Assembly (NCBI GenBank): GCA_963834265.1
Contig: CAWIAU010000001.1
Span: 263,572 to 327,571 of the forward strand
DNA length: 64,000 bases
Source of the DNA: an uncultured bacterium
Lineage (GTDB): Bacteria; Patescibacteriota; Saccharimonadia; Saccharimonadales; 2-12-FULL-41-12
Direction: 5' to 3'
In this document: one piece after another, positions 1 through 64,000 of the stretch
Numbering within the stretch: the first letter of the stretch is position 1
How the letters are laid out: every line of letters starts with the position of its first letter
Made by a program: the position numbers and the translations under genes
The notes under the pieces: generated by a model
Told to the model about the DNA's origin: nothing
Seen by the model: only the letters and a program-made list of their open reading frames with translations
Database searches by the model: none

Positions 1-1
1 C

Positions 2-1279
2 GTTGAAGAAGCATCAGAAAACCTTATTAAGAAGTTTAAGTTGTCCGATATTCAGGCCAAAGCTATCCTGGCGATGCAGCTGCGGACCCTGACCGGATTA
101 CAGCGCCAGGAGATCGAAAAAGAGCTGGCCGAACTGCTTAAACTCATCGGGGAACTGGAGAGTATACTGGCTGACGAAAAGAAAATCCTGAAGATTATCA
201 AGACTGAACTACAGGAAATGAAAAAGCAGTTCGGTGATGAGCGACGAACAAAAGTCATACCCGGCGAATTAGGCAAAATGAGCGACGAAGATTTGATTCC
301 TGATGAACAAGTCGTTGTAACTCTGACATCAGCAAATTATATAAAACGCAGCCCGATAGGTGAATATCGCAAGCAAAATCGCGGCGGTAAAGGCAAGCGC
401 GGTATGGCTACACGCGAAGAAGATGTAATTGAGCATGTAGTCAACGCCAGCACCCATGACTTCTTACTATTCTTCACTAATAAAGGCCGCGTATTCCGGC
501 TCAAGACTTACGAAGTCCCGACAGTGGGTTTGAACGCTAAGGGTATAGCTATCGTTAATCTGTTACAGCTCCAACCGGAAGAGATGGTTAGTGCTGTTAT
601 AAACATCAGTAAGCAGGATGATGCAGCGAATCTGATCATGTGTACGGTCAGAGGTGTTGTCAAGAAAACTCCATTTGAACAGTATAAAAATGTGCGCAGC
701 TCGGGCCTGATTGCTATCAACCTGGATGATGGGGACGAACTCAAATGGATCCGAATGACAACCGGAGATAATGAAGTGGTTATCTCCACTGCCGGCGGTC
801 AGGCTATCCGGTTCCACGAAAAGGGAGCCAGACCAATGGGTCGGGTTTCCCGTGGAGTACGCGGTATTCGCCTGCGACCGAATGACCATGTGATAGGCAT
901 GGATATCGTAGAGGAAGGTTCCAGTATTTTTGTTATCAGCGAGTACGGTTATGGCAAACGCACCAAAATATCTCAGTTTACGGCTCATGCCCGTGGCGGT
1001 GTTGGTATACGATCTGCAGTTGTAAATTCCAAGACGGGCCCGCTTATTGGTGTGAAAGCACTATCCGGTGATGATACTCAGGAGATAATTCTTATTTCAG
1101 CTGTCGGTCAGACAATTCGTCTTGGCCTCAAGGATATACCCGGGTTAGGCAGAGCTACACAAGGCGTACGCATAATGCGCCTGAACGACAAAGACAAGGT
1201 TGTCTCGCTGGCTCTAGTCGATAAGGCCGAAGAAGAAGTGCCGGATGAAGAAGAACCAGCCGCAAAACCAGAAAAATAA
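2..1279 (+). CDS. gyrA: DNA gyrase subunit A, C-terminal part (5' end upstream of window)
   Basis: The frame is open from the window edge. Translation ..QAKAILAMQLRTLTGLQRQEIEKEL.. is followed by repeated GyrA C-terminal blade-like segments (GRVFRLKTYEVP, GVRGIRL, QGVRIMRL) and an acidic tail. Stop at 1277-1279. Confidence 0.95.
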   Translation, partial: VEEASENLIKKFKLSDIQAKAILAMQLRTLTGLQRQEIEKELAELLKLIGELESILADEKKILKIIKTELQEMKKQFGDERRTKVIPGELGKMSDEDLIPDEQVVVTLTSANYIKRSPIGEYRKQNRGGKGKRGMATREEDVIEHVVNASTHDFLLFFTNKGRVFRLKTYEVPTVGLNAKGIAIVNLLQLQPEEMVSAVINISKQDDAANLIMCTVRGVVKKTPFEQYKNVRSSGLIAINLDDGDELKWIRMTTGDNEVVISTAGGQAIRFHEKGARPMGRVSRGVRGIRLRPNDHVIGMDIVEEGSSIFVISEYGYGKRTKISQFTAHARGGVGIRSAVVNSKTGPLIGVKALSGDDTQEIILISAVGQTIRLGLKDIPGLGRATQGVRIMRLNDKDKVVSLALVDKAEEEVPDEEEPAAKPEK

Positions 1280-2066
1280 GTTCTGGGATGGAGCAAAATT
1301 TCCTATAGCGGTTGCCCATAGGGGTGGAGACGCCGCCGGTATTGAAAAAGAGAATAGTTTGATGGCATTTCAAGCCGCATATGACTTAGGCTACAGATGG
1401 TTTGAGACTGATGTAGTTCCGACCCGAGACGGCAAACTATTAGCTATCCATGGCCGTGGGTACCAAAGACACCCCAATAAAGATCTGCCATCGAGACTTA
1501 CTATCCAGAGCATGACATATGCCGAAGTTCTGGAAACTATTAATGTGGGGGGTGAGAAAATACTTACTCTTGATGAGCTGCTCGATACTTTTTCTGATGT
1601 TAAATTCTTTCTGGACCCTAAGACGCTCAAAGCTGCTCCCGCATTAGCCCGCAGCCTCATTGCGAGGCCTCAGGACCTGGGCAGAGTATGGATAGGTTCA
1701 TTCATCCCTTTTAACAATGCACGGGTCTACAGGGCAATTAGGCATGCTACAGGTCAAAAAGTGGGTCTTGCCATTCTTGGCCCTATGAAATCCATGCCTG
1801 TTAAGCTGGCGGCACTTTTTCCTGCTCTGACACCAGTAGCCCAAACATATGTGAGATGGACCAAAGCCGGATGCATCACGGTTCACCATAGCTGGATAAC
1901 TGGAGCCAATGGCCGGAAATTCGTACAATTATCCCATTCATTAGGTCTCAAAGCAGGGGTCTATACACCGAATAGCAAAGCAAGTATAGAGCAATCACTG
2001 GCCGCTGGTGCAGACGTTATAATGTCAGATAACGTGAAGCTCCTGGCTGCCCCCGTTAAACCGTAA
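1245..2066 (+). CDS. glycerophosphodiester phosphodiesterase (GDPD) family protein
   Basis: ATG at 1245. Motifs FPIAVAHRGG..ENSLMAFQAAYDLGYRWFETDVVPTRDGKLLAIHG match the GDPD catalytic core. The gene overlaps the gyrA end by 35 nt. Confidence 0.8.
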   Translation: MKKNQPQNQKNKFWDGAKFPIAVAHRGGDAAGIEKENSLMAFQAAYDLGYRWFETDVVPTRDGKLLAIHGRGYQRHPNKDLPSRLTIQSMTYAEVLETINVGGEKILTLDELLDTFSDVKFFLDPKTLKAAPALARSLIARPQDLGRVWIGSFIPFNNARVYRAIRHATGQKVGLAILGPMKSMPVKLAALFPALTPVAQTYVRWTKAGCITVHHSWITGANGRKFVQLSHSLGLKAGVYTPNSKASIEQSLAAGADVIMSDNVKLLAAPVKP

Positions 2067-2110
2067 CCGGAATGCTGTAAGTACTACTACAAATAATGCT
2101 AAATTACCCC

Positions 2111-2140
2111 TTGACCCGAGGGGGCAAAGTACGCTATGCT
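2111..2140 (+). promoter_or_regulatory. candidate sigma70-type promoter for 16S rRNA
   Basis: TTGACC (2111-2116), an 18-nt spacer, then TATGCT (2135-2140), about 145 nt upstream of the 16S 5' end. Confidence 0.5.
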
Positions 2141-2285
2141 AGTCCGAATGGCTTGACGTGGGTCTCTATGAGTCTCTCTGAAATAGTCCATTTTGTTCGT
2201 TAAAAATTTAGATAGTGCAAATCAACGTCAGTTTTTGAATTTGTTTTTTGAATGTCAGTTTACTGACGCTAAGAATTAAATTCTT

Positions 2286-3754
<1,469 letters not shown>

Positions 3755-3944
3755 CTAGGGAGAAAACTAGCACAAAATCGTAGCAATACATTTTGGAGCT
3801 AGGTCGGTCTTGGTACATCGTGAAATCAGTACTGACGATGTACATTTCCTTCATTATTGCTTGCGAGAATGAAGGACGAGATATCAGTTTCTGTAATATA
3901 GACTCGCACGTTTGATTTGCACTATCCAGATTTTTAACTAATAA

Positions 3945-3971
3945 GCGCCCCATGCGATAGGGTGCTTTTTT
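3945..3971 (+). terminator. rho-independent terminator downstream of 16S
   Basis: Stem GCGCCC (3945-3950) pairs with GGGTGC (3960-3965, one G-U pair) and is followed by T6 (3966-3971). It lies just after the 16S 3' processing-stem strand. Confidence 0.6.
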
Positions 3972-4015
3972 AGTACTCATGGTTAGCGGATAAAAATTTG
4001 CTATGCTGAGCCTAA

Positions 4016-4498
4016 ATGGCAGAGATAACACCCACTCCCCGAAAGCATAAATGGCATAATCTGGGAACTGATTTACTAAAAGTTACGGTAGCTGCCTTTT
4101 CAGATAGAATTGGTGATCAGCCGGGCGATTTATCTTTGGAGAGTTACGAAGCTAGCTTATTAAAGGCACTCCCAGATGCCGCACACCGGAGGCAGCAATT
4201 AATTGCGGGGCTTCAAGACCAGGCATTTGCCCAGCGGTTTCGTGCGCTTCCTTGGAGCAACCAAAATTTCATTGCTGCCCACTTGGCGCAAGCAGGCCCA
4301 ATGAGGGTAGGCCATTTAGCAATCAGGTTAGCGCAATTAGCGGGCGGCGAAACAGAGCACCTTAATGATGCGCATGTAGTTATAAATTTCTACGACACTA
4401 TCCACCGTGCCGATGTCATACCTGCTTTGCAAACCCTCAGTACATTAGTTGTTGCCAACAGTATGGATTTGCCGTCTCGGCATCCTGCTAATTCTTAA
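4016..4498 (+). CDS. hypothetical protein (160 aa)
   Basis: ATG ORF with no competing frame and no family I recognise. An extended -10 (TGcTATGCT, 3999-4007) sits 8 nt upstream of the ATG, suggesting a leaderless transcript. Confidence 0.45.
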   Translation: MAEITPTPRKHKWHNLGTDLLKVTVAAFSDRIGDQPGDLSLESYEASLLKALPDAAHRRQQLIAGLQDQAFAQRFRALPWSNQNFIAAHLAQAGPMRVGHLAIRLAQLAGGETEHLNDAHVVINFYDTIHRADVIPALQTLSTLVVANSMDLPSRHPANS

Positions 4499-4642
4499 GA
4501 AGTTAGCTTGATTTGGCGCTGGCTAGAATTTTAACAAGAAAAGTTCTCTCATGCAGGATGTTTTTAAAATTTATAACGGATCCAAAACTGAAATTATGTT
4601 TCTATACGTGCTACCCTGAACATACGCTCAGCATTTCGAAGA

Positions 4643-4837
4643 TTACAGTGGGCAACTAAATAGATACCTACCTTTATCTTTTATTAATCGTTTACGGTGA
4701 TATTGTGCGAAAGTAACTTCACCCTTAAAGTCCTTGTACTTGATGGGTATTTGACCATTTCTTTTTAAGGCGCTAGATATAAGGCTAATTTTACGCGATA
4801 ATGTACAATCTTTACCATAAATTATCATTTGCATCAA
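4643..4837 (-). pseudogene. degenerate duplicate of the HNH-nuclease C-terminal module
   Basis: Translation ..GKDCTLSRKISLISSALKRNGQIPIKYKDFKGEVTF..RLIKDKGRYLF is about 85% identical to residues ~118-160 of the upstream HNH protein. It lacks the HNH core. Confidence 0.6.
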
Positions 4838-5103
4838 AGTTTCTACTAAAAATTTTTAGATAATTTTATTCTCATTTGCAATAACTTCTCGCAAAAACAG
4901 TTTATCTTTTATTAATCGTTTCGGTGATATTGTGCGGAAAGTAACTTTACCCTTAAAGTCCTTGTACTTGATGGGTATTTGACCATTTCTTTTTAAGGCG
5001 CTAGATATAAGGCTAACTTTACGCGATAGTGTGGGATCCTTGCCATAATTATCATTGGCATCAAAGTCTCTACTGAAAATTTTTAGATGATCTTTATTCT
5101 CAT
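4648..5103 (-). repeat. tandem duplication, 2 x 228 bp (~90% identity)
   Basis: Segment 4676-4875 aligns with 4904-5103 at an offset of 228 bp. The unit covers the 3' third of the HNH gene. Confidence 0.8.
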
Positions 5104-5368
5104 GGCAGTTCTTGCAAAGAGTCGTTAAGTTGGCAAATGTATTACTGCCACCCAAACTCAAAGGTGTCTTATGGTCTACGGTAAGCTCATAATTTTTACC
5201 GCAACTTGTGCATCTATGTCCATCACGTTCCAACACCTTTTGACGAATAGTATCCCAGTAGCCACCTTTCGTAAGTCCTTTACCCTCTACGGGTTGCGTC
5301 CAAATATTAGACGAACTTTTTTCTGAAGCTATAAGGGTCTGCTTTTTTACTGCTGGCTTTGTGGCCAT
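4856..5368 (-). CDS. HNH endonuclease
   Basis: RDGHRCTSCGKNYELTVDHKTPLSLGGSNTFANLTTLCKNCHENK matches the HNH (His-Asn-His) signature with Cys pairs. A basic C-terminal module (IPIKYKDFKGKVTFRTISPKRL) is probably DNA-binding. Confidence 0.85.
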   Translation of the reverse strand: MATKPAVKKQTLIASEKSSSNIWTQPVEGKGLTKGGYWDTIRQKVLERDGHRCTSCGKNYELTVDHKTPLSLGGSNTFANLTTLCKNCHENKDHLKIFSRDFDANDNYGKDPTLSRKVSLISSALKRNGQIPIKYKDFKGKVTFRTISPKRLIKDKLFLREVIANENKII

Positions 5369-5448
5369 TCTAAATTAGTTGCTTTACCACCGTATAGCTC
5401 TTTATTGTCAGCTTCTTCCAGTCGTATGACAGTATCCATTTGTGGTTA

Positions 5449-5939
5449 TTATAGCTGAACCACGGGCTTTTGATAGAGAGCGGAGGTTGGTAAGTATTGT
5501 GTGAATTCTTTTGTGGCGATTTGTTTGAAGCCTTGGCTTGCGTAGTAGGTGCAAAGACTTATATTCTTCACATTGCAGTCTAGCCGCAGGTATTTTCGCT
5601 TCTTGCTTGTAACCTGCTCGGCTGTCCACTCGATGATTTGTTTGCTAAGTTGCTGGCCATGGTAACCGTCAGCGATGGCGAGACGGTGAATGTATCCGGC
5701 ATTATTTTCCTGATCATCCTCCCATGCATCCTCGTTCCACTCTAACGCTACTGTTCCTGCAAGATTATTTGTACGATAAGTACGCGCAAAAATGTGCTGC
5801 TGACAATCAAACGTATAATTCCATCGTTGCTAGAGCCATTTTTCCACAATCATCGTATTTATGATTGTATTTTGCACTTGTTACGAAAAGCTAATATAGT
5901 TTTTATATCATGAATACTCGCAGGTAGAACATTAATCAT
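5449..5939 (-). pseudogene. GNAT N-acetyltransferase, disrupted
   Basis: The N-terminus MINVLPASIHDIKTILAF.. starts at ATG 5939 and hits a stop at 5859-5861. A second in-frame stop lies at 5830-5832. The downstream frame reads ..AGYIHRLAIADGYHGQQLSKQIIEW..LRLDCNVKNISLCTYYASQGFK.. (GNAT acetyl-CoA motif) to the stop at 5449-5451. Confidence 0.7.
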
Positions 5940-6360
5940 ACTTTTAGTATACAAAAATAGCTGGTGAATATGCTTCTGCACGATGTAGACAGTTGGCTGG
6001 AGCTTAACAGCAGAATAGAGAGCCTCCGTGACCCGCAAGGACAATTCGATCTTTTTGCTCCCGTATTTTTGTAGTGTATTTGTCGTAGCAGGTAGCAAGG
6101 AGCATCCAGATGTCGGAATCGCTTCGCTTTCTTCCGGATAATCTGTAGATGTAGCGGCGACTGTGCCGTAACAATTTTGTCAACTTCGGAAAGCATTCTA
6201 TAATGTATTGTTCGGCCAGTGCTTCAGTTATCATTTCTTCTGTTTCGCCACCGTGAGTTCGCTCTAATTCAAGTTCTTCAGCCTCTGTTAAGCGCTCGTT
6301 GGAAAGCTTAAGTTGATAACATCTTTCCGTGACTTAAGACCCTGCCGTATTATGCTAATG

Positions 6361-6748
6361 TTAGTCGGCACATCCTTGACCGCCTTGGTTCGTTACAAAA
6401 GCAAAGTCAAAGTGATTGTCTTCGAATGGAATGTTTAGGATTGTACCTTGCTGGTTGTGAAGCGATTTCCAGCCCCAGCCTGCCTGTTTTCTTCCTGACC
6501 CATCTCTACCAGAAATTCAAGAAGCTCGACCCCTTCAATGCGGCAGCCAGTGCGAGCTAAAAGTTTACGACTTAAACCACCATTGGCGCAGCCAATGTCT
6601 AGTACCGTCAATGTTTGCTAACACCGTGTTTTGCAGCGAGGTTTAATATTGTATCCCTGGGCGGGGGATTACAGCTGATATCTCCTTCGTCGTAAAGATC
6701 CCCAACTCCTTTGGAGTATACGTCTTTTGCTTCAATTTTATTTGTCAT
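6361..6748 (-). pseudogene. class I SAM-dependent methyltransferase, frameshifted and truncated
   Basis: ATG at 6748 gives MTNKIEAKDVY..AAKHGVSKH*. Motif I VLDIGCANGG lies in another frame. ILNIPFEDNHFDFAFV (post-II/III region) lies in a third frame. That implies at least 2 frameshifts. Confidence 0.7.
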
Positions 6749-6943
6749 AGCTAATTCAGCCTTTCTGAATAATTAAAAAAGTGTTTTCAATGAATTAGCT
6801 CTGAATCATGATGAGTATATTGTAACAGGGGACGATTAGAGAGTAAAAGTACATCTCTGCAATCATTTTCGGATGTTGACGTAATTCAGTAACTCTAAGC
6901 ATAATGAGTGCGGATGAAACAAGAATATTGATTTGAAGCTAAC

Positions 6944-7200
6944 GTGGAGCTTTTCACGCAGGATGACGGCTGGCACTACGCTAAAGTTGCAGCCAAACTC
7001 AGTAAACCCTGGAAATTCTGGCAGACCGTGGGTTGATTGCTGTTCAGGCTACCGTTGGCATGTCATCGTGGCTAACATCACTTTTGCCATACGGCGACGG
7101 TTCGCACTTTATTGCCCTGCCTGCCAAAGTACGTAAAAAAGAGAGTATCGGGTTAGGGGATATGATGAAGATCAGCTTTGAACTTCGCGAACGTAAATAA
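6944..7200 (+). pseudogene. DUF1905-like small protein, frameshifted
   Basis: One frame reads VELFTQDDGWHYAKVAAKLSKPWKFWQTVG*. Around 7025-7035 the reading shifts to ..VQATVGMSSWLTSLLPYGDGSHFIALPAKVRKKESIGLGDMMKISFELRERK*. The family assignment is from memory of the DUF1905 pattern. Confidence 0.5.
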
Positions 7201-7342
7201 GCAGGAATTAGGCGAAGAGGGACAAACTCAGTATGTTAAATGCTGATTCTTTAATTTGATAATTAAAGTATGAATGGAGTTTGTAGCTAAGAATTAAGAA
7301 ACACAAGAAAACGGATTTCAATGTTTATATTTAAATAACTTA

Positions 7343-7371
7343 TTGACAATTTATCCATTAATATATATAGT
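7343..7371 (+). promoter_or_regulatory. near-consensus sigma70 promoter
   Basis: TTGACA (7343-7348), a 17-nt spacer, then TATAGT (7366-7371). Confidence 0.55.
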
Positions 7372-7407
7372 TTGAATGTTATTTTAAGTATATTTTTGGA
7401 GATAGAA

Positions 7408-7872
7408 ATGGCTTTTAAAAGAGCAGATGCCGAAAGAAGAGGACTAGAAAAAGGTACAGTAGTTTACTTTATTGATGGAGAAAATGATTATATAGATTCC
7501 GATTCAGATCGGAAAGTTGTCAAAAAAGGAGTTTTGACCGAAGATCCATCCAGAAAACATTTTCCCTCGGTGATAATTCAAAAGTCACCCGAACAAGGAA
7601 TCAACGAAACTGGATTAGGAGTATCAAAATCTCACGATGAAATATTTACTGGTCATGAAATTATATCAGCTTTGAACCGCTATGGCAGACTACCAGTCAA
7701 CGGCGAACTACCCGATAATGCGGTAGGTGAAATAGACAATATCATTACCAACCCGCTAGGTAATTACATGTTAGTAATGGTTTTGGGCAGCATGGCGGCG
7801 ATAAGTCATCAAAGTGAGCATATCGGAATAGATGGGTTCGCCGAAACAGGTATGCCTAAGCTACCTAGCTAA
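7408..7872 (+). CDS. hypothetical protein (154 aa)
   Basis: ATG at 7408 is preceded by GGAGAT, 30 nt downstream of the promoter. The longer TTG-start ORF from 7372 would begin within or upstream of the predicted transcription start. AT-rich and no recognisable family. Confidence 0.5.
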   Translation: MAFKRADAERRGLEKGTVVYFIDGENDYIDSDSDRKVVKKGVLTEDPSRKHFPSVIIQKSPEQGINETGLGVSKSHDEIFTGHEIISALNRYGRLPVNGELPDNAVGEIDNIITNPLGNYMLVMVLGSMAAISHQSEHIGIDGFAETGMPKLPS

Positions 7873-7883
7873 TATTTTTGATT

Positions 7884-8009
7884 TGGTGGGCGATGAGGGA
7901 CTCGGTCACGTTCCGCGACCCCGAAACTTGCGTCTTTGAAAACTAGTTTCCAAGAGAATATTTCCTTGCGAAATGCCACTGGCATTTCTCACCTCCGGCC
8001 TCGTCATTA
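7884..8009 (-). pseudogene. 3' portion of a disrupted tRNA-Ile paralog (with an 86-nt insert in the T-loop)
   Basis: 7884-7904 is identical (21/21) to the 3' end of the intact tRNA-Ile (8057-8077). 7991-8009 matches the anticodon 3' stem, variable region and T stem at 18/19. The two pieces are separated by 7905-7990. Confidence 0.7.
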
Positions 8010-8056
8010 GCTCCGGATAAAGTACCGGATATATTTAACAATCAATGAATCTCAAC

Positions 8057-8133
8057 TGGTGGGCGATGAGGGACTCGAACCTCCGACCTCGTCATTATCA
8101 GTGACGCGCTCTAACCAGCTGAGCTAATCGCCC
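8057..8133 (-). tRNA. tRNA-Ile (anticodon GAU), CCA encoded
   Basis: Hand-folded cloverleaf: acceptor GGGCGAT/ATCGCCC, D arm GCTC-AGCTGGTTA-GAGC, anticodon arm CGTCA-CTGATAA-TGACG, T arm GGAGG-TTCGAGT-CCCTC, then ACCA. Confidence 0.93.
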
Positions 8134-8173
8134 ACAGTTGAGAGATATTGATTCTACATTGTTAAATAGCATC

Positions 8174-8204
8174 GACGCGCTCTAACCATCTGAGCTAATC
8201 GCCC
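8174..8204 (-). pseudogene. 5' portion (positions ~1-31) of the disrupted tRNA-Ile paralog
   Basis: The tRNA-matching part of this fragment has a single mismatch to its counterpart in the intact tRNA-Ile (8103-8133). With 2 nt of flank, 8174-8206 vs 8103-8135 is 32/33. Similarity ends at the anticodon stem. Confidence 0.7.
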
Positions 8205-8496
8205 ACGTTTTTGTGAAGTAATGTGGTGGAGACGCCAGCCTTGCGGCTAGCATCCCCATAAATTAATAGTGAGCGGCGGGACAGCTGACTTCGTCCTTTT
8301 CCACTGCAGCCATGCATCACTACGTTCTTCCCTGTGATGCTCGATAAAATTGAGTAAACTCCATTTTATCTGCGCTTCTCGTTCACCGGAGCGAGCTCCT
8401 GTGCGTGGCTTTGCTTCACCGAACCCCGTCCTTCGGACATTCGGGGTTCTCGTAACACTTAACCAAATTCTTTATGCCTGGGAGGCATATATAATT

Positions 8497-8573
8497 TGGT
8501 GGAGCGACGGGGACTCGAACCCCGGACCCCCTGCTTGCAAAGCAGGTGCTCTAGCCAACTGAGCTATCGCCCC
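8497..8573 (-). tRNA. tRNA-Ala (anticodon UGC), CCA encoded
   Basis: Cloverleaf: GGGGCGA/TCGCTCC with the G3-U70 identity pair, anticodon arm CCTGC-TTTGCAA-GCAGG, T arm CGGGG-TTCGAGT-CCCCG. Confidence 0.95.
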
Positions 8574-8774
8574 TCGTACCAAATATAGCTGTAATTGGGG
8601 TCTTAAGCCCAAAGTTACCTCAGTAATTCTACAGAAAAACCTCTGATACCACAAGGTAAGTCAATGGGAAGGTGGTCCAGGTGTTAAATTATATGCGCAG
8701 TATAACTAATTTATGCTTACCAGCCTAAATTGTAACAGCTACCAAACTGTAGTAATTTTGGCATCACAAAATGC

Positions 8775-8803
8775 TTGACCGCCCCTGTTATTCTTGCTAA
8801 GCT
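8775..8803 (+). promoter_or_regulatory. candidate promoter for the 23S-5S unit
   Basis: TTGACC (8775-8780), a 17-nt spacer, then TAAGCT (8798-8803) with a TGc extension. It shares the cTTGACC -35 with the 16S promoter. Confidence 0.45.
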
Positions 8804-9102
8804 ATAGGTTACCTTGAGTTTAGGCCCGAGATTTAGTTTCTAGACCTCCAGCGTAAACTTCAGGTTCAAGCAGTTAAGGGTGAGATTATTACCTTGTGCT
8901 CATAAGAATCCGGAGTTTTGTAACTTAAAAATTTGGCTGACATTAGTTTTAAGAGTTTACTAGAGCAGTAAACTCGAAATATAAACGGCATTGTTATTGG
9001 TTATTACCAATAACTAGTCAAATGCATAATGTAATGAGTCGCCGAAGGCAATCATCAAATCAAAGCGTTTTCGAATTTACTTCGAAAAAAGCTTTTCTTC
9101 TT

Positions 9103-9160
9103 AGGAAAAAGAGCAGCGCAGCGATGAGAAAAAACCTGAGGTTTTGTCTCATTATGTTCG
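9103..9160 (+). repeat. structured motif copy A (immediately upstream of the 23S 5' end)
   Basis: AGGAAAAAGAGCAGC-GCAGCGATGAGAAAAAACCTGAGGTTTTGTCTCATTATGTTCG. Homologous to copies B and C. Confidence 0.7.
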
Positions 9161-9439
9161 TAAAAAGTTAATTAAGCGCACAAAATGGATGCCTTGACGT
9201 AAGATACCGATGAAGGACGTAGAAGGCTGCGAAAAGCTTCGGGGAGCTGCCAATCAAGCTTTGAACCGAAGATATCCGAATGGGGAAACCCGGGTAGAGT
9301 AATGTCTATTCACCCGTAATTGAATTCATAGATTACGTGGCGGTAACCGTGGGAACTGAAACATCTTAGTACCACGAGGAAGAGAAAGTAAACAACGATT
9401 CCGGAAGTAGTGGCGAGCGAAACCGGAATAGCCCAAACC

Positions 9440-9655
9440 TTTTATTACTTTCGCACTCTTCACTCCGTGATTAAGCAATGAGAATTGCTGGTCCGTAGTG
9501 ATGAGTGTGAATAAGCTGGTAGGCGAATGTATAAGAGGGGTTGTGACATCACAAAAACCTTTTGTGGAAGTCCGGATTTATCCGGGTTTCTGCATAAGGG
9601 AGCAGGATCTACCATGTCCTGCATAAGGTTACAAATTGCTGAGCAAGTAGAACAG
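9440..9655 (+). other. 23S domain I expansion (~170 nt more than E. coli)
   Basis: About 215 nt lie between conserved GCGAAaccGGaatAGCCCA and GGAAAGacagGcc. My recalled E. coli alignment has about 45 nt there. Confidence 0.55.
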
Positions 9656-11040
9656 TTTGGAAAGACAGGCCAGAGACGGTGATAGCCCGGTATATTAAGT
9701 TTCAGCAACCTTATAATTTGTTTTGTCGAGTAAGTCGGGGCACGAGAAACCTTGACCGAATCCGGGACGACCACGTCCCAAGGCTAAATATATCTTACGA
9801 TCGATAGTGTACAAGTACCGTGAGGGAAAGGTTAAAAGAACCCCGTGAGGGGAGTGAAATAGATCCTGAAATTATGTGCGTACAAGGACTCGGAGCGGCT
9901 TTAGGGCTGTGACGGGGTGCTTTTTGTAGAACGATCCAACGAGTTACTGATATGTGCAAGCGTAAGTTATCTGACGGACGCGTAGTGAAAGCGAGCCTGA
10001 ATAGGGCGTGGAGATTTATCTCTTTAGTACATGTTAGTAGACCCGAAACCAAGTGACCTATCCATGGGCAGGTTGAAGCGTCGGTAAAACGACGTGGAGG
10101 ACCGAACCGTAGGGTGTTGCAAAACCCCCGGATGACCTGTGGATAGAGGTGAAATGCCAATCGAACTTGGAGATAGCTGGTTCTCCTCGAAATAGCTTTA
10201 GGGCTAGCGTTATGTTGTAGCAAGTGGGGGTAGAGCTCTGTTTCGGAATGGGGCCCGCAAGGGTACCCACCCTTGACAAACTACGAATACCATTTGTGTA
10301 ATCATGGCAGTTAGAACGTCGGTGCTAAGATCGGCGCTCGAAAGGGAAACAGCCCAGACCATCAGCTAAGGTCCCTAAATATACACTCAGTGGGAAACGA
10401 GGTGAGATTTCTTAAACAATGAGGATGTTGGCTTAGAAGCAGCCATTCATTTAAAGAGTGCGTAACAGCTCACTCATCAAGAGATCTTGCGCGGAAAATG
10501 TAACGGGGCTCAAGTGTATTACCGAAGCTATGGGTTCATATTTATATGAGCGGTAGAGGAGCGTTCCTCTCTGCGTTGAAGTGGAACTGTGAGGTTCTGT
10601 GGAGCGTGAGGAAGTGAGAATGTTGGAATGAGTAACCATAAGGCAGGTGAGAATCCTGCCCACCGAAAGAGCGAGGTTTCCTGGGCCACGATAATCGTCC
10701 CAGGGTTAGCCGGGCCTAAGCCGAGGCGCGTAGCGTAGGCGATGGACAACGGGTTAATATTCCCGTGCCGGCTGTGAATTGTTTGAAGTGCGCGGCATGT
10801 TAGCAAGAGCGGGTTCATGGTTATATCCGTCTAAACAGCGTAACAACTGTGAATGAAACGGTCTTTACTGATCGAATTCTTGTGAGGGTGCTGACCAGAA
10901 AAGCTTTCAAACGCGTGTTCACGGTTGACCGTACCGCAAACCGACACAGGTGCTCAGGTCGAGAAGACCAAGGTGTACGAGTGATTCTTCGTTAAGGAAC
11001 TCGGCAATACAGCGACCGTAACTTCGGGATAAGGTCTGCC

Positions 11041-11301
11041 CCGTCACAGTGTTTATCACTGCGGCTTGAGAATGTAGCGCCAGTTTTCTTTTCAGAAAAC
11101 AACAGAAGCGATGATGAGTTTTTAACTTCTCTAAAGTCGCCCTGTATAAACGAGTAAAAAAGATTCTGTCTGATACTTCAATTCCTTCGCCGGAAGCTTC
11201 GGCTTTGGCATGGAAGCGATAGTGTCCGATAGAATTTCATTGAGATTGAGAAGAAAGCTGACCTCTATAAGCACATACTTTGGTAAGTACTGTGACGGGG
11301 C
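11041..11301 (+). other. 23S helix-63-region expansion / possible intervening sequence (~260 nt)
   Basis: Closed by an 11-bp stem CCGTCACAGTG (11042-11052) / TACTGTGACGG (11289-11299). It replaces a helix of about 45 nt between GGGAtAAGG.. and ..AACTGTTTAccAAAAACACAG. Confidence 0.6.
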
Positions 11302-12181
11302 CGCAGCTAAGGAACCCATGGAACTGTTTACCAAAAACACAGGTCTCTGCTAACACGAAAGTGGATGTATAGGGGCTGACTCCTGCCCGGTGCCGGAAGG
11401 TTAAGGGGAGCGCTTTACGGTGCGAACTGAAGCCCCGGTGAACGGCGGCGGTAACTATAACCGTCCTAAGGTAGCGAAATTCCTTGTCAGGTAAGTTCTG
11501 ACCTGCACGAATGGAGTAATCATATGGGTACTGTCTCAACGAAGAGCTCGGTGAAAGTGCATTGACGGTAAAGATGCCGTCTGTCCGCAGCAGGACGAAA
11601 AGACCCTGTGCAGCTTTACTACAGCTTGACATTGAATCGAGCTGCAACATGTGTAGTATAGTTGGGAGACTTTGAAGCCCGGACGCTAGTCCGGGTGGAG
11701 TCGTTAGTGAAATACCAACCTTGTTGTAGTTTTATTCTTACCGAACCCTTTATGGGTAAATAAGATATTTATTTTGTTTATCTATACAGGGTTCGGAACC
11801 GTGTCTGGTGGGTAGTTTAACTGGGGCGGTTGCCTCCTAAAGAGTAGCGGAGGCGTTCAAAGGTTGGCTAGTTACGGATGGAAATCGTAATGATAGTGCA
11901 TACGCATAAGCCAGCTTGACTGTGAGGCCTACAAGCCAAGCAGGGACGAAAGTCGGAGTAAGTGATCCGCTGTCCTTACATTTATGTAAATGAACGTGGG
12001 ATCGACAGCGCAAACGGATAAAAGTTACGCCAGGGATAACAGGCTTATAGCGCCCAATAGTTCACATAGACGGCGCTGTTTGGCACCTCGATGTCGGCTC
12101 ATCTCATCCTGGAGGGGGAGCACCTTCCAAGGGTCCGGCTGTTCGCCGGTTAAAGAGGTACGTGAGCTGGGTTCAGAACGT

Positions 12182-12595
12182 AAATTACATTGCGTTCTAC
12201 TCTCGAGAGGGAGTAATGTGCTGATTAACATCGAATCATTAGCACTAAAACTAACTAAAATCGGTGAAACCCTATCTGGATTCGAACGTTCTAGAGGGCG
12301 ATACCGAGGGTAAGCGCCAGTGTAATGCTGGTTTGATCCCGTAGAGACTGATCTGGAAAACTTGCCTAGTAAGCATGTGGAACAGTGAGAATGATTGCTT
12401 TTGCAAGATTTCATACGTTAGCCCCTTAACTATTACAACTTAGGTTAAGGGTGAAGATATAGTCCACGCCAATAGTAATATTGGATAAAGCTCGCTCTTT
12501 GTCTTAATAGGGAAAAGGAGCAGCCCGACAAAATGTATTCCATTTTGCCGGCGCGATGAGGAAAAACCGCAGGTTGTTCCTCATGAGTGTACGTG
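12182..12595 (+). mobile_element. group I intron (414 nt, no ORF) inserted after 23S U2593 (E. coli numbering)
   Basis: The exon junction restores GGGTTCAGAACGT|CGTGAGACAGTTCGG. The 5' exon ends in U and the intron ends in G (12595). The internal guide GCGTTCT (12192-12198) pairs with exon AGAACGT, including a U-G pair. An S-element AAGATATAGTCC-like core (GAAGATATAGTCC ~12453-12466) and a P7 partner AGAGACTGA are present. Confidence 0.85.
12509..12595 (+). repeat. structured motif copy B (3' terminal domain of the group I intron)
   Basis: AGGGAAAAGGAGCAGC-[26-nt hairpin]-GCGCGATGAGGAAAAACCGCAGGTTGTTCCTCATGAGTGTACG. Confidence 0.7.
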
Positions 12596-13050
12596 CGTGA
12601 GACAGTTCGGTTTATATCCGCTGTGGACGTCAGGAAATTTGAGAGGATTTGCCCCTAGTACGAGAGGACCGGGGTGAACGCACCGCTGGTGTACCAATTG
12701 TCATACCAATGGCATCGTTGGGTAGCTATGTGCGGAACAGATAAGCGCTGAAAGCATATTAAGCGCGAAACTGACCTCAAGATTAGATTTCCCTATGAGG
12801 GCCCTGATAGACGATCAGGTTGATAGGTACACGGTGTACGCATAGCAATATGTTTAGCCTAAGTATACTAATAGCCCCACAGATTTTTTGTGAACCATGA
12901 GACCAATTTACTTCGGTGAGTTGATCTCATGGGAATGTATTTGGCTAGTTATTTGTAGTAACTAATAAACAACGTCCGTTTATATTAACTTTTGTCAGTC
13001 ATATCGACACCACATGGACACCGAGTGAGTGAGACTTACGCCTCCCTCCC

Positions 13051-13162
13051 TCGGTGCCCATGGCGCGAGGGAAACACCTGTTCCCATCCCGAACACAGCA
13101 GTTAAGCCTCGCAGCGGTTACAATACTTGGGTTTTAACCCTGGGAAAATAGCACGGTGCCGA
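13051..13162 (+). rRNA. rrf: 5S ribosomal RNA
   Basis: Helix I TCGGTGCC/GGTGCCGA. Conserved CCCATCCCGAACACAGCAGTTAAGCC (loop B/helix III region). 112 nt. Confidence 0.9.
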
Positions 13163-13173
13163 TTTATATAGAA

Positions 13174-13198
13174 GGAGACCTGAAAAGGTCTCTTTTTA
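13174..13198 (+). terminator. rho-independent terminator after 5S
   Basis: GGAGACC (13174-13180), loop TGAAAA, GGTCTCT (13187-13193, last position unpaired), then T5. Confidence 0.75.
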
Positions 13199-13361
13199 TA
13201 TAAATACGCGTCTTTGTGCTCACGCCAACGGCGGGACCTGCACGGCTTGTCCACCCCCAAATTCTGAAGCGAGAAGAGAGGAAATACCTCTATTTCGAGT
13301 ATCAAGGTTTTGGTGCTGGGTGCCGAATTTTGCGCTAAAGCCACCTGAGAGGGTGGCTTTT

Positions 13362-13443
13362 CGCTTTAATGAGAGAACCGGGATAGGTTCTCTCATCGCG
13401 CGGCGTGTGCGGATGAACCGCCCACTCCGGCTGCTCTTTCCTG
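13362..13443 (-). repeat. structured motif copy C (inverted, 200 nt downstream of 5S)
   Basis: The minus strand reads CAGGAAAGAGCAGC-[28-nt hairpin]-GCGCGATGAGAGAACCTATCCCGGTTCTCTCATTAAAGCG. Confidence 0.7.
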
Positions 13444-13506
13444 ACAGCGGAACCAAAAAGAGGGAAGTAAATTCCCACTTTTTGTAATTTATATTTTGAA
13501 ATCACC

Positions 13507-13815
13507 TTAAGTGCGGGGAGAAGGATTCTCTCTGTCGTGGAGTATTCTACTTCCTTCATCCACAAAATGGTCGAGTCTTGCTAATAAATCACGTCCTTCT
13601 CCAGTGGCTGTGCAATCAGGCAAATGAGTTTGATTCTCCAAAGCTCCCCCTACTACTCTAGATGGAACACCGCTTGTATTTCCTCGATCGTCTTCAGTTC
13701 TATACGCTTGAATAGCTAGACCACCCATATCACCGTTCGTGTTTTCAGGTAGAATGTCTGACTCTATTAAATCGCGTCTGATTTCTTCATCACCCAAAAG
13801 TCTTTTTCTAAACAT
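13507..13815 (-). CDS. hypothetical protein (102 aa)
   Basis: ATG at 13815 (MFRKRLLGDEEIRRDL..). The longer 128-aa ORF adds an implausible Phe/Cys/Tyr-rich N-terminus. Divergent from the Fic gene. No family recognised. Confidence 0.4.
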   Translation of the reverse strand: MFRKRLLGDEEIRRDLIESDILPENTNGDMGGLAIQAYRTEDDRGNTSGVPSRVVGGALENQTHLPDCTATGEGRDLLARLDHFVDEGSRILHDRENPSPRT

Positions 13816-14063
13816 AGTTACATAATAGCAGAAATAATTTTTGATTTGTTCTCCCAAGAAGCGGAAGCAAAAAATAGTGAAATAAATTCCCAATATCCTG
13901 CGATTTATAATGTTAAGAGATTATTCCGTAATTTAGCAAGAGTGTAATAAGTTTGTCACTTATTCTAGAATTAGGGTTGATTTTAGAATAAAGGCGTTTA
14001 TAATTCTATTTGAATAGACCAACCCCAAGGCTTATTCCACACGAAACTATCAATATTAGAATT

Positions 14064-15158
14064 ATGAAAAAACCACCATTTACACCGCCTCTATTACCAA
14101 TAGCTTTAGATATTTCTTCATCAATACCTTTAATAACGAGTGCTCGAGACGCAGTAGCACGTTATGATGAAGCCGTTAACAGATTGCCAAATCCTATAAT
14201 AATACGCCGTACTCTTGAAACAAAAGAAGCAGTTCTTAGCTCAAGAATCGAAGGAACACAAGCAACTTTTGAGGAAGTTTTAGAGTTCGATGCGGAGCAA
14301 ATAGAAACAGAAGAAAATGAGAAACAGCGAGATTATCGAGAAATATTTAATTATAGACAAGTTATTGATAGGGGGAGAGACATACTAAAAACTCGTCCAC
14401 TTGATGAAAATGTTTTCAAAGAGTTACACAAAGGGTTGTTAAATTCAGTTAGGGGAAAAAATAAGAACCCAGGAGAATTTCGAACACATCAGGTACATAT
14501 CGGTCCGCCAGGAGCAACAGTAGAAGAAGCTGCTTACGTACCTCCTCTACACACGGAAATACCTAACTTAATATCAAACCTTGCGAAATATATGAATAAT
14601 GATGACCAGCCAGATCGCTTAGTACAGGCCGCAATTATGCACTATCAATTTGAAGCTATACATCCGTTTGCAGATGGCAATGGGCGCGTTGGGAGAATAC
14701 TAATTCCTTTATACCTGTATGAAAAAAAAATTACAGCTCATCCAAATTTATACGTTTCTGAATTTTTGGAAAGGCACAGAAGGGATTACTACGAAAAGCT
14801 GAACGGCGTAAGCGAACGAGACGAATGGATAGAATGGATACAATTCTTCTTACGGGCTGTTCGCGAACAAGCTACTATTTCAAAGGCTCGTGTCGATAAT
14901 GTTGAAAAACTCTATAAATCTCTTCATGAACGACTACCAGAATTTAACTCAATTTATGCCTCATCATTTCTAGAGGCTTTATTTAGTCAGCCGACTTTTA
15001 CGCCACTTACCCTTGGTAAAATAGCGAAAATTCAAAATAATCAGACGACCTATAATCTAGTACAAAAATTTGTAAAAGCAGGATTAATTTCAGAGTTAAC
15101 ACCTGAACGAGAAAGGAATAAATTGTATTTCTTTGACCCATTATTTGAGATTTTATAG
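14064..15158 (+). CDS. Fic family protein (class II, with intramolecular inhibitory helix)
   Basis: HPFADGNGRVGRIL matches the Fic motif HxFx(D/E)GNGRxxR. The N-terminal SSRIEGT matches (S/T)xxxE(G/N). The C-terminal part resembles a winged helix. ATG 14064 (MKKPPFTPPLLP) is preferred over TTG 14010. Confidence 0.9.
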   Translation: MKKPPFTPPLLPIALDISSSIPLITSARDAVARYDEAVNRLPNPIIIRRTLETKEAVLSSRIEGTQATFEEVLEFDAEQIETEENEKQRDYREIFNYRQVIDRGRDILKTRPLDENVFKELHKGLLNSVRGKNKNPGEFRTHQVHIGPPGATVEEAAYVPPLHTEIPNLISNLAKYMNNDDQPDRLVQAAIMHYQFEAIHPFADGNGRVGRILIPLYLYEKKITAHPNLYVSEFLERHRRDYYEKLNGVSERDEWIEWIQFFLRAVREQATISKARVDNVEKLYKSLHERLPEFNSIYASSFLEALFSQPTFTPLTLGKIAKIQNNQTTYNLVQKFVKAGLISELTPERERNKLYFFDPLFEIL

Positions 15159-15292
15159 ACCTTGTTAGTGGGATGTAGAATGAGGGTGTGACGAAAATAG
15201 AGGAGAAATATCAGATTACAGTTTTTGGTTTGCGAGGGGAGGTTGCTATTGTTGAAGGTAGGGTGTATTAATTTAGGTGGAGGATTATTAAC

Positions 15293-15496
15293 ATGGCTAA
15301 AGATGATAAAAAAATTAGGATGGATCATAAGGGGCCGCCGCCGGCTTTTGGGTTCTATGTTTTAACTTATATTGGGGCGGCTGTTCACTTCGTTGGCAAT
15401 GTGGATGGGCTTTGGAATATCATAGTGGCACTAGCCAAAGCTGCTGTCTGGCCGGCATTTCTCATCAATAGAATCTTCGAACTCCTAAGAATCTAG
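15293..15496 (+). CDS. small membrane protein (67 aa, 2 predicted TM)
   Basis: RBS GGTGGAGGA lies 9 nt upstream of the ATG. Two hydrophobic segments are FGFYVLTYIGAAVHFVG and IIVALAKAAVWPAFLI. Confidence 0.5.
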   Translation: MAKDDKKIRMDHKGPPPAFGFYVLTYIGAAVHFVGNVDGLWNIIVALAKAAVWPAFLINRIFELLRI

Positions 15497-15949
15497 GTTT
15501 AATTCTTCTTCACTAGGTTTTTGGAACATTTTTGACCATTTCTCTAAGTCTTCTCTCTTGATTTGAAGAGTACCGGATCGGGATTCTGCACGGTTGGATA
15601 TTCTTTCCCAAAGTTCGTCCAAGCTTGCTTCTACGAATACTACTTTTGTAGCGACTCCTAGCTTTCCGGCTTCTTGTCTGTAGTGATCTCGCTCTGCTTT
15701 AGACCAAAACCCGAAGTCCAGGATTGCACTCTTGCCAGTTCTCAGCGCCTCTTTTGCCTGATTCCACAGAAGTTCTTCGGTGGGATAGCGAAATTTATCG
15801 CTTTGCTCGCGGTCTAGATTATTGCCATGATGTGCAAGTATCCACTCATCCGGAGTGAATCGAATAGCAGACTGATTTCGTTCTAGTTCTTTTGCTTCGG
15901 TAGTTTTACCCGAACCGGGCAATCCAACCATCAAATATAATGTTGTCAT
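15485..15949 (-). CDS. P-loop ATPase/kinase (AAA_33-like)
   Basis: Walker A GLPGSGKTT sits at the N-terminus. At 154 aa it is typical of small standalone nucleotide or zeta-like kinases. Confidence 0.8.
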   Translation of the reverse strand: MTTLYLMVGLPGSGKTTEAKELERNQSAIRFTPDEWILAHHGNNLDREQSDKFRYPTEELLWNQAKEALRTGKSAILDFGFWSKAERDHYRQEAGKLGVATKVVFVEASLDELWERISNRAESRSGTLQIKREDLEKWSKMFQKPSEEELNLDS

Positions 15950-15984
15950 ATCAAAATTATACCTTTCGGGTGTAAAATAACTTT

Positions 15985-16380
15985 ATGATAAAAATGAATA
16001 GTGTTTCGGGGATACTTTGTTTTGTCAGTGATTTGGAGCAAACGGTCGGGTTTTATAAGAAACTTGGCTTTCTTTTCAATGAGCGTACTTCTGCGGATTC
16101 CGCTACAGCGCGGCTAAATTGGTTTTGGATAGAATTCGTAGCCAAGGATAAAGCCGAACAAAGCGTATTCCAGAAAGAAAACGACATAGACAAGAGCCAG
16201 CTTAACGGTGCAGGAATGTTCGTGCATATAAGTGTGCAAAATGTAGATGAATTTCATGAAGCCTCGATGGCAAAAGGGCTCAAGCCATCATGTGAACCAA
16301 AGGACTTTCCGTGGGGCAGACGCGAATTCATAATCCGTGACCCCGACGGCTACAAATTAGTTTTCTTTAGCGAAGTGTAG
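15985..16380 (+). CDS. VOC (glyoxalase/bleomycin-resistance) family protein
   Basis: ..FYKKLGFLF.. and ..REFIIRDPDGYKLVFF are paired beta-alpha-beta-beta-beta module signatures. TGTAAAAT -10 lies 6 nt upstream of the ATG. Confidence 0.8.
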   Translation: MIKMNSVSGILCFVSDLEQTVGFYKKLGFLFNERTSADSATARLNWFWIEFVAKDKAEQSVFQKENDIDKSQLNGAGMFVHISVQNVDEFHEASMAKGLKPSCEPKDFPWGRREFIIRDPDGYKLVFFSEV

Positions 16381-16457
16381 ATTGACAGTGGACAAGACAT
16401 CTGTCAGTTGACATCACGCTCAATAAGTTATACAATGATATCAAATAGGAGCTGTTT

Positions 16458-16670
16458 ATGGATGACCGATTTGAAAGCTTGCCCAATGGACCGCTTACAC
16501 GAGAGGAGTTCGATAGTTTGAGCCTCTCTTATTACGATGCGTCGCGCTCTATTGCCCAGAGAGTTGCAGAGAGTCGGGGTGTCAACCCGGGAGATGCTAT
16601 GAGAGTCAGAATTGGTGAAATGCTGACAGATCAGGAATCGGGTGATCCTGTTCCACAGCAAGCAGAATAA
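16458..16670 (+). CDS. hypothetical protein (70 aa)
   Basis: RBS AGGAG lies 7 nt upstream of the ATG. Acidic and not recognisable. The antisense ORF 16428-16661 is judged spurious. Confidence 0.45.
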   Translation: MDDRFESLPNGPLTREEFDSLSLSYYDASRSIAQRVAESRGVNPGDAMRVRIGEMLTDQESGDPVPQQAE

Positions 16671-16719
16671 AATCCGAGGGGTTCACTTTTTTTGCATAAG
16701 CATGTACAATCGTGGGTGA

Positions 16720-17022
16720 ATGGAACAAAACAAAAACTTTTTCGGATATATTTTTGGTGACAAAAAATTAGACCTATCATTTGAAAAGCTGATGATTATT
16801 GCTGCTTTTGCTTATCCTGTCACCGGTATTCCGCAACTATTACAAGTCTTACAGGGAAATATAGCAGGCGTGTCCATAGCTTCATGGGCGGGTTTTGCAT
16901 TCTTTGTGGCATTATTTCTCGTGTACAGTATAAAAAAGCGTGTTAAACCCATGATTATCACCTACAGTATATGGCTGGCGATCGATTTGATGGTTGTATG
17001 GGGCGTTTTACTAAAGAGCTAG
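16720..17022 (+). CDS. PQ-loop / SemiSWEET-like 3-TM transporter
   Basis: 100 aa with three hydrophobic helices and a PQ motif (TGIPQLLQV) in TM1. Confidence 0.6.
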   Translation: MEQNKNFFGYIFGDKKLDLSFEKLMIIAAFAYPVTGIPQLLQVLQGNIAGVSIASWAGFAFFVALFLVYSIKKRVKPMIITYSIWLAIDLMVVWGVLLKS

Positions 17023-17247
17023 TTATTTCTTTTTGGGGTCAGGGACCCAGCCTTTTTGTTTGAATATTACCCAGACGGCCATAGAATGGCCATGGCCTAA
17101 TCCGAATTCTTCTTTTAGCCACACAGCCAGATCAGAGAACTTCATATCGTAGCTATATATGCCGGCCATTTCTGCAATCTGCTTCAGTTCCTCCGGTGTT
17201 TTACCGGTTTTAGCTTTGATAGTACTCAGATAAGCTTGAAATGTCAT
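17023..17247 (-). CDS. DUF4287 domain protein
   Basis: MTFQAYLSTIKAKTGKTPEEL..WLKEEFGLGHGHSMAV matches the remembered DUF4287 pattern. Its start overlaps the upstream gene stop by 4 nt. Confidence 0.7.
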   Translation of the reverse strand: MTFQAYLSTIKAKTGKTPEELKQIAEMAGIYSYDMKFSDLAVWLKEEFGLGHGHSMAVWVIFKQKGWVPDPKKK

Positions 17248-17612
17248 TTTTTCTCCCTCTGTTTACGTTTTACGCAGGCTTTTGTAATCCGACTTATTAA
17301 CCCGAGCGGAAGAGGCTTGTCGTGAGGGAACTGTACCGTACCTTTGGATGTTTTGTAGCCTGACAGTTCCTTCTCAAATTCCCTGATTGGTACCGATCCG
17401 GGGTAGAAACCTATATGGCCTTTGTAGCCGGCAAAATGCACCAGATTGCCGTTCAAATAAAATGTCGGTATGCCATAACTTATTTTCTCTGTAGCTTCCG
17501 CAGGTACAATTTCCCTGATAGTTTTTCTTATAATCTCCAGTCTCTTTCTTGTATCTCCCGGGAAATCAGCCAGATATTCATCTATTGTTTTATAATTTTC
17601 CATATTACTCAT
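17244..17612 (-). CDS. DUF1801 (YdhG-like) domain protein
   Basis: ATG at 17612 (MSNMENYKTIDEYLADFPGDTRKRLEIIRKTIREIVPAEATEKISYGIPTFYLNG..). The 212-aa ORF's extra N-terminus would overlap gpsA on the opposite strand. Confidence 0.75.
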   Translation of the reverse strand: MSNMENYKTIDEYLADFPGDTRKRLEIIRKTIREIVPAEATEKISYGIPTFYLNGNLVHFAGYKGHIGFYPGSVPIREFEKELSGYKTSKGTVQFPHDKPLPLGLISRITKACVKRKQREKK

Positions 17613-17658
17613 GAATTTGATTATACGCCCCAACGCCGGGGTAGAATAGAGGAGAGAT

Positions 17659-18534
17659 ATGAATATCGGGATTATAGGTGAGGGGAAATTCGGCCAGGCA
17701 ATCGGGTCGTTGCTGGAATACAATGATGTAGTCTTTGAATATGCCGATAAGGGCAAGCTACTTACTCGTTCGGCTAATCTGATATTTCTCATGGTACCAA
17801 CGCAGTTTATCCGGATATCAATCAATGATAATGCCGATTTTATCACTCCTGAAACTGTCATTGTTAACGGAGCGAAAGGCATTGAAGCGAAGACAAATCT
17901 ATTGCCCCGGCAAATTGTAAAAAGTCTTGGAGAGTTTCCATATTACTACAGCTTGATCGGACCGTCATTTGCCCATGGAATCAAGGCGAAGCACCCGACA
18001 ATTGTATCTCTGGGATATAATCAGCCGGAACATATCGGTATGATCAAAAAATTTTTACAGACGCCCTATTTCCGGGTTCACGAAACTCCTGGCTATAACG
18101 CCCTGGAACTGGCGAGCGCTATGAAGAACTTGTATGCAATTCTCTGCGGATATGCCCATGGCCTGAATTACGGCATGAATACTCAGGCGCTACTAATCTC
18201 TCTTGCAGTCCAGGAGTTCACGCAGTTATCTGATGCTATGGGGTTCAATCGCTACGATGTCATGGCGCCAGGGGTTATCGGTGATCTGGTTTTGACTTGT
18301 TCTTCCCGGCAGAGCCGCAACTTTACGTTTGGGTTATACCTGGCGAAAGTAGATGAAAGAACAGCTTTAGAAAAAATCGGTGATACTGTCGAGGGATATT
18401 ATACGAGTCAATCAGTCAGAACTCTGGCCCGGGAAAACAATGTTGACCTGCCCCTGGCCCGACTTACTCACAAACTTATAAGGCGAAATGACAAAGGACT
18501 TGCAGAGTTCTCATCGTTTATTAAATCTTTATAA
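17659..18534 (+). CDS. gpsA: NAD(P)H-dependent glycerol-3-phosphate dehydrogenase-like
   Basis: N-terminal Rossmann motif IGIIGEGKFG. Further motifs: GAKGIE, GPSFAHGI, NALELASAMKNLYAILCGYAHGL and GDLVLTCSSRQSRNFTFG. Confidence 0.85.
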   Translation: MNIGIIGEGKFGQAIGSLLEYNDVVFEYADKGKLLTRSANLIFLMVPTQFIRISINDNADFITPETVIVNGAKGIEAKTNLLPRQIVKSLGEFPYYYSLIGPSFAHGIKAKHPTIVSLGYNQPEHIGMIKKFLQTPYFRVHETPGYNALELASAMKNLYAILCGYAHGLNYGMNTQALLISLAVQEFTQLSDAMGFNRYDVMAPGVIGDLVLTCSSRQSRNFTFGLYLAKVDERTALEKIGDTVEGYYTSQSVRTLARENNVDLPLARLTHKLIRRNDKGLAEFSSFIKSL

Positions 18535-18732
18535 AAATACGATTTTTGCTGTGGATAAGCCATATTTTAAGCCAGACACAATACCACGTCAGGAATTGCA
18601 TAAATATATACAAATTTTAGCAATATAACAGACTAGAGTAGTAATTAGTGTTGTGCAAAAGTCTATGATTAATTTTATTCACTGTAAAAATCAACAGAGG
18701 CGGAATAGATACAAAAATGTATTCATTTTGGC

Positions 18733-18761
18733 TTGCACCTCTGTTTGAAAAGAGTCATACT
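18733..18761 (+). promoter_or_regulatory. candidate promoter of giant gene 1
   Basis: TTGCAC (18733-18738), a 17-nt spacer, then CATACT (18756-18761). An A-rich leader follows, with no clear SD. Confidence 0.4.
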
Positions 18762-18826
18762 GTTGGCAGTTATTTACTAATATAAATAGTAAAAACTAAA
18801 ACAAAAACCAAAAACAAAAACAAATA

Positions 18827-21800
18827 ATGCTTTCTCAGCGACCACGATTCTATAACCTGTTGGTTAGGGGTAAATCCCTGGCATTAGTTTTCCTGCTCCT
18901 GTTTCTGACAGGAGTTTTTTCTTATACGCGCACGCATACACCTACGCCCGTATACGCGGCTACCTCTGCTAATATCAATTTTCAGGCCCGGCTCCAGTCA
19001 GCCAGCGGAGCTATCGTTCCGGACGGCAACTATCACATGGAGTTTAAACTTTATACATCTGCCAGCGGTGGCTCAGCTGTTTGGACTGAGACCCGAAGTA
19101 CCGGTAACCTAGTCAGAACAGTAAACGGTTATCTGACAGTAAATCTTGGCAGCGTAAACGCCTTTCCTTCCGGAATGAACTGGGATCAGGAACACTGGCT
19201 GACCATGAATGTTGGCGGAAGTGGCGGCTCTCCGGTCTATGATGGCGAAATGACACCCCGGCTCAAACTTACAGCCACACCGTACGCCTTTAGTGCCGGC
19301 CAGCTTCGCAAAACCCTTGGTGCAAACACCAGTGTCCTGGACTTCCTGAACCCGACTGCTAACAGGACGCTTAATCTACCGGATCAGGACGGTACTCTTT
19401 GTGTTCAGGGATCACCTGATTGTGTTGATGTGGCTACCACAGGGACTACTGCCACGACATCAAGCAATTCCGGATTGGAGATCGGTATTGATGGATTACG
19501 GCTATTGGGAGGTTGTAGCGATAACCAGTCACTCAAATGGGATGCAACCGCAGAAGAGTGGAAGTGTACCTCAGGTAGCGGATCGTCAATCGGCGTCCGT
19601 GAAAGCGACGGATCGCCCAGCATGTCAGCCGATGTTATAGAGTTTGGCCCGTCAGGCGCATCTGACAGCGAATTTATTGTTACGAACGAAGGCAGTGGTG
19701 TCAGCAGGATACGATTAGGAAACGACGTACTATTGCTCACTAACTATGCCGCTACACTCGACGCTACCTACGTAAACGAATCCCAGTCGCCGGCCGCCGG
19801 CGATGTCTCCGGTTCATTCACAGCCGGTTTCAGTGTTAACGATGTCCAGAACAATGCCGTTGATCTGGGAGCCGAGACAGTCGGGGACTACATGGCCAAC
19901 CTCGGCACCGTAGTCGGATTAACTATTACAGGCACTAACAGTGGCGAAGGCAGTACGCCGGGCCTTAGTGTTACTTACGGATTCGGTGCTAACACCGCCG
20001 TACAGGGCAGCACCCAGCTTACCTGTGCTTCCGGCAGTGGTGATCTGTCCGGTGGCGGCACTGTCATAACTCTGGGCAGCGGCGGTACCTGCGGTGCCAT
20101 AACCATATCCGAAGCCCCCGTCTTTGATACCAGCGTTACCACCCCGCTTATTACTTACGGCGGCGCCCTGACCATCCAGACCACCGCTACCGGTGGCGCT
20201 GATGATCTGATCTTTAAAACCGCCGGCACGGAAGTTATGCGCCTGCTGGAAAACGGCAATATTTATCTGGAGAAAGGCACTAATGATGTCACCATAGCCG
20301 TAAATGCTCCCGGTGCCGCCGCCACCTACACCTTTGACGGAGCCAGCGGAACTATCCTGACCACTGCCAACTACGTTACTAACCTCGACGCTACCTACGT
20401 AAACGAATCCCAGTCGCCGGCCGCCGGCGATGTCTCCGGTTCATTCACAGCCGGTTTCAGTGTTAACGATGTCCAGAACAATGCCGTTGATCTGGGAGCC
20501 GAGACAGTCGGGGACTACATGGCCAACCTCGGCACCGTAGTCGGATTAACTATTACAGGCACTAACAGTGGCGAAGGCAGTACGCCGGGCCTTAGTGTTA
20601 CTTACGGATTCGGTGCTAACACCGCCGTACAGGGCAGCACCCAGCTTACCTGTGCTTCCGGCAGTGGTGATCTGTCCGGTGGCGGCACTGTCATAACTCT
20701 GGGCAGCGGCGGTACCTGCGGTGCCATAACCATATCCGAAGCCCCCGTCTTTGATACCAGCGTTACCACCCCGCTTATTACTTACGGCGGCGCCCTGACC
20801 ATCCAGACCACCGCTACCGGTGGCGCTGATGATCTGATCTTTAAAACCGCCGGCACGGAAGTTATGCGCCTGCTGGAAAACGGCAATATTTATCTGGAGA
20901 AAGGCACTAATGATGTCACCATAGCCGTAAATGCTCCCGGTGCCGCCGCCACCTACACCTTTGACGGAGCCAGCGGAACTATCCTGACCACTGCCAACTA
21001 CGTTACTAACCTCGACGCTACCTACGTAAACGAATCCCAGTCGCCGGCCGCCGGCGATGTCTCCGGTTCATTCACAGCCGGTTTCAGTGTTAACGATGTC
21101 CAGAACAATGCCGTTGATCTGGGAGCCGAGACAGTCGGGGACTACATGGCCAACCTCGGCACCGTAGTCGGATTAACTATTACAGGCACTAACAGTGGCG
21201 AAGGCAGTACGCCGGGCCTTAGTGTTACTTACGGATTCGGTGCTAACACCGCCGTACAGGGCAGCACCCAGCTTACCTGTGCTTCCGGCAGTGGTGATCT
21301 GTCCGGTGGCGGCACTGTCATAACTCTGGGCAGCGGCGGTACCTGCGGTGCCATAACCATATCCGAAGCCCCCGTCTTTGATACCAGCGTTACCACCCCG
21401 CTTATTACTTACGGCGGCGCCCTGACCATCCAGACCACCGCTACCGGTGGCGCTGATGATCTGATCTTTAAAACCGCCGGCACGGAAGTTATGCGCCTGC
21501 TGGAAAACGGCAATATTTATCTGGAGAAAGGCACTAATGATGTCACCATAGCCGTAAATGCTCCCGGTGCCGCCGCCACCTACACCTTTGACGGAGCCAG
21601 CGGAACTATCCTGACCACTGCCAACTACGTTACTAACCTCGACGCTACCTACGTAAACGAATCCCAGTCGCCGGCCGCCGGCGATGTCTCCGGTTCATTC
21701 ACAGCCGGTTTCAGTGTTAACGATGTCCAGAACAATGCCGTTGATCTGGGAGCCGAGACAGTCGGGGACTACATGGCCAACCTCGGCACCGTAGTCGGAT

Positions 21801-24800
21801 TAACTATTACAGGCACTAACAGTGGCGAAGGCAGTACGCCGGGCCTTAGTGTTACTTACGGATTCGGTGCTAACACCGCCGTACAGGGCAGCACCCAGCT
21901 TACCTGTGCTTCCGGCAGTGGTGATCTGTCCGGTGGCGGCACTGTCATAACTCTGGGCAGCGGCGGTACCTGCGGTGCCATAACCATATCCGAAGCCCCC
22001 GTCTTTGATACCAGCGTTACCACCCCGCTTATTACTTACGGCGGCGCCCTGACCATCCAGACCACCGCTACCGGTGGCGCTGATGATCTGATCTTTAAAA
22101 CCGCCGGCACGGAAGTTATGCGCCTGCTGGAAAACGGCAATATTTATCTGGAGAAAGGCACTAATGATGTCACCATAGCCGTAAATGCTCCCGGTGCCGC
22201 CGCCACCTACACCTTTGACGGAGCCAGCGGAACTATCCTGACCACTGCCAACTACGTTACTAACCTCGACGCTACCTACGTAAACGAATCCCAGTCGCCG
22301 GCCGCCGGCGATGTCTCCGGTTCATTCACAGCCGGTTTCAGTGTTAACGATGTCCAGAACAATGCCGTTGATCTGGGAGCCGAGACAGTCGGGGACTACA
22401 TGGCCAACCTCGGCACCGTAGTCGGATTAACTATTACAGGCACTAACAGTGGCGAAGGCAGTACGCCGGGCCTTAGTGTTACTTACGGATTCGGTGCTAA
22501 CACCGCCGTACAGGGCAGCACCCAGCTTACCTGTGCTTCCGGCAGTGGTGATCTGTCCGGTGGCGGCACTGTCATAACTCTGGGCAGCGGCGGTACCTGC
22601 GGTGCCATAACCATATCCGAAGCCCCCGTCTTTGATACCAGCGTTACCACCCCGCTTATTACTTACGGCGGCGCCCTGACCATCCAGACCACCGCTACCG
22701 GTGGCGCTGATGATCTGATCTTTAAAACCGCCGGCACGGAAGTTATGCGCCTGCTGGAAAACGGCAATATTTATCTGGAGAAAGGCACTAATGATGTCAC
22801 CATAGCCGTAAATGCTCCCGGTGCCGCCGCCACCTACACCTTTGACGGAGCCAGCGGAACTATCCTGACCACTGCCAACTACGTTACTAACCTCGACGCT
22901 ACCTACGTAAACGAATCCCAGTCGCCGGCCGCCGGCGATGTCTCCGGTTCATTCACAGCCGGTTTCAGTGTTAACGATGTCCAGAACAATGCCGTTGATC
23001 TGGGAGCCGAGACAGTCGGGGACTACATGGCCAACCTCGGCACCGTAGTCGGATTAACTATTACAGGCACTAACAGTGGCGAAGGCAGTACGCCGGGCCT
23101 TAGTGTTACTTACGGATTCGGTGCTAACACCGCCGTACAGGGCAGCACCCAGCTTACCTGTGCTTCCGGCAGTGGTGATCTGTCCGGTGGCGGCACTGTC
23201 ATAACTCTGGGCAGCGGCGGTACCTGCGGTGCCATAACCATATCCGAAGCCCCCGTCTTTGATACCAGCGTTACCACCCCGCTTATTACTTACGGCGGCG
23301 CCCTGACCATCCAGACCACCGCTACCGGTGGCGCTGATGATCTGATCTTTAAAACCGCCGGCACGGAAGTTATGCGCCTGCTGGAAAACGGCAATATTTA
23401 TCTGGAGAAAGGCACTAATGATGTCACCATAGCCGTAAATGCTCCCGGTGCCGCCGCCACCTACACCTTTGACGGAGCCAGCGGAACTATCCTGACCACT
23501 GCCAACTACGTTACTAACCTCGACGCTACCTACGTAAACGAATCCCAGTCGCCGGCCGCCGGCGATGTCTCCGGTTCATTCACAGCCGGTTTCAGTGTTA
23601 ACGATGTCCAGAACAATGCCGTTGATCTGGGAGCCGAGACAGTCGGGGACTACATGGCCAACCTCGGCACCGTAGTCGGATTAACTATTACAGGCACTAA
23701 CAGTGGCGAAGGCAGTACGCCGGGCCTTAGTGTTACTTACGGATTCGGTGCTAACACCGCCGTACAGGGCAGCACCCAGCTTACCTGTGCTTCCGGCAGT
23801 GGTGATCTGTCCGGTGGCGGCACTGTCATAACTCTGGGCAGCGGCGGTACCTGCGGTGCCATAACCATATCCGAAGCCCCCGTCTTTGATACCAGCGTTA
23901 CCACCCCGCTTATTACTTACGGCGGCGCCCTGACCATCCAGACCACCGCTACCGGTGGCGCTGATGATCTGATCTTTAAAACCGCCGGCACGGAAGTTAT
24001 GCGCCTGCTGGAAAACGGCAATATTTATCTGGAGAAAGGCACTAATGATGTCACCATAGCCGTAAATGCTCCCGGTGCCGCCGCCACCTACACCTTTGAC
24101 GGAGCCAGCGGAACTATCCTGACCACTGCCAACTACGTTACTAACCTCGACGCTACCTACGTAAACGAATCCCAGTCGCCGGCCGCCGGCGATGTCTCCG
24201 GTTCATTCACAGCCGGTTTCAGTGTTAACGATGTCCAGAACAATGCCGTTGATCTGGGAGCCGAGACAGTCGGGGACTACATGGCCAACCTCGGCACCGT
24301 AGTCGGATTAACTATTACAGGCACTAACAGTGGCGAAGGCAGTACGCCGGGCCTTAGTGTTACTTACGGATTCGGTGCTAACACCGCCGTACAGGGCAGC
24401 ACCCAGCTTACCTGTGCTTCCGGCAGTGGTGATCTGTCCGGTGGCGGCACTGTCATAACTCTGGGCAGCGGCGGTACCTGCGGTGCCATAACCATATCCG
24501 AAGCCCCCGTCTTTGATACCAGCGTTACCACCCCGCTTATTACTTACGGCGGCGCCCTGACCATCCAGACCACCGCTACCGGTGGCGCTGATGATCTGAT
24601 CTTTAAAACCGCCGGCACGGAAGTTATGCGCCTGCTGGAAAACGGCAATATTTATCTGGAGAAAGGCACTAATGATGTCACCATAGCCGTAAATGCTCCC
24701 GGTGCCGCCGCCACCTACACCTTTGACGGAGCCAGCGGAACTATCCTGACCACTGCCAACTACGTTACTAACCTCGACGCTACCTACGTAAACGAATCCC

Positions 24801-27388
24801 AGTCGCCGGCCGCCGGCGATGTCTCCGGTTCATTCACAGCCGGTTTCAGTGTTAACGATGTCCAGAACAATGCCGTTGATCTGGGAGCCGAGACAGTCGG
24901 GGACTACATGGCCAACCTCGGCACCGTAGTCGGATTAACTATTACAGGCACTAACAGTGGCGAAGGCAGTACGCCGGGCCTTAGTGTTACTTACGGATTC
25001 GGTGCTAACACCGCCGTACAGGGCAGCACCCAGCTTACCTGTGCTTCCGGCAGTGGTGATCTGTCCGGTGGCGGCACTGTCATAACTCTGGGCAGCGGCG
25101 GTACCTGCGGTGCCATAACCATATCCGAAGCCCCCGTCTTTGATACCAGCGTTACCACCCCGCTTATTACTTACGGCGGCGCCCTGACCATCCAGACCAC
25201 CGCTACCGGTGGCGCTGATGATCTGATCTTTAAAACCGCCGGCACGGAAAAAATTCGAATATTAGAAAATGGCACACTGGTATTTGGTACTGGTGCCAAC
25301 AGTGCTAATTTGTACTTGTCTGCAAATGACACTCTGAGGACGGATGATCTGTTTGTAGCAGGAGCAGGATTAAGCGTGTTAGCAAATGGTGCTACAATTG
25401 CTGGTGATTTCAGTATCGACGGACTGGTATTTGATCCAACAGGTAATCTTGTGCTAAACGACACCGTGGATATTGGCTCAGCTACAACAGGACTTCGGGT
25501 AAATACGGACGGGTCAATATTCGACATTGATGGTGTTCTTGTTTTAAACGATCAACTAAACCTAGGCTCATCCTCAACAGGTCTATTAATTACTACATCA
25601 GGAATAATTACGGATATTGATGGGGCAAGTGTTGTATTTGGTGAAAACATCACTGTAAATACAGGAGGTATTACCGTAACAGGCAATAGCACTATTAATG
25701 GGACGCTCGGGTCTTTGACCGGCTTGACTGTAATTAGTGGAGGAGCATCGATAAGTGGAGGCTTGAATAATAACAGTGGCGGACTGACTAACGCCGGATC
25801 TATTACAGGAGTAGGCGGTAATATAACAGGATCAGGAAGTATGACTATATCCTCCGGAGCTGCTGCGGCACTGACGCTAGATTCCGGAACAACCGGTGGC
25901 CTGAACATCGGCACCGGCAATAATGCCAAAACCATCAATATCGGCACCGGTACGGCCGGCAACGCTATCAACATCGGTACCAATAACACCACGGCCGACA
26001 CGATCCAGATTGGCTCGGCTCTGGATACGCTGACGCTCACGGGTTCCTCTTTAACTACATTTGTAATCAACGCAATAACCGTAGACGCTACCGAGTTTAA
26101 CCGGCTCGACGGCAAAAACGCAGCACTGGTTGATGAAAATGACTTCATCAGCGGGGACGGAACTGGCGGTACAAGCAATGGGTCCGGATTGGAAGCAGGT
26201 ACCGGTGGAATTGGGCTATTGCAAGGTTGCACCAACAATCAAATTTTGAAATGGGTAGATGCAAGTTCTGTCTGGAACTGCGCGGCTGACGCCACAGGTA
26301 TTTCTGATTCCCGGGTTAAGAAAAATGTCCAAACTGTCGAAGGAGCTATGCTGGATAAAATTAAGGATATTCGGGTAGTAGAATTTGACTATGACTGCAC
26401 CAGCCCGGCGTTTGCTTACCAGCACTGCGACATAGACCACCAAACAGGTGTTATCGCGCAGGAACTTGCTCAAATCTTTCCGGAACTTGTCACCCAGGAT
26501 GAGCACGGCTATTATAGCGTTAGATACGACGCATTAGCCATCTATAACCTCAAAGCCGTGGGAGAACTAGCACGTTCGTTAGATTCTCAAGGTAACGGTA
26601 AGTTTAATAATGTTTCATCAAATTCACTTGTTGTAAAAGGAGATATTATAGCTGGCACAATCCGTGCTGACAGGATAGAAGGCCTGGACTATGTTGGCCG
26701 GTTTGAATCTTTGGAAGAAAGAGTAGACCATCTTGAGAAAAATAATAACTTTCAGAATAATAACTTTGCGGGCACAGTAGAAGTTGGTTCATTGATTGCC
26801 AATAAAGAAGTTGACCTAAAAAATGATGTGCGAATTAACGGTAGCACAGACCTGCAGAGATTAAATGTAAATCTTGCTTTAATCGCCAAAGACTCCTTTG
26901 AAGTGCTAGGAAGATCTACCTTCAAAGAGGCGTCCGGATTCGAGAAAGATGTACATTTTGATGGCCAAATTAACGTGCTTGGTTACACGAATGTCCAGGG
27001 CCTAAGCGTAAACCTTGACTTGATTGTTAAAGGCTCATTGCAGCTCGACGGGCCGGCCACCTTCAAGGAGGCAGTCAAATTCGAGAAAGACGCTGAATTT
27101 GCGGGTAATGTGTCTGTAAAAGGACAGGCCACGTTCAACGGTGATACGGCGGGGTATGCCATCATTAAAAAAGGCGAAAAAAGCCTTGCGATTAAGTTTA
27201 AAAACCCTAAGCCACAAATACCGATCGTTACCATGTCGCTTGGTAATGGCAAGTTTGCCTCCTACAGTTACCAGAATGTAACAAAAGAGGGCTTCGAGAT
27301 TATTCTGGCTAATGCCGCTGACGAAGATCTTAGCTTCTCATGGATTGCTATTCTAACCCAAAGTGAGGAAATTTCTGCTATGCCGTAG
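18827..27388 (+). CDS. giant repetitive fibre/adhesin-like surface protein 1 (2,853 aa) with internal S74-type autoprocessing domain
   Basis: Uninterrupted 8,562-nt ORF. It has an N-terminal signal/anchor (LALVFLLLFLTGVF), 8.76 identical 209-aa repeats, G/T/N-rich repeats, ISDSRVKKNV..GVIAQELAQIFPELV..YSVRYDALAIYNLKA (S74/ICA pattern), and then 361 aa counted from the Ser to the C-terminus. Confidence 0.9.
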   Translation: MLSQRPRFYNLLVRGKSLALVFLLLFLTGVFSYTRTHTPTPVYAATSANINFQARLQSASGAIVPDGNYHMEFKLYTSASGGSAVWTETRSTGNLVRTVNGYLTVNLGSVNAFPSGMNWDQEHWLTMNVGGSGGSPVYDGEMTPRLKLTATPYAFSAGQLRKTLGANTSVLDFLNPTANRTLNLPDQDGTLCVQGSPDCVDVATTGTTATTSSNSGLEIGIDGLRLLGGCSDNQSLKWDATAEEWKCTSGSGSSIGVRESDGSPSMSADVIEFGPSGASDSEFIVTNEGSGVSRIRLGNDVLLLTNYAATLDATYVNESQSPAAGDVSGSFTAGFSVNDVQNNAVDLGAETVGDYMANLGTVVGLTITGTNSGEGSTPGLSVTYGFGANTAVQGSTQLTCASGSGDLSGGGTVITLGSGGTCGAITISEAPVFDTSVTTPLITYGGALTIQTTATGGADDLIFKTAGTEVMRLLENGNIYLEKGTNDVTIAVNAPGAAATYTFDGASGTILTTANYVTNLDATYVNESQSPAAGDVSGSFTAGFSVNDVQNNAVDLGAETVGDYMANLGTVVGLTITGTNSGEGSTPGLSVTYGFGANTAVQGSTQLTCASGSGDLSGGGTVITLGSGGTCGAITISEAPVFDTSVTTPLITYGGALTIQTTATGGADDLIFKTAGTEVMRLLENGNIYLEKGTNDVTIAVNAPGAAATYTFDGASGTILTTANYVTNLDATYVNESQSPAAGDVSGSFTAGFSVNDVQNNAVDLGAETVGDYMANLGTVVGLTITGTNSGEGSTPGLSVTYGFGANTAVQGSTQLTCASGSGDLSGGGTVITLGSGGTCGAITISEAPVFDTSVTTPLITYGGALTIQTTATGGADDLIFKTAGTEVMRLLENGNIYLEKGTNDVTIAVNAPGAAATYTFDGASGTILTTANYVTNLDATYVNESQSPAAGDVSGSFTAGFSVNDVQNNAVDLGAETVGDYMANLGTVVGLTITGTNSGEGSTPGLSVTYGFGANTAVQGSTQLTCASGSGDLSGGGTVITLGSGGTCGAITISEAPVFDTSVTTPLITYGGALTIQTTATGGADDLIFKTAGTEVMRLLENGNIYLEKGTNDVTIAVNAPGAAATYTFDGASGTILTTANYVTNLDATYVNESQSPAAGDVSGSFTAGFSVNDVQNNAVDLGAETVGDYMANLGTVVGLTITGTNSGEGSTPGLSVTYGFGANTAVQGSTQLTCASGSGDLSGGGTVITLGSGGTCGAITISEAPVFDTSVTTPLITYGGALTIQTTATGGADDLIFKTAGTEVMRLLENGNIYLEKGTNDVTIAVNAPGAAATYTFDGASGTILTTANYVTNLDATYVNESQSPAAGDVSGSFTAGFSVNDVQNNAVDLGAETVGDYMANLGTVVGLTITGTNSGEGSTPGLSVTYGFGANTAVQGSTQLTCASGSGDLSGGGTVITLGSGGTCGAITISEAPVFDTSVTTPLITYGGALTIQTTATGGADDLIFKTAGTEVMRLLENGNIYLEKGTNDVTIAVNAPGAAATYTFDGASGTILTTANYVTNLDATYVNESQSPAAGDVSGSFTAGFSVNDVQNNAVDLGAETVGDYMANLGTVVGLTITGTNSGEGSTPGLSVTYGFGANTAVQGSTQLTCASGSGDLSGGGTVITLGSGGTCGAITISEAPVFDTSVTTPLITYGGALTIQTTATGGADDLIFKTAGTEVMRLLENGNIYLEKGTNDVTIAVNAPGAAATYTFDGASGTILTTANYVTNLDATYVNESQSPAAGDVSGSFTAGFSVNDVQNNAVDLGAETVGDYMANLGTVVGLTITGTNSGEGSTPGLSVTYGFGANTAVQGSTQLTCASGSGDLSGGGTVITLGSGGTCGAITISEAPVFDTSVTTPLITYGGALTIQTTATGGADDLIFKTAGTEVMRLLENGNIYLEKGTNDVTIAVNAPGAAATYTFDGASGTILTTANYVTNLDATYVNESQSPAAGDVSGSFTAGFSVNDVQNNAVDLGAETVGDYMANLGTVVGLTITGTNSGEGSTPGLSVTYGFGANTAVQGSTQLTCASGSGDLSGGGTVITLGSGGTCGAITISEAPVFDTSVTTPLITYGGALTIQTTATGGADDLIFKTAGTEKIRILENGTLVFGTGANSANLYLSANDTLRTDDLFVAGAGLSVLANGATIAGDFSIDGLVFDPTGNLVLNDTVDIGSATTGLRVNTDGSIFDIDGVLVLNDQLNLGSSSTGLLITTSGIITDIDGASVVFGENITVNTGGITVTGNSTINGTLGSLTGLTVISGGASISGGLNNNSGGLTNAGSITGVGGNITGSGSMTISSGAAAALTLDSGTTGGLNIGTGNNAKTINIGTGTAGNAINIGTNNTTADTIQIGSALDTLTLTGSSLTTFVINAITVDATEFNRLDGKNAALVDENDFISGDGTGGTSNGSGLEAGTGGIGLLQGCTNNQILKWVDASSVWNCAADATGISDSRVKKNVQTVEGAMLDKIKDIRVVEFDYDCTSPAFAYQHCDIDHQTGVIAQELAQIFPELVTQDEHGYYSVRYDALAIYNLKAVGELARSLDSQGNGKFNNVSSNSLVVKGDIIAGTIRADRIEGLDYVGRFESLEERVDHLEKNNNFQNNNFAGTVEVGSLIANKEVDLKNDVRINGSTDLQRLNVNLALIAKDSFEVLGRSTFKEASGFEKDVHFDGQINVLGYTNVQGLSVNLDLIVKGSLQLDGPATFKEAVKFEKDAEFAGNVSVKGQATFNGDTAGYAIIKKGEKSLAIKFKNPKPQIPIVTMSLGNGKFASYSYQNVTKEGFEIILANAADEDLSFSWIAILTQSEEISAMP
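19757..25249 (+). repeat. in-frame tandem repeat, 8.76 x 627 bp, no differences seen between copies
   Basis: The landmark ACGCTACCTA recurs at 19761, 20388, 21015 and onward. GGCACGGAA at 20225 and 25241 are 8 x 627 bp apart. All translated units are identical. Confidence 0.95.
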
Positions 27389-27451
27389 AGAAGACTTGAT
27401 TAATTGTTGTTATTTTACTATGCTAAACATAAGAAAAAAGAAGGGAACACT

Positions 27452-27922
27452 GTGGCCAAAACCGATAAAGACAATGATGTTTCAATAAAAAAAACCAGAA
27501 GACTCAAGATGGAGATCAAAAAAGCCCACCTGATAATAATGGCTTTGTTGCTGATTATGGCCGGTGGCGCTTATTTTGGCTATCAGAAATACGATGAAGT
27601 AAACCAGGAGAAGCAGCGTTTATCTGATCCTCAGGAAGCGGCCCGTCAGGAAACCCAGCGAACTAAAGAGCAAGTTGCAAAGCTTATAGATGTACCCCAA
27701 GGCGAGGATCCGACAATCGCAAGTGTGGTCGATGCCTCAAAGTTATCCAATCAATCGTTTTTTAAGAACGCAAAAAATGGTGACAAGGTACTTATGTATG
27801 CCCAAGCCAAAAAAGCTATCCTGTATCGTCCTGACTCCAATAAGATTATAGAAGTCGCACCGATCAACATCGGTAACAACGAACAGCCAGCCGCACCAGC
27901 AGGTACTGAGACGCCACAGTAG
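27452..27922 (+). CDS. single-pass membrane protein, partner of giant 1 (paralog of 41342-41974)
   Basis: GTG at 27452 follows GAAGGGA. Alternative starts are TTG 27404 and ATG 27509. TM segment AHLIIMALLLIMAGGAYFGY. The C-terminal domain ..PTIASVVDASKLSNQSFFKNAKNGDKVLMYAQAKKAILYRPDSNKIIEVAPINIG is about 55% identical to its paralog. Confidence 0.65.
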   Translation: MAKTDKDNDVSIKKTRRLKMEIKKAHLIIMALLLIMAGGAYFGYQKYDEVNQEKQRLSDPQEAARQETQRTKEQVAKLIDVPQGEDPTIASVVDASKLSNQSFFKNAKNGDKVLMYAQAKKAILYRPDSNKIIEVAPINIGNNEQPAAPAGTETPQ

Positions 27923-28228
27923 GTAAACCGGTTCTTTCGATAAAGAGCCAAATCAGTGTTCTTCCGACGAAGAACCAAGTCGATACTTTTGTCTCCAGCA
28001 ACAAAAGTACCCAAAAACGCCGCAGGCGGCCGGAGATTCTTTATGATCTCATCGTCAAAACACACAATGCTCGGCAAACTCACCAATTTTTAACTATTTT
28101 CAATGAGAAATTGGCTTAAACACTGCCTCGGCTCTAATTGTGCTTATTGACACTCTTTCATCAGGAATCCCCAGCAAGCCTGAACAAATCCATGGACTAC
28201 GCATTTTACAGATGAGAACAAAACTATG

Positions 28229-28257
28229 CTTGCATATTTATAGTTTTTATGCTAATA
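28229..28257 (+). promoter_or_regulatory. strong candidate promoter (leaderless arrangement)
   Basis: TTGCAT (28229-28234), a 17-nt spacer, then TGcTAATAT (-10 at 28252-28257). The ATG lies 8 nt downstream, at 28265. Confidence 0.55.
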
Positions 28258-28264
28258 TGTATTT

Positions 28265-28669
28265 ATGTCTAAAAATTCAGCTCCCAACCAACTAAAACCC
28301 CTAACCATACATCCTGAAACTGCCGTAGAGCTTTATGGAGCCGGCGTCCGCCGACTTCGCAAACCTAAACCGATGACTACCCCTAATGGACTTGATACTA
28401 ACTCTTTAGATTTCCGTGGCGTTCGTGCTGCCATGGACGTTGTCGGCGTATTTCCCCATACATATGATGCTGACGGCCGTCGCAATCCAGTAGATCCAAA
28501 TGAAGTAAAAACTCATATGGACTCGAGCTTGGCCACAATTAGAGAAGCTGGCCGCGTTCCGTTGGCTGATGATTTCGTTGGAGGCTATAAACGTATGACA
28601 GAAGCGTTCACTCGTCCACAAGAGCCAATAACACCCGCAGAACAAATTCACATAACGCAACGGCAATAA
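28265..28669 (+). CDS. hypothetical protein (134 aa)
   Basis: ATG ORF directly behind the promoter. No recognisable family. Confidence 0.5.
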   Translation: MSKNSAPNQLKPLTIHPETAVELYGAGVRRLRKPKPMTTPNGLDTNSLDFRGVRAAMDVVGVFPHTYDADGRRNPVDPNEVKTHMDSSLATIREAGRVPLADDFVGGYKRMTEAFTRPQEPITPAEQIHITQRQ

Positions 28670-29680
28670 GCCTAAAACTTTTAGCACAATGTTTATCTCC
28701 AGATAAGTACTTACTTATTGATGACGAGCTTTAACCCAACAACGGGCGGGCTTTTGTATTCTCAGCTCCTCCGAAGTGACAAAAATCTTATAGATCAAAA
28801 CGTCTTATACTTGGTGTTGCGGGAAGAGTTTTTCAGAATCGTCGTGATTTAGACGGTCCAGCTGGGCAAAATCTACCAATGCCAGCCTAAGCCAGTTTGT
28901 GGGCAAGGATGTGGATTGATTGAGCGGCGTTCTAGAAGGTCGTACAATAATGTGGTTTACAATTTAGCAAAATGTTATTTGGTGAATACCTTTTGTGGTA
29001 TAACCGTAAATTCGGGTATACCAAATAATGTATAATTTTGGAAATCCATAATTTATTTAAAATTGATTTTGAGCTACTTTATTATGAATTTTAGTGTCCG
29101 GAATTTGTATTTTCGATATCTTAAATTCTAATTTCTTACCAGAAATAATTACAACGTTAAGATTTCGCAGTCTATTATTTTCGATCATTATCAAAATATC
29201 CATTTAATTCTGAGCAATTTTGTAATTAGCAACGTCCTCTACCGAGCTTAGTAGAGTAGTCTGTGGAAAAATCATAAAAAAAGACATTGTATAATATACT
29301 TTCTGATTCCGCAGATTGAACCAAACGATTATATACCTGAAGTAAATATACAAACACTTGAGGCTAAGTACTCCTATCTGTTATGGAATCTTTTGCCAAG
29401 TTCGAAACCAACCTAAACAACGGGTCATAGAAATAAAATTAAATACATGTTGAGTACAGCTGAAAATTCCTGCCGGAACAGGAATAATAGGTCAGTTCTG
29501 TCGTATAGGGTAGTCTGTGTACAAAAATATTTACCTCTGTTATGGAATGTAATGCTAATGTTTTCGTCTGAGTACAAAAGTAGTACATTGGTATTGCATA
29601 GGTCACCCCTAATGCTTACACTAAGCATTAGCTTTCATAACAGATTAAGCAGCATAAAGTTGAACACAAAATAAACTCAA

Positions 29681-32600
29681 ATGTATCAAGAAACTCAAAC
29701 CAAAAGCCGTTCCAGAGTGTACGTTACCGTAGGTGATGCGGCGGAGCTATTAGGTGTTTCTATCGATACTGTCCGACGTTGGGAAAAGAGCGGCAAACTG
29801 CATGCTAAACGATTAGATGGCAAGAATCGATACTTCCCCAAAGATGAATTAGAGCAATTCAGAGCTCATCAGCCCCTGTCTACAACAGAAGTGGCTAAGC
29901 GACTTAAGACCTCTGCTTCCAGCGTACGTCGTCTCGAAGCTAGTGGCCAGATAACGGCTGACCGTGCTGAGAACGGAAAGCGTCTTTACTCTTTGGCAAG
30001 TATAGTTGACTATTTGGAAAGTAAATCTGCTCCATTGCAACCAGCAATATCAGATAAACAGGAATTAGCGTCAGGTGTAGCCCTGAATCAGGTAACACCG
30101 ATGCCGGCACTGACTATCGCACCGCCACCGCGTCAACATACCCCGCGTCATGGATTAAAGCATCATTTACAGCAGCCTAAGAAGTTATGGGCTACTCATT
30201 CCGGCAGATTAAATTACCATATTTTTCAAAAAGTAATCATCTATAGTGCTACGGCATGTGTCTCCGTAGTGATGATATTGACGCTATTCTTTCTGATGTT
30301 TCCGGGAACTGCCCGCACGACATTTTATAATCAATCCCATAACAGTGGTAAACAGTTTGTTTCGAAACAAGCTGACGGTCTCTTAGTACGGGCCTTCAAG
30401 CCCTTTACAAATGCAGCCCTGGGCGTTGTCGAGGTAGTTAACCCGGAAGTCCGCAATACTATTCAGCCTAGGGCCATAGATGACGTGAATGAAGTATTCG
30501 CGCCTGACTCGCAGGGAAATATTATCACCAGGTACACCTTTAGCCCGCCGAACTCATCTTATCTGAAGATACCAGATCAGGGGTTAGTTACAAATCTGAA
30601 TAGTGAATTTGTCGGAGGCTATAAACCGGGCGAAAAGAAAGGAGATCTGGCTATCTTACCTCTGGGAGGTGATCAGCTTAAAGATAAGTCACTTAATGGT
30701 GACCAGCTGGCCGATGGAGCAATTAAGCTTAGCCATCTTTCTCCTACTTTGATAGCTTCTCTGAAGAGCGGAGGCACAGGAGGAAGTACTTTTGTAAGCG
30801 GTGCTGGCAGCGCCGGACCAGCAGGCCCATCAGGAGTTAACGGGGCGGCTGGAGCTGCAGGTGCCAACGGTGCTCCCGGTTCTCAAGGAGTAGCAGGTCC
30901 AGCCGGAGCAGCCGGACCTGCTGGATCACAAGGAGCTAACGGGGCACCGGGTGCTCCAGGAGCACAAGGCCCGACTGGTCCGCAAGGACCTCCAGGCGCT
31001 GGAGCTACGATAGCCTTGCAAGAGTCTGACGGTAGTCCGCTGGTTAGCGGCGTATCAAACATACAGTTTGGACCCACCAGCAACTCTTCTGACGAGTTTA
31101 TCCTGACAGACTTAACAGGAGGTCAGGTACGAATACAACTGGGCACTACGGTGCTTCTAACAACGAATTACACTACTACTCTGGATCCTATATATCTCAA
31201 TATTGGAGAATCTCCCGGGATCGGAGATATTACGGGCAGCTTCAGCGGGGGTTTGCAGGTAGCACCTGATGCGGTGGCGCTAGGTACCGATACCACTGGT
31301 AATTATTTAACTACTCTATCTGGCAGCACGGGTCTAATTGTCAGTGGATCGGGTTCAGAAAATGCGGCAGCTAGCATTGCTTTAGACGTAGTTACTACTG
31401 GTACAACAGGATTGTCCAGTGCCAACTCCGGGCTTGAGTTGGGTCCCGACGGTCTGCGTTTGCTTGGTGGATGCGCAACAAACCATGTATTGAAATGGAA
31501 CGGAACTACTTGGGCATGTGCTACCGATAACAGTAGTAGCGCTGCTGATGTTAAGGAAAATGGTGTAATTATTACTCCCACAGCAACAGCTATAGATTTT
31601 TTCGGTTCAGATTTTAATGTAACCAACAATGTTACGCAGGCAAATATAGCATTAGATTATATTAACTCGGGAATTACTCGTCGCACGGGGGCAGAGATAA
31701 TAAGCGGCAACTGGGCATTTAATGATAATAGCTTTACGCTGCAAGATAATGCTGACTCTAGTAAAAAACTTGCAATAGAATTATCGGGAATTACAACAGG
31801 AACAACGCGTACTTTAACAGCCCCAAACGCCAGCGGGACCATCATTAGCACGGGGAATTTAACTGACATTGTAAATGTGGGTACGCTCACAAGCGGTGTT
31901 TGGCAGGGTTCTGTTGTAGCCGTGCAGTATGGGGGAACAGGGGCCAACACCTTTACGTCTAACGGATTGCTATATGGAAATGGCAACAGTGCTGTACAGG
32001 CCACATCCGCGGGCACGGCCGGACAATTATTAGTTGCAAATGCTAGCAGTGTACCAACGTTTGCTACTCTATCGGGTGATGCGACCTTATCTGGCGCCGG
32101 CCTGCTAACATTAGCTAACTCGGGCGTTACAGCAAATACTTATGGAAGCTCAACTCAGGTACCGGTTTTTGCGGTTGACTCAAAAGGTAGAATCACTAAT
32201 GTAACTAATACAACAATAACAGGGGTCGCACCGGGTGGAACCGCCGGAGGTGATTTGAGTGGAACTTATCCCAACCCAAGCGTTTCAAGAATCAATGGAG
32301 TCGCTCTTGGTAGTACAACGGCAACGGGAGGAAATTTGCTGCTTGCCAATGGTACAAGCTGGGTCAGTCAAGCTCTTTCGGGAGATTTAAGTGTAAATGG
32401 GGCAGGCGTTGCCTCGATAGCAAACAACGCCATCAGTACCTCAAAAATTTTGGACGCCAATGTAACAAACATTAAATTAGCAAACTCCTCCTTAACAGTT
32501 ATGGCTGGAACAGGATTATCTGGCGGAGGAGCTATAAGTTTAGGTGGCACGACTACGCTTAACTTAGCTAATACGGCTGTATCGGCAGGGAGTTACGGCA

Positions 32601-35600
32601 GTAGCTCCGCGGTCCCTACTTTTACTGTAGATTCCCAGGGACGGCTGACAATGGCTGGTAATACAACCTTAGCTAATGCGGGACTGCAGAATTCAAGTTT
32701 GACCTTAACAGCGGGCAATGGACTAGCCGGGGGAGGAAGCGTTGCTTTAGGCGCATCTACAAGCCTTAACGTTCAGTATGGTGCTATCGCGAATACATCT
32801 GTCCAAGGCAATACTCAGATTACTTGTACGCCTGGTGCTGGTAATTTGTCCGGAGGGGGTACGGTTATAACACTGGGCTCAGGTGGAGCATGTGGTGCTA
32901 TTAATACGAATGCAGCGGTAAATTTTGCTACAAGTGTTACAACTCCACTACTTACGTCCATTGGTCCGATTACAATACAATCTGATCCCAGTGTTGGTAG
33001 TGACGACATAATATTCAATAGTGCCGGTAGCGAGATTTTTCGTTTACTTGAAACAGGGGAATTTAAGTTTGAACGCGGCTCAAACGATGCGTTCTTTTCT
33101 ATTGCAACTCCTAGTGGCGCGCCTGCTACTTATACTTTTTCCGGCGTATCCGGAACTGTCCTTACTAGTTCAAATTTCAGCAGTAGCTTAGACAGTTCTT
33201 ATGTGAACATAGGCGAATCCCCGTCAGCTGGCGACATTAACGGATCATTTGGGGGAGGTTTAAGCATTGGATCAGACGCAGTTGCTTTAGGGACAGACAC
33301 TACAGGCAACTATCTGGCTACACTTAGCGGAGGCACAGGATTGACAGTTACTGGATCTGGCAGCGAAAGTGCTGCGGTGACTTTAGCGCTCGATGTAATA
33401 ACTACAGGAACAACAGCTACTACAAACTCTAACTCTGGCTTAGAACTCGGTAGTGACGGGCTAAGATTGCTGGGGGGTTGTGCTTCTAATGAGATACTCA
33501 AATGGAATGGATCAACTTGGGCTTGCGCTGCAGATAATGGTACCGGAGCTGCTCCCACACTTCAAGAGAATTATGACAATGATCCCAATGGAGCGAATGT
33601 GATAATTGGATTGTCCAATGTTGACGGGGGTATATTTATTCGTGATAACGCGTCGCCAATTGGCGGTAACTTATTTGCCGTACAAAGCGACGGAGGTAGC
33701 ACTACTTATTTAGGTATCACTGCAAGTGGATCCAGCGTATCGGGAACTTTCTCGGCGACCGGTGCTATTAATGGCGCCACCATTTCTGGTGGCTCTCTAA
33801 ACTCTACTTCGGTTAATGGTCTTAGTGTTTCGGGGGGCATTATAACTGTGGGTACCTGGAATGGTACTGCTCTAACAGACTCTTATGTTTCTGATACTCT
33901 AACCTCAAGTATTTTCATAGGTTCAGGAAGTACATCAAATGCTGTAGATTTAGCTAGTGCCGAAGTAGCCGGCAGCCTGGCCGACGGAAATGTCTCAGAT
34001 ACCTTAACCATAGGTGCTTCCGGCAGCGTGGCTGACGGAGCTTTAAGTGTCAACGTGACTAAACTGGGGACTGCCATAGACCTGGCTACAGCTGAGGTAG
34101 CCGGTAATCTGAGAGCTAATAATCTGCAGAGTGCCGGAGCCGACCTTGGCGCGACTAATGTTAACATTGACCTGAGCAATACCAACGGAAGCTTCGTCAC
34201 CAACTTAACCGTAGACGGTACTATTACTGCCGCTACCTTTGCCGGCAACCTGACAGGTAATGTCACCGGCAACGCTTCAACCGCTACCGCTCTGGCTAAC
34301 AATCCGACAGATTGCGGAGCCAACCAGTTCGCCATTACCATTGCCGCCAGCGGTAACCTGACCTGCGCCGCGCTGACTGATGCCGATATACCGAATAACA
34401 TTACAATTGATCTGGCTGCCAACGCCACCACAGCTGTTAATCTGGTTGGTTCCGGCAGTACCACCAATGCCGTAGATCTGGCTACAGCTGAGGTATCCGG
34501 CAACTTACGGGCTAACAACCTGCAGAACGCCGCCGCCGACCTGGGAGGAGCTGACGTCAACATTAACCTCAGCAATACCAACGGAAGCTTCGTGACTAAT
34601 CTGACGGTTGACGGCACCATCACCGCCGCCACCTTTGCCGGCGCTCTTACGGGCAATGTCACCGGTAATGTCACCGGCAACGCTTCAACCGCTACCGCTC
34701 TGGCTAACAATCCGACAGATTGCGGAGCCAACCAGTTCGCCATTACCATTGCCGCCAGCGGTAACCTGACCTGCGTGTCCTTAACAGATCTGGATATACC
34801 GAACAACATTACAATTGATCTGGCTGCCGCCGCTACCGCGCTGGCTAACAACCCCACTGACTGTAGCGCTGATACTTACGCTACTACTATCGCTGCCAGC
34901 GGTAACCTGACTTGTGCTTCCATTACCGACGCTTCATTATCTGCTAACGTCACTAAACTGGGCAGTAGTATCCAAAACAGTGAAGTAGACGACGACCTGA
35001 CTATTAGTGCTTCCGGCAGCGTGGCTGACGGAGCTTTAAGTGTCAACGTGACTAAACTGGGGACTGCCATAGACCTGGCTACAGCTGAGGTAGCCGGTAA
35101 TCTGAGAGCTAATAATCTGCAGAGTGCCGGAGCCGACCTTGGCGCGACTAATGTTAACATTGACCTGAGCAATACCAACGGAAGCTTCGTCACCAACTTA
35201 ACCGTAGACGGTACTATTACTGCCGCTACCTTTGCCGGCAACCTGACAGGTAATGTCACCGGCAACGCTTCAACCGCTACCGCTCTGGCTAACAATCCGA
35301 CAGATTGCGGAGCCAACCAGTTCGCCATTACCATTGCCGCCAGCGGTAACCTGACCTGCGCCGCGCTGACTGATGCCGATATACCGAATAACATTACAAT
35401 TGATCTGGCTGCCAACGCCACCACAGCTGTTAATCTGGTTGGTTCCGGCAGTACCACCAATGCCGTAGATCTGGCTACAGCTGAGGTATCCGGCAACTTA
35501 CGGGCTAACAACCTGCAGAACGCCGCCGCCGACCTGGGAGGAGCTGACGTCAACATTAACCTCAGCAATACCAACGGAAGCTTCGTGACTAATCTGACGG

Positions 35601-38600
35601 TTGACGGCACCATCACCGCCGCCACCTTTGCCGGCGCTCTTACGGGCAATGTCACCGGTAATGTCACCGGCAACGCTTCAACCGCTACCGCTCTGGCTAA
35701 CAATCCGACAGATTGCGGAGCCAACCAGTTCGCCATTACCATTGCCGCCAGCGGTAACCTGACCTGCGTGTCCTTAACAGATCTGGATATACCGAACAAC
35801 ATTACAATTGATCTGGCTGCCGCCGCTACCGCGCTGGCTAACAACCCCACTGACTGTAGCGCTGATACTTACGCTACTACTATCGCTGCCAGCGGTAACC
35901 TGACTTGTGCTTCCATTACCGACGCTTCATTATCTGCTAACGTCACTAAACTGGGCAGTAGTATCCAAAACAGTGAAGTAGACGACGACCTGACTATTAG
36001 TGCTTCCGGCAGCGTGGCTGACGGAGCTTTAAGTGTCAACGTGACTAAACTGGGGACTGCCATAGACCTGGCTACAGCTGAGGTAGCCGGTAATCTGAGA
36101 GCTAATAATCTGCAGAGTGCCGGAGCCGACCTTGGCGCGACTAATGTTAACATTGACCTGAGCAATACCAACGGAAGCTTCGTCACCAACTTAACCGTAG
36201 ACGGTACTATTACTGCCGCTACCTTTGCCGGCAACCTGACAGGTAATGTCACCGGCAACGCTTCAACCGCTACCGCTCTGGCTAACAATCCGACAGATTG
36301 CGGAGCCAACCAGTTCGCCATTACCATTGCCGCCAGCGGTAACCTGACCTGCGCCGCGCTGACTGATGCCGATATACCGAATAACATTACAATTGATCTG
36401 GCTGCCAACGCCACCACAGCTGTTAATCTGGTTGGTTCCGGCAGTACCACCAATGCCGTAGATCTGGCTACAGCTGAGGTATCCGGCAACTTACGGGCTA
36501 ACAACCTGCAGAACGCCGCCGCCGACCTGGGAGGAGCTGACGTCAACATTAACCTCAGCAATACCAACGGAAGCTTCGTGACTAATCTGACGGTTGACGG
36601 CACCATCACCGCCGCCACCTTTGCCGGCGCTCTTACGGGCAATGTCACCGGTAATGTCACCGGCAACGCTTCAACCGCTACCGCTCTGGCTAACAATCCG
36701 ACAGATTGCGGAGCCAACCAGTTCGCCATTACCATTGCCGCCAGCGGTAACCTGACCTGCGTGTCCTTAACAGATCTGGATATACCGAACAACATTACAA
36801 TTGATCTGGCTGCCGCCGCTACCGCGCTGGCTAACAACCCCACTGACTGTAGCGCTGATACTTACGCTACTACTATCGCTGCCAGCGGTAACCTGACTTG
36901 TGCTTCCATTACCGACGCTTCATTATCTGCTAACGTCACTAAACTGGGCAGTAGTATCCAAAACAGTGAAGTAGACGACGACCTGACTATTAGTGCTTCC
37001 GGCAGCGTGGCTGACGGAGCTTTAAGTGTCAACGTGACTAAACTGGGGACTGCCATAGACCTGGCTACAGCTGAGGTAGCCGGTAATCTGAGAGCTAATA
37101 ATCTGCAGAGTGCCGGAGCCGACCTTGGCGCGACTAATGTTAACATTGACCTGAGCAATACCAACGGAAGCTTCGTCACCAACTTAACCGTAGACGGTAC
37201 TATTACTGCCGCTACCTTTGCCGGCAACCTGACAGGTAATGTCACCGGCAACGCTTCAACCGCTACCGCTCTGGCTAACAATCCGACAGATTGCGGAGCC
37301 AACCAGTTCGCCATTACCATTGCCGCCAGCGGTAACCTGACCTGCGCCGCGCTGACTGATGCCGATATACCGAATAACATTACAATTGATCTGGCTGCCA
37401 ACGCCACCACAGCTGTTAATCTGGTTGGTTCCGGCAGTACCACCAATGCCGTAGATCTGGCTACAGCTGAGGTATCCGGCAACTTACGGGCTAACAACCT
37501 GCAGAACGCCGCCGCCGACCTGGGAGGAGCTGACGTCAACATTAACCTCAGCAATACCAACGGAAGCTTCGTGACTAATCTGACGGTTGACGGCACCATC
37601 ACCGCCGCCACCTTTGCCGGCGCTCTTACGGGCAATGTCACCGGTAATGTCACCGGCAACGCTTCAACCGCTACCGCTCTGGCTAACAATCCGACAGATT
37701 GCGGAGCCAACCAGTTCGCCATTACCATTGCCGCCAGCGGTAACCTGACCTGCGTGTCCTTAACAGATCTGGATATACCGAACAACATTACAATTGATCT
37801 GGCTGCCGCCGCTACCGCGCTGGCTAACAACCCCACTGACTGTAGCGCTGATACTTACGCTACTACTATCGCTGCCAGCGGTAACCTGACTTGTGCTTCC
37901 ATTACCGACGCTTCATTATCTGCTAACGTCACTAAACTGGGCAGTAGTATCCAAAACAGTGAAGTAGACGACGACCTGACTATTAGTGCTTCCGGCAGCG
38001 TGGCTGACGGAGCTTTAAGTGTCAACGTGACTAAACTGGGGACTGCCATAGACCTGGCTACAGCTGAGGTAGCCGGTAATCTGAGAGCTAATAATCTGCA
38101 GAGTGCCGGAGCCGACCTTGGCGCGACTAATGTTAACATTGACCTGAGCAATACCAACGGAAGCTTCGTCACCAACTTAACCGTAGACGGTACTATTACT
38201 GCCGCTACCTTTGCCGGCAACCTGACAGGTAATGTCACCGGCAACGCTTCAACCGCTACCGCTCTGGCTAACAATCCGACAGATTGCGGAGCCAACCAGT
38301 TCGCCATTACCATTGCCGCCAGCGGTAACCTGACCTGCGCCGCGCTGACTGATGCCGATATACCGAATAACATTACAATTGATCTGGCTGCCAACGCCAC
38401 CACAGCTGTTAATCTGGTTGGTTCCGGCAGTACCACCAATGCCGTAGATCTGGCTACAGCTGAGGTATCCGGCAACTTACGGGCTAACAACCTGCAGAAC
38501 GCCGCCGCCGACCTGGGAGGAGCTGACGTCAACATTAACCTCAGCAATACCAACGGAAGCTTCGTGACTAATCTGACGGTTGACGGCACCATCACCGCCG

Positions 38601-41272
38601 CCACCTTTGCCGGCGCTCTTACGGGCAATGTCACCGGTAATGTCACCGGCAACGCTTCAACCGCTACCGCTCTGGCTAACAATCCGACAGATTGCGGAGC
38701 CAACCAGTTCGCCATTACCATTGCCGCCAGCGGTAACCTGACCTGCGTGTCCTTAACAGATCTGGATATACCGAACAACATTACAATTGATCTGGCTGCC
38801 GCCGCTACCGCGCTGGCTAACAACCCCACTGACTGTAGCGCTGATACTTACGCTACTACTATCGCTGCCAGCGGTAACCTGACTTGTGCTTCCATTACCG
38901 ACGCTTCATTATCTGCTAACGTCACTAAACTGGGCAGTAGTATCCAAAACAGTGAAGTAGACGACGACCTGACTATTAGTGCTTCCGGCAGCGTGGCTGA
39001 CGGAGCTTTAAGTGTCAACGTGACTAAACTGGGGACTGCCATAGACCTGGCTACAGCTGAGGTAGCCGGTAATCTGAGAGCTAATAATCTGCAGAGTGCC
39101 GGAGCCGACCTTGGCGCGACTAATGTTAACATTGACCTGAGCAATACCAACGGAGCCTTCGTCACCAACTTAACTCTGGATGGCAGCATAACCGCACCAA
39201 TAGTGCAGAATGCTGGAGCAATAACGCTAGGCACGACGGCAACAGCCGGAGGGGACGATATAGTACTACAAACAGCTGGAGTCGAGCGGTTTAGAATATT
39301 AGAAAACGGCAATATATCCAACGCCAATAGCTGGACAATAGATTTGTCCAGTACCTCTGCCAGGACGCTTACTGTAACCAATAGCAATACTGGTGTGGCC
39401 AGCTTGAGTGTCGAAGGAGGAGGTACTTTTGGCAATACGCTTACCGTATCGACTGGAGGACTGACAGTAACAGGGAACAGCACCATTACGGGTACACTTA
39501 CCGGTCTCACAGGTCTGACGGTGGCTTCAGGTGGGGCATCTGTTAGTGGCGGCCTAAATAATAATAGTGGAGGTATTACTAATGCCGGAGCAATCTCTGG
39601 CGCTACGACGATATCTGCATCAGGGGCAGTAACTGCCGCCACCGTCACCAATACAATAAATGGCCTGATAATTAATTCGGGCGCAGTATCGGGAGCCACA
39701 ACTATATCAGCTTCAGGCAACATTTCGATTAACGGAACTAATGTGTATACGCAAAACAGCCAGAACGGCATAACCGTAGCTGCCTGTGCAGCTGATCAAT
39801 ATATAGGTAATGGAGTAAGGCTATCCGGTGGAATTGTTACAGCTGGTTCTTGCAGGACTGATGCGACCGGTATTTCTGACTCAAGGCTAAAAGATAATGT
39901 ATCTGAGTACGATTCTTCAAACATATTAGATAAGTTAGCTCAACTTAAGCCAGTTACTTATAATTTTAATGACACGTATAAAGATCTAACTGGTAAACAA
40001 GAGGACCAAGGACTTCAATATGGTTTCTTGGCTCAGGATATGAGGAATATTTTTCCGGACTTAATTAGCGAATATAACGACAGTGGTTATTTGCAAATAA
40101 ATTACCATGCGCTCTATGCGATCCTGACTTCTTCTGTCCTGGAATTAGATAAAAAAGTTAAAAATCTCAGCATGAATAGCTTCACCGATCTTGATGGCAG
40201 CGGACTCGAGATTAAGCTAAAATACGACCAGAAATTTAGTATTAAAAATGAGCAGAACGAAGACAAAGCTGTTATTGATGCTCAAGGCAATGCGATATTT
40301 GACGGTGAAATTACAACAAGAAGTATAAATGCCGGATCAATCTTAACTTCTGGTGTTGGTCAGCGGTATGATGCTGCCGATACGGATCTTGAGACAGGGG
40401 AAGTCGTAATCGTTGATGATAACGGACAAGTGCACCGCTCAACTGCAGCCAACCAGAGAGGTCTTATTGGAGTAATTAGTAGCAATGGGGGACTTATGGT
40501 CGGCTCAAGTTCCAGTAGCAATAGTGTCAACGTAGCTGCGGCAGGAAATGTGAGTGTAAGAGTTTCTACGGAGAATGGTGTTATAAGTGCCGGTGATCCA
40601 TTAACTTCATCATCGATTCCAGGTGTGGCCATGAAATCCAGCGGCGGCTCCACAATAGGAGTGGCCACAAGCGGATTCAGCGGTTCCGGACAAGGGCAAA
40701 TTACAATGAGTGCGAGCAACAATAGCTCGAGCTTAGCAGGATTAGGTGATCTGAATAGTCTCGAAAATAAAGTTAGTGATCTGGAGGAGCAGGTTCAGAC
40801 TATCCAAAATGGGCTTCAAACAAACGGTGGACAAAATATTGACCTCACCAACCTAACCATAGGCCGAGCTACTATTACACTGGATATGTTGGTTGAGGGG
40901 GCTCTGATAGTCAATGGACCTGCTGAGTTCAAGGGTAGCACGATCTTTGATAGCATCGTAACCTTTGGAGACAGCATTATGGTGAATGGCGACCTAAGCG
41001 TCAAAGGTACAGCTACGTTTAATAATAATGCCGGGGGATATGCTGTTATTTCGGCTGGCAAACAATCCGTTCATGTTAGCTTCACTAAGCCTTATGCTAC
41101 TCCTCCAATTGTCAATATATCACTGGGCGGAGGTCAGTTTGCTCAATACGCCTACAACAATGTTACGGAAACAGGCTTTGATATAGTTCTGGCAATACCG
41201 GCATCATCGAACCTGCAGTTTACTTGGACTGCTATGAGCATCAACAGCGCCAACACCTTTGTTCAGAACTAA
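29681..41272 (+). CDS. giant membrane-anchored fibre-like protein 2 (3,863 aa): 2 x HTH, TM, collagen, repeats, S74-type domain
   Basis: Uninterrupted 11,592-nt ORF. Residues 13-60 and 66-113 are MerR/excisionase-type HTH (VTVGDAAELLGVSIDTVRRWEKSGKL..). The TM helix spans residues 184-207. There are about 22 Gly-X-Y triplets and 5.17 identical 331-aa repeats. ISDSRLKDNV..YGFLAQDMRNIFPDLI..LQINYHALYAIL is the S74 pattern, and 465 aa run from the Ser to the C-terminus. Confidence 0.9.
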   Translation: MYQETQTKSRSRVYVTVGDAAELLGVSIDTVRRWEKSGKLHAKRLDGKNRYFPKDELEQFRAHQPLSTTEVAKRLKTSASSVRRLEASGQITADRAENGKRLYSLASIVDYLESKSAPLQPAISDKQELASGVALNQVTPMPALTIAPPPRQHTPRHGLKHHLQQPKKLWATHSGRLNYHIFQKVIIYSATACVSVVMILTLFFLMFPGTARTTFYNQSHNSGKQFVSKQADGLLVRAFKPFTNAALGVVEVVNPEVRNTIQPRAIDDVNEVFAPDSQGNIITRYTFSPPNSSYLKIPDQGLVTNLNSEFVGGYKPGEKKGDLAILPLGGDQLKDKSLNGDQLADGAIKLSHLSPTLIASLKSGGTGGSTFVSGAGSAGPAGPSGVNGAAGAAGANGAPGSQGVAGPAGAAGPAGSQGANGAPGAPGAQGPTGPQGPPGAGATIALQESDGSPLVSGVSNIQFGPTSNSSDEFILTDLTGGQVRIQLGTTVLLTTNYTTTLDPIYLNIGESPGIGDITGSFSGGLQVAPDAVALGTDTTGNYLTTLSGSTGLIVSGSGSENAAASIALDVVTTGTTGLSSANSGLELGPDGLRLLGGCATNHVLKWNGTTWACATDNSSSAADVKENGVIITPTATAIDFFGSDFNVTNNVTQANIALDYINSGITRRTGAEIISGNWAFNDNSFTLQDNADSSKKLAIELSGITTGTTRTLTAPNASGTIISTGNLTDIVNVGTLTSGVWQGSVVAVQYGGTGANTFTSNGLLYGNGNSAVQATSAGTAGQLLVANASSVPTFATLSGDATLSGAGLLTLANSGVTANTYGSSTQVPVFAVDSKGRITNVTNTTITGVAPGGTAGGDLSGTYPNPSVSRINGVALGSTTATGGNLLLANGTSWVSQALSGDLSVNGAGVASIANNAISTSKILDANVTNIKLANSSLTVMAGTGLSGGGAISLGGTTTLNLANTAVSAGSYGSSSAVPTFTVDSQGRLTMAGNTTLANAGLQNSSLTLTAGNGLAGGGSVALGASTSLNVQYGAIANTSVQGNTQITCTPGAGNLSGGGTVITLGSGGACGAINTNAAVNFATSVTTPLLTSIGPITIQSDPSVGSDDIIFNSAGSEIFRLLETGEFKFERGSNDAFFSIATPSGAPATYTFSGVSGTVLTSSNFSSSLDSSYVNIGESPSAGDINGSFGGGLSIGSDAVALGTDTTGNYLATLSGGTGLTVTGSGSESAAVTLALDVITTGTTATTNSNSGLELGSDGLRLLGGCASNEILKWNGSTWACAADNGTGAAPTLQENYDNDPNGANVIIGLSNVDGGIFIRDNASPIGGNLFAVQSDGGSTTYLGITASGSSVSGTFSATGAINGATISGGSLNSTSVNGLSVSGGIITVGTWNGTALTDSYVSDTLTSSIFIGSGSTSNAVDLASAEVAGSLADGNVSDTLTIGASGSVADGALSVNVTKLGTAIDLATAEVAGNLRANNLQSAGADLGATNVNIDLSNTNGSFVTNLTVDGTITAATFAGNLTGNVTGNASTATALANNPTDCGANQFAITIAASGNLTCAALTDADIPNNITIDLAANATTAVNLVGSGSTTNAVDLATAEVSGNLRANNLQNAAADLGGADVNINLSNTNGSFVTNLTVDGTITAATFAGALTGNVTGNVTGNASTATALANNPTDCGANQFAITIAASGNLTCVSLTDLDIPNNITIDLAAAATALANNPTDCSADTYATTIAASGNLTCASITDASLSANVTKLGSSIQNSEVDDDLTISASGSVADGALSVNVTKLGTAIDLATAEVAGNLRANNLQSAGADLGATNVNIDLSNTNGSFVTNLTVDGTITAATFAGNLTGNVTGNASTATALANNPTDCGANQFAITIAASGNLTCAALTDADIPNNITIDLAANATTAVNLVGSGSTTNAVDLATAEVSGNLRANNLQNAAADLGGADVNINLSNTNGSFVTNLTVDGTITAATFAGALTGNVTGNVTGNASTATALANNPTDCGANQFAITIAASGNLTCVSLTDLDIPNNITIDLAAAATALANNPTDCSADTYATTIAASGNLTCASITDASLSANVTKLGSSIQNSEVDDDLTISASGSVADGALSVNVTKLGTAIDLATAEVAGNLRANNLQSAGADLGATNVNIDLSNTNGSFVTNLTVDGTITAATFAGNLTGNVTGNASTATALANNPTDCGANQFAITIAASGNLTCAALTDADIPNNITIDLAANATTAVNLVGSGSTTNAVDLATAEVSGNLRANNLQNAAADLGGADVNINLSNTNGSFVTNLTVDGTITAATFAGALTGNVTGNVTGNASTATALANNPTDCGANQFAITIAASGNLTCVSLTDLDIPNNITIDLAAAATALANNPTDCSADTYATTIAASGNLTCASITDASLSANVTKLGSSIQNSEVDDDLTISASGSVADGALSVNVTKLGTAIDLATAEVAGNLRANNLQSAGADLGATNVNIDLSNTNGSFVTNLTVDGTITAATFAGNLTGNVTGNASTATALANNPTDCGANQFAITIAASGNLTCAALTDADIPNNITIDLAANATTAVNLVGSGSTTNAVDLATAEVSGNLRANNLQNAAADLGGADVNINLSNTNGSFVTNLTVDGTITAATFAGALTGNVTGNVTGNASTATALANNPTDCGANQFAITIAASGNLTCVSLTDLDIPNNITIDLAAAATALANNPTDCSADTYATTIAASGNLTCASITDASLSANVTKLGSSIQNSEVDDDLTISASGSVADGALSVNVTKLGTAIDLATAEVAGNLRANNLQSAGADLGATNVNIDLSNTNGSFVTNLTVDGTITAATFAGNLTGNVTGNASTATALANNPTDCGANQFAITIAASGNLTCAALTDADIPNNITIDLAANATTAVNLVGSGSTTNAVDLATAEVSGNLRANNLQNAAADLGGADVNINLSNTNGSFVTNLTVDGTITAATFAGALTGNVTGNVTGNASTATALANNPTDCGANQFAITIAASGNLTCVSLTDLDIPNNITIDLAAAATALANNPTDCSADTYATTIAASGNLTCASITDASLSANVTKLGSSIQNSEVDDDLTISASGSVADGALSVNVTKLGTAIDLATAEVAGNLRANNLQSAGADLGATNVNIDLSNTNGAFVTNLTLDGSITAPIVQNAGAITLGTTATAGGDDIVLQTAGVERFRILENGNISNANSWTIDLSSTSARTLTVTNSNTGVASLSVEGGGTFGNTLTVSTGGLTVTGNSTITGTLTGLTGLTVASGGASVSGGLNNNSGGITNAGAISGATTISASGAVTAATVTNTINGLIINSGAVSGATTISASGNISINGTNVYTQNSQNGITVAACAADQYIGNGVRLSGGIVTAGSCRTDATGISDSRLKDNVSEYDSSNILDKLAQLKPVTYNFNDTYKDLTGKQEDQGLQYGFLAQDMRNIFPDLISEYNDSGYLQINYHALYAILTSSVLELDKKVKNLSMNSFTDLDGSGLEIKLKYDQKFSIKNEQNEDKAVIDAQGNAIFDGEITTRSINAGSILTSGVGQRYDAADTDLETGEVVIVDDNGQVHRSTAANQRGLIGVISSNGGLMVGSSSSSNSVNVAAAGNVSVRVSTENGVISAGDPLTSSSIPGVAMKSSGGSTIGVATSGFSGSGQGQITMSASNNSSSLAGLGDLNSLENKVSDLEEQVQTIQNGLQTNGGQNIDLTNLTIGRATITLDMLVEGALIVNGPAEFKGSTIFDSIVTFGDSIMVNGDLSVKGTATFNNNAGGYAVISAGKQSVHVSFTKPYATPPIVNISLGGGQFAQYAYNNVTETGFDIVLAIPASSNLQFTWTAMSINSANTFVQN
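30800..31006 (+). repeat. collagen-like Gly-X-Y tract (~22 uninterrupted triplets)
   Basis: GAGSAGPAGPSGVNGAAGAAGANGAPGSQGVAGPAGAAGPAGSQGANGAPGAPGAQGPTGPQGPPGAGA, with Gly at every third position. Confidence 0.9.
34013..39152 (+). repeat. in-frame tandem repeat, 5.17 x 993 bp, no differences seen between copies; each unit has degenerate internal sub-repeats
   Basis: TGCTTCCGGCAGCG occurs at 34015, 35008 ... 38980 (5 x 993). The antisense ORFs recur at exactly 993-bp spacing with identical translations. Confidence 0.95.
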
Positions 41273-41341
41273 AGTTCGCTTGCGGGTCACAGGTTAAAAG
41301 GCTACAATTACAAGCATAAACGAAAAGGGAGAAACAACATA

Positions 41342-41974
41342 ATGCCGAGTATTCACGTGGAAGAGCCAATACCAGAGAAAGAACCAAATGAGCCGAAATT
41401 GGAAACTCCGGATAAAGCAATAAAATCCGAACCAGAGGAAATTACACCGGAAACTAAATCTGAATCTGTGGCAGAACCAGCCACTGCGTCACCGGTTGCG
41501 CAAGCACCAGTCACTGGGCGTTCGCATTTGGACTACAAGAAGTTTATTTTTCCCGGAAGCTTTGTGATACTGCTGGCTCTTATTATTCTGGTTATTAGTC
41601 TTGTCAATGACAGGAGTCAGTTGAAGCAGGAGAATTCGCGGCTTTCAAGCCAAACGCAGAAATCTACCCAGGATCAGAGCAATAAAGAAGCAGAAGATCT
41701 CAAAAAAGAGATCAGCCAATATTTGGAATTGCCGGCAGATGAAGTACCTACTGTAGCTACCGTGGTGGATGCTAACAAAGTAAAAGGGCAGAGCTTCTTT
41801 GTGAACGCACAGAATGGCGATAAAGTATTGTTGTTTGCTACAAGTGGCAAAGCCATTCTGTACAGACCAGGTACTAAAAAAATTGTCGAAGTTTCTCCGA
41901 TTAATTTAAATCAAAACCAACAATCAGGCACTCCACCTCCGTCCACTACTCTCACCCCCAAAACGAGCCGATGA
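41342..41974 (+). CDS. single-pass membrane protein, partner of giant 2 (paralog of 27452-27922)
   Basis: RBS AAGGGAG. Acidic N-terminus. TM segment FIFPGSFVILLALIILVISLV. C-terminal domain ..PTVATVVDANKVKGQSFFVNAQNGDKVLLFATSGKAILYRPGTKKIVEVSPINL. Confidence 0.75.
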   Translation: MPSIHVEEPIPEKEPNEPKLETPDKAIKSEPEEITPETKSESVAEPATASPVAQAPVTGRSHLDYKKFIFPGSFVILLALIILVISLVNDRSQLKQENSRLSSQTQKSTQDQSNKEAEDLKKEISQYLELPADEVPTVATVVDANKVKGQSFFVNAQNGDKVLLFATSGKAILYRPGTKKIVEVSPINLNQNQQSGTPPPSTTLTPKTSR

Positions 41975-42041
41975 TATGAGTTGACAACATAAACGCAATG
42001 TGCTAGCATAAGTACATTCGAAAGAAGTAAAGCGAGGGTTT

Positions 42042-42069
42042 TCCGCTTAGAAGCGGGGAGCCCTTTTTT
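42042..42069 (+). terminator. rho-independent terminator
   Basis: Hairpin CCGCT-TAGA-AGCGG within GGG..CCC, followed by T6 (42064-42069). Confidence 0.55.
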
Positions 42070-42111
42070 ATTTCACTCGAGGCAGGAATAATTTAAGGGA
42101 GGCCAAATACA

Positions 42112-42309
42112 ATGGCAGGAACTAAGACCGGCGGCAAAGCAGCTGCTACTACTAACAAAACTAAATACGGTGCTGATTTTTATGCAAAAATCGGTGCTAT
42201 GGGTGGTAAAAAGGGTCGCACCGGCGGCTTTTACGCTAACCGCGAGCTTGCCCGCGAAGCTGGTGCAAAAGGTGGCCGCATAAGCCGCCGTACCAAAAAA
42301 ACAGTTTAA
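42112..42309 (+). CDS. KGG-repeat general stress protein (YciG-like)
   Basis: RBS AGGGAGG. Repeated GG(K/R)KG../..EAGAKGG motifs (GGKKGRTGGFYANRELAREAGAKGG). Confidence 0.75.
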   Translation: MAGTKTGGKAAATTNKTKYGADFYAKIGAMGGKKGRTGGFYANRELAREAGAKGGRISRRTKKTV

Positions 42310-42824
42310 GTTCTGTAAACTTTGGCTGCAGACAGAACCTTCCGTACGGAAGGTTCTGTCTTTTTGCGGTATACACGACAGAAACGATCATGTCCGACTT
42401 TCCACTGGTGGCCGCAGTTGATGCACTTATACTGACCACTTGATTGCTCCAGACCGGCTTGTGCACAAACCGTACATTTACTTCTCTCGTGGAGCCAATC
42501 CCGGTAGCTATCAATGCATTGCTCTATATGCTCTTCGTCGATATTATGACCATATGTGCCGGCAAGTTCTTTTGCTGTCTGCCAGGCCTCTGTTTCCATT
42601 TGTAACAGAGCTATGTCGGAGTTATAGGCTGAGTGAAGGCTAAGCATATGGCCCGTTTCGTGTAGTAAAGACCAGATATCATTCTCTGATTTTGGTGCAT
42701 AACAGACTGTTTTATCCTGAGGAGACCAACTGAAAATATCAGCTTCCACAAAATTAATATCAGGAAAATCCTTTTGCAGCTGATCAAGCAACGGTCTAAG
42801 CCCGGTGTTGTAGTGCGAACTCAT
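42306..42824 (-). CDS. putative zinc metallopeptidase (HExxH, ImmA/IrrE-like) with C-terminal zinc ribbon
   Basis: LLHETGHMLSLH contains the HExxH motif. CTVC..(x14)..CINCG gives a 4-Cys ribbon. The C-terminal ~20 codons run through the terminator hairpin. Confidence 0.6.
   Translation of the reverse strand: MSSHYNTGLRPLLDQLQKDFPDINFVEADIFSWSPQDKTVCYAPKSENDIWSLLHETGHMLSLHSAYNSDIALLQMETEAWQTAKELAGTYGHNIDEEHIEQCIDSYRDWLHERSKCTVCAQAGLEQSSGQYKCINCGHQWKVGHDRFCRVYRKKTEPSVRKVLSAAKVYRT
42331..42365. terminator. strong terminator hairpin between convergent genes
   Basis: 13-bp perfect stem GACAGAACCTTCC-GTAC-GGAAGGTTCTGTC followed by T5 (42361-42365). It lies inside the 3' end of the minus-strand ORF. 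Confidence 0.75.
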
Positions 42825-43611
42825 AACATCCGTAGATTACTGCTTCTTCCGGTCTCCGGGCAACGACAACGGGAGGAATTCTGTCGTGGCCTTCCCGGGA
42901 TAATTCTTTCAGCCAGTCTTGCAAAGGGGTCTCAAACTTCGGAAGATTAGCTCCGGCACCGCCACCGATTACTACGACATCCGGTGTCAGAATCAGACAA
43001 ATATTATATAAACCCATAGCAATGTCTTTGGTGATAGCATGCCATATCTCCGGATCAGTAATCTCGCTTGCCCGCTGCCCGTATTTAGCTACAATTGCTT
43101 TGCCTGATGCAAAGCTTTCCCAGGACTGAAACTTCCCGGAACGCTCATAAACCATCTGGCCTATTTCCGAATCAATTGTATTAACATCGATTACACCGTT
43201 TACAACCAATGCTCCGCCAATTCCTGTACTTATCGTAATATACAGCACTTTTTTATACTCATCTTTCAGCAGCATTGCTTCGCTTAAGCCGGCTAGTTTC
43301 GAATCATTTTCCAGTGAAATAGGGCAGGATACCATTGCCGACACGTCACTCACTAAAGACACGTTATCCCAGGCAAGCGCCGAGCCGCCGGAGATCAGAA
43401 TCCCTCCGGAACGATCAATATCCCCCCGACATCCAATTGCACAACCGGAAAATATTTTTGTGGTCATTTTTGCTACAGTATTTTCCAAAGTAATCAGGAA
43501 TTCTTCATATTTTTGTGATGTTTCGAACTTAATACTTTCCGTAACTTCACCCTCTGCAGAAAAGACTGCCAGTAAGGTTTTGGTGCCACCGATGTCGATT
43601 GCCAGATACAT
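42796..43611 (-). CDS. ROK family sugar kinase (glucokinase-like)
   Basis: ATG at 43611 (MYLAIDIGGTKTLLAV..). Also GIGGALVVNG and VVIGGGAGAN. The 289-aa ORF adds 18 unlikely residues. Confidence 0.85.
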   Translation of the reverse strand: MYLAIDIGGTKTLLAVFSAEGEVTESIKFETSQKYEEFLITLENTVAKMTTKIFSGCAIGCRGDIDRSGGILISGGSALAWDNVSLVSDVSAMVSCPISLENDSKLAGLSEAMLLKDEYKKVLYITISTGIGGALVVNGVIDVNTIDSEIGQMVYERSGKFQSWESFASGKAIVAKYGQRASEITDPEIWHAITKDIAMGLYNICLILTPDVVVIGGGAGANLPKFETPLQDWLKELSREGHDRIPPVVVARRPEEAVIYGCYEFALQHRA

Positions 43612-43766
43612 AATTAACAAGTATACAGGAGCCCGGAGCCGGGAACCAGCAGTTAGTAAAGACACCTCTCCTTTACTTTCAGGGGTAAAGCATTTATAAT
43701 TGCGTATAACACTGAACGGGGTACTGGCTTACGAGCTACCGCAGTAATTAAGGAGGCATGAAATTC

Positions 43767-44831
43767 ATGTCTAAAACAGCAATAACGATGGATGAGCTTC
43801 TCGAAGCAAATCCGGGGCAGCATATTAAAACGGGCGATGTCGTGGAGGGTGTTGTAAGTGGGGTACGCAAGCATGAGGTCTGGGTGGATCTGGGCGCTCA
43901 GGGCGTGGGCATTGTTATGCGCCGGGAAATCGGTCATGGCGTAGCGGTAGAAATCGGCCAGAAGATCACAACCAGCGTCGTAGATCCCGAAATGGACGAA
44001 GGTTACGCGCTGCTTAGTGTCAAGCGAGCCGTCAAAGATCGCGGCTGGGACGAGTTGCAAAAATTATTTGATGATCAGGAAATTATCGAACTTACTGCCT
44101 ATGACGCCAACAGAGGCGGCTTACTTGTTGAACTGGAAGGAATCAGAGGATTTCTGCCGGTTTCACAACTGGCTGCCGGACATTATCCCCGTGTTTCCGG
44201 AGCCGATAAGGATGAAATTTTGCAGAAGCTGAATTCTCTCATTAATCAGCCGCTGCGGGTTCGCATTCTCGATGTTAGTCGCAAGGATAACAAATTGATC
44301 TTTTCCGAGAAAGAAGCTATCAAGGACGACATGCAGGTTATGTTCTCCAGGCTTGCTGTCGGAGACACTGTGAATGGTGTGGTAACCGGTGTGATTGATT
44401 TCGGCGCTTTCGTAAATGTACAGGGTATCGAAGGCCTGATTCATATTTCCGAAATCTCATGGGAGCGGGTAGAAGATCCGCGTGATTACATCAAGACCGG
44501 ACAGGAAGTTGAGGCCAAGATTATTGCAATCGATAAAGACCGTTTATCTCTGAGCCTCAAGCAGACACAAGATGACCCGTGGCTCAACGAAGTTAAATCT
44601 TTCAAAGTCGGCTCTATGGTTGACGGCAAAGTAACCAGGATTACTCCTTTCGGCGCGTTCGTACAGTTGAGCCCGGCAGTCGAAGCTCTGGTCCATGTCT
44701 CAGAAATGAGCAGCGATGATTCAGTTGATCCCGAAAAAATCTTCCACCTCAACGAGAACAAAAAGTTCAAAGTAATCGATATTGATACCGAATCCCGCAA
44801 AATTGCACTCAGCCTTAAGGAAGCAAAGTAG
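43767..44831 (+). CDS. rpsA: 30S ribosomal protein S1 (4 S1 domains)
   Basis: Four S1/OB repeats (GDVVEGVVSGV.., ..LLVELEGIRGFLPVSQL, GDTVNGVVTGVIDFGAFVNV.., GSMVDGKVTRITPFGAFVQL). AAGGAGG lies 10 nt before ATG 43767. ATG 43758 is an alternative start. Confidence 0.9.
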   Translation: MSKTAITMDELLEANPGQHIKTGDVVEGVVSGVRKHEVWVDLGAQGVGIVMRREIGHGVAVEIGQKITTSVVDPEMDEGYALLSVKRAVKDRGWDELQKLFDDQEIIELTAYDANRGGLLVELEGIRGFLPVSQLAAGHYPRVSGADKDEILQKLNSLINQPLRVRILDVSRKDNKLIFSEKEAIKDDMQVMFSRLAVGDTVNGVVTGVIDFGAFVNVQGIEGLIHISEISWERVEDPRDYIKTGQEVEAKIIAIDKDRLSLSLKQTQDDPWLNEVKSFKVGSMVDGKVTRITPFGAFVQLSPAVEALVHVSEMSSDDSVDPEKIFHLNENKKFKVIDIDTESRKIALSLKEAK

Positions 44832-45040
44832 CCGGAAGCTTCCTGTAGAAGCACGGCAACCTGATTCATCACCATGGCACGTACAGTTAGACCTCATTTA
44901 CAATCCTCTCTGACCTACAATCTATTTTCAGGGCAATCCACTAATTTTTTGCTCCAAAAAGTAGGCGTAAGCTACTATTTTGATCAAAAAATTACCAGAT
45001 TACACCCGAAAATCGCTTTCGCTATCAGAGGAGATTATAA

Positions 45041-46795
45041 ATGAGGTCTATTGAAGTCGAAGATACTATTACCGTCGGAACGCTTGCTGAAAAGCTCCAG
45101 ATACCGGTGACGAGCCTTATCGGTGAGCTGATGAAAAATGGTGTTATGGCTACCGTCAATGAACGGATTGACTACGACACCGCGACGATCATTGTAGAAG
45201 AACTGGCTCTGGAAGTTACGTTGGAGCACAAGAAAGCAGAAGTCGAATTTAAGCGTGAAAAGAGTAAAGCTTCTACAGAGGGCACCTCCCGCCCGCCCGT
45301 AGTAGCGGTCATGGGTCATGTTGATCACGGCAAAACATCACTTCTGGATGCTATTTGCGGCTCAAAGGTAGTCAGCGGTGAAGCAGGGGGGATTACTCAG
45401 CACATTTCTGCCTATCAGGTAAAACACGGAGATCGCCAGATTACTTTTCTCGATACCCCGGGCCACGAAGCTTTCGCGGCTATTCGCGAGCACGGCGCTC
45501 ATTTAACAGATGTGGTAATTATAGTTGTAGCTGCTGATGACGGTGTGATGCCTCAGACTATCGAAGCAATTCGTTTTGCCCGCAAGGCTGGTGTAAAGAT
45601 TGTGGTGGCTGTAAACAAGATTGATAAACCGGGTGCTGACAGTAATCAGATCAAGCAGCAGCTTTCTGAGCAGGAGTTGTTGATCGAAGAATGGGGTGGT
45701 GACACCGTAGTGGTAGAAGTTTCTGCCAAAACAAAACAGGGCATTGATAAGCTACTCGATATGGTGCTTCTGGTGGCCGATGTTGAAGATCTACGTGCAG
45801 AATCGACAGGACCGGGACGCGGTCTTATTATAGAAGCTCACATGGAGCAGGGCAGGGGGCCGGTCGGAGTAGCCCTTATTGAGTCCGGCACATTGTACAC
45901 CGGGGATTTTTTGGTAGCGGGGGCTACATATGCCAAAATCCGCAACCTTGAGACTACATCAGGACAGTCAATAAAGCAGGCTGGTCCGTCTGTGCCGGTC
46001 GTCATTACCGGCTTTAAGTCTCTTCCGGAATTCGGTGATGAGTTCGAAGCTTCTCCGAATGAGAAGGATGCGAGAGCTCTGGCGGCTCAAAATGCCGCGG
46101 GGCGTGAGCAAAATGGCAGCCACAAAGATATCAGCGGTGGCGAGCTTATCCGTATGATCAATCGCAAAAATCAGATCAACGAGCTCAATATTATTATCAA
46201 AGCTGATGCTCAGGGTTCCCTGACATCTGTGATTGATAGTCTGAAAGCTCTGGATACCGAAGATGTAGCCGTACGTGTCGTAGGTAGCGGGATAGGCAAT
46301 ATAACCGAAAAGGACACTCATCTGGCTGCGACCAGTAATGCTATTGTTTATGGCTTTAATGTCGAAGCATCTACAAGCATCAAACGACTGGCCAATCAGG
46401 ACAAAGTATCGATCCGGCTTTATAACGTTATATATGAACTTATAGATGATGCCAAAGCAGAGATGGCCCTGTTATTGCCTCCGGAAATTATAAGAACGGA
46501 ACTCGGCCGATTGCTCGTCAAAGGAATTTTCAAAATTACCAAAACAGAGGTCATTTGTGGCGGTGAAGTGACAAAAGGCAAGCTGGTAGTACCGGCCAGA
46601 GCTATCATACTGCGCGACGACAAACAGATAGCTGAAGTGGAGGTAGTAGTACTGAAGCGCGGACCGCAAGAAGTCAAAGAAGTTCTGACAGGTGAAATGT
46701 GCGGGGTCAGCTTCAAATCAGAGTCGCGGGTTGACTTGCAGGAAGGTGACCGGCTGGAGTTCTATACTGAAGAAACAGTTGCACGAACTTTATAA
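45041..46795 (+). CDS. infB: translation initiation factor IF-2 (short form)
   Basis: G domain with VVAVMGHVDHGKTSLLD, DTPGHEAF and NKID. The C-terminal domains are conserved. RBS GAGGAG. Confidence 0.95.
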   Translation: MRSIEVEDTITVGTLAEKLQIPVTSLIGELMKNGVMATVNERIDYDTATIIVEELALEVTLEHKKAEVEFKREKSKASTEGTSRPPVVAVMGHVDHGKTSLLDAICGSKVVSGEAGGITQHISAYQVKHGDRQITFLDTPGHEAFAAIREHGAHLTDVVIIVVAADDGVMPQTIEAIRFARKAGVKIVVAVNKIDKPGADSNQIKQQLSEQELLIEEWGGDTVVVEVSAKTKQGIDKLLDMVLLVADVEDLRAESTGPGRGLIIEAHMEQGRGPVGVALIESGTLYTGDFLVAGATYAKIRNLETTSGQSIKQAGPSVPVVITGFKSLPEFGDEFEASPNEKDARALAAQNAAGREQNGSHKDISGGELIRMINRKNQINELNIIIKADAQGSLTSVIDSLKALDTEDVAVRVVGSGIGNITEKDTHLAATSNAIVYGFNVEASTSIKRLANQDKVSIRLYNVIYELIDDAKAEMALLLPPEIIRTELGRLLVKGIFKITKTEVICGGEVTKGKLVVPARAIILRDDKQIAEVEVVVLKRGPQEVKEVLTGEMCGVSFKSESRVDLQEGDRLEFYTEETVARTL

Positions 46796-46833
46796 AGAGT
46801 ATATTGTTAAGAATAAATTCAAGTAGAATTGTA

Positions 46834-47466
46834 ATGATCGAGAATCAACGCAGCTCCGGCATAAATCAGGTAAGAGAAGAAAACTCGCTCGACAGAGAAT
46901 TTTTTAATCGGTGGATTCGTCGTAAACATGAGAATTCATTGGGCCGGGGAGTACTAATCGACAGAGAACTGCATAGCACGAAGCAAACCGGATCTGCCTC
47001 ACGCTTTTCACGTCTGTTGCACAGACTTGAAGTTAATCCGAAGGAACTTGCCAGGTCTCACAGGACCGGACATGCTGTCCTGGGAGGTGAGTTACGTATC
47101 AATCATGAGCCGGGCTCATCGACGGAGAACTCAGAGAAAGAATTAGATAACAGGGAAGAAGCGATATTTGATATCAGACACGAAGCGCTGGACTCTGCAT
47201 CGTACGCAGCGAAGCCGGTAACTTCTGATTTATCTGACGGAAAAGAAGGAGAAACGGTTTCAGCGTCGGCTCAAATACCAACAGCACTCTCCAGCATACT
47301 TGCTGACAAATCTTATACTCAGGCCAAAGAACCAACTGTTCCCATAGCTGAGCCTTCGCCGACGCCATTAGAAATGCTAAAAGACCACAAAGCATATATA
47401 ATTTATGGATTCCTGGCCGGCATCACGGCTATAGTTGTAGTCGTCGTATTTTCTCTGGCAAGATAG
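46834..47466 (+). CDS. hypothetical tail-anchored membrane protein
   Basis: ATG 46834, with TTG 46804 also possible. The only feature is a C-terminal TM segment YIIYGFLAGITAIVVVVVFSL. Confidence 0.5.
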   Translation: MIENQRSSGINQVREENSLDREFFNRWIRRKHENSLGRGVLIDRELHSTKQTGSASRFSRLLHRLEVNPKELARSHRTGHAVLGGELRINHEPGSSTENSEKELDNREEAIFDIRHEALDSASYAAKPVTSDLSDGKEGETVSASAQIPTALSSILADKSYTQAKEPTVPIAEPSPTPLEMLKDHKAYIIYGFLAGITAIVVVVVFSLAR

Positions 47467-47583
47467 CAGTTTGCTTTATATATTCTTTTATTAAAAAAGT
47501 ACTTGATTATTCTATGCTTTTATGCTTAAATGTATAAGTAAATAACAAAAACATAAAAATTACAGATTAAAGAAGTATCAATT

Positions 47584-50493
47584 ATGGACAATGATCCCGG
47601 GCATAATCCCAAAGTACCAGATTCAGACCCCATAACAGACGGGGCAGCTAATAATGATGCCCTGGATAAGGCTATTGATGCAGCAGATGCAGAGAGAGCT
47701 ACTAGTACCGGACAGGACCAGCCTGCGGAGCCCGGAAATTCTCCTTCGGTTCCGGATGCGAACAACAAGGATTCTGCCGGCGAGAAAGCAACAGCTTTTA
47801 CGCCTTATGATATGACCCGATCTCCGACTGCTTCAAGCGGAGGTACAGTTAAAGTAACAGCATCTGTGACAGAACCTAAGCCCAAATCAGGTGTCCGTAG
47901 GTTGCGTGAGCGTGTGCCCTCCGGTGTCAAAGCGGATCAGGATACTCCCCAAAGCCCGGCAATTCCGTCGCCGCCTCCCGGGCCAACCCCCAAACCATTG
48001 CCGGGCAATCAGGGTATAGCTCCTCCGCCGTCTCCTCCGGGAGGCCGCAGGGTTGTAGGGATAGGTAGTCGTGGACCCAGGGCTGATGATTCGCCGCCTC
48101 CGCCACCCCCGCCACCTACTCCTCCAAAAGACGCAGATCCCAAAACGCCGGGATCTCATATACTTCCGCCGCCACCCCAACCGCCTGCCCCAGGACCAGC
48201 CCCATCTGCAGTGAATCCATCCCGGTCCTCAGGGGCCACCCCCGGCCTGACCCCTCATGATCCTGGCTCATCACGATTTAGCGGCACGGGACTGAGGCCG
48301 TGGGAAAAAAAAGGTCTGATTGCTCCTCCTGCTCCGGCCCCATCACAAGGCGCTCCGAATCCAGCCTCAGCTCCTGCGCCCCCGCCTACAGGCAGTGTTA
48401 TTCCTCCATCTGCTATTCCCCCAAGGCAAAGGCCGCTAACCCAGCCACCCCCAGCCGTTCCTCCTCCAACCGGAAATCTCAACAGAGGAGGAGCTCCATC
48501 TCAGGGACCAAATACGCCTCCATCTCAAACTCAAAATGCGGTACATAATGCGCCAACACTTGTTCAAAACGCTGACCCCGGTATTCCTCAGCTTTCTCCC
48601 GATTTAGCGACTAGAACCATAAGTATAACTGAATTTACCGGCCCTGCGCCGGGAGATAGAGATACTCCGCCAAGCGATGCAGAACTTCATCTGGCGGCTG
48701 AATATTTATTTCAGGGCGAAAACGGACAGGATAATTTACGGGCGTATAAGCAAATCCATGAGAATTATGTCAAGCTAGCTACGAAACACGAGCGTGGTCT
48801 GGGAATGGGTGCTATAAGTGGTGGCTTCCGCAAGATGCTTAAGATGGGGGCTCCGACCCGCAAAGAAGTCCTGGAGGCAGGAAATGTGTATGATGAAGCA
48901 CGCCTGGAGATAAGTGAGATGCTTGCAGATACCCTGTTACAGGCAGGATACAGCCACAAGCAGGCTCAGGCTGCCGTCAGAAAACATGATGAATTCCAGG
49001 TATCTCTAACCGGAGACGGAATGAGGACAGAGGCTGAATCACGCGCCAGAGTAGAATACACTGATCCTAATCAAAAGCCCGGTTTTATAGGTATGAGACG
49101 AGCAAAATACTACCAATCTTATATGAAAGCAGGCAAAATTAAGAAAGCCGCTATGGTCGGCGCAATCGGCGTGCCTATAGGCGTAGGCGCAGCCCTCGTT
49201 ACGCCAGCCGTTGGCGCAGCTGCAGCAGTAGCGGGCGTGGTGGGAGCATCAAGATTTGCCAAAGGTATCTTAGGAGCGAAAGTTAATTCAGAAGTCGGAG
49301 CCGTTACAAGGGCTGAAGACCGTCGTATTCACCGTGAAGGCATTTCCCGACAACTAATCGATAGCCAGTATGCTGGTCGTACAGGAAATGCCGGCGATGA
49401 ATTATATAAACCGGCATCAAGCATAACAGAAGCCTTCTCAGCTGGCGTAATAGAGGCTGCAAATAAGAACCGCAAACACACAATATTCAGACTGGGTGCT
49501 ATAGCTGCATTTGGTAGTGCCGGCGCAGCAGCTGCAGACTACTTGTCTGATAATAGTGGTGAAATAAGCAATATTTATAATAGTACTGTGGGTGACGTAT
49601 TTGGTGGCGGAGACGGAAAATCCTCTGCAACTATCAACACTGAAGATCTGTCTGATTTAGGCGATACTTTCGATAATCTTAGCGAAAAATCCTTAGGACT
49701 TACTGATCAGGAAGCAGAAGCACAAGCCGCGGACGCGTCTGCTCCTGAAGCTTCTGCCGAAAACTCTTTTGGCGATAAGGAAAGACACTTCCAGAGAACA
49801 GGGTTTAATAATTCGTTGTTTGGCCTCTCAGGGGACGAAAACGGAGCCAATCGCATTCAGCTTCATCAGACAGGCGGCAATATGGTTACTCTCAGAGAGT
49901 TTAACGGAGACGATATTGTGGAGCTGGAGCTGGATCCCGACGGCGGATTTACCGATGAAGCCAAAAATAAGCTGGAAGACAAAGGTTTTAAACTCATCCC
50001 TGTTGAAGCAGGTGATAGCAAATCGCCAAACGGCCGATGGGATATTGTAGATGAGCGGACTGATGCACAGCGCGGAAGCTCGCAGGACAATTCTTCAGAC
50101 TCAGCTCCGCAAACTGGTGATAGCTCATCCGCACATGCGGGCAATGATTCCCAAACCGGTGCTGCCGATCAGGAATCTGCAGGAACTTCGACAGCCGACC
50201 AGGGCGAAGGACTAACCGGTACTGCGGATTCAGGTGCTGTATCCACTGGCAGTATTGCAAGTGATGGCCTGACCGGAGGTACTATTAACGAAACAGGCAC
50301 ATCCATTGGAAGGGGCAGCGGATTGACAGGAGGAACATCTTTCTCAAGACCCGATACAGACGGTTTGAGCGGTACTGTCAGTAAGCTTACTCCTGAACAG
50401 ATAAGATTAATTGAAGAACATGAAAGAAATCTCCGCGCGCGAATCGAAGAAGAAGCAGCTAAGGGCTTAGTCGGTACTGCGGGCAGCAGATAA
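47584..50493 (+). CDS. proline-rich membrane protein (969 aa), function unknown
   Basis: The promoter-like TTGATT-17-TTAAAT lies upstream. The N-terminal ~330 aa are Pro-rich (PPPPPPPPTPP). Central hydrophobic segments are AAMVGAIGVPIGVGAALVTPAVGAAAAVAGVVGA and LGAIAAFGSAGAAAA. The tail is acidic and Ser/Gly-rich. Confidence 0.7.
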   Translation: MDNDPGHNPKVPDSDPITDGAANNDALDKAIDAADAERATSTGQDQPAEPGNSPSVPDANNKDSAGEKATAFTPYDMTRSPTASSGGTVKVTASVTEPKPKSGVRRLRERVPSGVKADQDTPQSPAIPSPPPGPTPKPLPGNQGIAPPPSPPGGRRVVGIGSRGPRADDSPPPPPPPPTPPKDADPKTPGSHILPPPPQPPAPGPAPSAVNPSRSSGATPGLTPHDPGSSRFSGTGLRPWEKKGLIAPPAPAPSQGAPNPASAPAPPPTGSVIPPSAIPPRQRPLTQPPPAVPPPTGNLNRGGAPSQGPNTPPSQTQNAVHNAPTLVQNADPGIPQLSPDLATRTISITEFTGPAPGDRDTPPSDAELHLAAEYLFQGENGQDNLRAYKQIHENYVKLATKHERGLGMGAISGGFRKMLKMGAPTRKEVLEAGNVYDEARLEISEMLADTLLQAGYSHKQAQAAVRKHDEFQVSLTGDGMRTEAESRARVEYTDPNQKPGFIGMRRAKYYQSYMKAGKIKKAAMVGAIGVPIGVGAALVTPAVGAAAAVAGVVGASRFAKGILGAKVNSEVGAVTRAEDRRIHREGISRQLIDSQYAGRTGNAGDELYKPASSITEAFSAGVIEAANKNRKHTIFRLGAIAAFGSAGAAAADYLSDNSGEISNIYNSTVGDVFGGGDGKSSATINTEDLSDLGDTFDNLSEKSLGLTDQEAEAQAADASAPEASAENSFGDKERHFQRTGFNNSLFGLSGDENGANRIQLHQTGGNMVTLREFNGDDIVELELDPDGGFTDEAKNKLEDKGFKLIPVEAGDSKSPNGRWDIVDERTDAQRGSSQDNSSDSAPQTGDSSSAHAGNDSQTGAADQESAGTSTADQGEGLTGTADSGAVSTGSIASDGLTGGTINETGTSIGRGSGLTGGTSFSRPDTDGLSGTVSKLTPEQIRLIEEHERNLRARIEEEAAKGLVGTAGSR

Positions 50494-50534
50494 TGTGGTA
50501 CCATAAAATAAATAACAAAAAGGAATACTAAATC

Positions 50535-50879
50535 ATGTTTAACCTCGACAATAAATTTCTGGAAGAGTTAGGCCTGGGCAGTTTGCCTGAGGATGAAAAG
50601 AAGAAGATGCTGGATCATATCTATGAGACGCTCGAGATGCGTGTCGGTATGCAACTGGCTAGCGGGATGAGCGATGCTCAGCTTGACGAATTTGAATCCT
50701 TTATTAACAACAATGACGAAGAGGGCGCACTGCGCTGGCTCGAGACCAACTTCCCTAACTACAAACAGGTAGTTGCTGAGGAGCTGGAGAAGCTAAAAGG
50801 TGAGATACAGGCAGCTGCACCACAGATTCTGGCCGAGTCCGGCCAAAGCGCTCCGCCACCCGTTGCACCACAGGGCTAG
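50535..50879 (+). CDS. hypothetical helical protein (114 aa)
   Basis: RBS AAGGAA. ..LGLGSLPEDEKKKMLDHIYETLEMRVG..DAQLDEFE.. suggests a small acidic helical protein. It may belong to a DUF family, but I cannot name it with confidence. Confidence 0.6.
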   Translation: MFNLDNKFLEELGLGSLPEDEKKKMLDHIYETLEMRVGMQLASGMSDAQLDEFESFINNNDEEGALRWLETNFPNYKQVVAEELEKLKGEIQAAAPQILAESGQSAPPPVAPQG

Positions 50880-52045
50880 CTTGAGAATCTCAAAACTAAA
50901 ATTTGCCGGGGTCCTGTCAAACGGTCCGCCCCATCTTTGTGCTCGCCTACTGGCTGCGCGCTAAGATGGGTGCTGCCCCGCCGTTCGCCACCCCATTTTA
51001 TCGGTTTTGAGACTAGCGTTTTACAATTTATAACCGGAGAGAAATGCCTGTACGGGCATTTCTTTTTTCCTGCCGGTTGCAGACGAAGTATCTCAAGCGC
51101 TTGTTCACCGCAAAATACTATAAGACTATCCTTTGACGTACGATAAGATCCGGGTTTTCCCAATTCATCAGTCAGCTGCGCAGCAGTAATTATCAGATCA
51201 TACCCACCCAGGTTGACCCTGCTGCGTGGCCAGCCGGCAAAAGCCCGGACTTCCCGTTCAATCTGCAAGGCCGGTTTATGCCAGTCAATCAGACCGTCAG
51301 ATTTATCAATAAGAGTGCTGTAAGTAGCCTTGCTATGATCCTGCGTGACAGGTCTGGCGTTTTCATTCAGAACAGAGGGAATATGTTCAATGAGAAGATC
51401 CCCACCTGTTTGTAATAGCTGGTCGGCAAGCTCCTGCTTGGTTTCACTGCCGTTCAGAGATATTTTTTGCTGTGCGTACACGGGGCCGGCATCCATCTCT
51501 TCCACAAGGCCCATAAGCGAGACGCCGGTTTCCTGTGTCCCACTCAAAATTGCCTGTTCTATAGGCGTGGATCCGCGGTTCAGCGGTAATAGAGACGGAT
51601 GGATATTGATAATGCCCTGAGGAAATAATTCCAGAATTGACGCAGGAATGATCCTGCCATAAGCAACCAGAATCCCGATCCGGGCCTCGTAGCTGCGTAG
51701 CTGGTCGATGATATCACTCGGATTGTCCGGTGTCAGAAGGGTAATGTTGTGAGCGGCAGCGATATCGGCAATTTCCAGCTGTCGGGCAGCGCGGGATTGG
51801 CCTGTTTCGTAGTTTGCTATAACCGCAACTACATCATAGCCGCTTCCCAGGAGTTTTTGCAGAGTCGGCGCACCGGTTGTTACTCCGGTCGCCAGCCGTT
51901 CATTACCAAAAAATACGATCGATGGCTTGTGAGGATGAGTCCTGGATTGTATACCTGTGCCTGACGGCTGCAACGAAGCATAATTCTCCGCAGCGTAACT
52001 ACGGTTAGGCTTTGTCGAATTCTGCTGGTTTCGCTCGCCAATCAT
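50876..52045 (-). CDS. fmt: methionyl-tRNA formyltransferase (3' end probably frameshifted; likely true stop at 51021-51023)
   Basis: Motifs IVFFGNERLA.., INIHPSLLPLNRGSTPIEQAIL and LRLQPAGKK. The gene starts 3 nt after the def stop. The last 61 codons look non-native (see finding). Confidence 0.9.
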   Translation of the reverse strand: MIGERNQQNSTKPNRSYAAENYASLQPSGTGIQSRTHPHKPSIVFFGNERLATGVTTGAPTLQKLLGSGYDVVAVIANYETGQSRAARQLEIADIAAAHNITLLTPDNPSDIIDQLRSYEARIGILVAYGRIIPASILELFPQGIINIHPSLLPLNRGSTPIEQAILSGTQETGVSLMGLVEEMDAGPVYAQQKISLNGSETKQELADQLLQTGGDLLIEHIPSVLNENARPVTQDHSKATYSTLIDKSDGLIDWHKPALQIEREVRAFAGWPRSRVNLGGYDLIITAAQLTDELGKPGSYRTSKDSLIVFCGEQALEILRLQPAGKKKCPYRHFSPVINCKTLVSKPIKWGGERRGSTHLSAQPVGEHKDGADRLTGPRQILVLRFSS

Positions 52046-52048
52046 CGG

Positions 52049-52639
52049 CTATCCAATCTCAGGACTTTTCCACAAGACATCGTTTGTCCTGATGTCTTTT
52101 TCATAATCGAGTGGTTTAAGGCTCCCGTCTTCTTGCAATTTGTAGAAAGCTTCCGGGTTATCTTTGATGTGATCAATAAATACTATGCCTTTAGTGTGGT
52201 CTGTTTCGTGCTGAAAGACCCGGGCCAGAAAGCCCTCGGCCGTCAGACGGATTTCTTTGCCTTTGATATCCTGAGCCTTCACGCGCACTTTGGTATGGCG
52301 GGGAACTTTGCCATAGACATTTTTGATGCTCAGGCAACCTTCGTAATCTTCTTCTATTTCTCCTTCCAGCTTGGTTATTTCGGGATTTATGAAAATCTGA
52401 AAAGTACGGTCTGTCTTGTCGTTGAAATTATTGCGTATGATTACTACACGCTCCATGCTATCGATCTGAACGGCCGCTAAGGCTACACCGATTTCATGGT
52501 CGCGTGAATCTTCCCAGTCAAGCGTAGCCGACTCCATATCTTTGATTAACTGATGGGTGGTATCCGTAATTATAGCTACGCGTCTGGAACGCTCACGTAG
52601 ATGTTTGTCGGGCAAAGTGATGATATCTTTGTGCGTCAT
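52049..52639 (-). CDS. def: peptide deformylase
   Basis: The three deformylase motifs are present: GVALAAVQI, EGCLSI and HETDH. Confidence 0.93.
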   Translation of the reverse strand: MTHKDIITLPDKHLRERSRRVAIITDTTHQLIKDMESATLDWEDSRDHEIGVALAAVQIDSMERVVIIRNNFNDKTDRTFQIFINPEITKLEGEIEEDYEGCLSIKNVYGKVPRHTKVRVKAQDIKGKEIRLTAEGFLARVFQHETDHTKGIVFIDHIKDNPEAFYKLQEDGSLKPLDYEKDIRTNDVLWKSPEIG

Positions 52640-52733
52640 GGATTTATTAGAGTATAGAGCATTTTCGAATTTTCAGGTACAAAACGCAGGACACTGACAT
52701 ACTGTTTTCAGAAACCGTCCTTAGTAACAAAGA

Positions 52734-54680
52734 TTAAAGGAGATGGCCCGGGTCGATATCAGCGGGAGTATTGCCCGGCAGAGTTCCGGCTATTTCGACA
52801 AGGACGGCGCGGTTTTTGGCCTTTATAATGAGCTGCCAGTGCCATTTATCTCCGTGTTTTTCGATAAAACCGGGGGAGGGTCCGACTATCTGTATGCCGG
52901 CGTGTGAATTCTGTATGGCGGCAGCTAGTTTTTCGGCGGCGTTTTTGGCACTAATGCGCGACTTGCGGGCAATATGTATTTTCATGACATGGAAGAACGG
53001 GGGAAAGCCAAATGATTTTCGCTGTGCCAGCTGGACAGTATAGAACTCTTCCCATAAGCCTTTCATAGCTGCCAGAACAGTAGTATTCCCGGGATCAAAT
53101 GTCTGTACGACGGCATGCCCCGGCCGGTGTCCGCGGCCGACCCGTCCCAGCAGCTGGTGAATAATCTGATAAGATTGTTCCTCAGCAGTATAGTCAGGAA
53201 AAATTAATCCGGTTTCGGCCAGCAAAATGCCAACCAGGCTCAGATTTGGCAGGTCATGGCCTTTGGTCAGGAGCTGAGTGCCGACCAGTATATCTATCGA
53301 TCCGTCTTTGACCTCAGCATGACGGGCTTCCAGCCGGTCAGCTTTTTTGTTATCTTTGTCGAACCTGGCAATCCGGGCCTGCGGAAAGAGGGATTTCAGG
53401 AATTCTGTGACTGCTTTGGTACCCGGACTTTTGAACAATATATCATTGGACCTGCATGACGGGCAGCTGGTCGGCGTCTGGTCTGATAATCCGCAGGTGT
53501 GGCAGTTGAGCAGGTGAGTATCCGCATGGTACACAAGGGGCAGATCACAGCGCGGGCATTGTGCCTGCCAGCCGCATGACTGGCAAACTATGGCTCTTGC
53601 ACTGCCTCTTTTGTTCAGGAATATCATCGATTGTTCTCCGCGGACCAGACAGGCAGTAAGCTCACGGATAAGTGTGTTGCTGATAAGAGGGTATCTGGTC
53701 CGCTCTTTCGAATCCGCCAGATCAACTATATAAGAGGTGATTTCGGTTTTGGCAGTTTGTTGTAATGCGGGTTTGAGTATCATCCGCAGGACAGGAATTT
53801 TCTTCTGCTGAGCGAAATAATATTCGCTGATAGAGGGGGTTGCTGAACCTAATATAAGCTTTGCCTTATGTATTGCAGCTAATTTGCCCGCAACCCTCAG
53901 CGCCTGATAATAAGGTGTATTCTCCTGCTTGTATGCCTGGTCGTGAAACTCATCGATCACTATAAGCCCTGTGCTATAGAGTGGCATGAATAATGCTGAG
54001 CGCGGACCGATTAATATGCGGGGTTGCCGGGTTTTTATCAGATCCAGCCAAAGCAGCTTGCGTTGCACTGGCGTGAGAGATGAGTGTGTCAGACTCACCA
54101 GATCACCAAATACATTTGTGAATCTATCGACAAGCTGTGGAGTCAAAGCGATTTCCGGCGTTAATATCAATACTGATTTGCCATCTTTTACAGCTTTTTT
54201 AGCTAGTTCTATATATAATCTAGTTTTTCCGCTGCCTGTTTCGCCGTGTACAAGGAATGATCCGGATTCCCGGTCGTTGATATAGCTCAAAGCTTCTTCC
54301 TGTTCCTGACTCAAAGATGGCAAAATAGCATGCTCGGATGATTCTGTAGCATGTGAAACCGGTACTTTGGAGTCAACAGATAAGTTGTCAGGCAAAAATT
54401 GCCCGGCCAATATCCCGGCCGGTCCGGGATAGTAGCTTTGCAGCCAATAAAAAAGCTCAAGACCTGACGCGGGAAGAATCAGTTCTTCAAAAACTTTATC
54501 GACAGGACGGGCTGCAAATCCGGGCTTACTGACTTTGGCCATAACAAAGCCTGTAACTTTGAGTCCCCGTATATCTATCACGACTACCTGTCCTGTTTTG
54601 AGAGTCTGCTCAGAGCTGTAAGTCAGACCCCCGGAACCATGATATTTGTTGGTGGCCGGCATAACCTCGTAATACTGCAT
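52734..54680 (-). CDS. priA: primosomal protein N' (replication restart helicase)
   Basis: Walker A GETGSGKT, DEFHD box, Cys-rich zinc insertion CQSCGWQAQCPRCDLPLVYH..CHTCG..CPSCRS, and GRVGRG. Confidence 0.93.
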   Translation of the reverse strand: MQYYEVMPATNKYHGSGGLTYSSEQTLKTGQVVVIDIRGLKVTGFVMAKVSKPGFAARPVDKVFEELILPASGLELFYWLQSYYPGPAGILAGQFLPDNLSVDSKVPVSHATESSEHAILPSLSQEQEEALSYINDRESGSFLVHGETGSGKTRLYIELAKKAVKDGKSVLILTPEIALTPQLVDRFTNVFGDLVSLTHSSLTPVQRKLLWLDLIKTRQPRILIGPRSALFMPLYSTGLIVIDEFHDQAYKQENTPYYQALRVAGKLAAIHKAKLILGSATPSISEYYFAQQKKIPVLRMILKPALQQTAKTEITSYIVDLADSKERTRYPLISNTLIRELTACLVRGEQSMIFLNKRGSARAIVCQSCGWQAQCPRCDLPLVYHADTHLLNCHTCGLSDQTPTSCPSCRSNDILFKSPGTKAVTEFLKSLFPQARIARFDKDNKKADRLEARHAEVKDGSIDILVGTQLLTKGHDLPNLSLVGILLAETGLIFPDYTAEEQSYQIIHQLLGRVGRGHRPGHAVVQTFDPGNTTVLAAMKGLWEEFYTVQLAQRKSFGFPPFFHVMKIHIARKSRISAKNAAEKLAAAIQNSHAGIQIVGPSPGFIEKHGDKWHWQLIIKAKNRAVLVEIAGTLPGNTPADIDPGHLL

Positions 54681-54880
54681 AGTATTATCAGTATAGCCTC
54701 CGTAATATCAAATACCTCTATTTGAGAGGATGAATCTTTTCGTCAAAAGCTTTTATTTCTGACTAAAACATAGCTCCTGATACATTGCAGGAGAAGTAAA
54801 AGCTTCAGATAGCACGAGGCGCGAATAAATCACAGGCATTTCATATTACGGATGCTAAATAGTCTTTGGACAATATGTCC

Positions 54881-54909
54881 TTGAAATGTTGTGACCATCG
54901 GCGTATACT
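54881..54909 (+). promoter_or_regulatory. candidate promoter
   Basis: TTGAAA (54881-54886), a 17-nt spacer, then TATACT (54904-54909). Confidence 0.5.
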
Positions 54910-54915
54910 AAAGCG

Positions 54916-55095
54916 TTGTTAGAGTAACATCGGGTTTCGTACTTTTCCGTTGATAACAGATTGCTCCTGGCTTGAGCGAAAACTCCCGGAGTGGTGGAGA
55001 GGTAGCCATAGCTACATCATCAACAGATCGGGAGTTTGCAGCCAGCTGGGTGCGATGTGGGGCAACTGAAAAGTACGAAACCCGATGTAAACATC
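54916..55095 (+). ncRNA. candidate structured RNA or leader: ~180-nt imperfect hairpin with a 20-bp perfect closing stem
   Basis: 54927-54946 (ACATCGGGTTTCGTACTTTT) is the exact reverse complement of 55069-55088. Inner helices are AAACTCCCG/CGGGAGTTT and CTGGCT/AGCCAG. The apical hairpin is GTAGC-CATA-GCTAC. Confidence 0.4.
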
Positions 55096-55104
55096 GAAAA
55101 ACTT

Positions 55105-55389
55105 ATGTTAGACGTATTTATAACCTCCCGTGTCCGGCGTAAAATCATTGTGGTGTATGCCAAGTACCCTGATTTTAAGACTCATGTCAGAGGCCTTGCG
55201 AAGCTTATCAAAGAAGATGCGGGTAATATTCAGCGTGAGTTGAAGCGCCTGGAAAAAGTAGGCTTCCTGTTGTCAGAAAAGCAGGCGAACACCAAAATTT
55301 ATTATACGAACAAGTATTTCCCTATATTTAAAGAACTTCAAAGTATCGTTTTGAAATCTCAGCGTGCTTCTCAGAAAAAACAACAGTAG
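55105..55389 (+). CDS. winged-helix transcriptional regulator (ArsR/MarR-like, 94 aa)
   Basis: ATG at 55105 (MLDVFITSRVRRKIIVVY..HVRGLAKLIKEDAGNIQRELKRLEKVGFLLSEKQANTKIYY). The longer TTG ORF would read through the hairpin. Confidence 0.7.
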   Translation: MLDVFITSRVRRKIIVVYAKYPDFKTHVRGLAKLIKEDAGNIQRELKRLEKVGFLLSEKQANTKIYYTNKYFPIFKELQSIVLKSQRASQKKQQ

Positions 55390-55500
55390 GATAGTGTTCT
55401 TTGATAAGAACCAAACTAAATGTTCCTGGTCTAAAGAAGTTGGACTTTATAAAAATAAAACAGCGCAGTGCTCAGTACCAAAAACAGGAACGCGCATCTC

Positions 55501-55529
55501 TTGTAATCAGATGTAAACTGGTGTAGAAT
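55501..55529 (+). promoter_or_regulatory. candidate promoter of rpsU (leaderless arrangement)
   Basis: TTGTAA (55501-55506), a 17-nt spacer, then TGTAGAAT (-10 at 55524-55529). The ATG lies 8 nt downstream. Confidence 0.5.
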
Positions 55530-55536
55530 TAACGCA

Positions 55537-55746
55537 ATGATACAGGTTACACGTAAGGATTCCCGCGAATCCACAGAAAATATGCTGCGGCGCTTCACCC
55601 GCAAAGTGCAGCAGTCAGGCGCTATCGCGATTGCCAAGCAAAACCAGCGCTTCGAGAAGCCGATGAGCAAGCGCGACCGTCGTTTGAAGGCTATCGTCCG
55701 GCGCGAGCGCAAGGCCATTAAGGTCAAGAAACTTAAACTCTCCTAG
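55537..55746 (+). CDS. rpsU: 30S ribosomal protein S21
   Basis: MIQVTRKDSRESTENMLRRFTRKVQQSG..KRDRRLKAIVRRERKA. Basic and 69 aa long. Confidence 0.9.
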   Translation: MIQVTRKDSRESTENMLRRFTRKVQQSGAIAIAKQNQRFEKPMSKRDRRLKAIVRRERKAIKVKKLKLS

Positions 55747-55759
55747 AATTTTTATACCT

Positions 55760-56215
55760 ATGATCAAGCAGACGATTGATCAGGATCTCAAGACCGCTAT
55801 GCTGGCCGGAGACAAACAACTGGTATCTGTTCTGCGGGGACTTAAAAGTGTGATTTTGTACAGTGAAGTAGCCGAATCCATGCGTGATAAGGGGCTGGGT
55901 GATCCGCAGATTGTCGCTCTGCTTCAAAAAGAGTCCAAAAAACGTCAGGAAGCTGCTGATCTATATGAAAAAGCCAGTAGTGCGGATCGTGCGCAGGCGG
56001 AACTATATGAAAAGCAAATCATCGACGGATATTTGCCGGCAGCGCCGGATGCTGAAGAATTAGGTAAAATTGTAGACAGTGTTATAGCAGACAGCGGAGA
56101 GCCGCTAACTACTCAGACAATGGGCAAAGTTATTTCCAAAGTAAAAGAAGAAACCGGCGGATCTGCAGATGGAGCAACAATCGCGAAATTAGTGAGAGAA
56201 AGACTTTCTCAATGA
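55760..56215 (+). CDS. GatB/YqeY domain protein
   Basis: MIKQTIDQDLKTAMLAGDKQLVSVLRGLKSVI..ELYEKQIIDGYLP. Confidence 0.85.
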   Translation: MIKQTIDQDLKTAMLAGDKQLVSVLRGLKSVILYSEVAESMRDKGLGDPQIVALLQKESKKRQEAADLYEKASSADRAQAELYEKQIIDGYLPAAPDAEELGKIVDSVIADSGEPLTTQTMGKVISKVKEETGGSADGATIAKLVRERLSQ

Positions 56216-56745
56216 TCTTACTGATGGGCATAGCGGGTTCCGGAAAAGGCACACAGGGCAAATTGCTGGCAGAGAAAGCCGGATACCATGTCATCTCAAC
56301 AGGAGATCTGTTAAGGAATTACGGGTCAGAGAAGCAGCATGCCCGTATGCAGAGGGGCGAAATTCTGGATGACGCCGAGGTAACGGCACTACTCGATCAG
56401 GCTCTGCAGGAGCTACCCGATGCGGACAAAGTTATTCTGGACGGTTACCCCAGGCGAATATCGCAGGCTGACTGGTTACTTGACCAGCAGGCGAAAGGCA
56501 AGCTGAATGTCAGTCAGGTAATGCACCTGGTAGCCTCCCCTAAAGCTGTCAAAGAGCGCCTGCATGCCCGTGGACGAATAGATGATTACGATGAGGCTAT
56601 AGATGAGCGATTCAGGGAATATGAGCGGGCTACCCTGCCTATTCTGACACATCTGGCTGAGGCAAATTTACCCGTAGTTCAAATAGATGCCGAGCGGTCA
56701 GTTGAAGTGGTACATAACGATATTATGAGTCAGTTAAAGGTATAA
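56212..56745 (+). CDS. adk: adenylate kinase (short, no zinc lid)
   Basis: P-loop GIAGSGKGTQ. Also ISTGDLLR and LDGYPR. ATGA start/stop overlap with the upstream gene. Confidence 0.9.
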   Translation: MILLMGIAGSGKGTQGKLLAEKAGYHVISTGDLLRNYGSEKQHARMQRGEILDDAEVTALLDQALQELPDADKVILDGYPRRISQADWLLDQQAKGKLNVSQVMHLVASPKAVKERLHARGRIDDYDEAIDERFREYERATLPILTHLAEANLPVVQIDAERSVEVVHNDIMSQLKV

Positions 56746-56754
56746 GGACGAAAG

Positions 56755-57510
56755 ATGTTAACCCGTATCAAAAATGATGCTGAAATTGTGGCAATGCGCG
56801 AAGGCGGCAAGATGCTGGCCGGCGTATTGGAGCTGCTCAGAGAATCAGCTGTAGTCGGTATTACAACCAAGGAATTGTCCGATATAGCTGCCAGGGAAAT
56901 AGCAGCAGCGGGCGGCAAACCGGCTTTTCTGGGCTATCAGGGCTTTCCGGAAGTACTTTGTATATCCCTGAATGATGAGGTTGTGCACGGTATTCCAAAA
57001 ACGAACAGGACCCTGCAGGCCGGCGATATCGTCAGTCTGGATCTGGGCATAACCCACAAAGGTATGATCGTCGATGCTGCTATATCTATGTTGCTGGACA
57101 GCGCTGATTCTAAAAAGACAGACTTAATTCAGACTACCGGGCGGTCATTGATGGCGGGGATCGCTGTAGTCCACGGGGGCTGTGCAACCGGTGATATTGC
57201 TGCCGCTGTTCAGAAAGTACTGGACAAGGGCCGTTATGGCATTGTGCGGGATCTGGTAGGTCACGGAGTCGGACATGCGGTACACGAAGATCCGAATATT
57301 CCGAACTATGGCAAGGCGGGCACAGGCTTCCGTTTGGAAGCAGGCATGACTGTGGCGATTGAACCGATGGCTACATTGGGCGGACATGAAGTGTTTATTG
57401 ATAGTGATCACTGGACCGTCAAAACAGCTGATCAATCACTAGCGGCTCATTTTGAACATACAGTATTGGTCACCGAAACCGGTTACGAAATTTTGACTAT
57501 TGTCGAATAG
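56755..57510 (+). CDS. map: type I methionine aminopeptidase
   Basis: Metal-ligand context is present: VVHGIP, DIVSLDLG..DAA, GHGVGHAVHE, TVAIEPM and HFEHTVLVT. Confidence 0.93.
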   Translation: MLTRIKNDAEIVAMREGGKMLAGVLELLRESAVVGITTKELSDIAAREIAAAGGKPAFLGYQGFPEVLCISLNDEVVHGIPKTNRTLQAGDIVSLDLGITHKGMIVDAAISMLLDSADSKKTDLIQTTGRSLMAGIAVVHGGCATGDIAAAVQKVLDKGRYGIVRDLVGHGVGHAVHEDPNIPNYGKAGTGFRLEAGMTVAIEPMATLGGHEVFIDSDHWTVKTADQSLAAHFEHTVLVTETGYEILTIVE

Positions 57511-57548
57511 TCTGTTCAACTCTGAAGATAAGCGGTATACTTTCACGT

Positions 57549-58778
57549 ATGCGTGAACAATCGTCCCCTTATTTTGTGGGACTTGATATCGGTACCAGCT
57601 CCGTGCGCTGCATTGTTGGCAGCGTCGATATGAACAGTGAAGATCCTCTGATATCGATCATTGGCTATGGCGCGGCTGTTAATACCGGTATGCGAAAAGG
57701 CCTGGTGGTGCATCTGGAAGAAGTAGCCGGTGCCATTAATCAGGCAATAGTTGAAGCAGAACGGATATCAGGAGTGCGTATCGAGGATGTGACCGTTAAT
57801 ATAAACGGCACCCATGTGAGTGGTCTTGATTCCAAAGGCGTCATAGCCATAAGCGCTGCGAACCGTGAAATAACACTGAATGATAAAAATCGCGTGGAAG
57901 AAGCAGCAACCATAGTTCAGATTCCTGCCAACAGGGAAATTATCCAGGTATTTCCTAAGAATTATCATGTGGACGGTCATGATACGATCAAAGATCCGGT
58001 CGGTATGCGTGGCGTCCGGCTGGAAGTAGATACTCATATTGTCACAGCAGCTACGCCAAATCTTCGTAATCTGGATGCCGCACTGGATAAAGCACGTATT
58101 CGGCCGCTGCATCGTACCGTATCAGGACTCGCTGCCGCCGAAGCGGTGTTGGAGCGCAAACAAAAAGAAGCCGGAACAGTCGTAGTTGATATAGGTGCCA
58201 GCACTATCAATGTTGCGGTTATAGAGGATGGTGAGGTTCAGCATGTGGCCATCATACCTATGGGTGGCATCAACATTACCAATGATCTGGCAATCGGGCT
58301 TAAGACAGATCTGGACATAGCGGAACAGGTAAAACTTCTCCGGGGTGGTGTAGCTGATAGTGTGAAAAAGGAGAGAGTAAGCGTGCAGCATAATAAAATC
58401 AATCATGTTTTCGACGGAGAAGAAGTATGCATGATAATTGAAGCGCGCATCGAAGAAATGTTCGAATATGTAGACAAAGAGCTGAAGAGAATCCATAAAT
58501 CCAGGAAATTACCGGGAGGAGTTGTTATTGTCGGCGGGACTGCTAATATACCTGGTATCGCATCACTTGCCAAAGAGAAGCTGGGGCTGGCAGCGCGCGT
58601 AGGCAAAGCCGGCAGACTCAGCGGTATTATAGAGGACATACAGGATCCGTCATTCATCACTGCCATAGGTCTGATGCAGCTGGATATGTTACTTGCGAAT
58701 CAGATGTTTTCTGCTCACGGATCTGCCGGTGATTCAAAAGGAATGCTAAGTGATTTCTGGCAAAAACTAAGGAACTAG
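57549..58778 (+). CDS. ftsA: cell division protein FtsA
   Basis: Actin-fold motifs GLDIGTSSVRCIVG, VVVDIGASTINVAV and VIVGGTANIPGI. TATACT -10 lies 7 nt upstream of the ATG. Confidence 0.93.
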   Translation: MREQSSPYFVGLDIGTSSVRCIVGSVDMNSEDPLISIIGYGAAVNTGMRKGLVVHLEEVAGAINQAIVEAERISGVRIEDVTVNINGTHVSGLDSKGVIAISAANREITLNDKNRVEEAATIVQIPANREIIQVFPKNYHVDGHDTIKDPVGMRGVRLEVDTHIVTAATPNLRNLDAALDKARIRPLHRTVSGLAAAEAVLERKQKEAGTVVVDIGASTINVAVIEDGEVQHVAIIPMGGINITNDLAIGLKTDLDIAEQVKLLRGGVADSVKKERVSVQHNKINHVFDGEEVCMIIEARIEEMFEYVDKELKRIHKSRKLPGGVVIVGGTANIPGIASLAKEKLGLAARVGKAGRLSGIIEDIQDPSFITAIGLMQLDMLLANQMFSAHGSAGDSKGMLSDFWQKLRN

Positions 58779-58890
58779 AGGCGACTGTATCTCATCTGAG
58801 GTTTAGTATATAATTGATCAACTATTCGTCCTGCTGTATACTCTCCTAGAGTACAGCAGGCGGCTTAGCGATAAAGGGAGAATAATTACA

Positions 58891-60204
58891 ATGCCTCAGG
58901 TTTCACCGGTTATAGAAACATTTGCCCGGATTAAAGTTATTGGCGTAGGCGGCGCAGGCGGCGCAGCGATAAATCGCATGGTAGAAGCGGGCGTAGGCGG
59001 GGTTGAGTTCATTGTTATCAATACCGATGCTCAGGCTCTTCATCATTCCAAAGCTCAGACAAAGATTCACATCGGACACGAAACAACCCGGGGACTGGGA
59101 GCCGGAGCTAATCCGACAGTAGGACAAAAGGCTGCTGAAGAATCCAAAGAAGAAATCAGCAAAGCAATTGAAGGCGCTGATATGATATTCATTACTATTG
59201 GTGCGGGTGGTGGTACCGGAAGCGGAGCTGGTCACATTGTCGCCAAAATAGCCAAGGAGATGGATATTCTTGTTGTAGGTTTTGCTACAAAGCCTTTTGC
59301 TTTCGAAGGTGAAAGACGCCGGATTAATGCCGATTCAGCCATTGCGAACCTGCGGGCATCTGTTGATACGCTTATTATCATCCCGAATGATCGGCTGTTG
59401 CAGACTATAGACCGTGCTACGCCTATACTGCAGGCTTTCAAAGTAGCGGATGATGTACTGCGTCAGGGAGTACAGGGAATTTCTGATCTGATTACTGTAC
59501 ACGGGCTGATTAACCTCGACTTTGCTGATGTGCGGACAGTCATGAGCAGTGCCGGGTCAGCACTGATGGGAATCGGTCGGGCCAGCGGTGATAACAGAGC
59601 CGTTGAGGCAGCCGCTCAGGCAGTAGAGTCACCATTACTGGAAGTTTCTATAGATGGTGCGCGGGGAATTTTGTTCAATGTCATCGGTGGCCATGATATG
59701 TCGATGCACGAGATCAATGTTGTAGCCGAGACCATAACCGCCTCAGCAGACAAAGATGCTAATATTATCTTCGGAGCCACCATCAATCCCGAGCTGGAGG
59801 GAGAGATCATAGTTACAGTGGTAGCTACAGGCTTTGACGACTCTTACTTTGCTAAACAGACTCCTTATTCTGATCCGAACGCTGCTGTCACAGATGAGCC
59901 TGTTCATCACGATAAGCCATCTATAAAATCCAAAGATACTCATGATTCTGATGAAGTACCAAATGATATTAATCTTGATTTGGATCAGTCATCTGACGAT
60001 CATGAAGACTTCCATAATGATCACAGCGGTACAAATATCTGGAACGAAGATTCCAAAGGAATAGATTCTGATGCGGATAAGCAGAGCGGAGAAGGAACTA
60101 TTTTTGCTCAGACTTTCGAAGACTCAGAACTCGAAAAACCCACATTTCTACGTCGCCTCAGAGACCGCAAAAACAAAAAAGACGATAAAAACAGCGAAGA
60201 TTAG
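58891..60204 (+). CDS. ftsZ: cell division protein FtsZ
   Basis: [17 protein letters not shown], the tubulin signature [18 protein letters not shown], and a long acidic C-terminal linker ending in a basic tail. Confidence 0.96.
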
Positions 60205-60502
60205 AGGAGTGTAATTAATACACCGTATTCTGCTTGCAATGCACCATAAGTGGGGCTATTATGCTTAGTGTAAGCGCTATATGTAGGAAAAAGGTATAGC
60301 GTACGTACGTTGAAATTGAATAGATCTCTTATGCAGTCCTGTTTGTCAGCGTGAGCTATTTTCGGGAGTGAGCTGGTAATTTTTATTCAAATAAAAGTAG
60401 CTTGTCTTACTTTTTTGAGAAAAAACTGACAGATTATCTTGAAAATAGAATGAAGATCAGACGGGAGGGTATGAGAGGTCTAATAAGGAAGGTGTGCAGA
60501 TT

Positions 60503-60970
60503 ATGAATTGCAGTCGTTGTCACGCAGCCGATACAAAAGTCATAGAATCGCGTGATGTCGCCAGTGGCAAATCAATTCGCCGGCGCCGGGTGTGCTCATC
60601 TTGCGAACATAGATTTACTACTTATGAACGCATTGAGAGACCGCAGCTGATAGTGGTCAAAAATAACGATGTGCGTGAAATATTTAACAGAGATAAACTA
60701 TTGGCAGGCTTGTATCGTGCATGCGAAAAGACACCAGTTACCAGCATTCAGCTTGAGCAGCTTGTATCAGAAGTTGAACAACAGCTGTATGAATGTAGCG
60801 AGTCAGAAGTATCTACCGCCAAAATAGGTCAGTTTGTTATGCAGGAGCTTGCTCCTCTTAACGAAGTTGCCTATGTACGGTTCGCGAGTGTATACAGACG
60901 GTTCAAAGATATTGCGAGCTTTGAACAGGAGCTGTCTGACATTCGTAAGAAGAAGACAGAAGTGCGCTAA
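60503..60970 (+). CDS. nrdR: transcriptional repressor NrdR
   Basis: ATG 60503 follows AAGGAAGG. Zinc ribbon MNCSRCHAADTKVIESR..RRRRVCSSCEHRFTTYE, then an ATP-cone. Confidence 0.93.
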   Translation: MNCSRCHAADTKVIESRDVASGKSIRRRRVCSSCEHRFTTYERIERPQLIVVKNNDVREIFNRDKLLAGLYRACEKTPVTSIQLEQLVSEVEQQLYECSESEVSTAKIGQFVMQELAPLNEVAYVRFASVYRRFKDIASFEQELSDIRKKKTEVR

Positions 60971-61131
60971 GGCTCAGAAATTTACAGGCCTTGGCGGCTG
61001 TCCCCGGTTTTTATGGGTATGAAGCCCGGGGAGAGCGAGGTTTATCCGGAATCAGAGACCCGGATCAGAGACCATAACTCTAAACAAAAATCAGATAGTA
61101 TCCATTAACAATAAACGAGGTGAGAACACTC

Positions 61132-63921
61132 ATGAAAACAACCAACTTAGGGGTCGGTCGTCTCTTTACAGACCCCAAAACGAAAGCATATGACCAGCTA
61201 ACCTGGGTTAAGCGTGATTCGATTATTACCAATCCTATGACGGCCAAACCGGTGTTTGAGCAGCGCGGGGTAGAATTTCCTGATAACTGGTCGCTCAATT
61301 CGATTAATATCGTAGCTCAGAAGTATTTTACCGGTACTCCCGGCACAAAAGAACGCGAAAGCTCGCTTAAAGACCTGATTAATCGTGTAGCTGACACTAT
61401 TACGCGTCAGGGACTTGCCGAAAATTACTTTGTATCTGAAGCAGAGGCCGAGGATTTCAACGAAGAGCTCAAGTATGTTCTGGCTACTCAGCGAGCTGCC
61501 TTTAATTCGCCGGTCTGGTTCAATATTGGTGCTGCTGACCGCGCTCAGCAAGCCAGCGCCTGCTTCATACTGGGTGTAGAAGATACGATGCCTGCTATTC
61601 TGAACTGGTACAAAGAGGAGGGAATGATTTTTAAAGGCGGATCCGGATCCGGTATCAATCTGAGTGTTATCCGTTCATCTGTTGAGCCACTGGGTAAGAG
61701 TGCCGGTACTGCCTCTGGTCCTCTCAGTTTTATGCGTGGAGCTGATGCTTCGGCCGGTGCTATCAAGAGTGGCGGTAAGACCCGCCGGGCTGCCAAAATG
61801 GTTATTCTGAATGCTGATCACCCTGATATCGAAGAATTCATCTGGTGCAAAGCCGTAGAAGAACGGAAAGCCCGCGTCCTGAGCGAAGCAGGCTTCGAAA
61901 TGGGTGTAGACGGTAAAGATATTCACTCAGTTCAGTATCAGAATGCCAATAACTCTGTCAGAGTAACTGATGAGTTCATGGAAGCCGTATTGAGTGACGA
62001 TGACTGGGATCTCAAAGCTGTTGGTACCGGTAAAACAGTCAAAACTGTAAAGGCCCGCGAGCTTTTCCGCCAGATTAACGAAGCTACATGGGAATGTGCT
62101 GACCCCGGTATGCAATTCGACACGACTATAAACAACTGGCACACTACCCCCGTAGCTGGCCGCATCAACGGCTCCAACCCCTGCAGTGAATACATGCATC
62201 TCGATAATTCGGCCTGCAATCTGGCCTCTATAAACCTGCTCAAGTATCTGCGCGATGATCACACCTTTGATATTGAAGCTTTCAGGCACACGGTGGAGCT
62301 GATGTTTACAGCTCAGGAGATTCTGGTGGGCTACTCATCGTATCCAACAGAAAGCATCACCAAGAACGCCAGGGCTTACCGTGAACTCGGCTTGGGATAT
62401 GCCAACCTTGGTGCGCTACTGATGGCTCAGGGTTTGCCTTATGACTCTGACGAAGGACGTGCTCAAGCCGCGGCTATCACTGCTCTGTTAACCGGCCACG
62501 CCTATGTTACCAGTGCCAGAGTTGCCCGCAAGATTGGCCCGTTTGCCGGTTACCACAAAGACCAAGAGGGCATGATAAAGGTTCTGAAGCAGCATCGTAC
62601 GGCAGTCAATGACATTGATGCCGGTTTAGTATCCGAGGGCCTGCTAAGCGCTGCTACCACGTCGTGGGACGAAGCTGTTCAGCTGGCCGAACTATATGGC
62701 GTACGCAATTCCCAGGCAACAGTTCTGGCTCCTACCGGAACAATAGGGTTGATGATGGACTGCGACACTACAGGCATCGAGCCTGATCTGGGACTTGTTA
62801 AGGTCAAGAAGCTGGTTGGAGGCGGTACGATGAGCATTGTCAACCAGACCGTACCTCGGGCACTCGAGGCATTAGGCTATACAAATGCTCAGGTAAAAGC
62901 GATTGTTGACTACATTGATGTAGAAAAAACTATTATAGGTGCTCCTGAACTGAAATCTGAACACCTTGATGTATTCGCCTGTTCTATGGGAGATAACTCT
63001 ATACACTACTTAGGACATGTCAAAATGATGTCAGCTGTACAACCTTTTATTTCGGGTGCTATTAGCAAAACCGTCAATATGCCCGAGGAAGCTACGGTAG
63101 AAGATATTGAACAGCTGCACATCGATGCCTGGAAACTGGGGCTCAAAGCAGTTGCCGTATATCGTGATAATTGTAAGGTGGGACAACCCCTCGCTATGGC
63201 CAAAAAAGACGGTACCGAAGAAAAGATTCCGGTCTTTACTTCTCCTGTGGTCAATGATGATGCTTTCCGGATTAAGGGTGCATCACGTCGCAAGCTGCCA
63301 AAAACACGCTCTGCCAGAACATTCTCGTTCACTGTTGCGGACTGCCATGGTTACTTCACTGTTGGCGAGTTCGAAGACGGCACTCCCGGGGAGCTGTTCA
63401 TGAGCATAGCCAAGGTGGGATCGACACTTGCCGGGCTGATGGATTCATTCGCGCGATCTATCAGCTACGGATTACAGTACGGAGTACCCCTGAAAGTTTA
63501 TGTCAAAGGTATGACCAATATGAGCTTCGTACCGGCAGGTATAACTGATGACGCCGAAATCCGGACTGCTTCATCGCTTGTAGACTATATTTTCCGGCGC
63601 CTGGCTCTGACTTATCTGTCATTTGATGACCGCTTAGAGTTAGGACTGGCTTCTATGGATGATATGCCTGATGCTCAGACAAGCCTTCTGGCTGTCGAAG
63701 ATCAGACACAGACAGACTTTACAATCATGCCGGAACTGACACCGGGGAAGCAAAAAGAACCGGAAGTTACAGAACCTCTTATGTCAGGCAGCAGACCCGC
63801 ACCCGCTAAGCCGGTATCTGATAGCACGGCACCGCTTTGCTATAACTGTGGCAACCAGACACAAAGAGCCGGCTCATGCTATGTATGCACAGCCTGCGGC
63901 TCCACAACCGGCTGCTCATAA
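61132..63921 (+). CDS. nrdJ: class II (adenosylcobalamin-dependent) ribonucleotide reductase
   Basis: The N-terminus ..YDQLTWVKRDSIITN..FEQRGVEFPDNWSLNSINIVAQKYF is typical of NrdJ. Active-site SNPCSEY and the C-terminal Cys cluster CYNCG..CYVCTACG are present. ATG 61132 follows GAGGTGA; GTG 61120 is an alternative start. Confidence 0.9.
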   Translation: MKTTNLGVGRLFTDPKTKAYDQLTWVKRDSIITNPMTAKPVFEQRGVEFPDNWSLNSINIVAQKYFTGTPGTKERESSLKDLINRVADTITRQGLAENYFVSEAEAEDFNEELKYVLATQRAAFNSPVWFNIGAADRAQQASACFILGVEDTMPAILNWYKEEGMIFKGGSGSGINLSVIRSSVEPLGKSAGTASGPLSFMRGADASAGAIKSGGKTRRAAKMVILNADHPDIEEFIWCKAVEERKARVLSEAGFEMGVDGKDIHSVQYQNANNSVRVTDEFMEAVLSDDDWDLKAVGTGKTVKTVKARELFRQINEATWECADPGMQFDTTINNWHTTPVAGRINGSNPCSEYMHLDNSACNLASINLLKYLRDDHTFDIEAFRHTVELMFTAQEILVGYSSYPTESITKNARAYRELGLGYANLGALLMAQGLPYDSDEGRAQAAAITALLTGHAYVTSARVARKIGPFAGYHKDQEGMIKVLKQHRTAVNDIDAGLVSEGLLSAATTSWDEAVQLAELYGVRNSQATVLAPTGTIGLMMDCDTTGIEPDLGLVKVKKLVGGGTMSIVNQTVPRALEALGYTNAQVKAIVDYIDVEKTIIGAPELKSEHLDVFACSMGDNSIHYLGHVKMMSAVQPFISGAISKTVNMPEEATVEDIEQLHIDAWKLGLKAVAVYRDNCKVGQPLAMAKKDGTEEKIPVFTSPVVNDDAFRIKGASRRKLPKTRSARTFSFTVADCHGYFTVGEFEDGTPGELFMSIAKVGSTLAGLMDSFARSISYGLQYGVPLKVYVKGMTNMSFVPAGITDDAEIRTASSLVDYIFRRLALTYLSFDDRLELGLASMDDMPDAQTSLLAVEDQTQTDFTIMPELTPGKQKEPEVTEPLMSGSRPAPAKPVSDSTAPLCYNCGNQTQRAGSCYVCTACGSTTGCS

Positions 63922-64000
63922 TCCATTCGTCATATCCATACACCCGGAACATTTCGGGCGAAAATCTCCGGCCCGTATTCACTGTATGTAAAATACGGCT

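Follow-up and report, generated by a model that had tools for sequence, protein, structure and literature searches.

Probable recent in-frame tandem amplification within a giant putative surface-fibre gene on a Patescibacteria chromosome

Patescibacteria live attached to other microbes, and little has been learnt of the means by which hosts are recognised and held. Long fibres are well described elsewhere. The trimeric autotransporter adhesins BadA and AtaA carry repeated neck/stalk modules, and phage fibres and spikes such as the K1F endosialidase and the T5 L-shaped fibre end in a Peptidase_S74 domain, an intramolecular chaperone that brings about the folding of the trimer before it cleaves itself off, the released part having roughly 150 residues. 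Within the Patescibacteria, the Absconditicoccaceae encode very large surface-targeted proteins with TM or signal sequences that have been proposed to act in host recognition in these episymbiotic ultrasmall bacteria; fibronectin III, adhesin-repeat, concanavalin and integrin-type domains were described in them, and a perfect array was not reported (PMC13059738). Length variation is the hallmark of the Periscope Proteins, bacterial surface proteins such as SasG, Rib/alpha C, Sgo_0707 and CdrA (Whelan et al., 2021, PMC8201768). Their stalk repeats are nearly or fully identical in DNA and lie in frame, and intragenic recombination alters the length while the protein remains intact; the repeats are resolvable by long reads only, and their proposed role is to set the projection of the distal domain (PMC8201768).

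In the window, the whole stretch of 64,000 nucleotides that was analyzed, a comparable array was found in a giant gene, termed giant gene 2 (Table 1). With a probability of roughly 0.7, it is read as a 331-residue shaft segment of a giant cell-surface fibre that was amplified very recently, in tandem and in frame, on a Patescibacteria chromosome. The best reading is that the array would belong to a known kind, that of the Periscope-type variable-length proteins, in a protein family that is itself uncharacterised and of which no description was found in the literature. The likeness lies in a long, high-identity tandem array within one gene, here at 100% identity over 5.18 copies of 993 bp. By contrast with the Periscope Proteins, the 331-aa unit combines three modules instead of being a single globular domain, the collagen run and the S74 chaperone make a homotrimer probable, the anchor is a predicted N-terminal TM segment placed after HTH domains, so that the distal end would be the C-terminus, and the host is a Patescibacteria bacterium. 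Moreover, the repeat number of Periscope Proteins varies between strains, whereas the module counts given here, 3 to 17 among the family members, were compared across species only.

Table 1. Coordinates of giant gene 2, its array and associated features in the window.
Feature	Position	Strand	Evidence or remark
Giant gene 2, 3,863-aa ORF containing the array	29681..41272	+	ORF listing; syntenic orthologues L001, L013; family members P0121-P0128, P0157
Two N-terminal MerR/excisionase-type HTH domains, aa 14 to about 115	29720..30025	+	Pfam HTH_17 9.3e-18, MerR 3.1e-17, two stretches each; TIGR01764
Sole strongly hydrophobic segment, predicted membrane anchor, aa about 184-211	30230..30313	+	Kyte-Doolittle
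Collagen-like run, 22 uninterrupted G-X-Y triplets, aa 376-441	30806..31003	+	
Perfect tandem array, 5.18 x 993 bp, mismatch-free	34014..39154 (5,141 bp)	+	Self-comparison at lag 993
Array units	34014-35006, 35007-35999, 36000-36992, 36993-37985, 37986-38978; partial unit 38979-39154	+	
Long module A, unit 1, 132 aa, one Cys-x16-Cys motif	34073..34468	+	Recurs every 993 bp
Long module B, unit 1, 118 aa, 82% DNA-identical to A	34469..34822	+	
Short module C, unit 1, Cys-pair core only	34823..34933	+	~75% DNA identity to matching parts of A and B
Right flank, diverged module continuation (GAFVTNLTLDGSITA vs array GSFVTNLTVDGTITA)	39155..39200	+	18/20 next nt match, then decay
Six array-periodic antisense ORFs (five of 324 aa, one of 307 aa)	33883..39771	-	ORF listing; no Pfam match
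Peptidase_S74 intramolecular-chaperone domain, aa 3399-3461, begins S-D-S-R-L-K	39875..40063	+	PF13884 1.2e-13, 51.6 bits vs cut-off 22
C-terminal domain, weak H-type-lectin resemblance	41069..41233	+	Pfam H_lectin 0.0012, below cut-off; also in L001

Comparison of the window with itself at lag 993 gave 4,148 nt of exact match without a break, and the array was resolved into five identical 993-bp units and a remainder of 176 bp. The first-pass annotation had proposed an exact 993-bp period with 5.17 copies between 34013 and 39152. The period was confirmed, TGCTTCCGGCAGCG being found at exactly the six positions that had been given for it (shuffles expect 0), and the number of copies and the edges now stand at the values of Table 1. 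The identity of the copies, which had been left to computational alignment, also held, with no mismatch across the five units. Since 993 = 3 x 331, the array runs in frame inside the ORF, where it spans residues 1445-3158, 44% of the protein. Periods were scanned by our own lag comparison, since Tandem Repeats Finder, limited to periods of 500 or less, made no report for the array. When the unit or the whole protein was compared with itself by BLASTP, only the identity match appeared, and tiled queries were used instead. The left junction, 'DTLTI/GASGS', resembles the junction inside the array, 'DDLTI/SASGS'. The right flank is a diverged continuation of the module, and the end of the array thus falls within older homology.

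Each unit contains an older, diverged duplication, as had been noticed at first reading: nucleotides 59-416 and 455-824 of the unit were 81.9% identical over 370 nt. The third partial copy of the Cys-pair region that had been described behind it was located at nucleotides 817-904, about 75% identical to both longer copies. Modules A and B differed at 58 of 136 aligned codons (30 with synonymous changes only and 28 non-synonymous), and zero differences were found among the five units, in agreement with the two ages of amplification that had been suggested. Modules A, B and C are all built on a conserved module of ~47 aa with the pattern Cys-x16-Cys.

The neighbouring genes encode GyrA, rRNAs, GpsA, ROK, S1, IF-2, PriA and RNR, and the ORFs within the 23S region were without homing-endonuclease domains. 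For the IF-2 encoded in the window, a protein with 100% identity was found on a contig of 720,390 bp; named relatives were from Saccharimonadales or Patescibacteria. The host replicon is therefore a Patescibacteria (Saccharimonadales-like) chromosome, and the context is cellular, not phage. The order giant gene, small ORF, ROK, S1 and IF-2 was conserved in three genomes, and the syntenic orthologues carry the same shaft region. One positional orthologue (L001), 4,811 aa long, shares the domains of giant gene 2 and contains 15 diverged Cys modules, which are 65-77% identical in DNA. Recurrent duplication was seen in the orthologues, the second of them (L013, with genes split by frameshifts) holding an independent exact tandem duplication of 2 x 1,419 bp. 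Giant gene 1, which adjoins giant gene 2, has a perfect array of its own, of 8.76 x 627 bp, at 19757..25249.

The L001 orthologue also bears on how the identity of the units came about. Its module region is similar in length to that of giant gene 2 (about 1,650 aa vs 1,714 aa) and consists of old, diverged modules, so that a long shaft is ancestral; five ancient units might then have been homogenised continuously by gene conversion, and not expanded recently from one. Such a conversion, however, would have erased all the differences among five units and yet left A and B at 82% identity, the period shows no deviation, the array has sharp edges, and the modules of L001 were not homogenised. Ancient units kept alike by conversion are therefore considered improbable, and the mechanism would in any case overlap with the main explanation, the same recombination being behind both.

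The copy number (five) and the absolute identity of the copies were taken from one assembly, and consensus polishing is able to homogenise repeat copies. It is conceivable, although unlikely, that the repeat is real and that the unit number, the perfect identity or both were made by the assembler or by polishing. The full gene is present in one assembly only, two perfect arrays within one window could be a product of polishing, and the frameshifted genes of L013 indicate that long-read assemblies of such genomes can be error-prone. Additionally, a contig from an independent assembly of the public run ERR12037361 begins at position 39125 of the window, 30 nt before the end of the array, so that this short-k Logan assembly (k=31) breaks at the array. 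That start is nevertheless the expected branch point of a k=31 graph if two continuations exist there, and a break exactly k-1 nt inside the array end shows at least two continuations in real reads. Against an artefact also stand the ORF, open across its 3,863 codons with every unit in frame, and the exact 1,419-bp duplication in the orthologous gene of a different organism, assembled independently; moreover, 5.1 kb are easily spanned by single long reads. Exact look-ups of the giant gene 2 protein and of two neighbours gave no record. A second strain of the same species was found neither by exact protein look-ups, nor among the GTDB representatives, nor in a scan of JGI metagenomes, which matched one distant locus; variation in copy number between strains was therefore not demonstrated.

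In the recent amplification favoured here, the amplified segment would consist of three modules, two long and one short, together with linkers. The process most likely started by unequal homologous recombination or replication slippage between older copies of '(G/S)ASGSVADGALSVNVTKLGTAIDLATAEV...NTNG' placed 993 bp apart, and later growth would have occurred by unequal exchange between whole units. As a result, 4 x 331 = 1,324 residues (34% of the protein) would have been added and the Cys modules in the array region would have risen from 3 to 15, making the fibre longer or multiplying its modules, with both ends undisturbed. Because the units are identical in DNA, their number should be unstable, rising or falling in frame. 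The ongoing selection on fibre length or valency that had been suggested at first reading is conjectural; what was observed is recurrent duplication in orthologues.

The minus strand was considered as well, since long ORFs recur there with the period of the array. Five antisense ORFs had been pointed out in the first-pass annotation, four internal ones identical and the first different at the edge. This was reproduced: the four internal ORFs of 324 aa were identical, and the first (33883..34857) differed in 38 residues near the C-terminus, where it leaves the left edge of the array. The recurrence of six long ORFs might mean that they are the actual genes, such as those of a small-protein family in repeated copies or of a mobile element. 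However, none of them matched Pfam, all lie wholly within one unbroken sense ORF of 3,863 codons with 1,017 homologous clusters and domains at both ends, and Ala/Gly/Thr-rich repeats at 54% G+C are expected to yield long antisense ORFs. That they are genes is extremely improbable; they are by-products, or shadows, of the sense gene. A mobile element was also rejected on the grounds that neither a transposase nor an integrase lies near the array, which is strictly in frame.

The domain content of giant gene 2 suggests a membrane-anchored, probably trimeric fibre. From the N- to the C-terminus, the proposed layout would comprise two cytoplasmic HTH domains, a single TM anchor, an extracellular collagen-like triple helix, a shaft of ~47-aa Cys modules, the S74 chaperone and the C-terminal domain. 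The HTH matches were above cut-off (64.7 and 62.5 bits for PF12728 and PF00376, in two stretches, and 49.8 bits for TIGR01764) and cover the N-terminal 115 residues only; this region is highly conserved in P0121 and P0122, and the domains are presumably cytoplasmic. Kyte-Doolittle windows of 19 residues exceeded 1.9 only at residues 184-193. The Pfam Collagen family (PF01391) scored 26.6 bits, slightly below its cut-off of 27.2. At residue 3399, SDSRLK is an intact S-D-x-R-x-K, with Lys five residues downstream of Ser, the catalytic Ser/Lys motif of Peptidase_S74; the same domain was detected in giant gene 1 and in L001. The protein may therefore cleave itself at this Ser, from which 465 residues extend to the C-terminus, and given this length the processing may differ from that of phage fibres. 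The C-terminal domain is common to giant gene 1 (43-46% identity) and to the family members. The location at the surface and the trimeric state are both predictions from sequence.

The Cys pair had been interpreted as a small, disulfide-stapled unit of the kind seen in tail-fibre-like proteins. A conserved module was indeed found, with no match in Pfam, NCBIfam or PDB, and 1,017 homologous clusters were retrieved with the 331-aa unit among 1.84 billion representatives. The module is repeated head-to-tail in many short environmental proteins. One of these is encoded in a locus that also contains tail-tube and tail-terminator genes, with a phage portal gene two genes upstream of it; the module is present in one viral protein of BFVD as well. 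The tail-fibre connection stood to this extent; no match was found in IMG/VR contigs, and a tblastn search of 50,697 deposited phage genomes (INPHARED) also gave none. AlphaFold predicted the Cys module confidently as a helix and a beta-hairpin, in which the two Cys may form a disulfide. The model of the 331-aa unit reached a mean pLDDT of 67.8 and a pTM of 0.30 and was confident for the Cys modules only, so that a rod-like shaft was not established.

The likeness to S74 phage fibres includes a Peptidase_S74 match above cut-off with its Ser/Lys motif, a fibrous, repeat-rich shaft, the shared Cys module and matches to two PHROG tail-fibre families, phrog_366 in the collagen region (3.5e-12) and phrog_1980 in the C-terminal part (7.7e-15). 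The domain is typical of phage fibres, the Cys module occurs in a phage structural locus, and the gene could accordingly be the tail-fibre gene of a phage or tailocin in a prophage, and not that of a cellular surface fibre. In contrast with phage fibres, giant gene 2 is chromosomal amid conserved housekeeping genes whose order is kept in three genomes, its protein begins with HTH domains and a TM anchor, the part following the putative cleavage Ser is not a short chaperone, and the protein has roughly 5 to 10 times the length of a typical fibre. The window is without portal, terminase, capsid or tail genes, and the phage collections searched above held no relative. A tail-fibre gene of a prophage is thus very unlikely, and a prophage origin was rejected for a gene that has housekeeping neighbours and conserved synteny and is not among phage structural genes.

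Read as a cellular surface fibre, giant gene 2 also shares features with the trimeric autotransporter adhesins, namely great length, a probably trimeric build and a stalk of modules that vary in number from one relative to another. It differs from them in the host envelope and anchoring and in an unrelated shaft module, and the YadA-type anchor and the head/neck domains were absent from the Pfam matches of the full protein. The Absconditicoccaceae giants are built of other domains, whereas giant gene 2 combines collagen, a Cys-pair module without Pfam match and S74.

The locus is a concrete candidate for host attachment, a conserved syntenic giant fibre gene in which very recent duplications are reshaping the shaft, in two lineages at least. 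If the copy number varies within populations, the length-variation trick of the Periscope Proteins of pathogens would be at work here in a trimeric fibre of phage-like type. Short-read assemblies do not reveal such arrays. A more speculative proposal, to which a low likelihood is given, is that the family would be a single-polypeptide contact sensor, in which a giant, length-variable, phage-derived trimeric fibre with one membrane crossing and two strongly conserved MerR/excisionase HTH domains would relay host contact or tension to DNA, the HTH part being tethered to the membrane or released from it and the array tuning the reach. If true, episymbiotic ultrasmall bacteria would possess a signalling device of a new type.

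The relative P0122 is named 'fibronectin-binding autotransporter adhesin' by JGI. The NCBI name of P0127, 'MerR family DNA-binding transcriptional regulator', applies to 4% of its sequence, and public annotation is misleading where relatives are called 'MerR family transcriptional regulator'.

The 993-bp tandem repeat in giant gene 2, read as perfect in the first-pass annotation, was confirmed when the window was compared with itself at a lag of 993, where a single unbroken exact match of 4,148 nt was obtained, far beyond chance. The array comprises five 993-bp units, which aligned by computation without any difference, and a 176-bp partial sixth (5.18 copies, zero mismatches), and the marker 14-mer was found at all six positions of the series 34015 + n x 993, with 0 expected in shuffles. 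Tandem Repeats Finder gave no call for the array, solely because its period limit is 500. With a period of 331 codons, the array runs in frame inside the giant gene and makes up 44% of the protein length. The recurring antisense ORFs that had been described do exist on the minus strand; four are identical, and 38 residues differ in the first, where this ORF leaves the array. They were rejected as genes and treated as by-products of the array, since they have no family match in Pfam and the sense ORF enclosing them has numerous homologues and domains that can be recognised.

Features of the window and of related loci (window positions unless a protein or a locus is named)
Feature	Position	Size	Remarks
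rRNA region	2285..13164		
16S rRNA	2285-3754		
HNH endonuclease ORF	4856..5368		minus strand
tRNA-Ile(GAT)	8057-8133		opposite strand
tRNA-Ala(TGC)	8497-8573		opposite strand
23S rRNA	9161-12892	3,732 nt	
Giant gene 1	18827..27388	2,853 aa	+ strand
Giant 1 array	19757..25249	8.76 x 627 bp (209 codons)	mismatch-free
Giant 1, second Cys-pair motif	aa 230-247 and 2468-2485		
Giant gene 2	29681..41272	3,863 aa	+ strand
Giant 2, two MerR/excisionase HTH domains	N-terminal		Pfam; TIGR01764
Giant 2, HTH pair joined to fibre	29720..30313		
Giant 2, hydrophobic segment	aa 184-211		only strongly hydrophobic one
Giant 2, collagen-like run		22 G-X-Y triplets	uninterrupted; Pfam Collagen just below cut-off
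Giant 2, other repeated modules		~1,000 residues	related to giant gene 1 modules
Giant 2, second Cys-pair motif	aa 598-613 and 1267-1282		about 31472..31519 and 33479..33526
Giant 2 array	34014..39154	5,141 bp	aa 1445-3158
Unit, lead		20 aa	
Unit, long module A		132 aa	
Unit, long module B		118 aa	
Unit, short module C		37 aa	Cys-pair core only
Unit, tail		24 aa	
Giant 2, Gly/Thr-rich stretch	after array		
Giant 2, Peptidase_S74		51.6 bits (cut-off 22)	opens with S-D-S-R-L-K
Giant 2, C-terminal region		further 400 residues	ends in domain with weak H-type-lectin similarity
ORF downstream of IF-2	47584..50493	969 aa	+ strand
HTH-TM-fibre fusion, locus L001	1721..2300		
Duplication, locus L013	8536..11310	1,419 bp (473 codons)	ENA ERZ25039476 contig_11806
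P0009 gene, locus L010	8001..9641	546 aa	

Amplification of two ages can be read directly from the unit. The older modules A and B share 81.9% identity across 370 nt, and their 136 aligned codons contain 30 synonymous-only and 28 non-synonymous changes; this duplication is therefore an old one that constraint has preserved. The identity of module C to the corresponding parts of both is about 75%, and no difference has accumulated among the five units. The nested, diverged duplication with its third partial copy was thus confirmed, and the claim of two rounds of amplification was largely right.

The edges of the array suggest how it may have arisen. On the left, the flanking sequence (DTLTI|GASGS) is weakly homologous to the junction inside the array (DDLTI|SASGS). 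On the right, the match to the array persists in 18 of the 20 nt that follow; the flank then loses this similarity, passing into the start of a diverged module (GAFVTNLTLDGSITA vs GSFVTNLTVDGTITA), and a different domain comes next. In the ancestral gene, the first 176 nt would have been present twice, at a distance of 993 bp; the first duplication would have come from unequal exchange between these two copies, and the later growth from exchange between whole units. The best-supported reading is that the shaft segment probably expanded recently, by unequal recombination or slippage. Compared with a one-unit allele, the array adds 1,324 residues and raises the Cys modules from 3 to 15, with both protein ends intact.

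The main rival, that the copy number or the identity of the units was created by assembly or polishing, is unlikely. Giant 2 is present in full on one assembly only, and an exact sequence look-up found no other record of it. An independent 3,067-bp Logan contig (run ERR12037361), on which the 210-aa protein encoded downstream was also detected, opens with the final 715 codons of giant 2; it starts at window position 39125, 30 nt ahead of the last base of the array. Logan assemblies are built with k=31; this start, exactly k-1 nt inside the array end, therefore marks a graph branch, as a repeat with two continuations would give. It is support from real reads for the end of a repeat at 39154 and does not address the copy number.

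Duplication in the shaft also has parallels among the relatives. The best matches of an exhaustive search were giant proteins of the same layout (two HTH domains, TM segment, often collagen, modules, SDxRxK and C-terminal domain), namely P0121 (4,863 aa), P0122 (5,145 aa, 75% identical in the unit), P0123, P0124, P0127, P0128 and P0157; P0127 (2,491 aa) is named at NCBI [quoted passage not shown]. At two loci, L001 and L013, an orthologue occupies the corresponding position: a small ORF, ROK, S1 and IF-2 follow the giant gene in the same order. In L001, whose S1 is 80% identical to that of the window, the giant protein (4,811 aa) has 15 Cys modules in the corresponding region, all old and diverged (65-77% DNA identity). 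In the more distant L013, frameshifts that look like errors of long-read assembly split the giant gene as well as S1 and IF-2 into several ORFs; its giant gene shows an exact tandem duplication (self-match of 1,356 nt) that is independent of the window array. In the window itself, the paralogous giant gene 1 has its own array, in which another Cys-pair module (…QLTCASGSGDLSGGGTVITLGSGGTC…) is repeated; its N-terminus is signal- or TM-like and lacks the HTH domains, and it has the Peptidase_S74 and C-terminal domains in common with giant 2. Long near-identical repeats are present in other family members, and the module counts range from 3 to 17 across the family. Therefore, shaft duplication is recurrent in this gene family, and the window array is the youngest and largest case seen here.

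In the Periscope Proteins, DNA-identical tandem repeats permit intragenic recombination, the resulting length variation alters the projection of the distal domain, and long reads are needed to detect it (Whelan et al., PMC8201768). The giant 2 shaft, with its high-identity repeats, would expand alike, and the internal array is probably a further example of this known phenomenon; variation between strains, a rod shape and a surface location are putative for giant 2. Less ordinary, and where a more novel story may be sought, is the protein family itself, which joins an HTH pair and a TM segment to a giant phage-like fibre, is built on a module without a Pfam, NCBIfam or PDB match, and is conserved, with its synteny, in Saccharimonadales.

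Collagen runs and S74 chaperones are both typical of trimeric fibres. Their presence in giant 2 suggests that its product may be a membrane-anchored homotrimeric fibre, with the N-terminus intracellular and the C-terminus distal. A trimeric autotransporter was rejected, since Pfam searches gave neither an anchor nor a head domain. Giant 2 resembles phage fibres in its S74, collagen and PHROG tail-fibre matches; a phage gene was rejected by the gene context. The window is bacterial chromosome, with genes for the GyrA C-terminus, 16S, 23S and 5S rRNA, GpsA, a ROK kinase, ribosomal protein S1, IF-2, PriA and a class II ribonucleotide reductase. The named relatives of its IF-2 are "Candidatus Saccharimonadales bacterium" and "Patescibacteria group bacterium", and all eight genome loci encoding relatives of the unit (8/8) are from Patescibacteria.

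A word-indexed search with the unit matched 267 proteins, all short, and the exhaustive search of 1.84 billion representatives returned 1,017 proteins at E<=0.001 (67 at E<=1e-30). Conservation centres on a core repeat of some 47 aa, DADVPxxITIxLAATATALAANPTDCxANQFATxIAAxGNLTCAAL (Cys-x16-Cys), found head to tail in many short proteins and absent from Pfam, NCBIfam and PDB sequences. In P0009, four such modules follow DARLTDARTP..HTH PTR repeats; the core was deemed outside Pfam since the PTR match of this protein falls elsewhere. P0009 is encoded two genes downstream of the portal gene, an unusual place for a tail fibre gene, in a phage locus with tail-tube and tail-terminator genes (L010-L012). 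The first-pass likening of the Cys-pair unit to tail fibres was reasonable, and can be extended by this phage structural locus and by one BFVD viral protein matching the module (Foldseek, E 2.6e-5).

Additionally, the strongly conserved HTH pair is joined to the giant fibre via one TM segment in P0121-P0128, P0157 and L001 as in the window, which would put DNA-binding domains on the cytoplasmic side of a putative surface fibre. A second conserved Cys-pair motif, GLRLLGGCxxNxILKWNGxxWxCAxD, for which no family was identified, is common to both giant proteins and recurs in relatives, with one copy directly upstream of the S74 domain or C-terminal region in giant 1, L001 and L002. The rRNA genes are oddly arranged, 16S and 23S being 5.4 kb apart, with two tRNA genes and an HNH endonuclease ORF in the spacer. 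The 23S match exceeds the 2,925-position model by about 800 nt, and the ORFs inside it had no homing-endonuclease domains. The 969-aa ORF downstream of IF-2, without a Pfam match, has equal length on a Logan contig of the same organism.

Follow-up and report, generated by a model that had tools for sequence, protein, structure and literature searches.

A 209-residue module occurs once in full in one giant fibre protein of a Saccharimonadia bacterium and as a tandem array in its neighbouring paralog

The protein giant 2 contains one full-length and diverged copy of the 209-aa unit that is repeated in tandem in its neighbour, giant 1. Both proteins are encoded in a window of 64,000 nucleotides (the whole stretch of DNA that was analysed) from the chromosome of a bacterium of the Saccharimonadia (Candidate Phyla Radiation). 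The comparison with related proteins points to an ordinary variable-length surface fibre whose copy number often changes, and not a one-off amplification. We consider it probable that the unit is a stalk module of membrane-anchored Peptidase_S74 fibres, presumably trimeric, the length of which varies by unequal recombination.

The two giants are encoded on the same strand with 2.3 kb between them and have several further segments in common; the best explanation is that they are paralogous giant fibres anchored in the membrane by their N-terminus. An exact look-up of the 172-aa gene located between them returned no record. The housekeeping genes gyrA, gpsA, S1, IF-2, fmt, priA, ftsA and ribonucleotide reductase are found nearby, together with a Fic protein gene, and the gene order around the giants is matched in relatives that are Saccharimonadia MAGs. 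A prophage origin, with the giants as prophage tail fibres, was rejected: the neighbours are housekeeping genes, without phage structural or lysis genes. The Saccharimonadia are attached to host bacteria, a lifestyle that requires multiple adhesins (PMC10633639). Their giant surface proteins are nearly all uncharacterised; a literature search on Saccharibacteria with S74 or an intramolecular chaperone found no paper, and a cryo-tomography paper on Mycosynbacter mentions pili and a conduit alone.

Giant 1 displays, from the N-terminus, the anchor, a head region, the array, the Peptidase_S74 domain and, last, about 300 aa of C-terminal sequence (Table 1). In giant 2, two HTH_17/MerR stretches are followed by the transmembrane segment, a collagen-like run, the module, an array of its own, the Peptidase_S74 domain and a C-terminal region. 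The domain PF13884 is recognised with 47.4 and 51.6 bits in giant 1 and giant 2 respectively (gathering cut-off 22). At its start it contains the motif SDxRxK, as SDSRVK at residues 2493-2498 of giant 1 and as SDSRLK at residues 3399-3404 of giant 2; from what is known of endosialidases, we take its Ser and Lys to be the putative catalytic pair.

Table 1. Features of the two giant proteins (positions refer to the window).
Feature	Nucleotides	Strand	Residues	Basis or remark
Giant 1	18827..27388	+		2853 aa; ORF list and translation
Giant 1, hydrophobic anchor			17-33	N-terminal; read from sequence
Giant 1, left flank of array, diverged	19589..19756	+	255-310	Border sequences
Giant 1, tandem array	19757..25249	+	311-2141	Period self-match
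Giant 1, right flank of array, diverged	25250..25387	+	2142-2187	Border sequences
Giant 1, Peptidase_S74	26303-26494	+	2493-2556	Pfam PF13884, E=2.4e-12
Giant 2	29681..41272	+		3863 aa
Giant 2, transmembrane segment			185-207	After basic linker; read from sequence
Giant 2, collagen-like GXY run			379-437	Weak NCBIfam and Pfam matches
Giant 2, partial module copy	31145..31393	+	489-571	Unit positions 126-211
Giant 2, 'QNSSLTLTAGNGLAGGGSVALGASTSLNVQ' segment before module	32687-32776	+		Context compared across relatives
Giant 2, full-length module	32777..33400	+	1033-1240	Profile envelope
Giant 2, 'TTGTT..LRLLGGC..W.C' segment after module	33401-33550	+		Context compared across relatives
Giant 2, own array	34014..39154	+		5.18 copies of 993 nt (331 aa), zero mismatches
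Giant 2, partial module copy	39113..39361	+	3145-3227	Unit positions 27-114
Giant 2, Peptidase_S74	39875-40063	+	3399-3461	Pfam PF13884

In the array of giant 1, a unit of 627 nt (209 aa) is repeated 8.76 times without a single mismatch, in agreement with the 8.8x of the first-pass annotation, and the eight full units are nucleotide-identical. The unit had also been described as circularly permuted, a description that reflects only the register chosen, which is arbitrary in a tandem array. On the left side, the flank ends with 'VLLLTNYAAT', similar to the end of the unit 'ILTTANYVTN'; on the right side, the flank 'KIRILENGTLVFGTG' is homologous to 'VMRLLENGNIYLEKG' of the unit and the profile match at the border continues to unit position 131. 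The edges of the array are located inside segments whose diverged homologues occur in the flanks. The 331-aa unit of the giant-2 array is another module, shared by P0008 and P0010 (62-64% identity), so that a different unit has been amplified in each giant.

The giant-1 unit was aligned with the whole of giant 2 by the local Smith-Waterman algorithm (BLOSUM62, gap penalties 11/1). The score is 553, at residues 1033-1228, whereas 300 composition-preserving shuffles of the unit gave 91.5±8.7 (z≈53 for the real score); BLASTP gives an E-value of 7e-56. This comparison with shuffled sequences, proposed in the first-pass annotation, upholds the homology claimed there. The annotation had placed the segment at 32771-33400 (residues 1031-1240), collinear with the unit and roughly half identical, and we find 108 identical columns out of 199 (54%) in a collinear alignment; the profile envelope is residues 1033-1240. 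The profile match of the giant-2 module reaches 375 bits and spans positions 1-211. As 59% of the residues of the unit are T, G, A, V or S and shuffled units still reach about 90 against giant 2, one might attribute the resemblance to the composition of Gly/Thr/Ala/Ser-rich fibrous sequences. The probability of this explanation is next to nil: the best of the shuffles scored 118, the match is collinear along the full length with two small gaps, and 24 copies from 14 proteins agree without exception in 49 columns, both cysteines included. The giant-2 copy carries all the invariant residues of the family, among them the Cys...Cys pair, DD, PxxGD and YVN.

The giant-2 copy had been called diverged, and its divergence supports the view that it is an old paralog and not a recent transfer, since the amino acid identity of 54% is accompanied by a nucleotide identity of only 55% and the same codon is used in 26 of 111 identical residues. 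A recent transfer or gene conversion between the giants, in either direction, could be imagined for two genes so close on the same strand and with several other common segments, but it is extremely unlikely. Besides the low nucleotide identity and codon sharing, the GC content at four-fold sites is 0.331 in the giant-2 copy against 0.649 in the giant-1 unit. The giant-2 copy is moreover 52-62% identical to the compared copies (67% to the closest among them) and clusters with giant-2-type modules.

Concerning the description of this copy as single, it holds for the full-length module; two partial copies are present besides. The partial copy at residues 489-571 (85.9 bits with the profile; BLASTP 39% identity, E=3e-7) contains the motif 'LD..Y.N...SP..GD..GSF ... 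A.ALGTDTTGNY'. The one at residues 3145-3227 ('...GGDDIVLQTAGVERFRILENG'; 34 bits; BLASTP 53% identity over 47 aa, E=4e-12) is found at the boundary between the array of giant 2 and the conserved C-terminal part. The full-length module is of the run-terminating subtype, and the start and end segments that flank it are those that bound multi-copy runs in relatives.

The module family, defined here by the profiles A1 and A3, is rich in Gly, Thr and Ala and has two invariant cysteines. An exhaustive profile search detected 269 related cluster representatives, and the locus thus yields a defined and searchable module. In most relatives, as in both giants, parts of the module are found on their own, and 108 of the 156 scanned proteins have partial matches alone. 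Contrary to the first-pass annotation, which treated the unit as one domain, these matches indicate that it is a composite of shorter segments also occurring alone. In our sequence searches of Pfam, NCBIfam, PHROGs and the PDB, the module was not assigned to any described family: no Pfam family covers it, 0 NCBIfam families match, PHROGs gave sub-threshold fragments of unknown function and nothing else, and the PDB profile search found no solved relative (best E-value 0.04). A word-indexed protein search with the unit recovered five short fragments only, matching the cysteine-loop part. A metagenome scan with the sequence of the giant-1 head alone detected no relatives; a profile of four heads recovered 80 loci, with the module on the already known P0009 contig only. 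The head domain is widespread and is attached to other stalks. An AlphaFold2 monomer model of the giant-2 module from 24 aligned copies was poor (pLDDT 50.8, pTM 0.30) and gives no support to a rod.

Related proteins were assigned to a giant-1-type or a giant-2-type group by the similarity of their N- and C-terminal parts. All five giant-1-type proteins (5/5) contain at least two tandem copies. The arrays of giant 1, P0006 and P0009 comprise 8.76, 6.76 and 2.76 copies respectively, with the same borders and the same end partials, these differences being among species-level relatives (~70% identity in the head region) and not among strains. P0011 and P0015 have 2 copies each. In giant-2-type proteins, the number of full copies ranges from 1 to 6. 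Like giant 2, 27 further representatives have one full copy, among them the giant-2-type proteins P0013, P0014 and P0031.

The phylogeny of the module, which the first-pass annotation had suggested, shows the copies clustered mostly by protein (bootstrap values of 96.5-100% for P0007, P0010 and P0011). The giant-1-type modules form a clade of their own (79%), and the giant-1 unit is grouped with one particular copy of its closest ortholog, P0009 copy 1 (97%). Its identity is 90% with this copy and 81% with copy 2. At least two distinguishable tandem copies were consequently present in the common ancestor of giant 1 and P0009. The giant-2 copy, which may be ancestral or the outcome of a contraction, is placed with a support of only 60%. 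It was proposed in the first-pass annotation that the ancestor of the family had a single copy and that the amplification took place in the giant-1 lineage of this genome alone. Giant 2 and the other representatives with one full copy agree with such a scenario, and the identical copies of giant 1 are necessarily recent. Taken literally it is nevertheless unlikely, and for the giant-1 group it is contradicted by the tandem copies in every member, by the orthologous arrays with the same borders and by the two or more copies preceding the split between giant 1 and P0009; up to 6 full copies are also found in giant-2-type relatives. What stands of the lineage-specific amplification is the recent origin of the identical run, arrays being present as well in P0006, P0009, P0011, P0015 and giant-2-type proteins. 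The findings do not support an ancestral single copy, and nothing but the growth of the giant-1 run into identical units is recent.

The single copy had further been taken as an argument that the repeats are not an assembly artefact. A diverged paralog proves that the segment belongs to a real protein and is silent on copy number; the lesson for genome scans is that it validates the domain and not the repeat count. The reality of the arrays is better supported by the ortholog arrays with the same borders, the contig breaks at the edges and the GC raised within the arrays. On one complete chromosome, 1.19 Mb long, the orthologous array is near-perfect and contains 7 variant nucleotides. Short-read contigs of run ERR12037361 reach only 25 nt into the giant-1 array from the left and 30 nt into the giant-2 array from the right, as expected of a real repeat junction. 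Zero mismatches across 5.5 kb are what an over-extended repeat would show, the giant proteins themselves are absent from the protein collections, and the exact copy number in the window needs reads to check. That the array or its copy number is an artefact, the true gene having one or a few units, is nonetheless very unlikely in view of the orthologous arrays in both a complete chromosome and short-read contigs, the contig breaks, the reading frame kept in both arrays (627 = 3x209, 993 = 3x331) and the distinct synonymous composition of the unit. Assemblers also collapse such repeats more commonly than they expand them. The copy count of giant 1 is possibly off by a copy or two.

Synonymous GC is elevated inside homogenised arrays only. 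At four-fold sites, the giant-1 unit has a value of 0.649 and its flanks have 0.436 and 0.417; the unit of the giant-2 array has 0.575 (against 0.33-0.40) and that of P0006 has 0.788 (against 0.583 and 0.489). The single giant-2 module (0.331) and the two diverged copies of P0009 (0.537 and 0.477) are about as in their flanks. One module, single in some contexts and in homogenised arrays in others, represents a natural experiment. GC-biased gene conversion in bacteria is a hypothesis of PMC4450053, and it would predict the pattern seen here, a normal codon composition when the module is single and a raised synonymous GC when it is arrayed. The polarised AT-to-GC count in the giant-1 lineage is 18 vs 12, compared with 10 vs 12, at saturated synonymous sites.

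In the mechanism that we propose, the module would occupy array-prone slots in this protein family. Homologous segments on both sides may permit unequal recombination, so that the copy number would rise and fall quickly, and the copies within a gene would become homogenised. In giant 2 such a slot would be in the n=1 state, and the giant-1 run would have been recently expanded and homogenised from the first of the two or more copies already present in the ancestor shared with its closest known ortholog. In characterised proteins, the Peptidase_S74 intramolecular-chaperone domain drives trimer assembly; in the giants it is followed by 300-400 further residues, unlike phage proteins where the role of S74 is known. 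We infer trimeric fibres exposed at the cell surface, in which recombination would tune the length. The likely functional consequence is a variable reach of the distal end from the cell. A more doubtful reading, and on balance an improbable one, is that the giant-2-type proteins could be one-component, contact-sensing transmembrane regulators, with two cytoplasmic HTH_17/MerR domains, a single membrane span and a predicted extracellular S74 fibre of >3,500 aa. At least 11 divergent representatives have this fusion of HTH, membrane segment and fibre, and its conservation shows that it is not a gene-calling error. If these proteins were regulators, the number of stalk modules would set the host-sensing or mechanical-coupling distance of the episymbiont.

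Several known systems resemble the giants. The C-terminal intramolecular chaperone PF13884 is exemplified by the K1F endosialidase and the T5 L-shaped tail fibre. Like phage tail fibres and tailspikes, both giants combine S74 and a Ser-Lys motif with fibrous sequence upstream; unlike them, they are located among housekeeping genes, probably membrane-anchored and 3-4 times longer, and their S74 is not terminal. The collagen-like GXY run of giant 2 recalls the streptococcal adhesins Scl1/Scl2 and is consistent with a trimer, although the matches are far under the family cut-offs (30 vs 325 bits) and the collagen run is the only feature shared. In Apilactobacillus kunkeei, Giant1-5 (PMC12863079) are extracellular proteins of 3,000-8,000 aa encoded one after another, and their genes occupy a large share of a small genome; by this description, the consecutive giant genes are alike and the phylum and domain content differ. 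[quoted passage not shown] 2021, PMC8201768), are surface proteins with tandem repeats of >50 aa, near-identical in DNA and varying in number among related genomes, for which intragenic recombination was proposed as mechanism and variable projection distance as role (PMC8201768). The repeats of giant 1 correspond to this description by their length (209 aa), identity (100%) and copies (8.76), as does the variation between giant 1, P0006 and P0009, here among species-level lineages and not strains. Contrary to the Periscope proteins, the giants come from a CPR bacterium, have a putative N-terminal membrane segment in place of a C-terminal wall anchor, and repeat in giant 1 a 209-aa composite without known fold; their S74 would imply a trimeric fibre, where Periscope proteins are a monomeric string of globular domains. 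The locus is also a clear example of a probable surface fibre of a CPR bacterium in which copy number turns over fast.

The 209-aa unit amplified in giant 1 has a homologue in giant 2, the second of the two paralogous fibre-like genes. Local alignment of one unit with the whole of giant 2 gave a score of 553, with 108 of 199 columns identical (54%) over residues 1033-1228, far above the scores of 300 shuffled units (91.5±8.7, maximum 118), and BLASTP of the unit against giant 2 gave E=7e-56. Judged on sequence, this similarity is true homology. The collinear segment described in the first-pass annotation is thus borne out, its coordinates being correct within two codons and its "8.8x" for giant 1 corresponding to 8.76 copies in the assembled sequence. 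The single copy reported in giant 2 holds for full-length copies only: a scan of giant 2 with a profile made from the giant-1 unit and the giant-2 copy detected exactly one of these, but also two partial copies.

Features of the two giants and relatives carrying the module (Copies, repeat or module copies; GC, four-fold third-position GC with flanks in brackets; residues are of giant 2)
Feature	Position	Strand	Description	Copies	GC
Fic/DOC family protein	14010-15158		Fic_N domain
A/C-rich leader	18700-18826		imperfect AAAAAC repeats
TRF repeat in leader	18791-18824			5.5
Giant 1	18827-27388	+	very long ORF, 2853 aa, giant-1 type	8.76
Giant-1 array	19757-25249	+	627-nt (209-aa) repeat, zero mismatches	8.76	0.649±0.041 (0.436, 0.417)
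Giant-1 S74 and C-terminus	26303-27388
Giant 2	29681-41272	+	very long ORF, 3863 aa, giant-2 type	1 full
Giant-2 N-terminus	29681-30301		residues 1-207
Giant-2 module	32771-33400			1 full	0.331 (0.364, 0.331)
Partial module copy	residues 489-571		unit positions 126-211 (profile)
Partial module copy	residues 3145-3227		unit positions 27-114 (profile)
Giant-2 array	34014-39154	+	993-nt (331-aa) unit, perfect	5.18	0.575 (0.33-0.40)
Six shadow ORFs	33883-39771	-	five 324 aa, one 307 aa; 993 nt apart
Giant-2 S74 and C-terminus	39875-41272
P0006	L001 ~7868-12084 (array)		2636 aa, giant-1 type	6.76	0.788 (0.583, 0.489)
P0009			2447 aa, giant-1 type	2.76	copies 1, 2 (diverged): 0.537, 0.477 (0.518, 0.450)
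P0011			1179 aa, giant-1 type	2 full
P0015			1364 aa, giant-1 type	2 full
P0013, P0014, P0031			giant-2 type	1 full each
P0010, P0016, P0026, L002 giant			giant-2 type	2 full each
P0042			giant-2 type	3 full
P0008			giant-2 type	5 full
P0007			giant-2 type	6 full

An exhaustive profile search over 1.84 billion cluster representatives detected 269 related proteins at E≤1e-3, of which 37 also passed E≤1e-30. The closest relatives (P numbers) were split by N- and C-terminal similarity into a giant-1 type (anchor and head) and a giant-2 type (two HTH and a membrane span). Multi-copy runs of the module are common in both groups, and the amplification is therefore not confined to giant 1 as had been supposed. 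Giant 1 and its closest orthologs, P0006 and P0009, display an identical partial-copy layout at both array ends. The segment 'QNSSLT.TAG.GL.GGGSVALG', which in the L002 giant, P0013 and P0016 stands at the start of multi-copy runs, precedes the giant-2 copy, and 'TTGTT..LRLLGGC..W.C', which closes the runs of P0014 and P0008, follows it; giant 2 thus has n=1 at a slot that differs in n among its relatives.

A neighbour-joining tree of 28 full-length module copies was obtained with 200 bootstraps. Of the two P0009 copies, which are 83% identical to each other, copy 1 is closer to the giant-1 unit (90% identity, against 81% for copy 2) and pairs with that unit at 97% support. Two or more distinguishable copies were therefore present in the ancestor of giant 1 and P0009, a result that contradicts the proposed ancestral single copy for the giant-1 group. 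According to this tree, the array now seen in giant 1 arose when the copy-1 type expanded and was homogenised, and it is only this growth to identical copies that is recent. The clade of giant-1-type copies is supported at 79%, and the copies of P0007, P0010 and P0011 cluster by protein (96.5-100%). The most divergent copy is that of giant 2 (52-62% identical to the compared copies; 67% to its closest match in a second alignment), which groups weakly with P0014 and two P0008 copies (60%).

The diverged giant-2 copy had also been taken as an argument against an assembly artefact, a question on which it has no bearing. Both window arrays keep the reading frame, and orthologous arrays occur in other genomes; P0006, whose array is near-perfect (7 variant nucleotides defining two variants of three copies each), sits on the complete 1.19-Mb chromosome OY970327.1. 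Two short-read contigs of ERR12037361 carry genes whose products match gpsA and the 210-aa ORF downstream of giant 2 at every residue. One ends at ~19781, 25 nt inside the giant-1 array, and the other begins at ~39125, where 30 nt of the giant-2 array are left; such breaks at array edges are the behaviour of a de Bruijn graph at a true repeat junction. The giant-2-type gene adjoining P0009 (L007 20204-24004) leaves the end of a 200-kb contig inside its own module copy, at profile position 184, which suggests that a repeat broke short-read assembly there as well.

The unit is composite, its parts recurring separately. In the word-indexed protein search, five proteins matched only the cysteine-loop segment 'YG..ANT.VQG.T..TC..G.G.LSGGG..ITLG.GG.CG', followed in them by unrelated sequence, and 108 of 156 scanned proteins (151 from databases together with the giants of the window and the loci, of which two duplicate database entries) had partial module matches only. 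In giant 1, the array starts and stops at points other than the natural module borders shown by giant 2: the identity run begins with 'LDATYVN' and finishes with 'TAGTE', and a diverged unit homologue extends into both flanks ('VLLLTNYAAT' versus 'ILTTANYVTN', 'KIRILENG' versus 'VMRLLENG'). Such a layout would be expected if the array had been created, and were still being resized, by unequal recombination between diverged homologous segments. Of the segments compared, only the three homogenised arrays (giant 1, giant 2 and P0006) show an elevated four-fold third-position GC, ~0.2 above flanks of the same gene; in single and diverged module copies it stays at flank level. The raised GC is compatible with GC-biased gene conversion, a hypothesis for bacteria (PMC4450053), in recombining repeats and may be its footprint.

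The 331-aa unit of the giant-2 array has three 'NPTDC...LTC' cysteine loops. It is shared with P0008 and P0010 (62-64% identity) and absent from giant 1; each giant has thus amplified a different module. The six minus-strand ORFs over this array are shadows, not genes.

Both giants are surrounded by housekeeping genes (gyrA C-terminus, glycerophosphodiester phosphodiesterase, gpsA, ribosomal protein S1, IF-2, fmt, priA, ftsA, class II ribonucleotide reductase), which identifies the window as cellular chromosome, not phage. The order giant(s), then S1 and IF-2, is conserved in related loci of Candidatus Saccharimonadia MAGs. A Fic/DOC family protein is encoded upstream of the giant locus. The A/C-rich leader directly precedes the giant-1 start codon, contains no Shine-Dalgarno sequence and lies downstream of a promoter-like TTGCAC...CATACT box; leader and box are both kept in two giant-1 orthologs (L001 6790-6898; L007 9900-10000).

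Each giant carries a Peptidase_S74 (endosialidase chaperone) domain exceeding the Pfam cut-off, opened by an SDxRxK motif and non-terminal, with 300-400 residues after it, and both end in a common ~120-aa domain (43% identity between giants). A weak H-type lectin match covers giant-2 residues 3797-3851. If S74 self-cleavage occurs, it would either free the part beyond the domain or leave that part attached non-covalently. At its N-terminus, giant 1 has a hydrophobic anchor. Giant 2 begins with a pair of HTH_17/MerR stretches, fused through a basic linker and a single membrane span to the fibre, a collagen-like run coming next; this N-terminus is found in at least 10 other divergent giants (those of the giant-2 type in the table), and the type may be a membrane-tethered regulator coupled to a fibre. 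In giant-1-type proteins, the head is a ~160-aa domain, 'VYAATS..NFQARL...DG.Y..EF.LY...WDQ.HW', that is also widespread among environmental contigs (metagenome loci L009-L088), where it is joined to stalks without the 209-aa module.

The module matched none of the described families or solved structures searched, and its monomer model is unreliable. S74 domains have a known role in trimer assembly. Together with the collagen-like run and the fibrous composition, the S74 domain suggests a putative trimeric fibre, in which, on the simplest reading, the module would be a stalk segment and its copy number would set fibre length. Such a role of repeat copy number has been proposed for the Periscope proteins (PMC8201768). 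Of the traits that define that class, repeat identity and copy variation are both found in giant 1 and its relatives; surface location and rod shape are putative. The phenomenon, a variable-length repeat stalk under concerted evolution, is familiar; the protein family and the phylum are unfamiliar.
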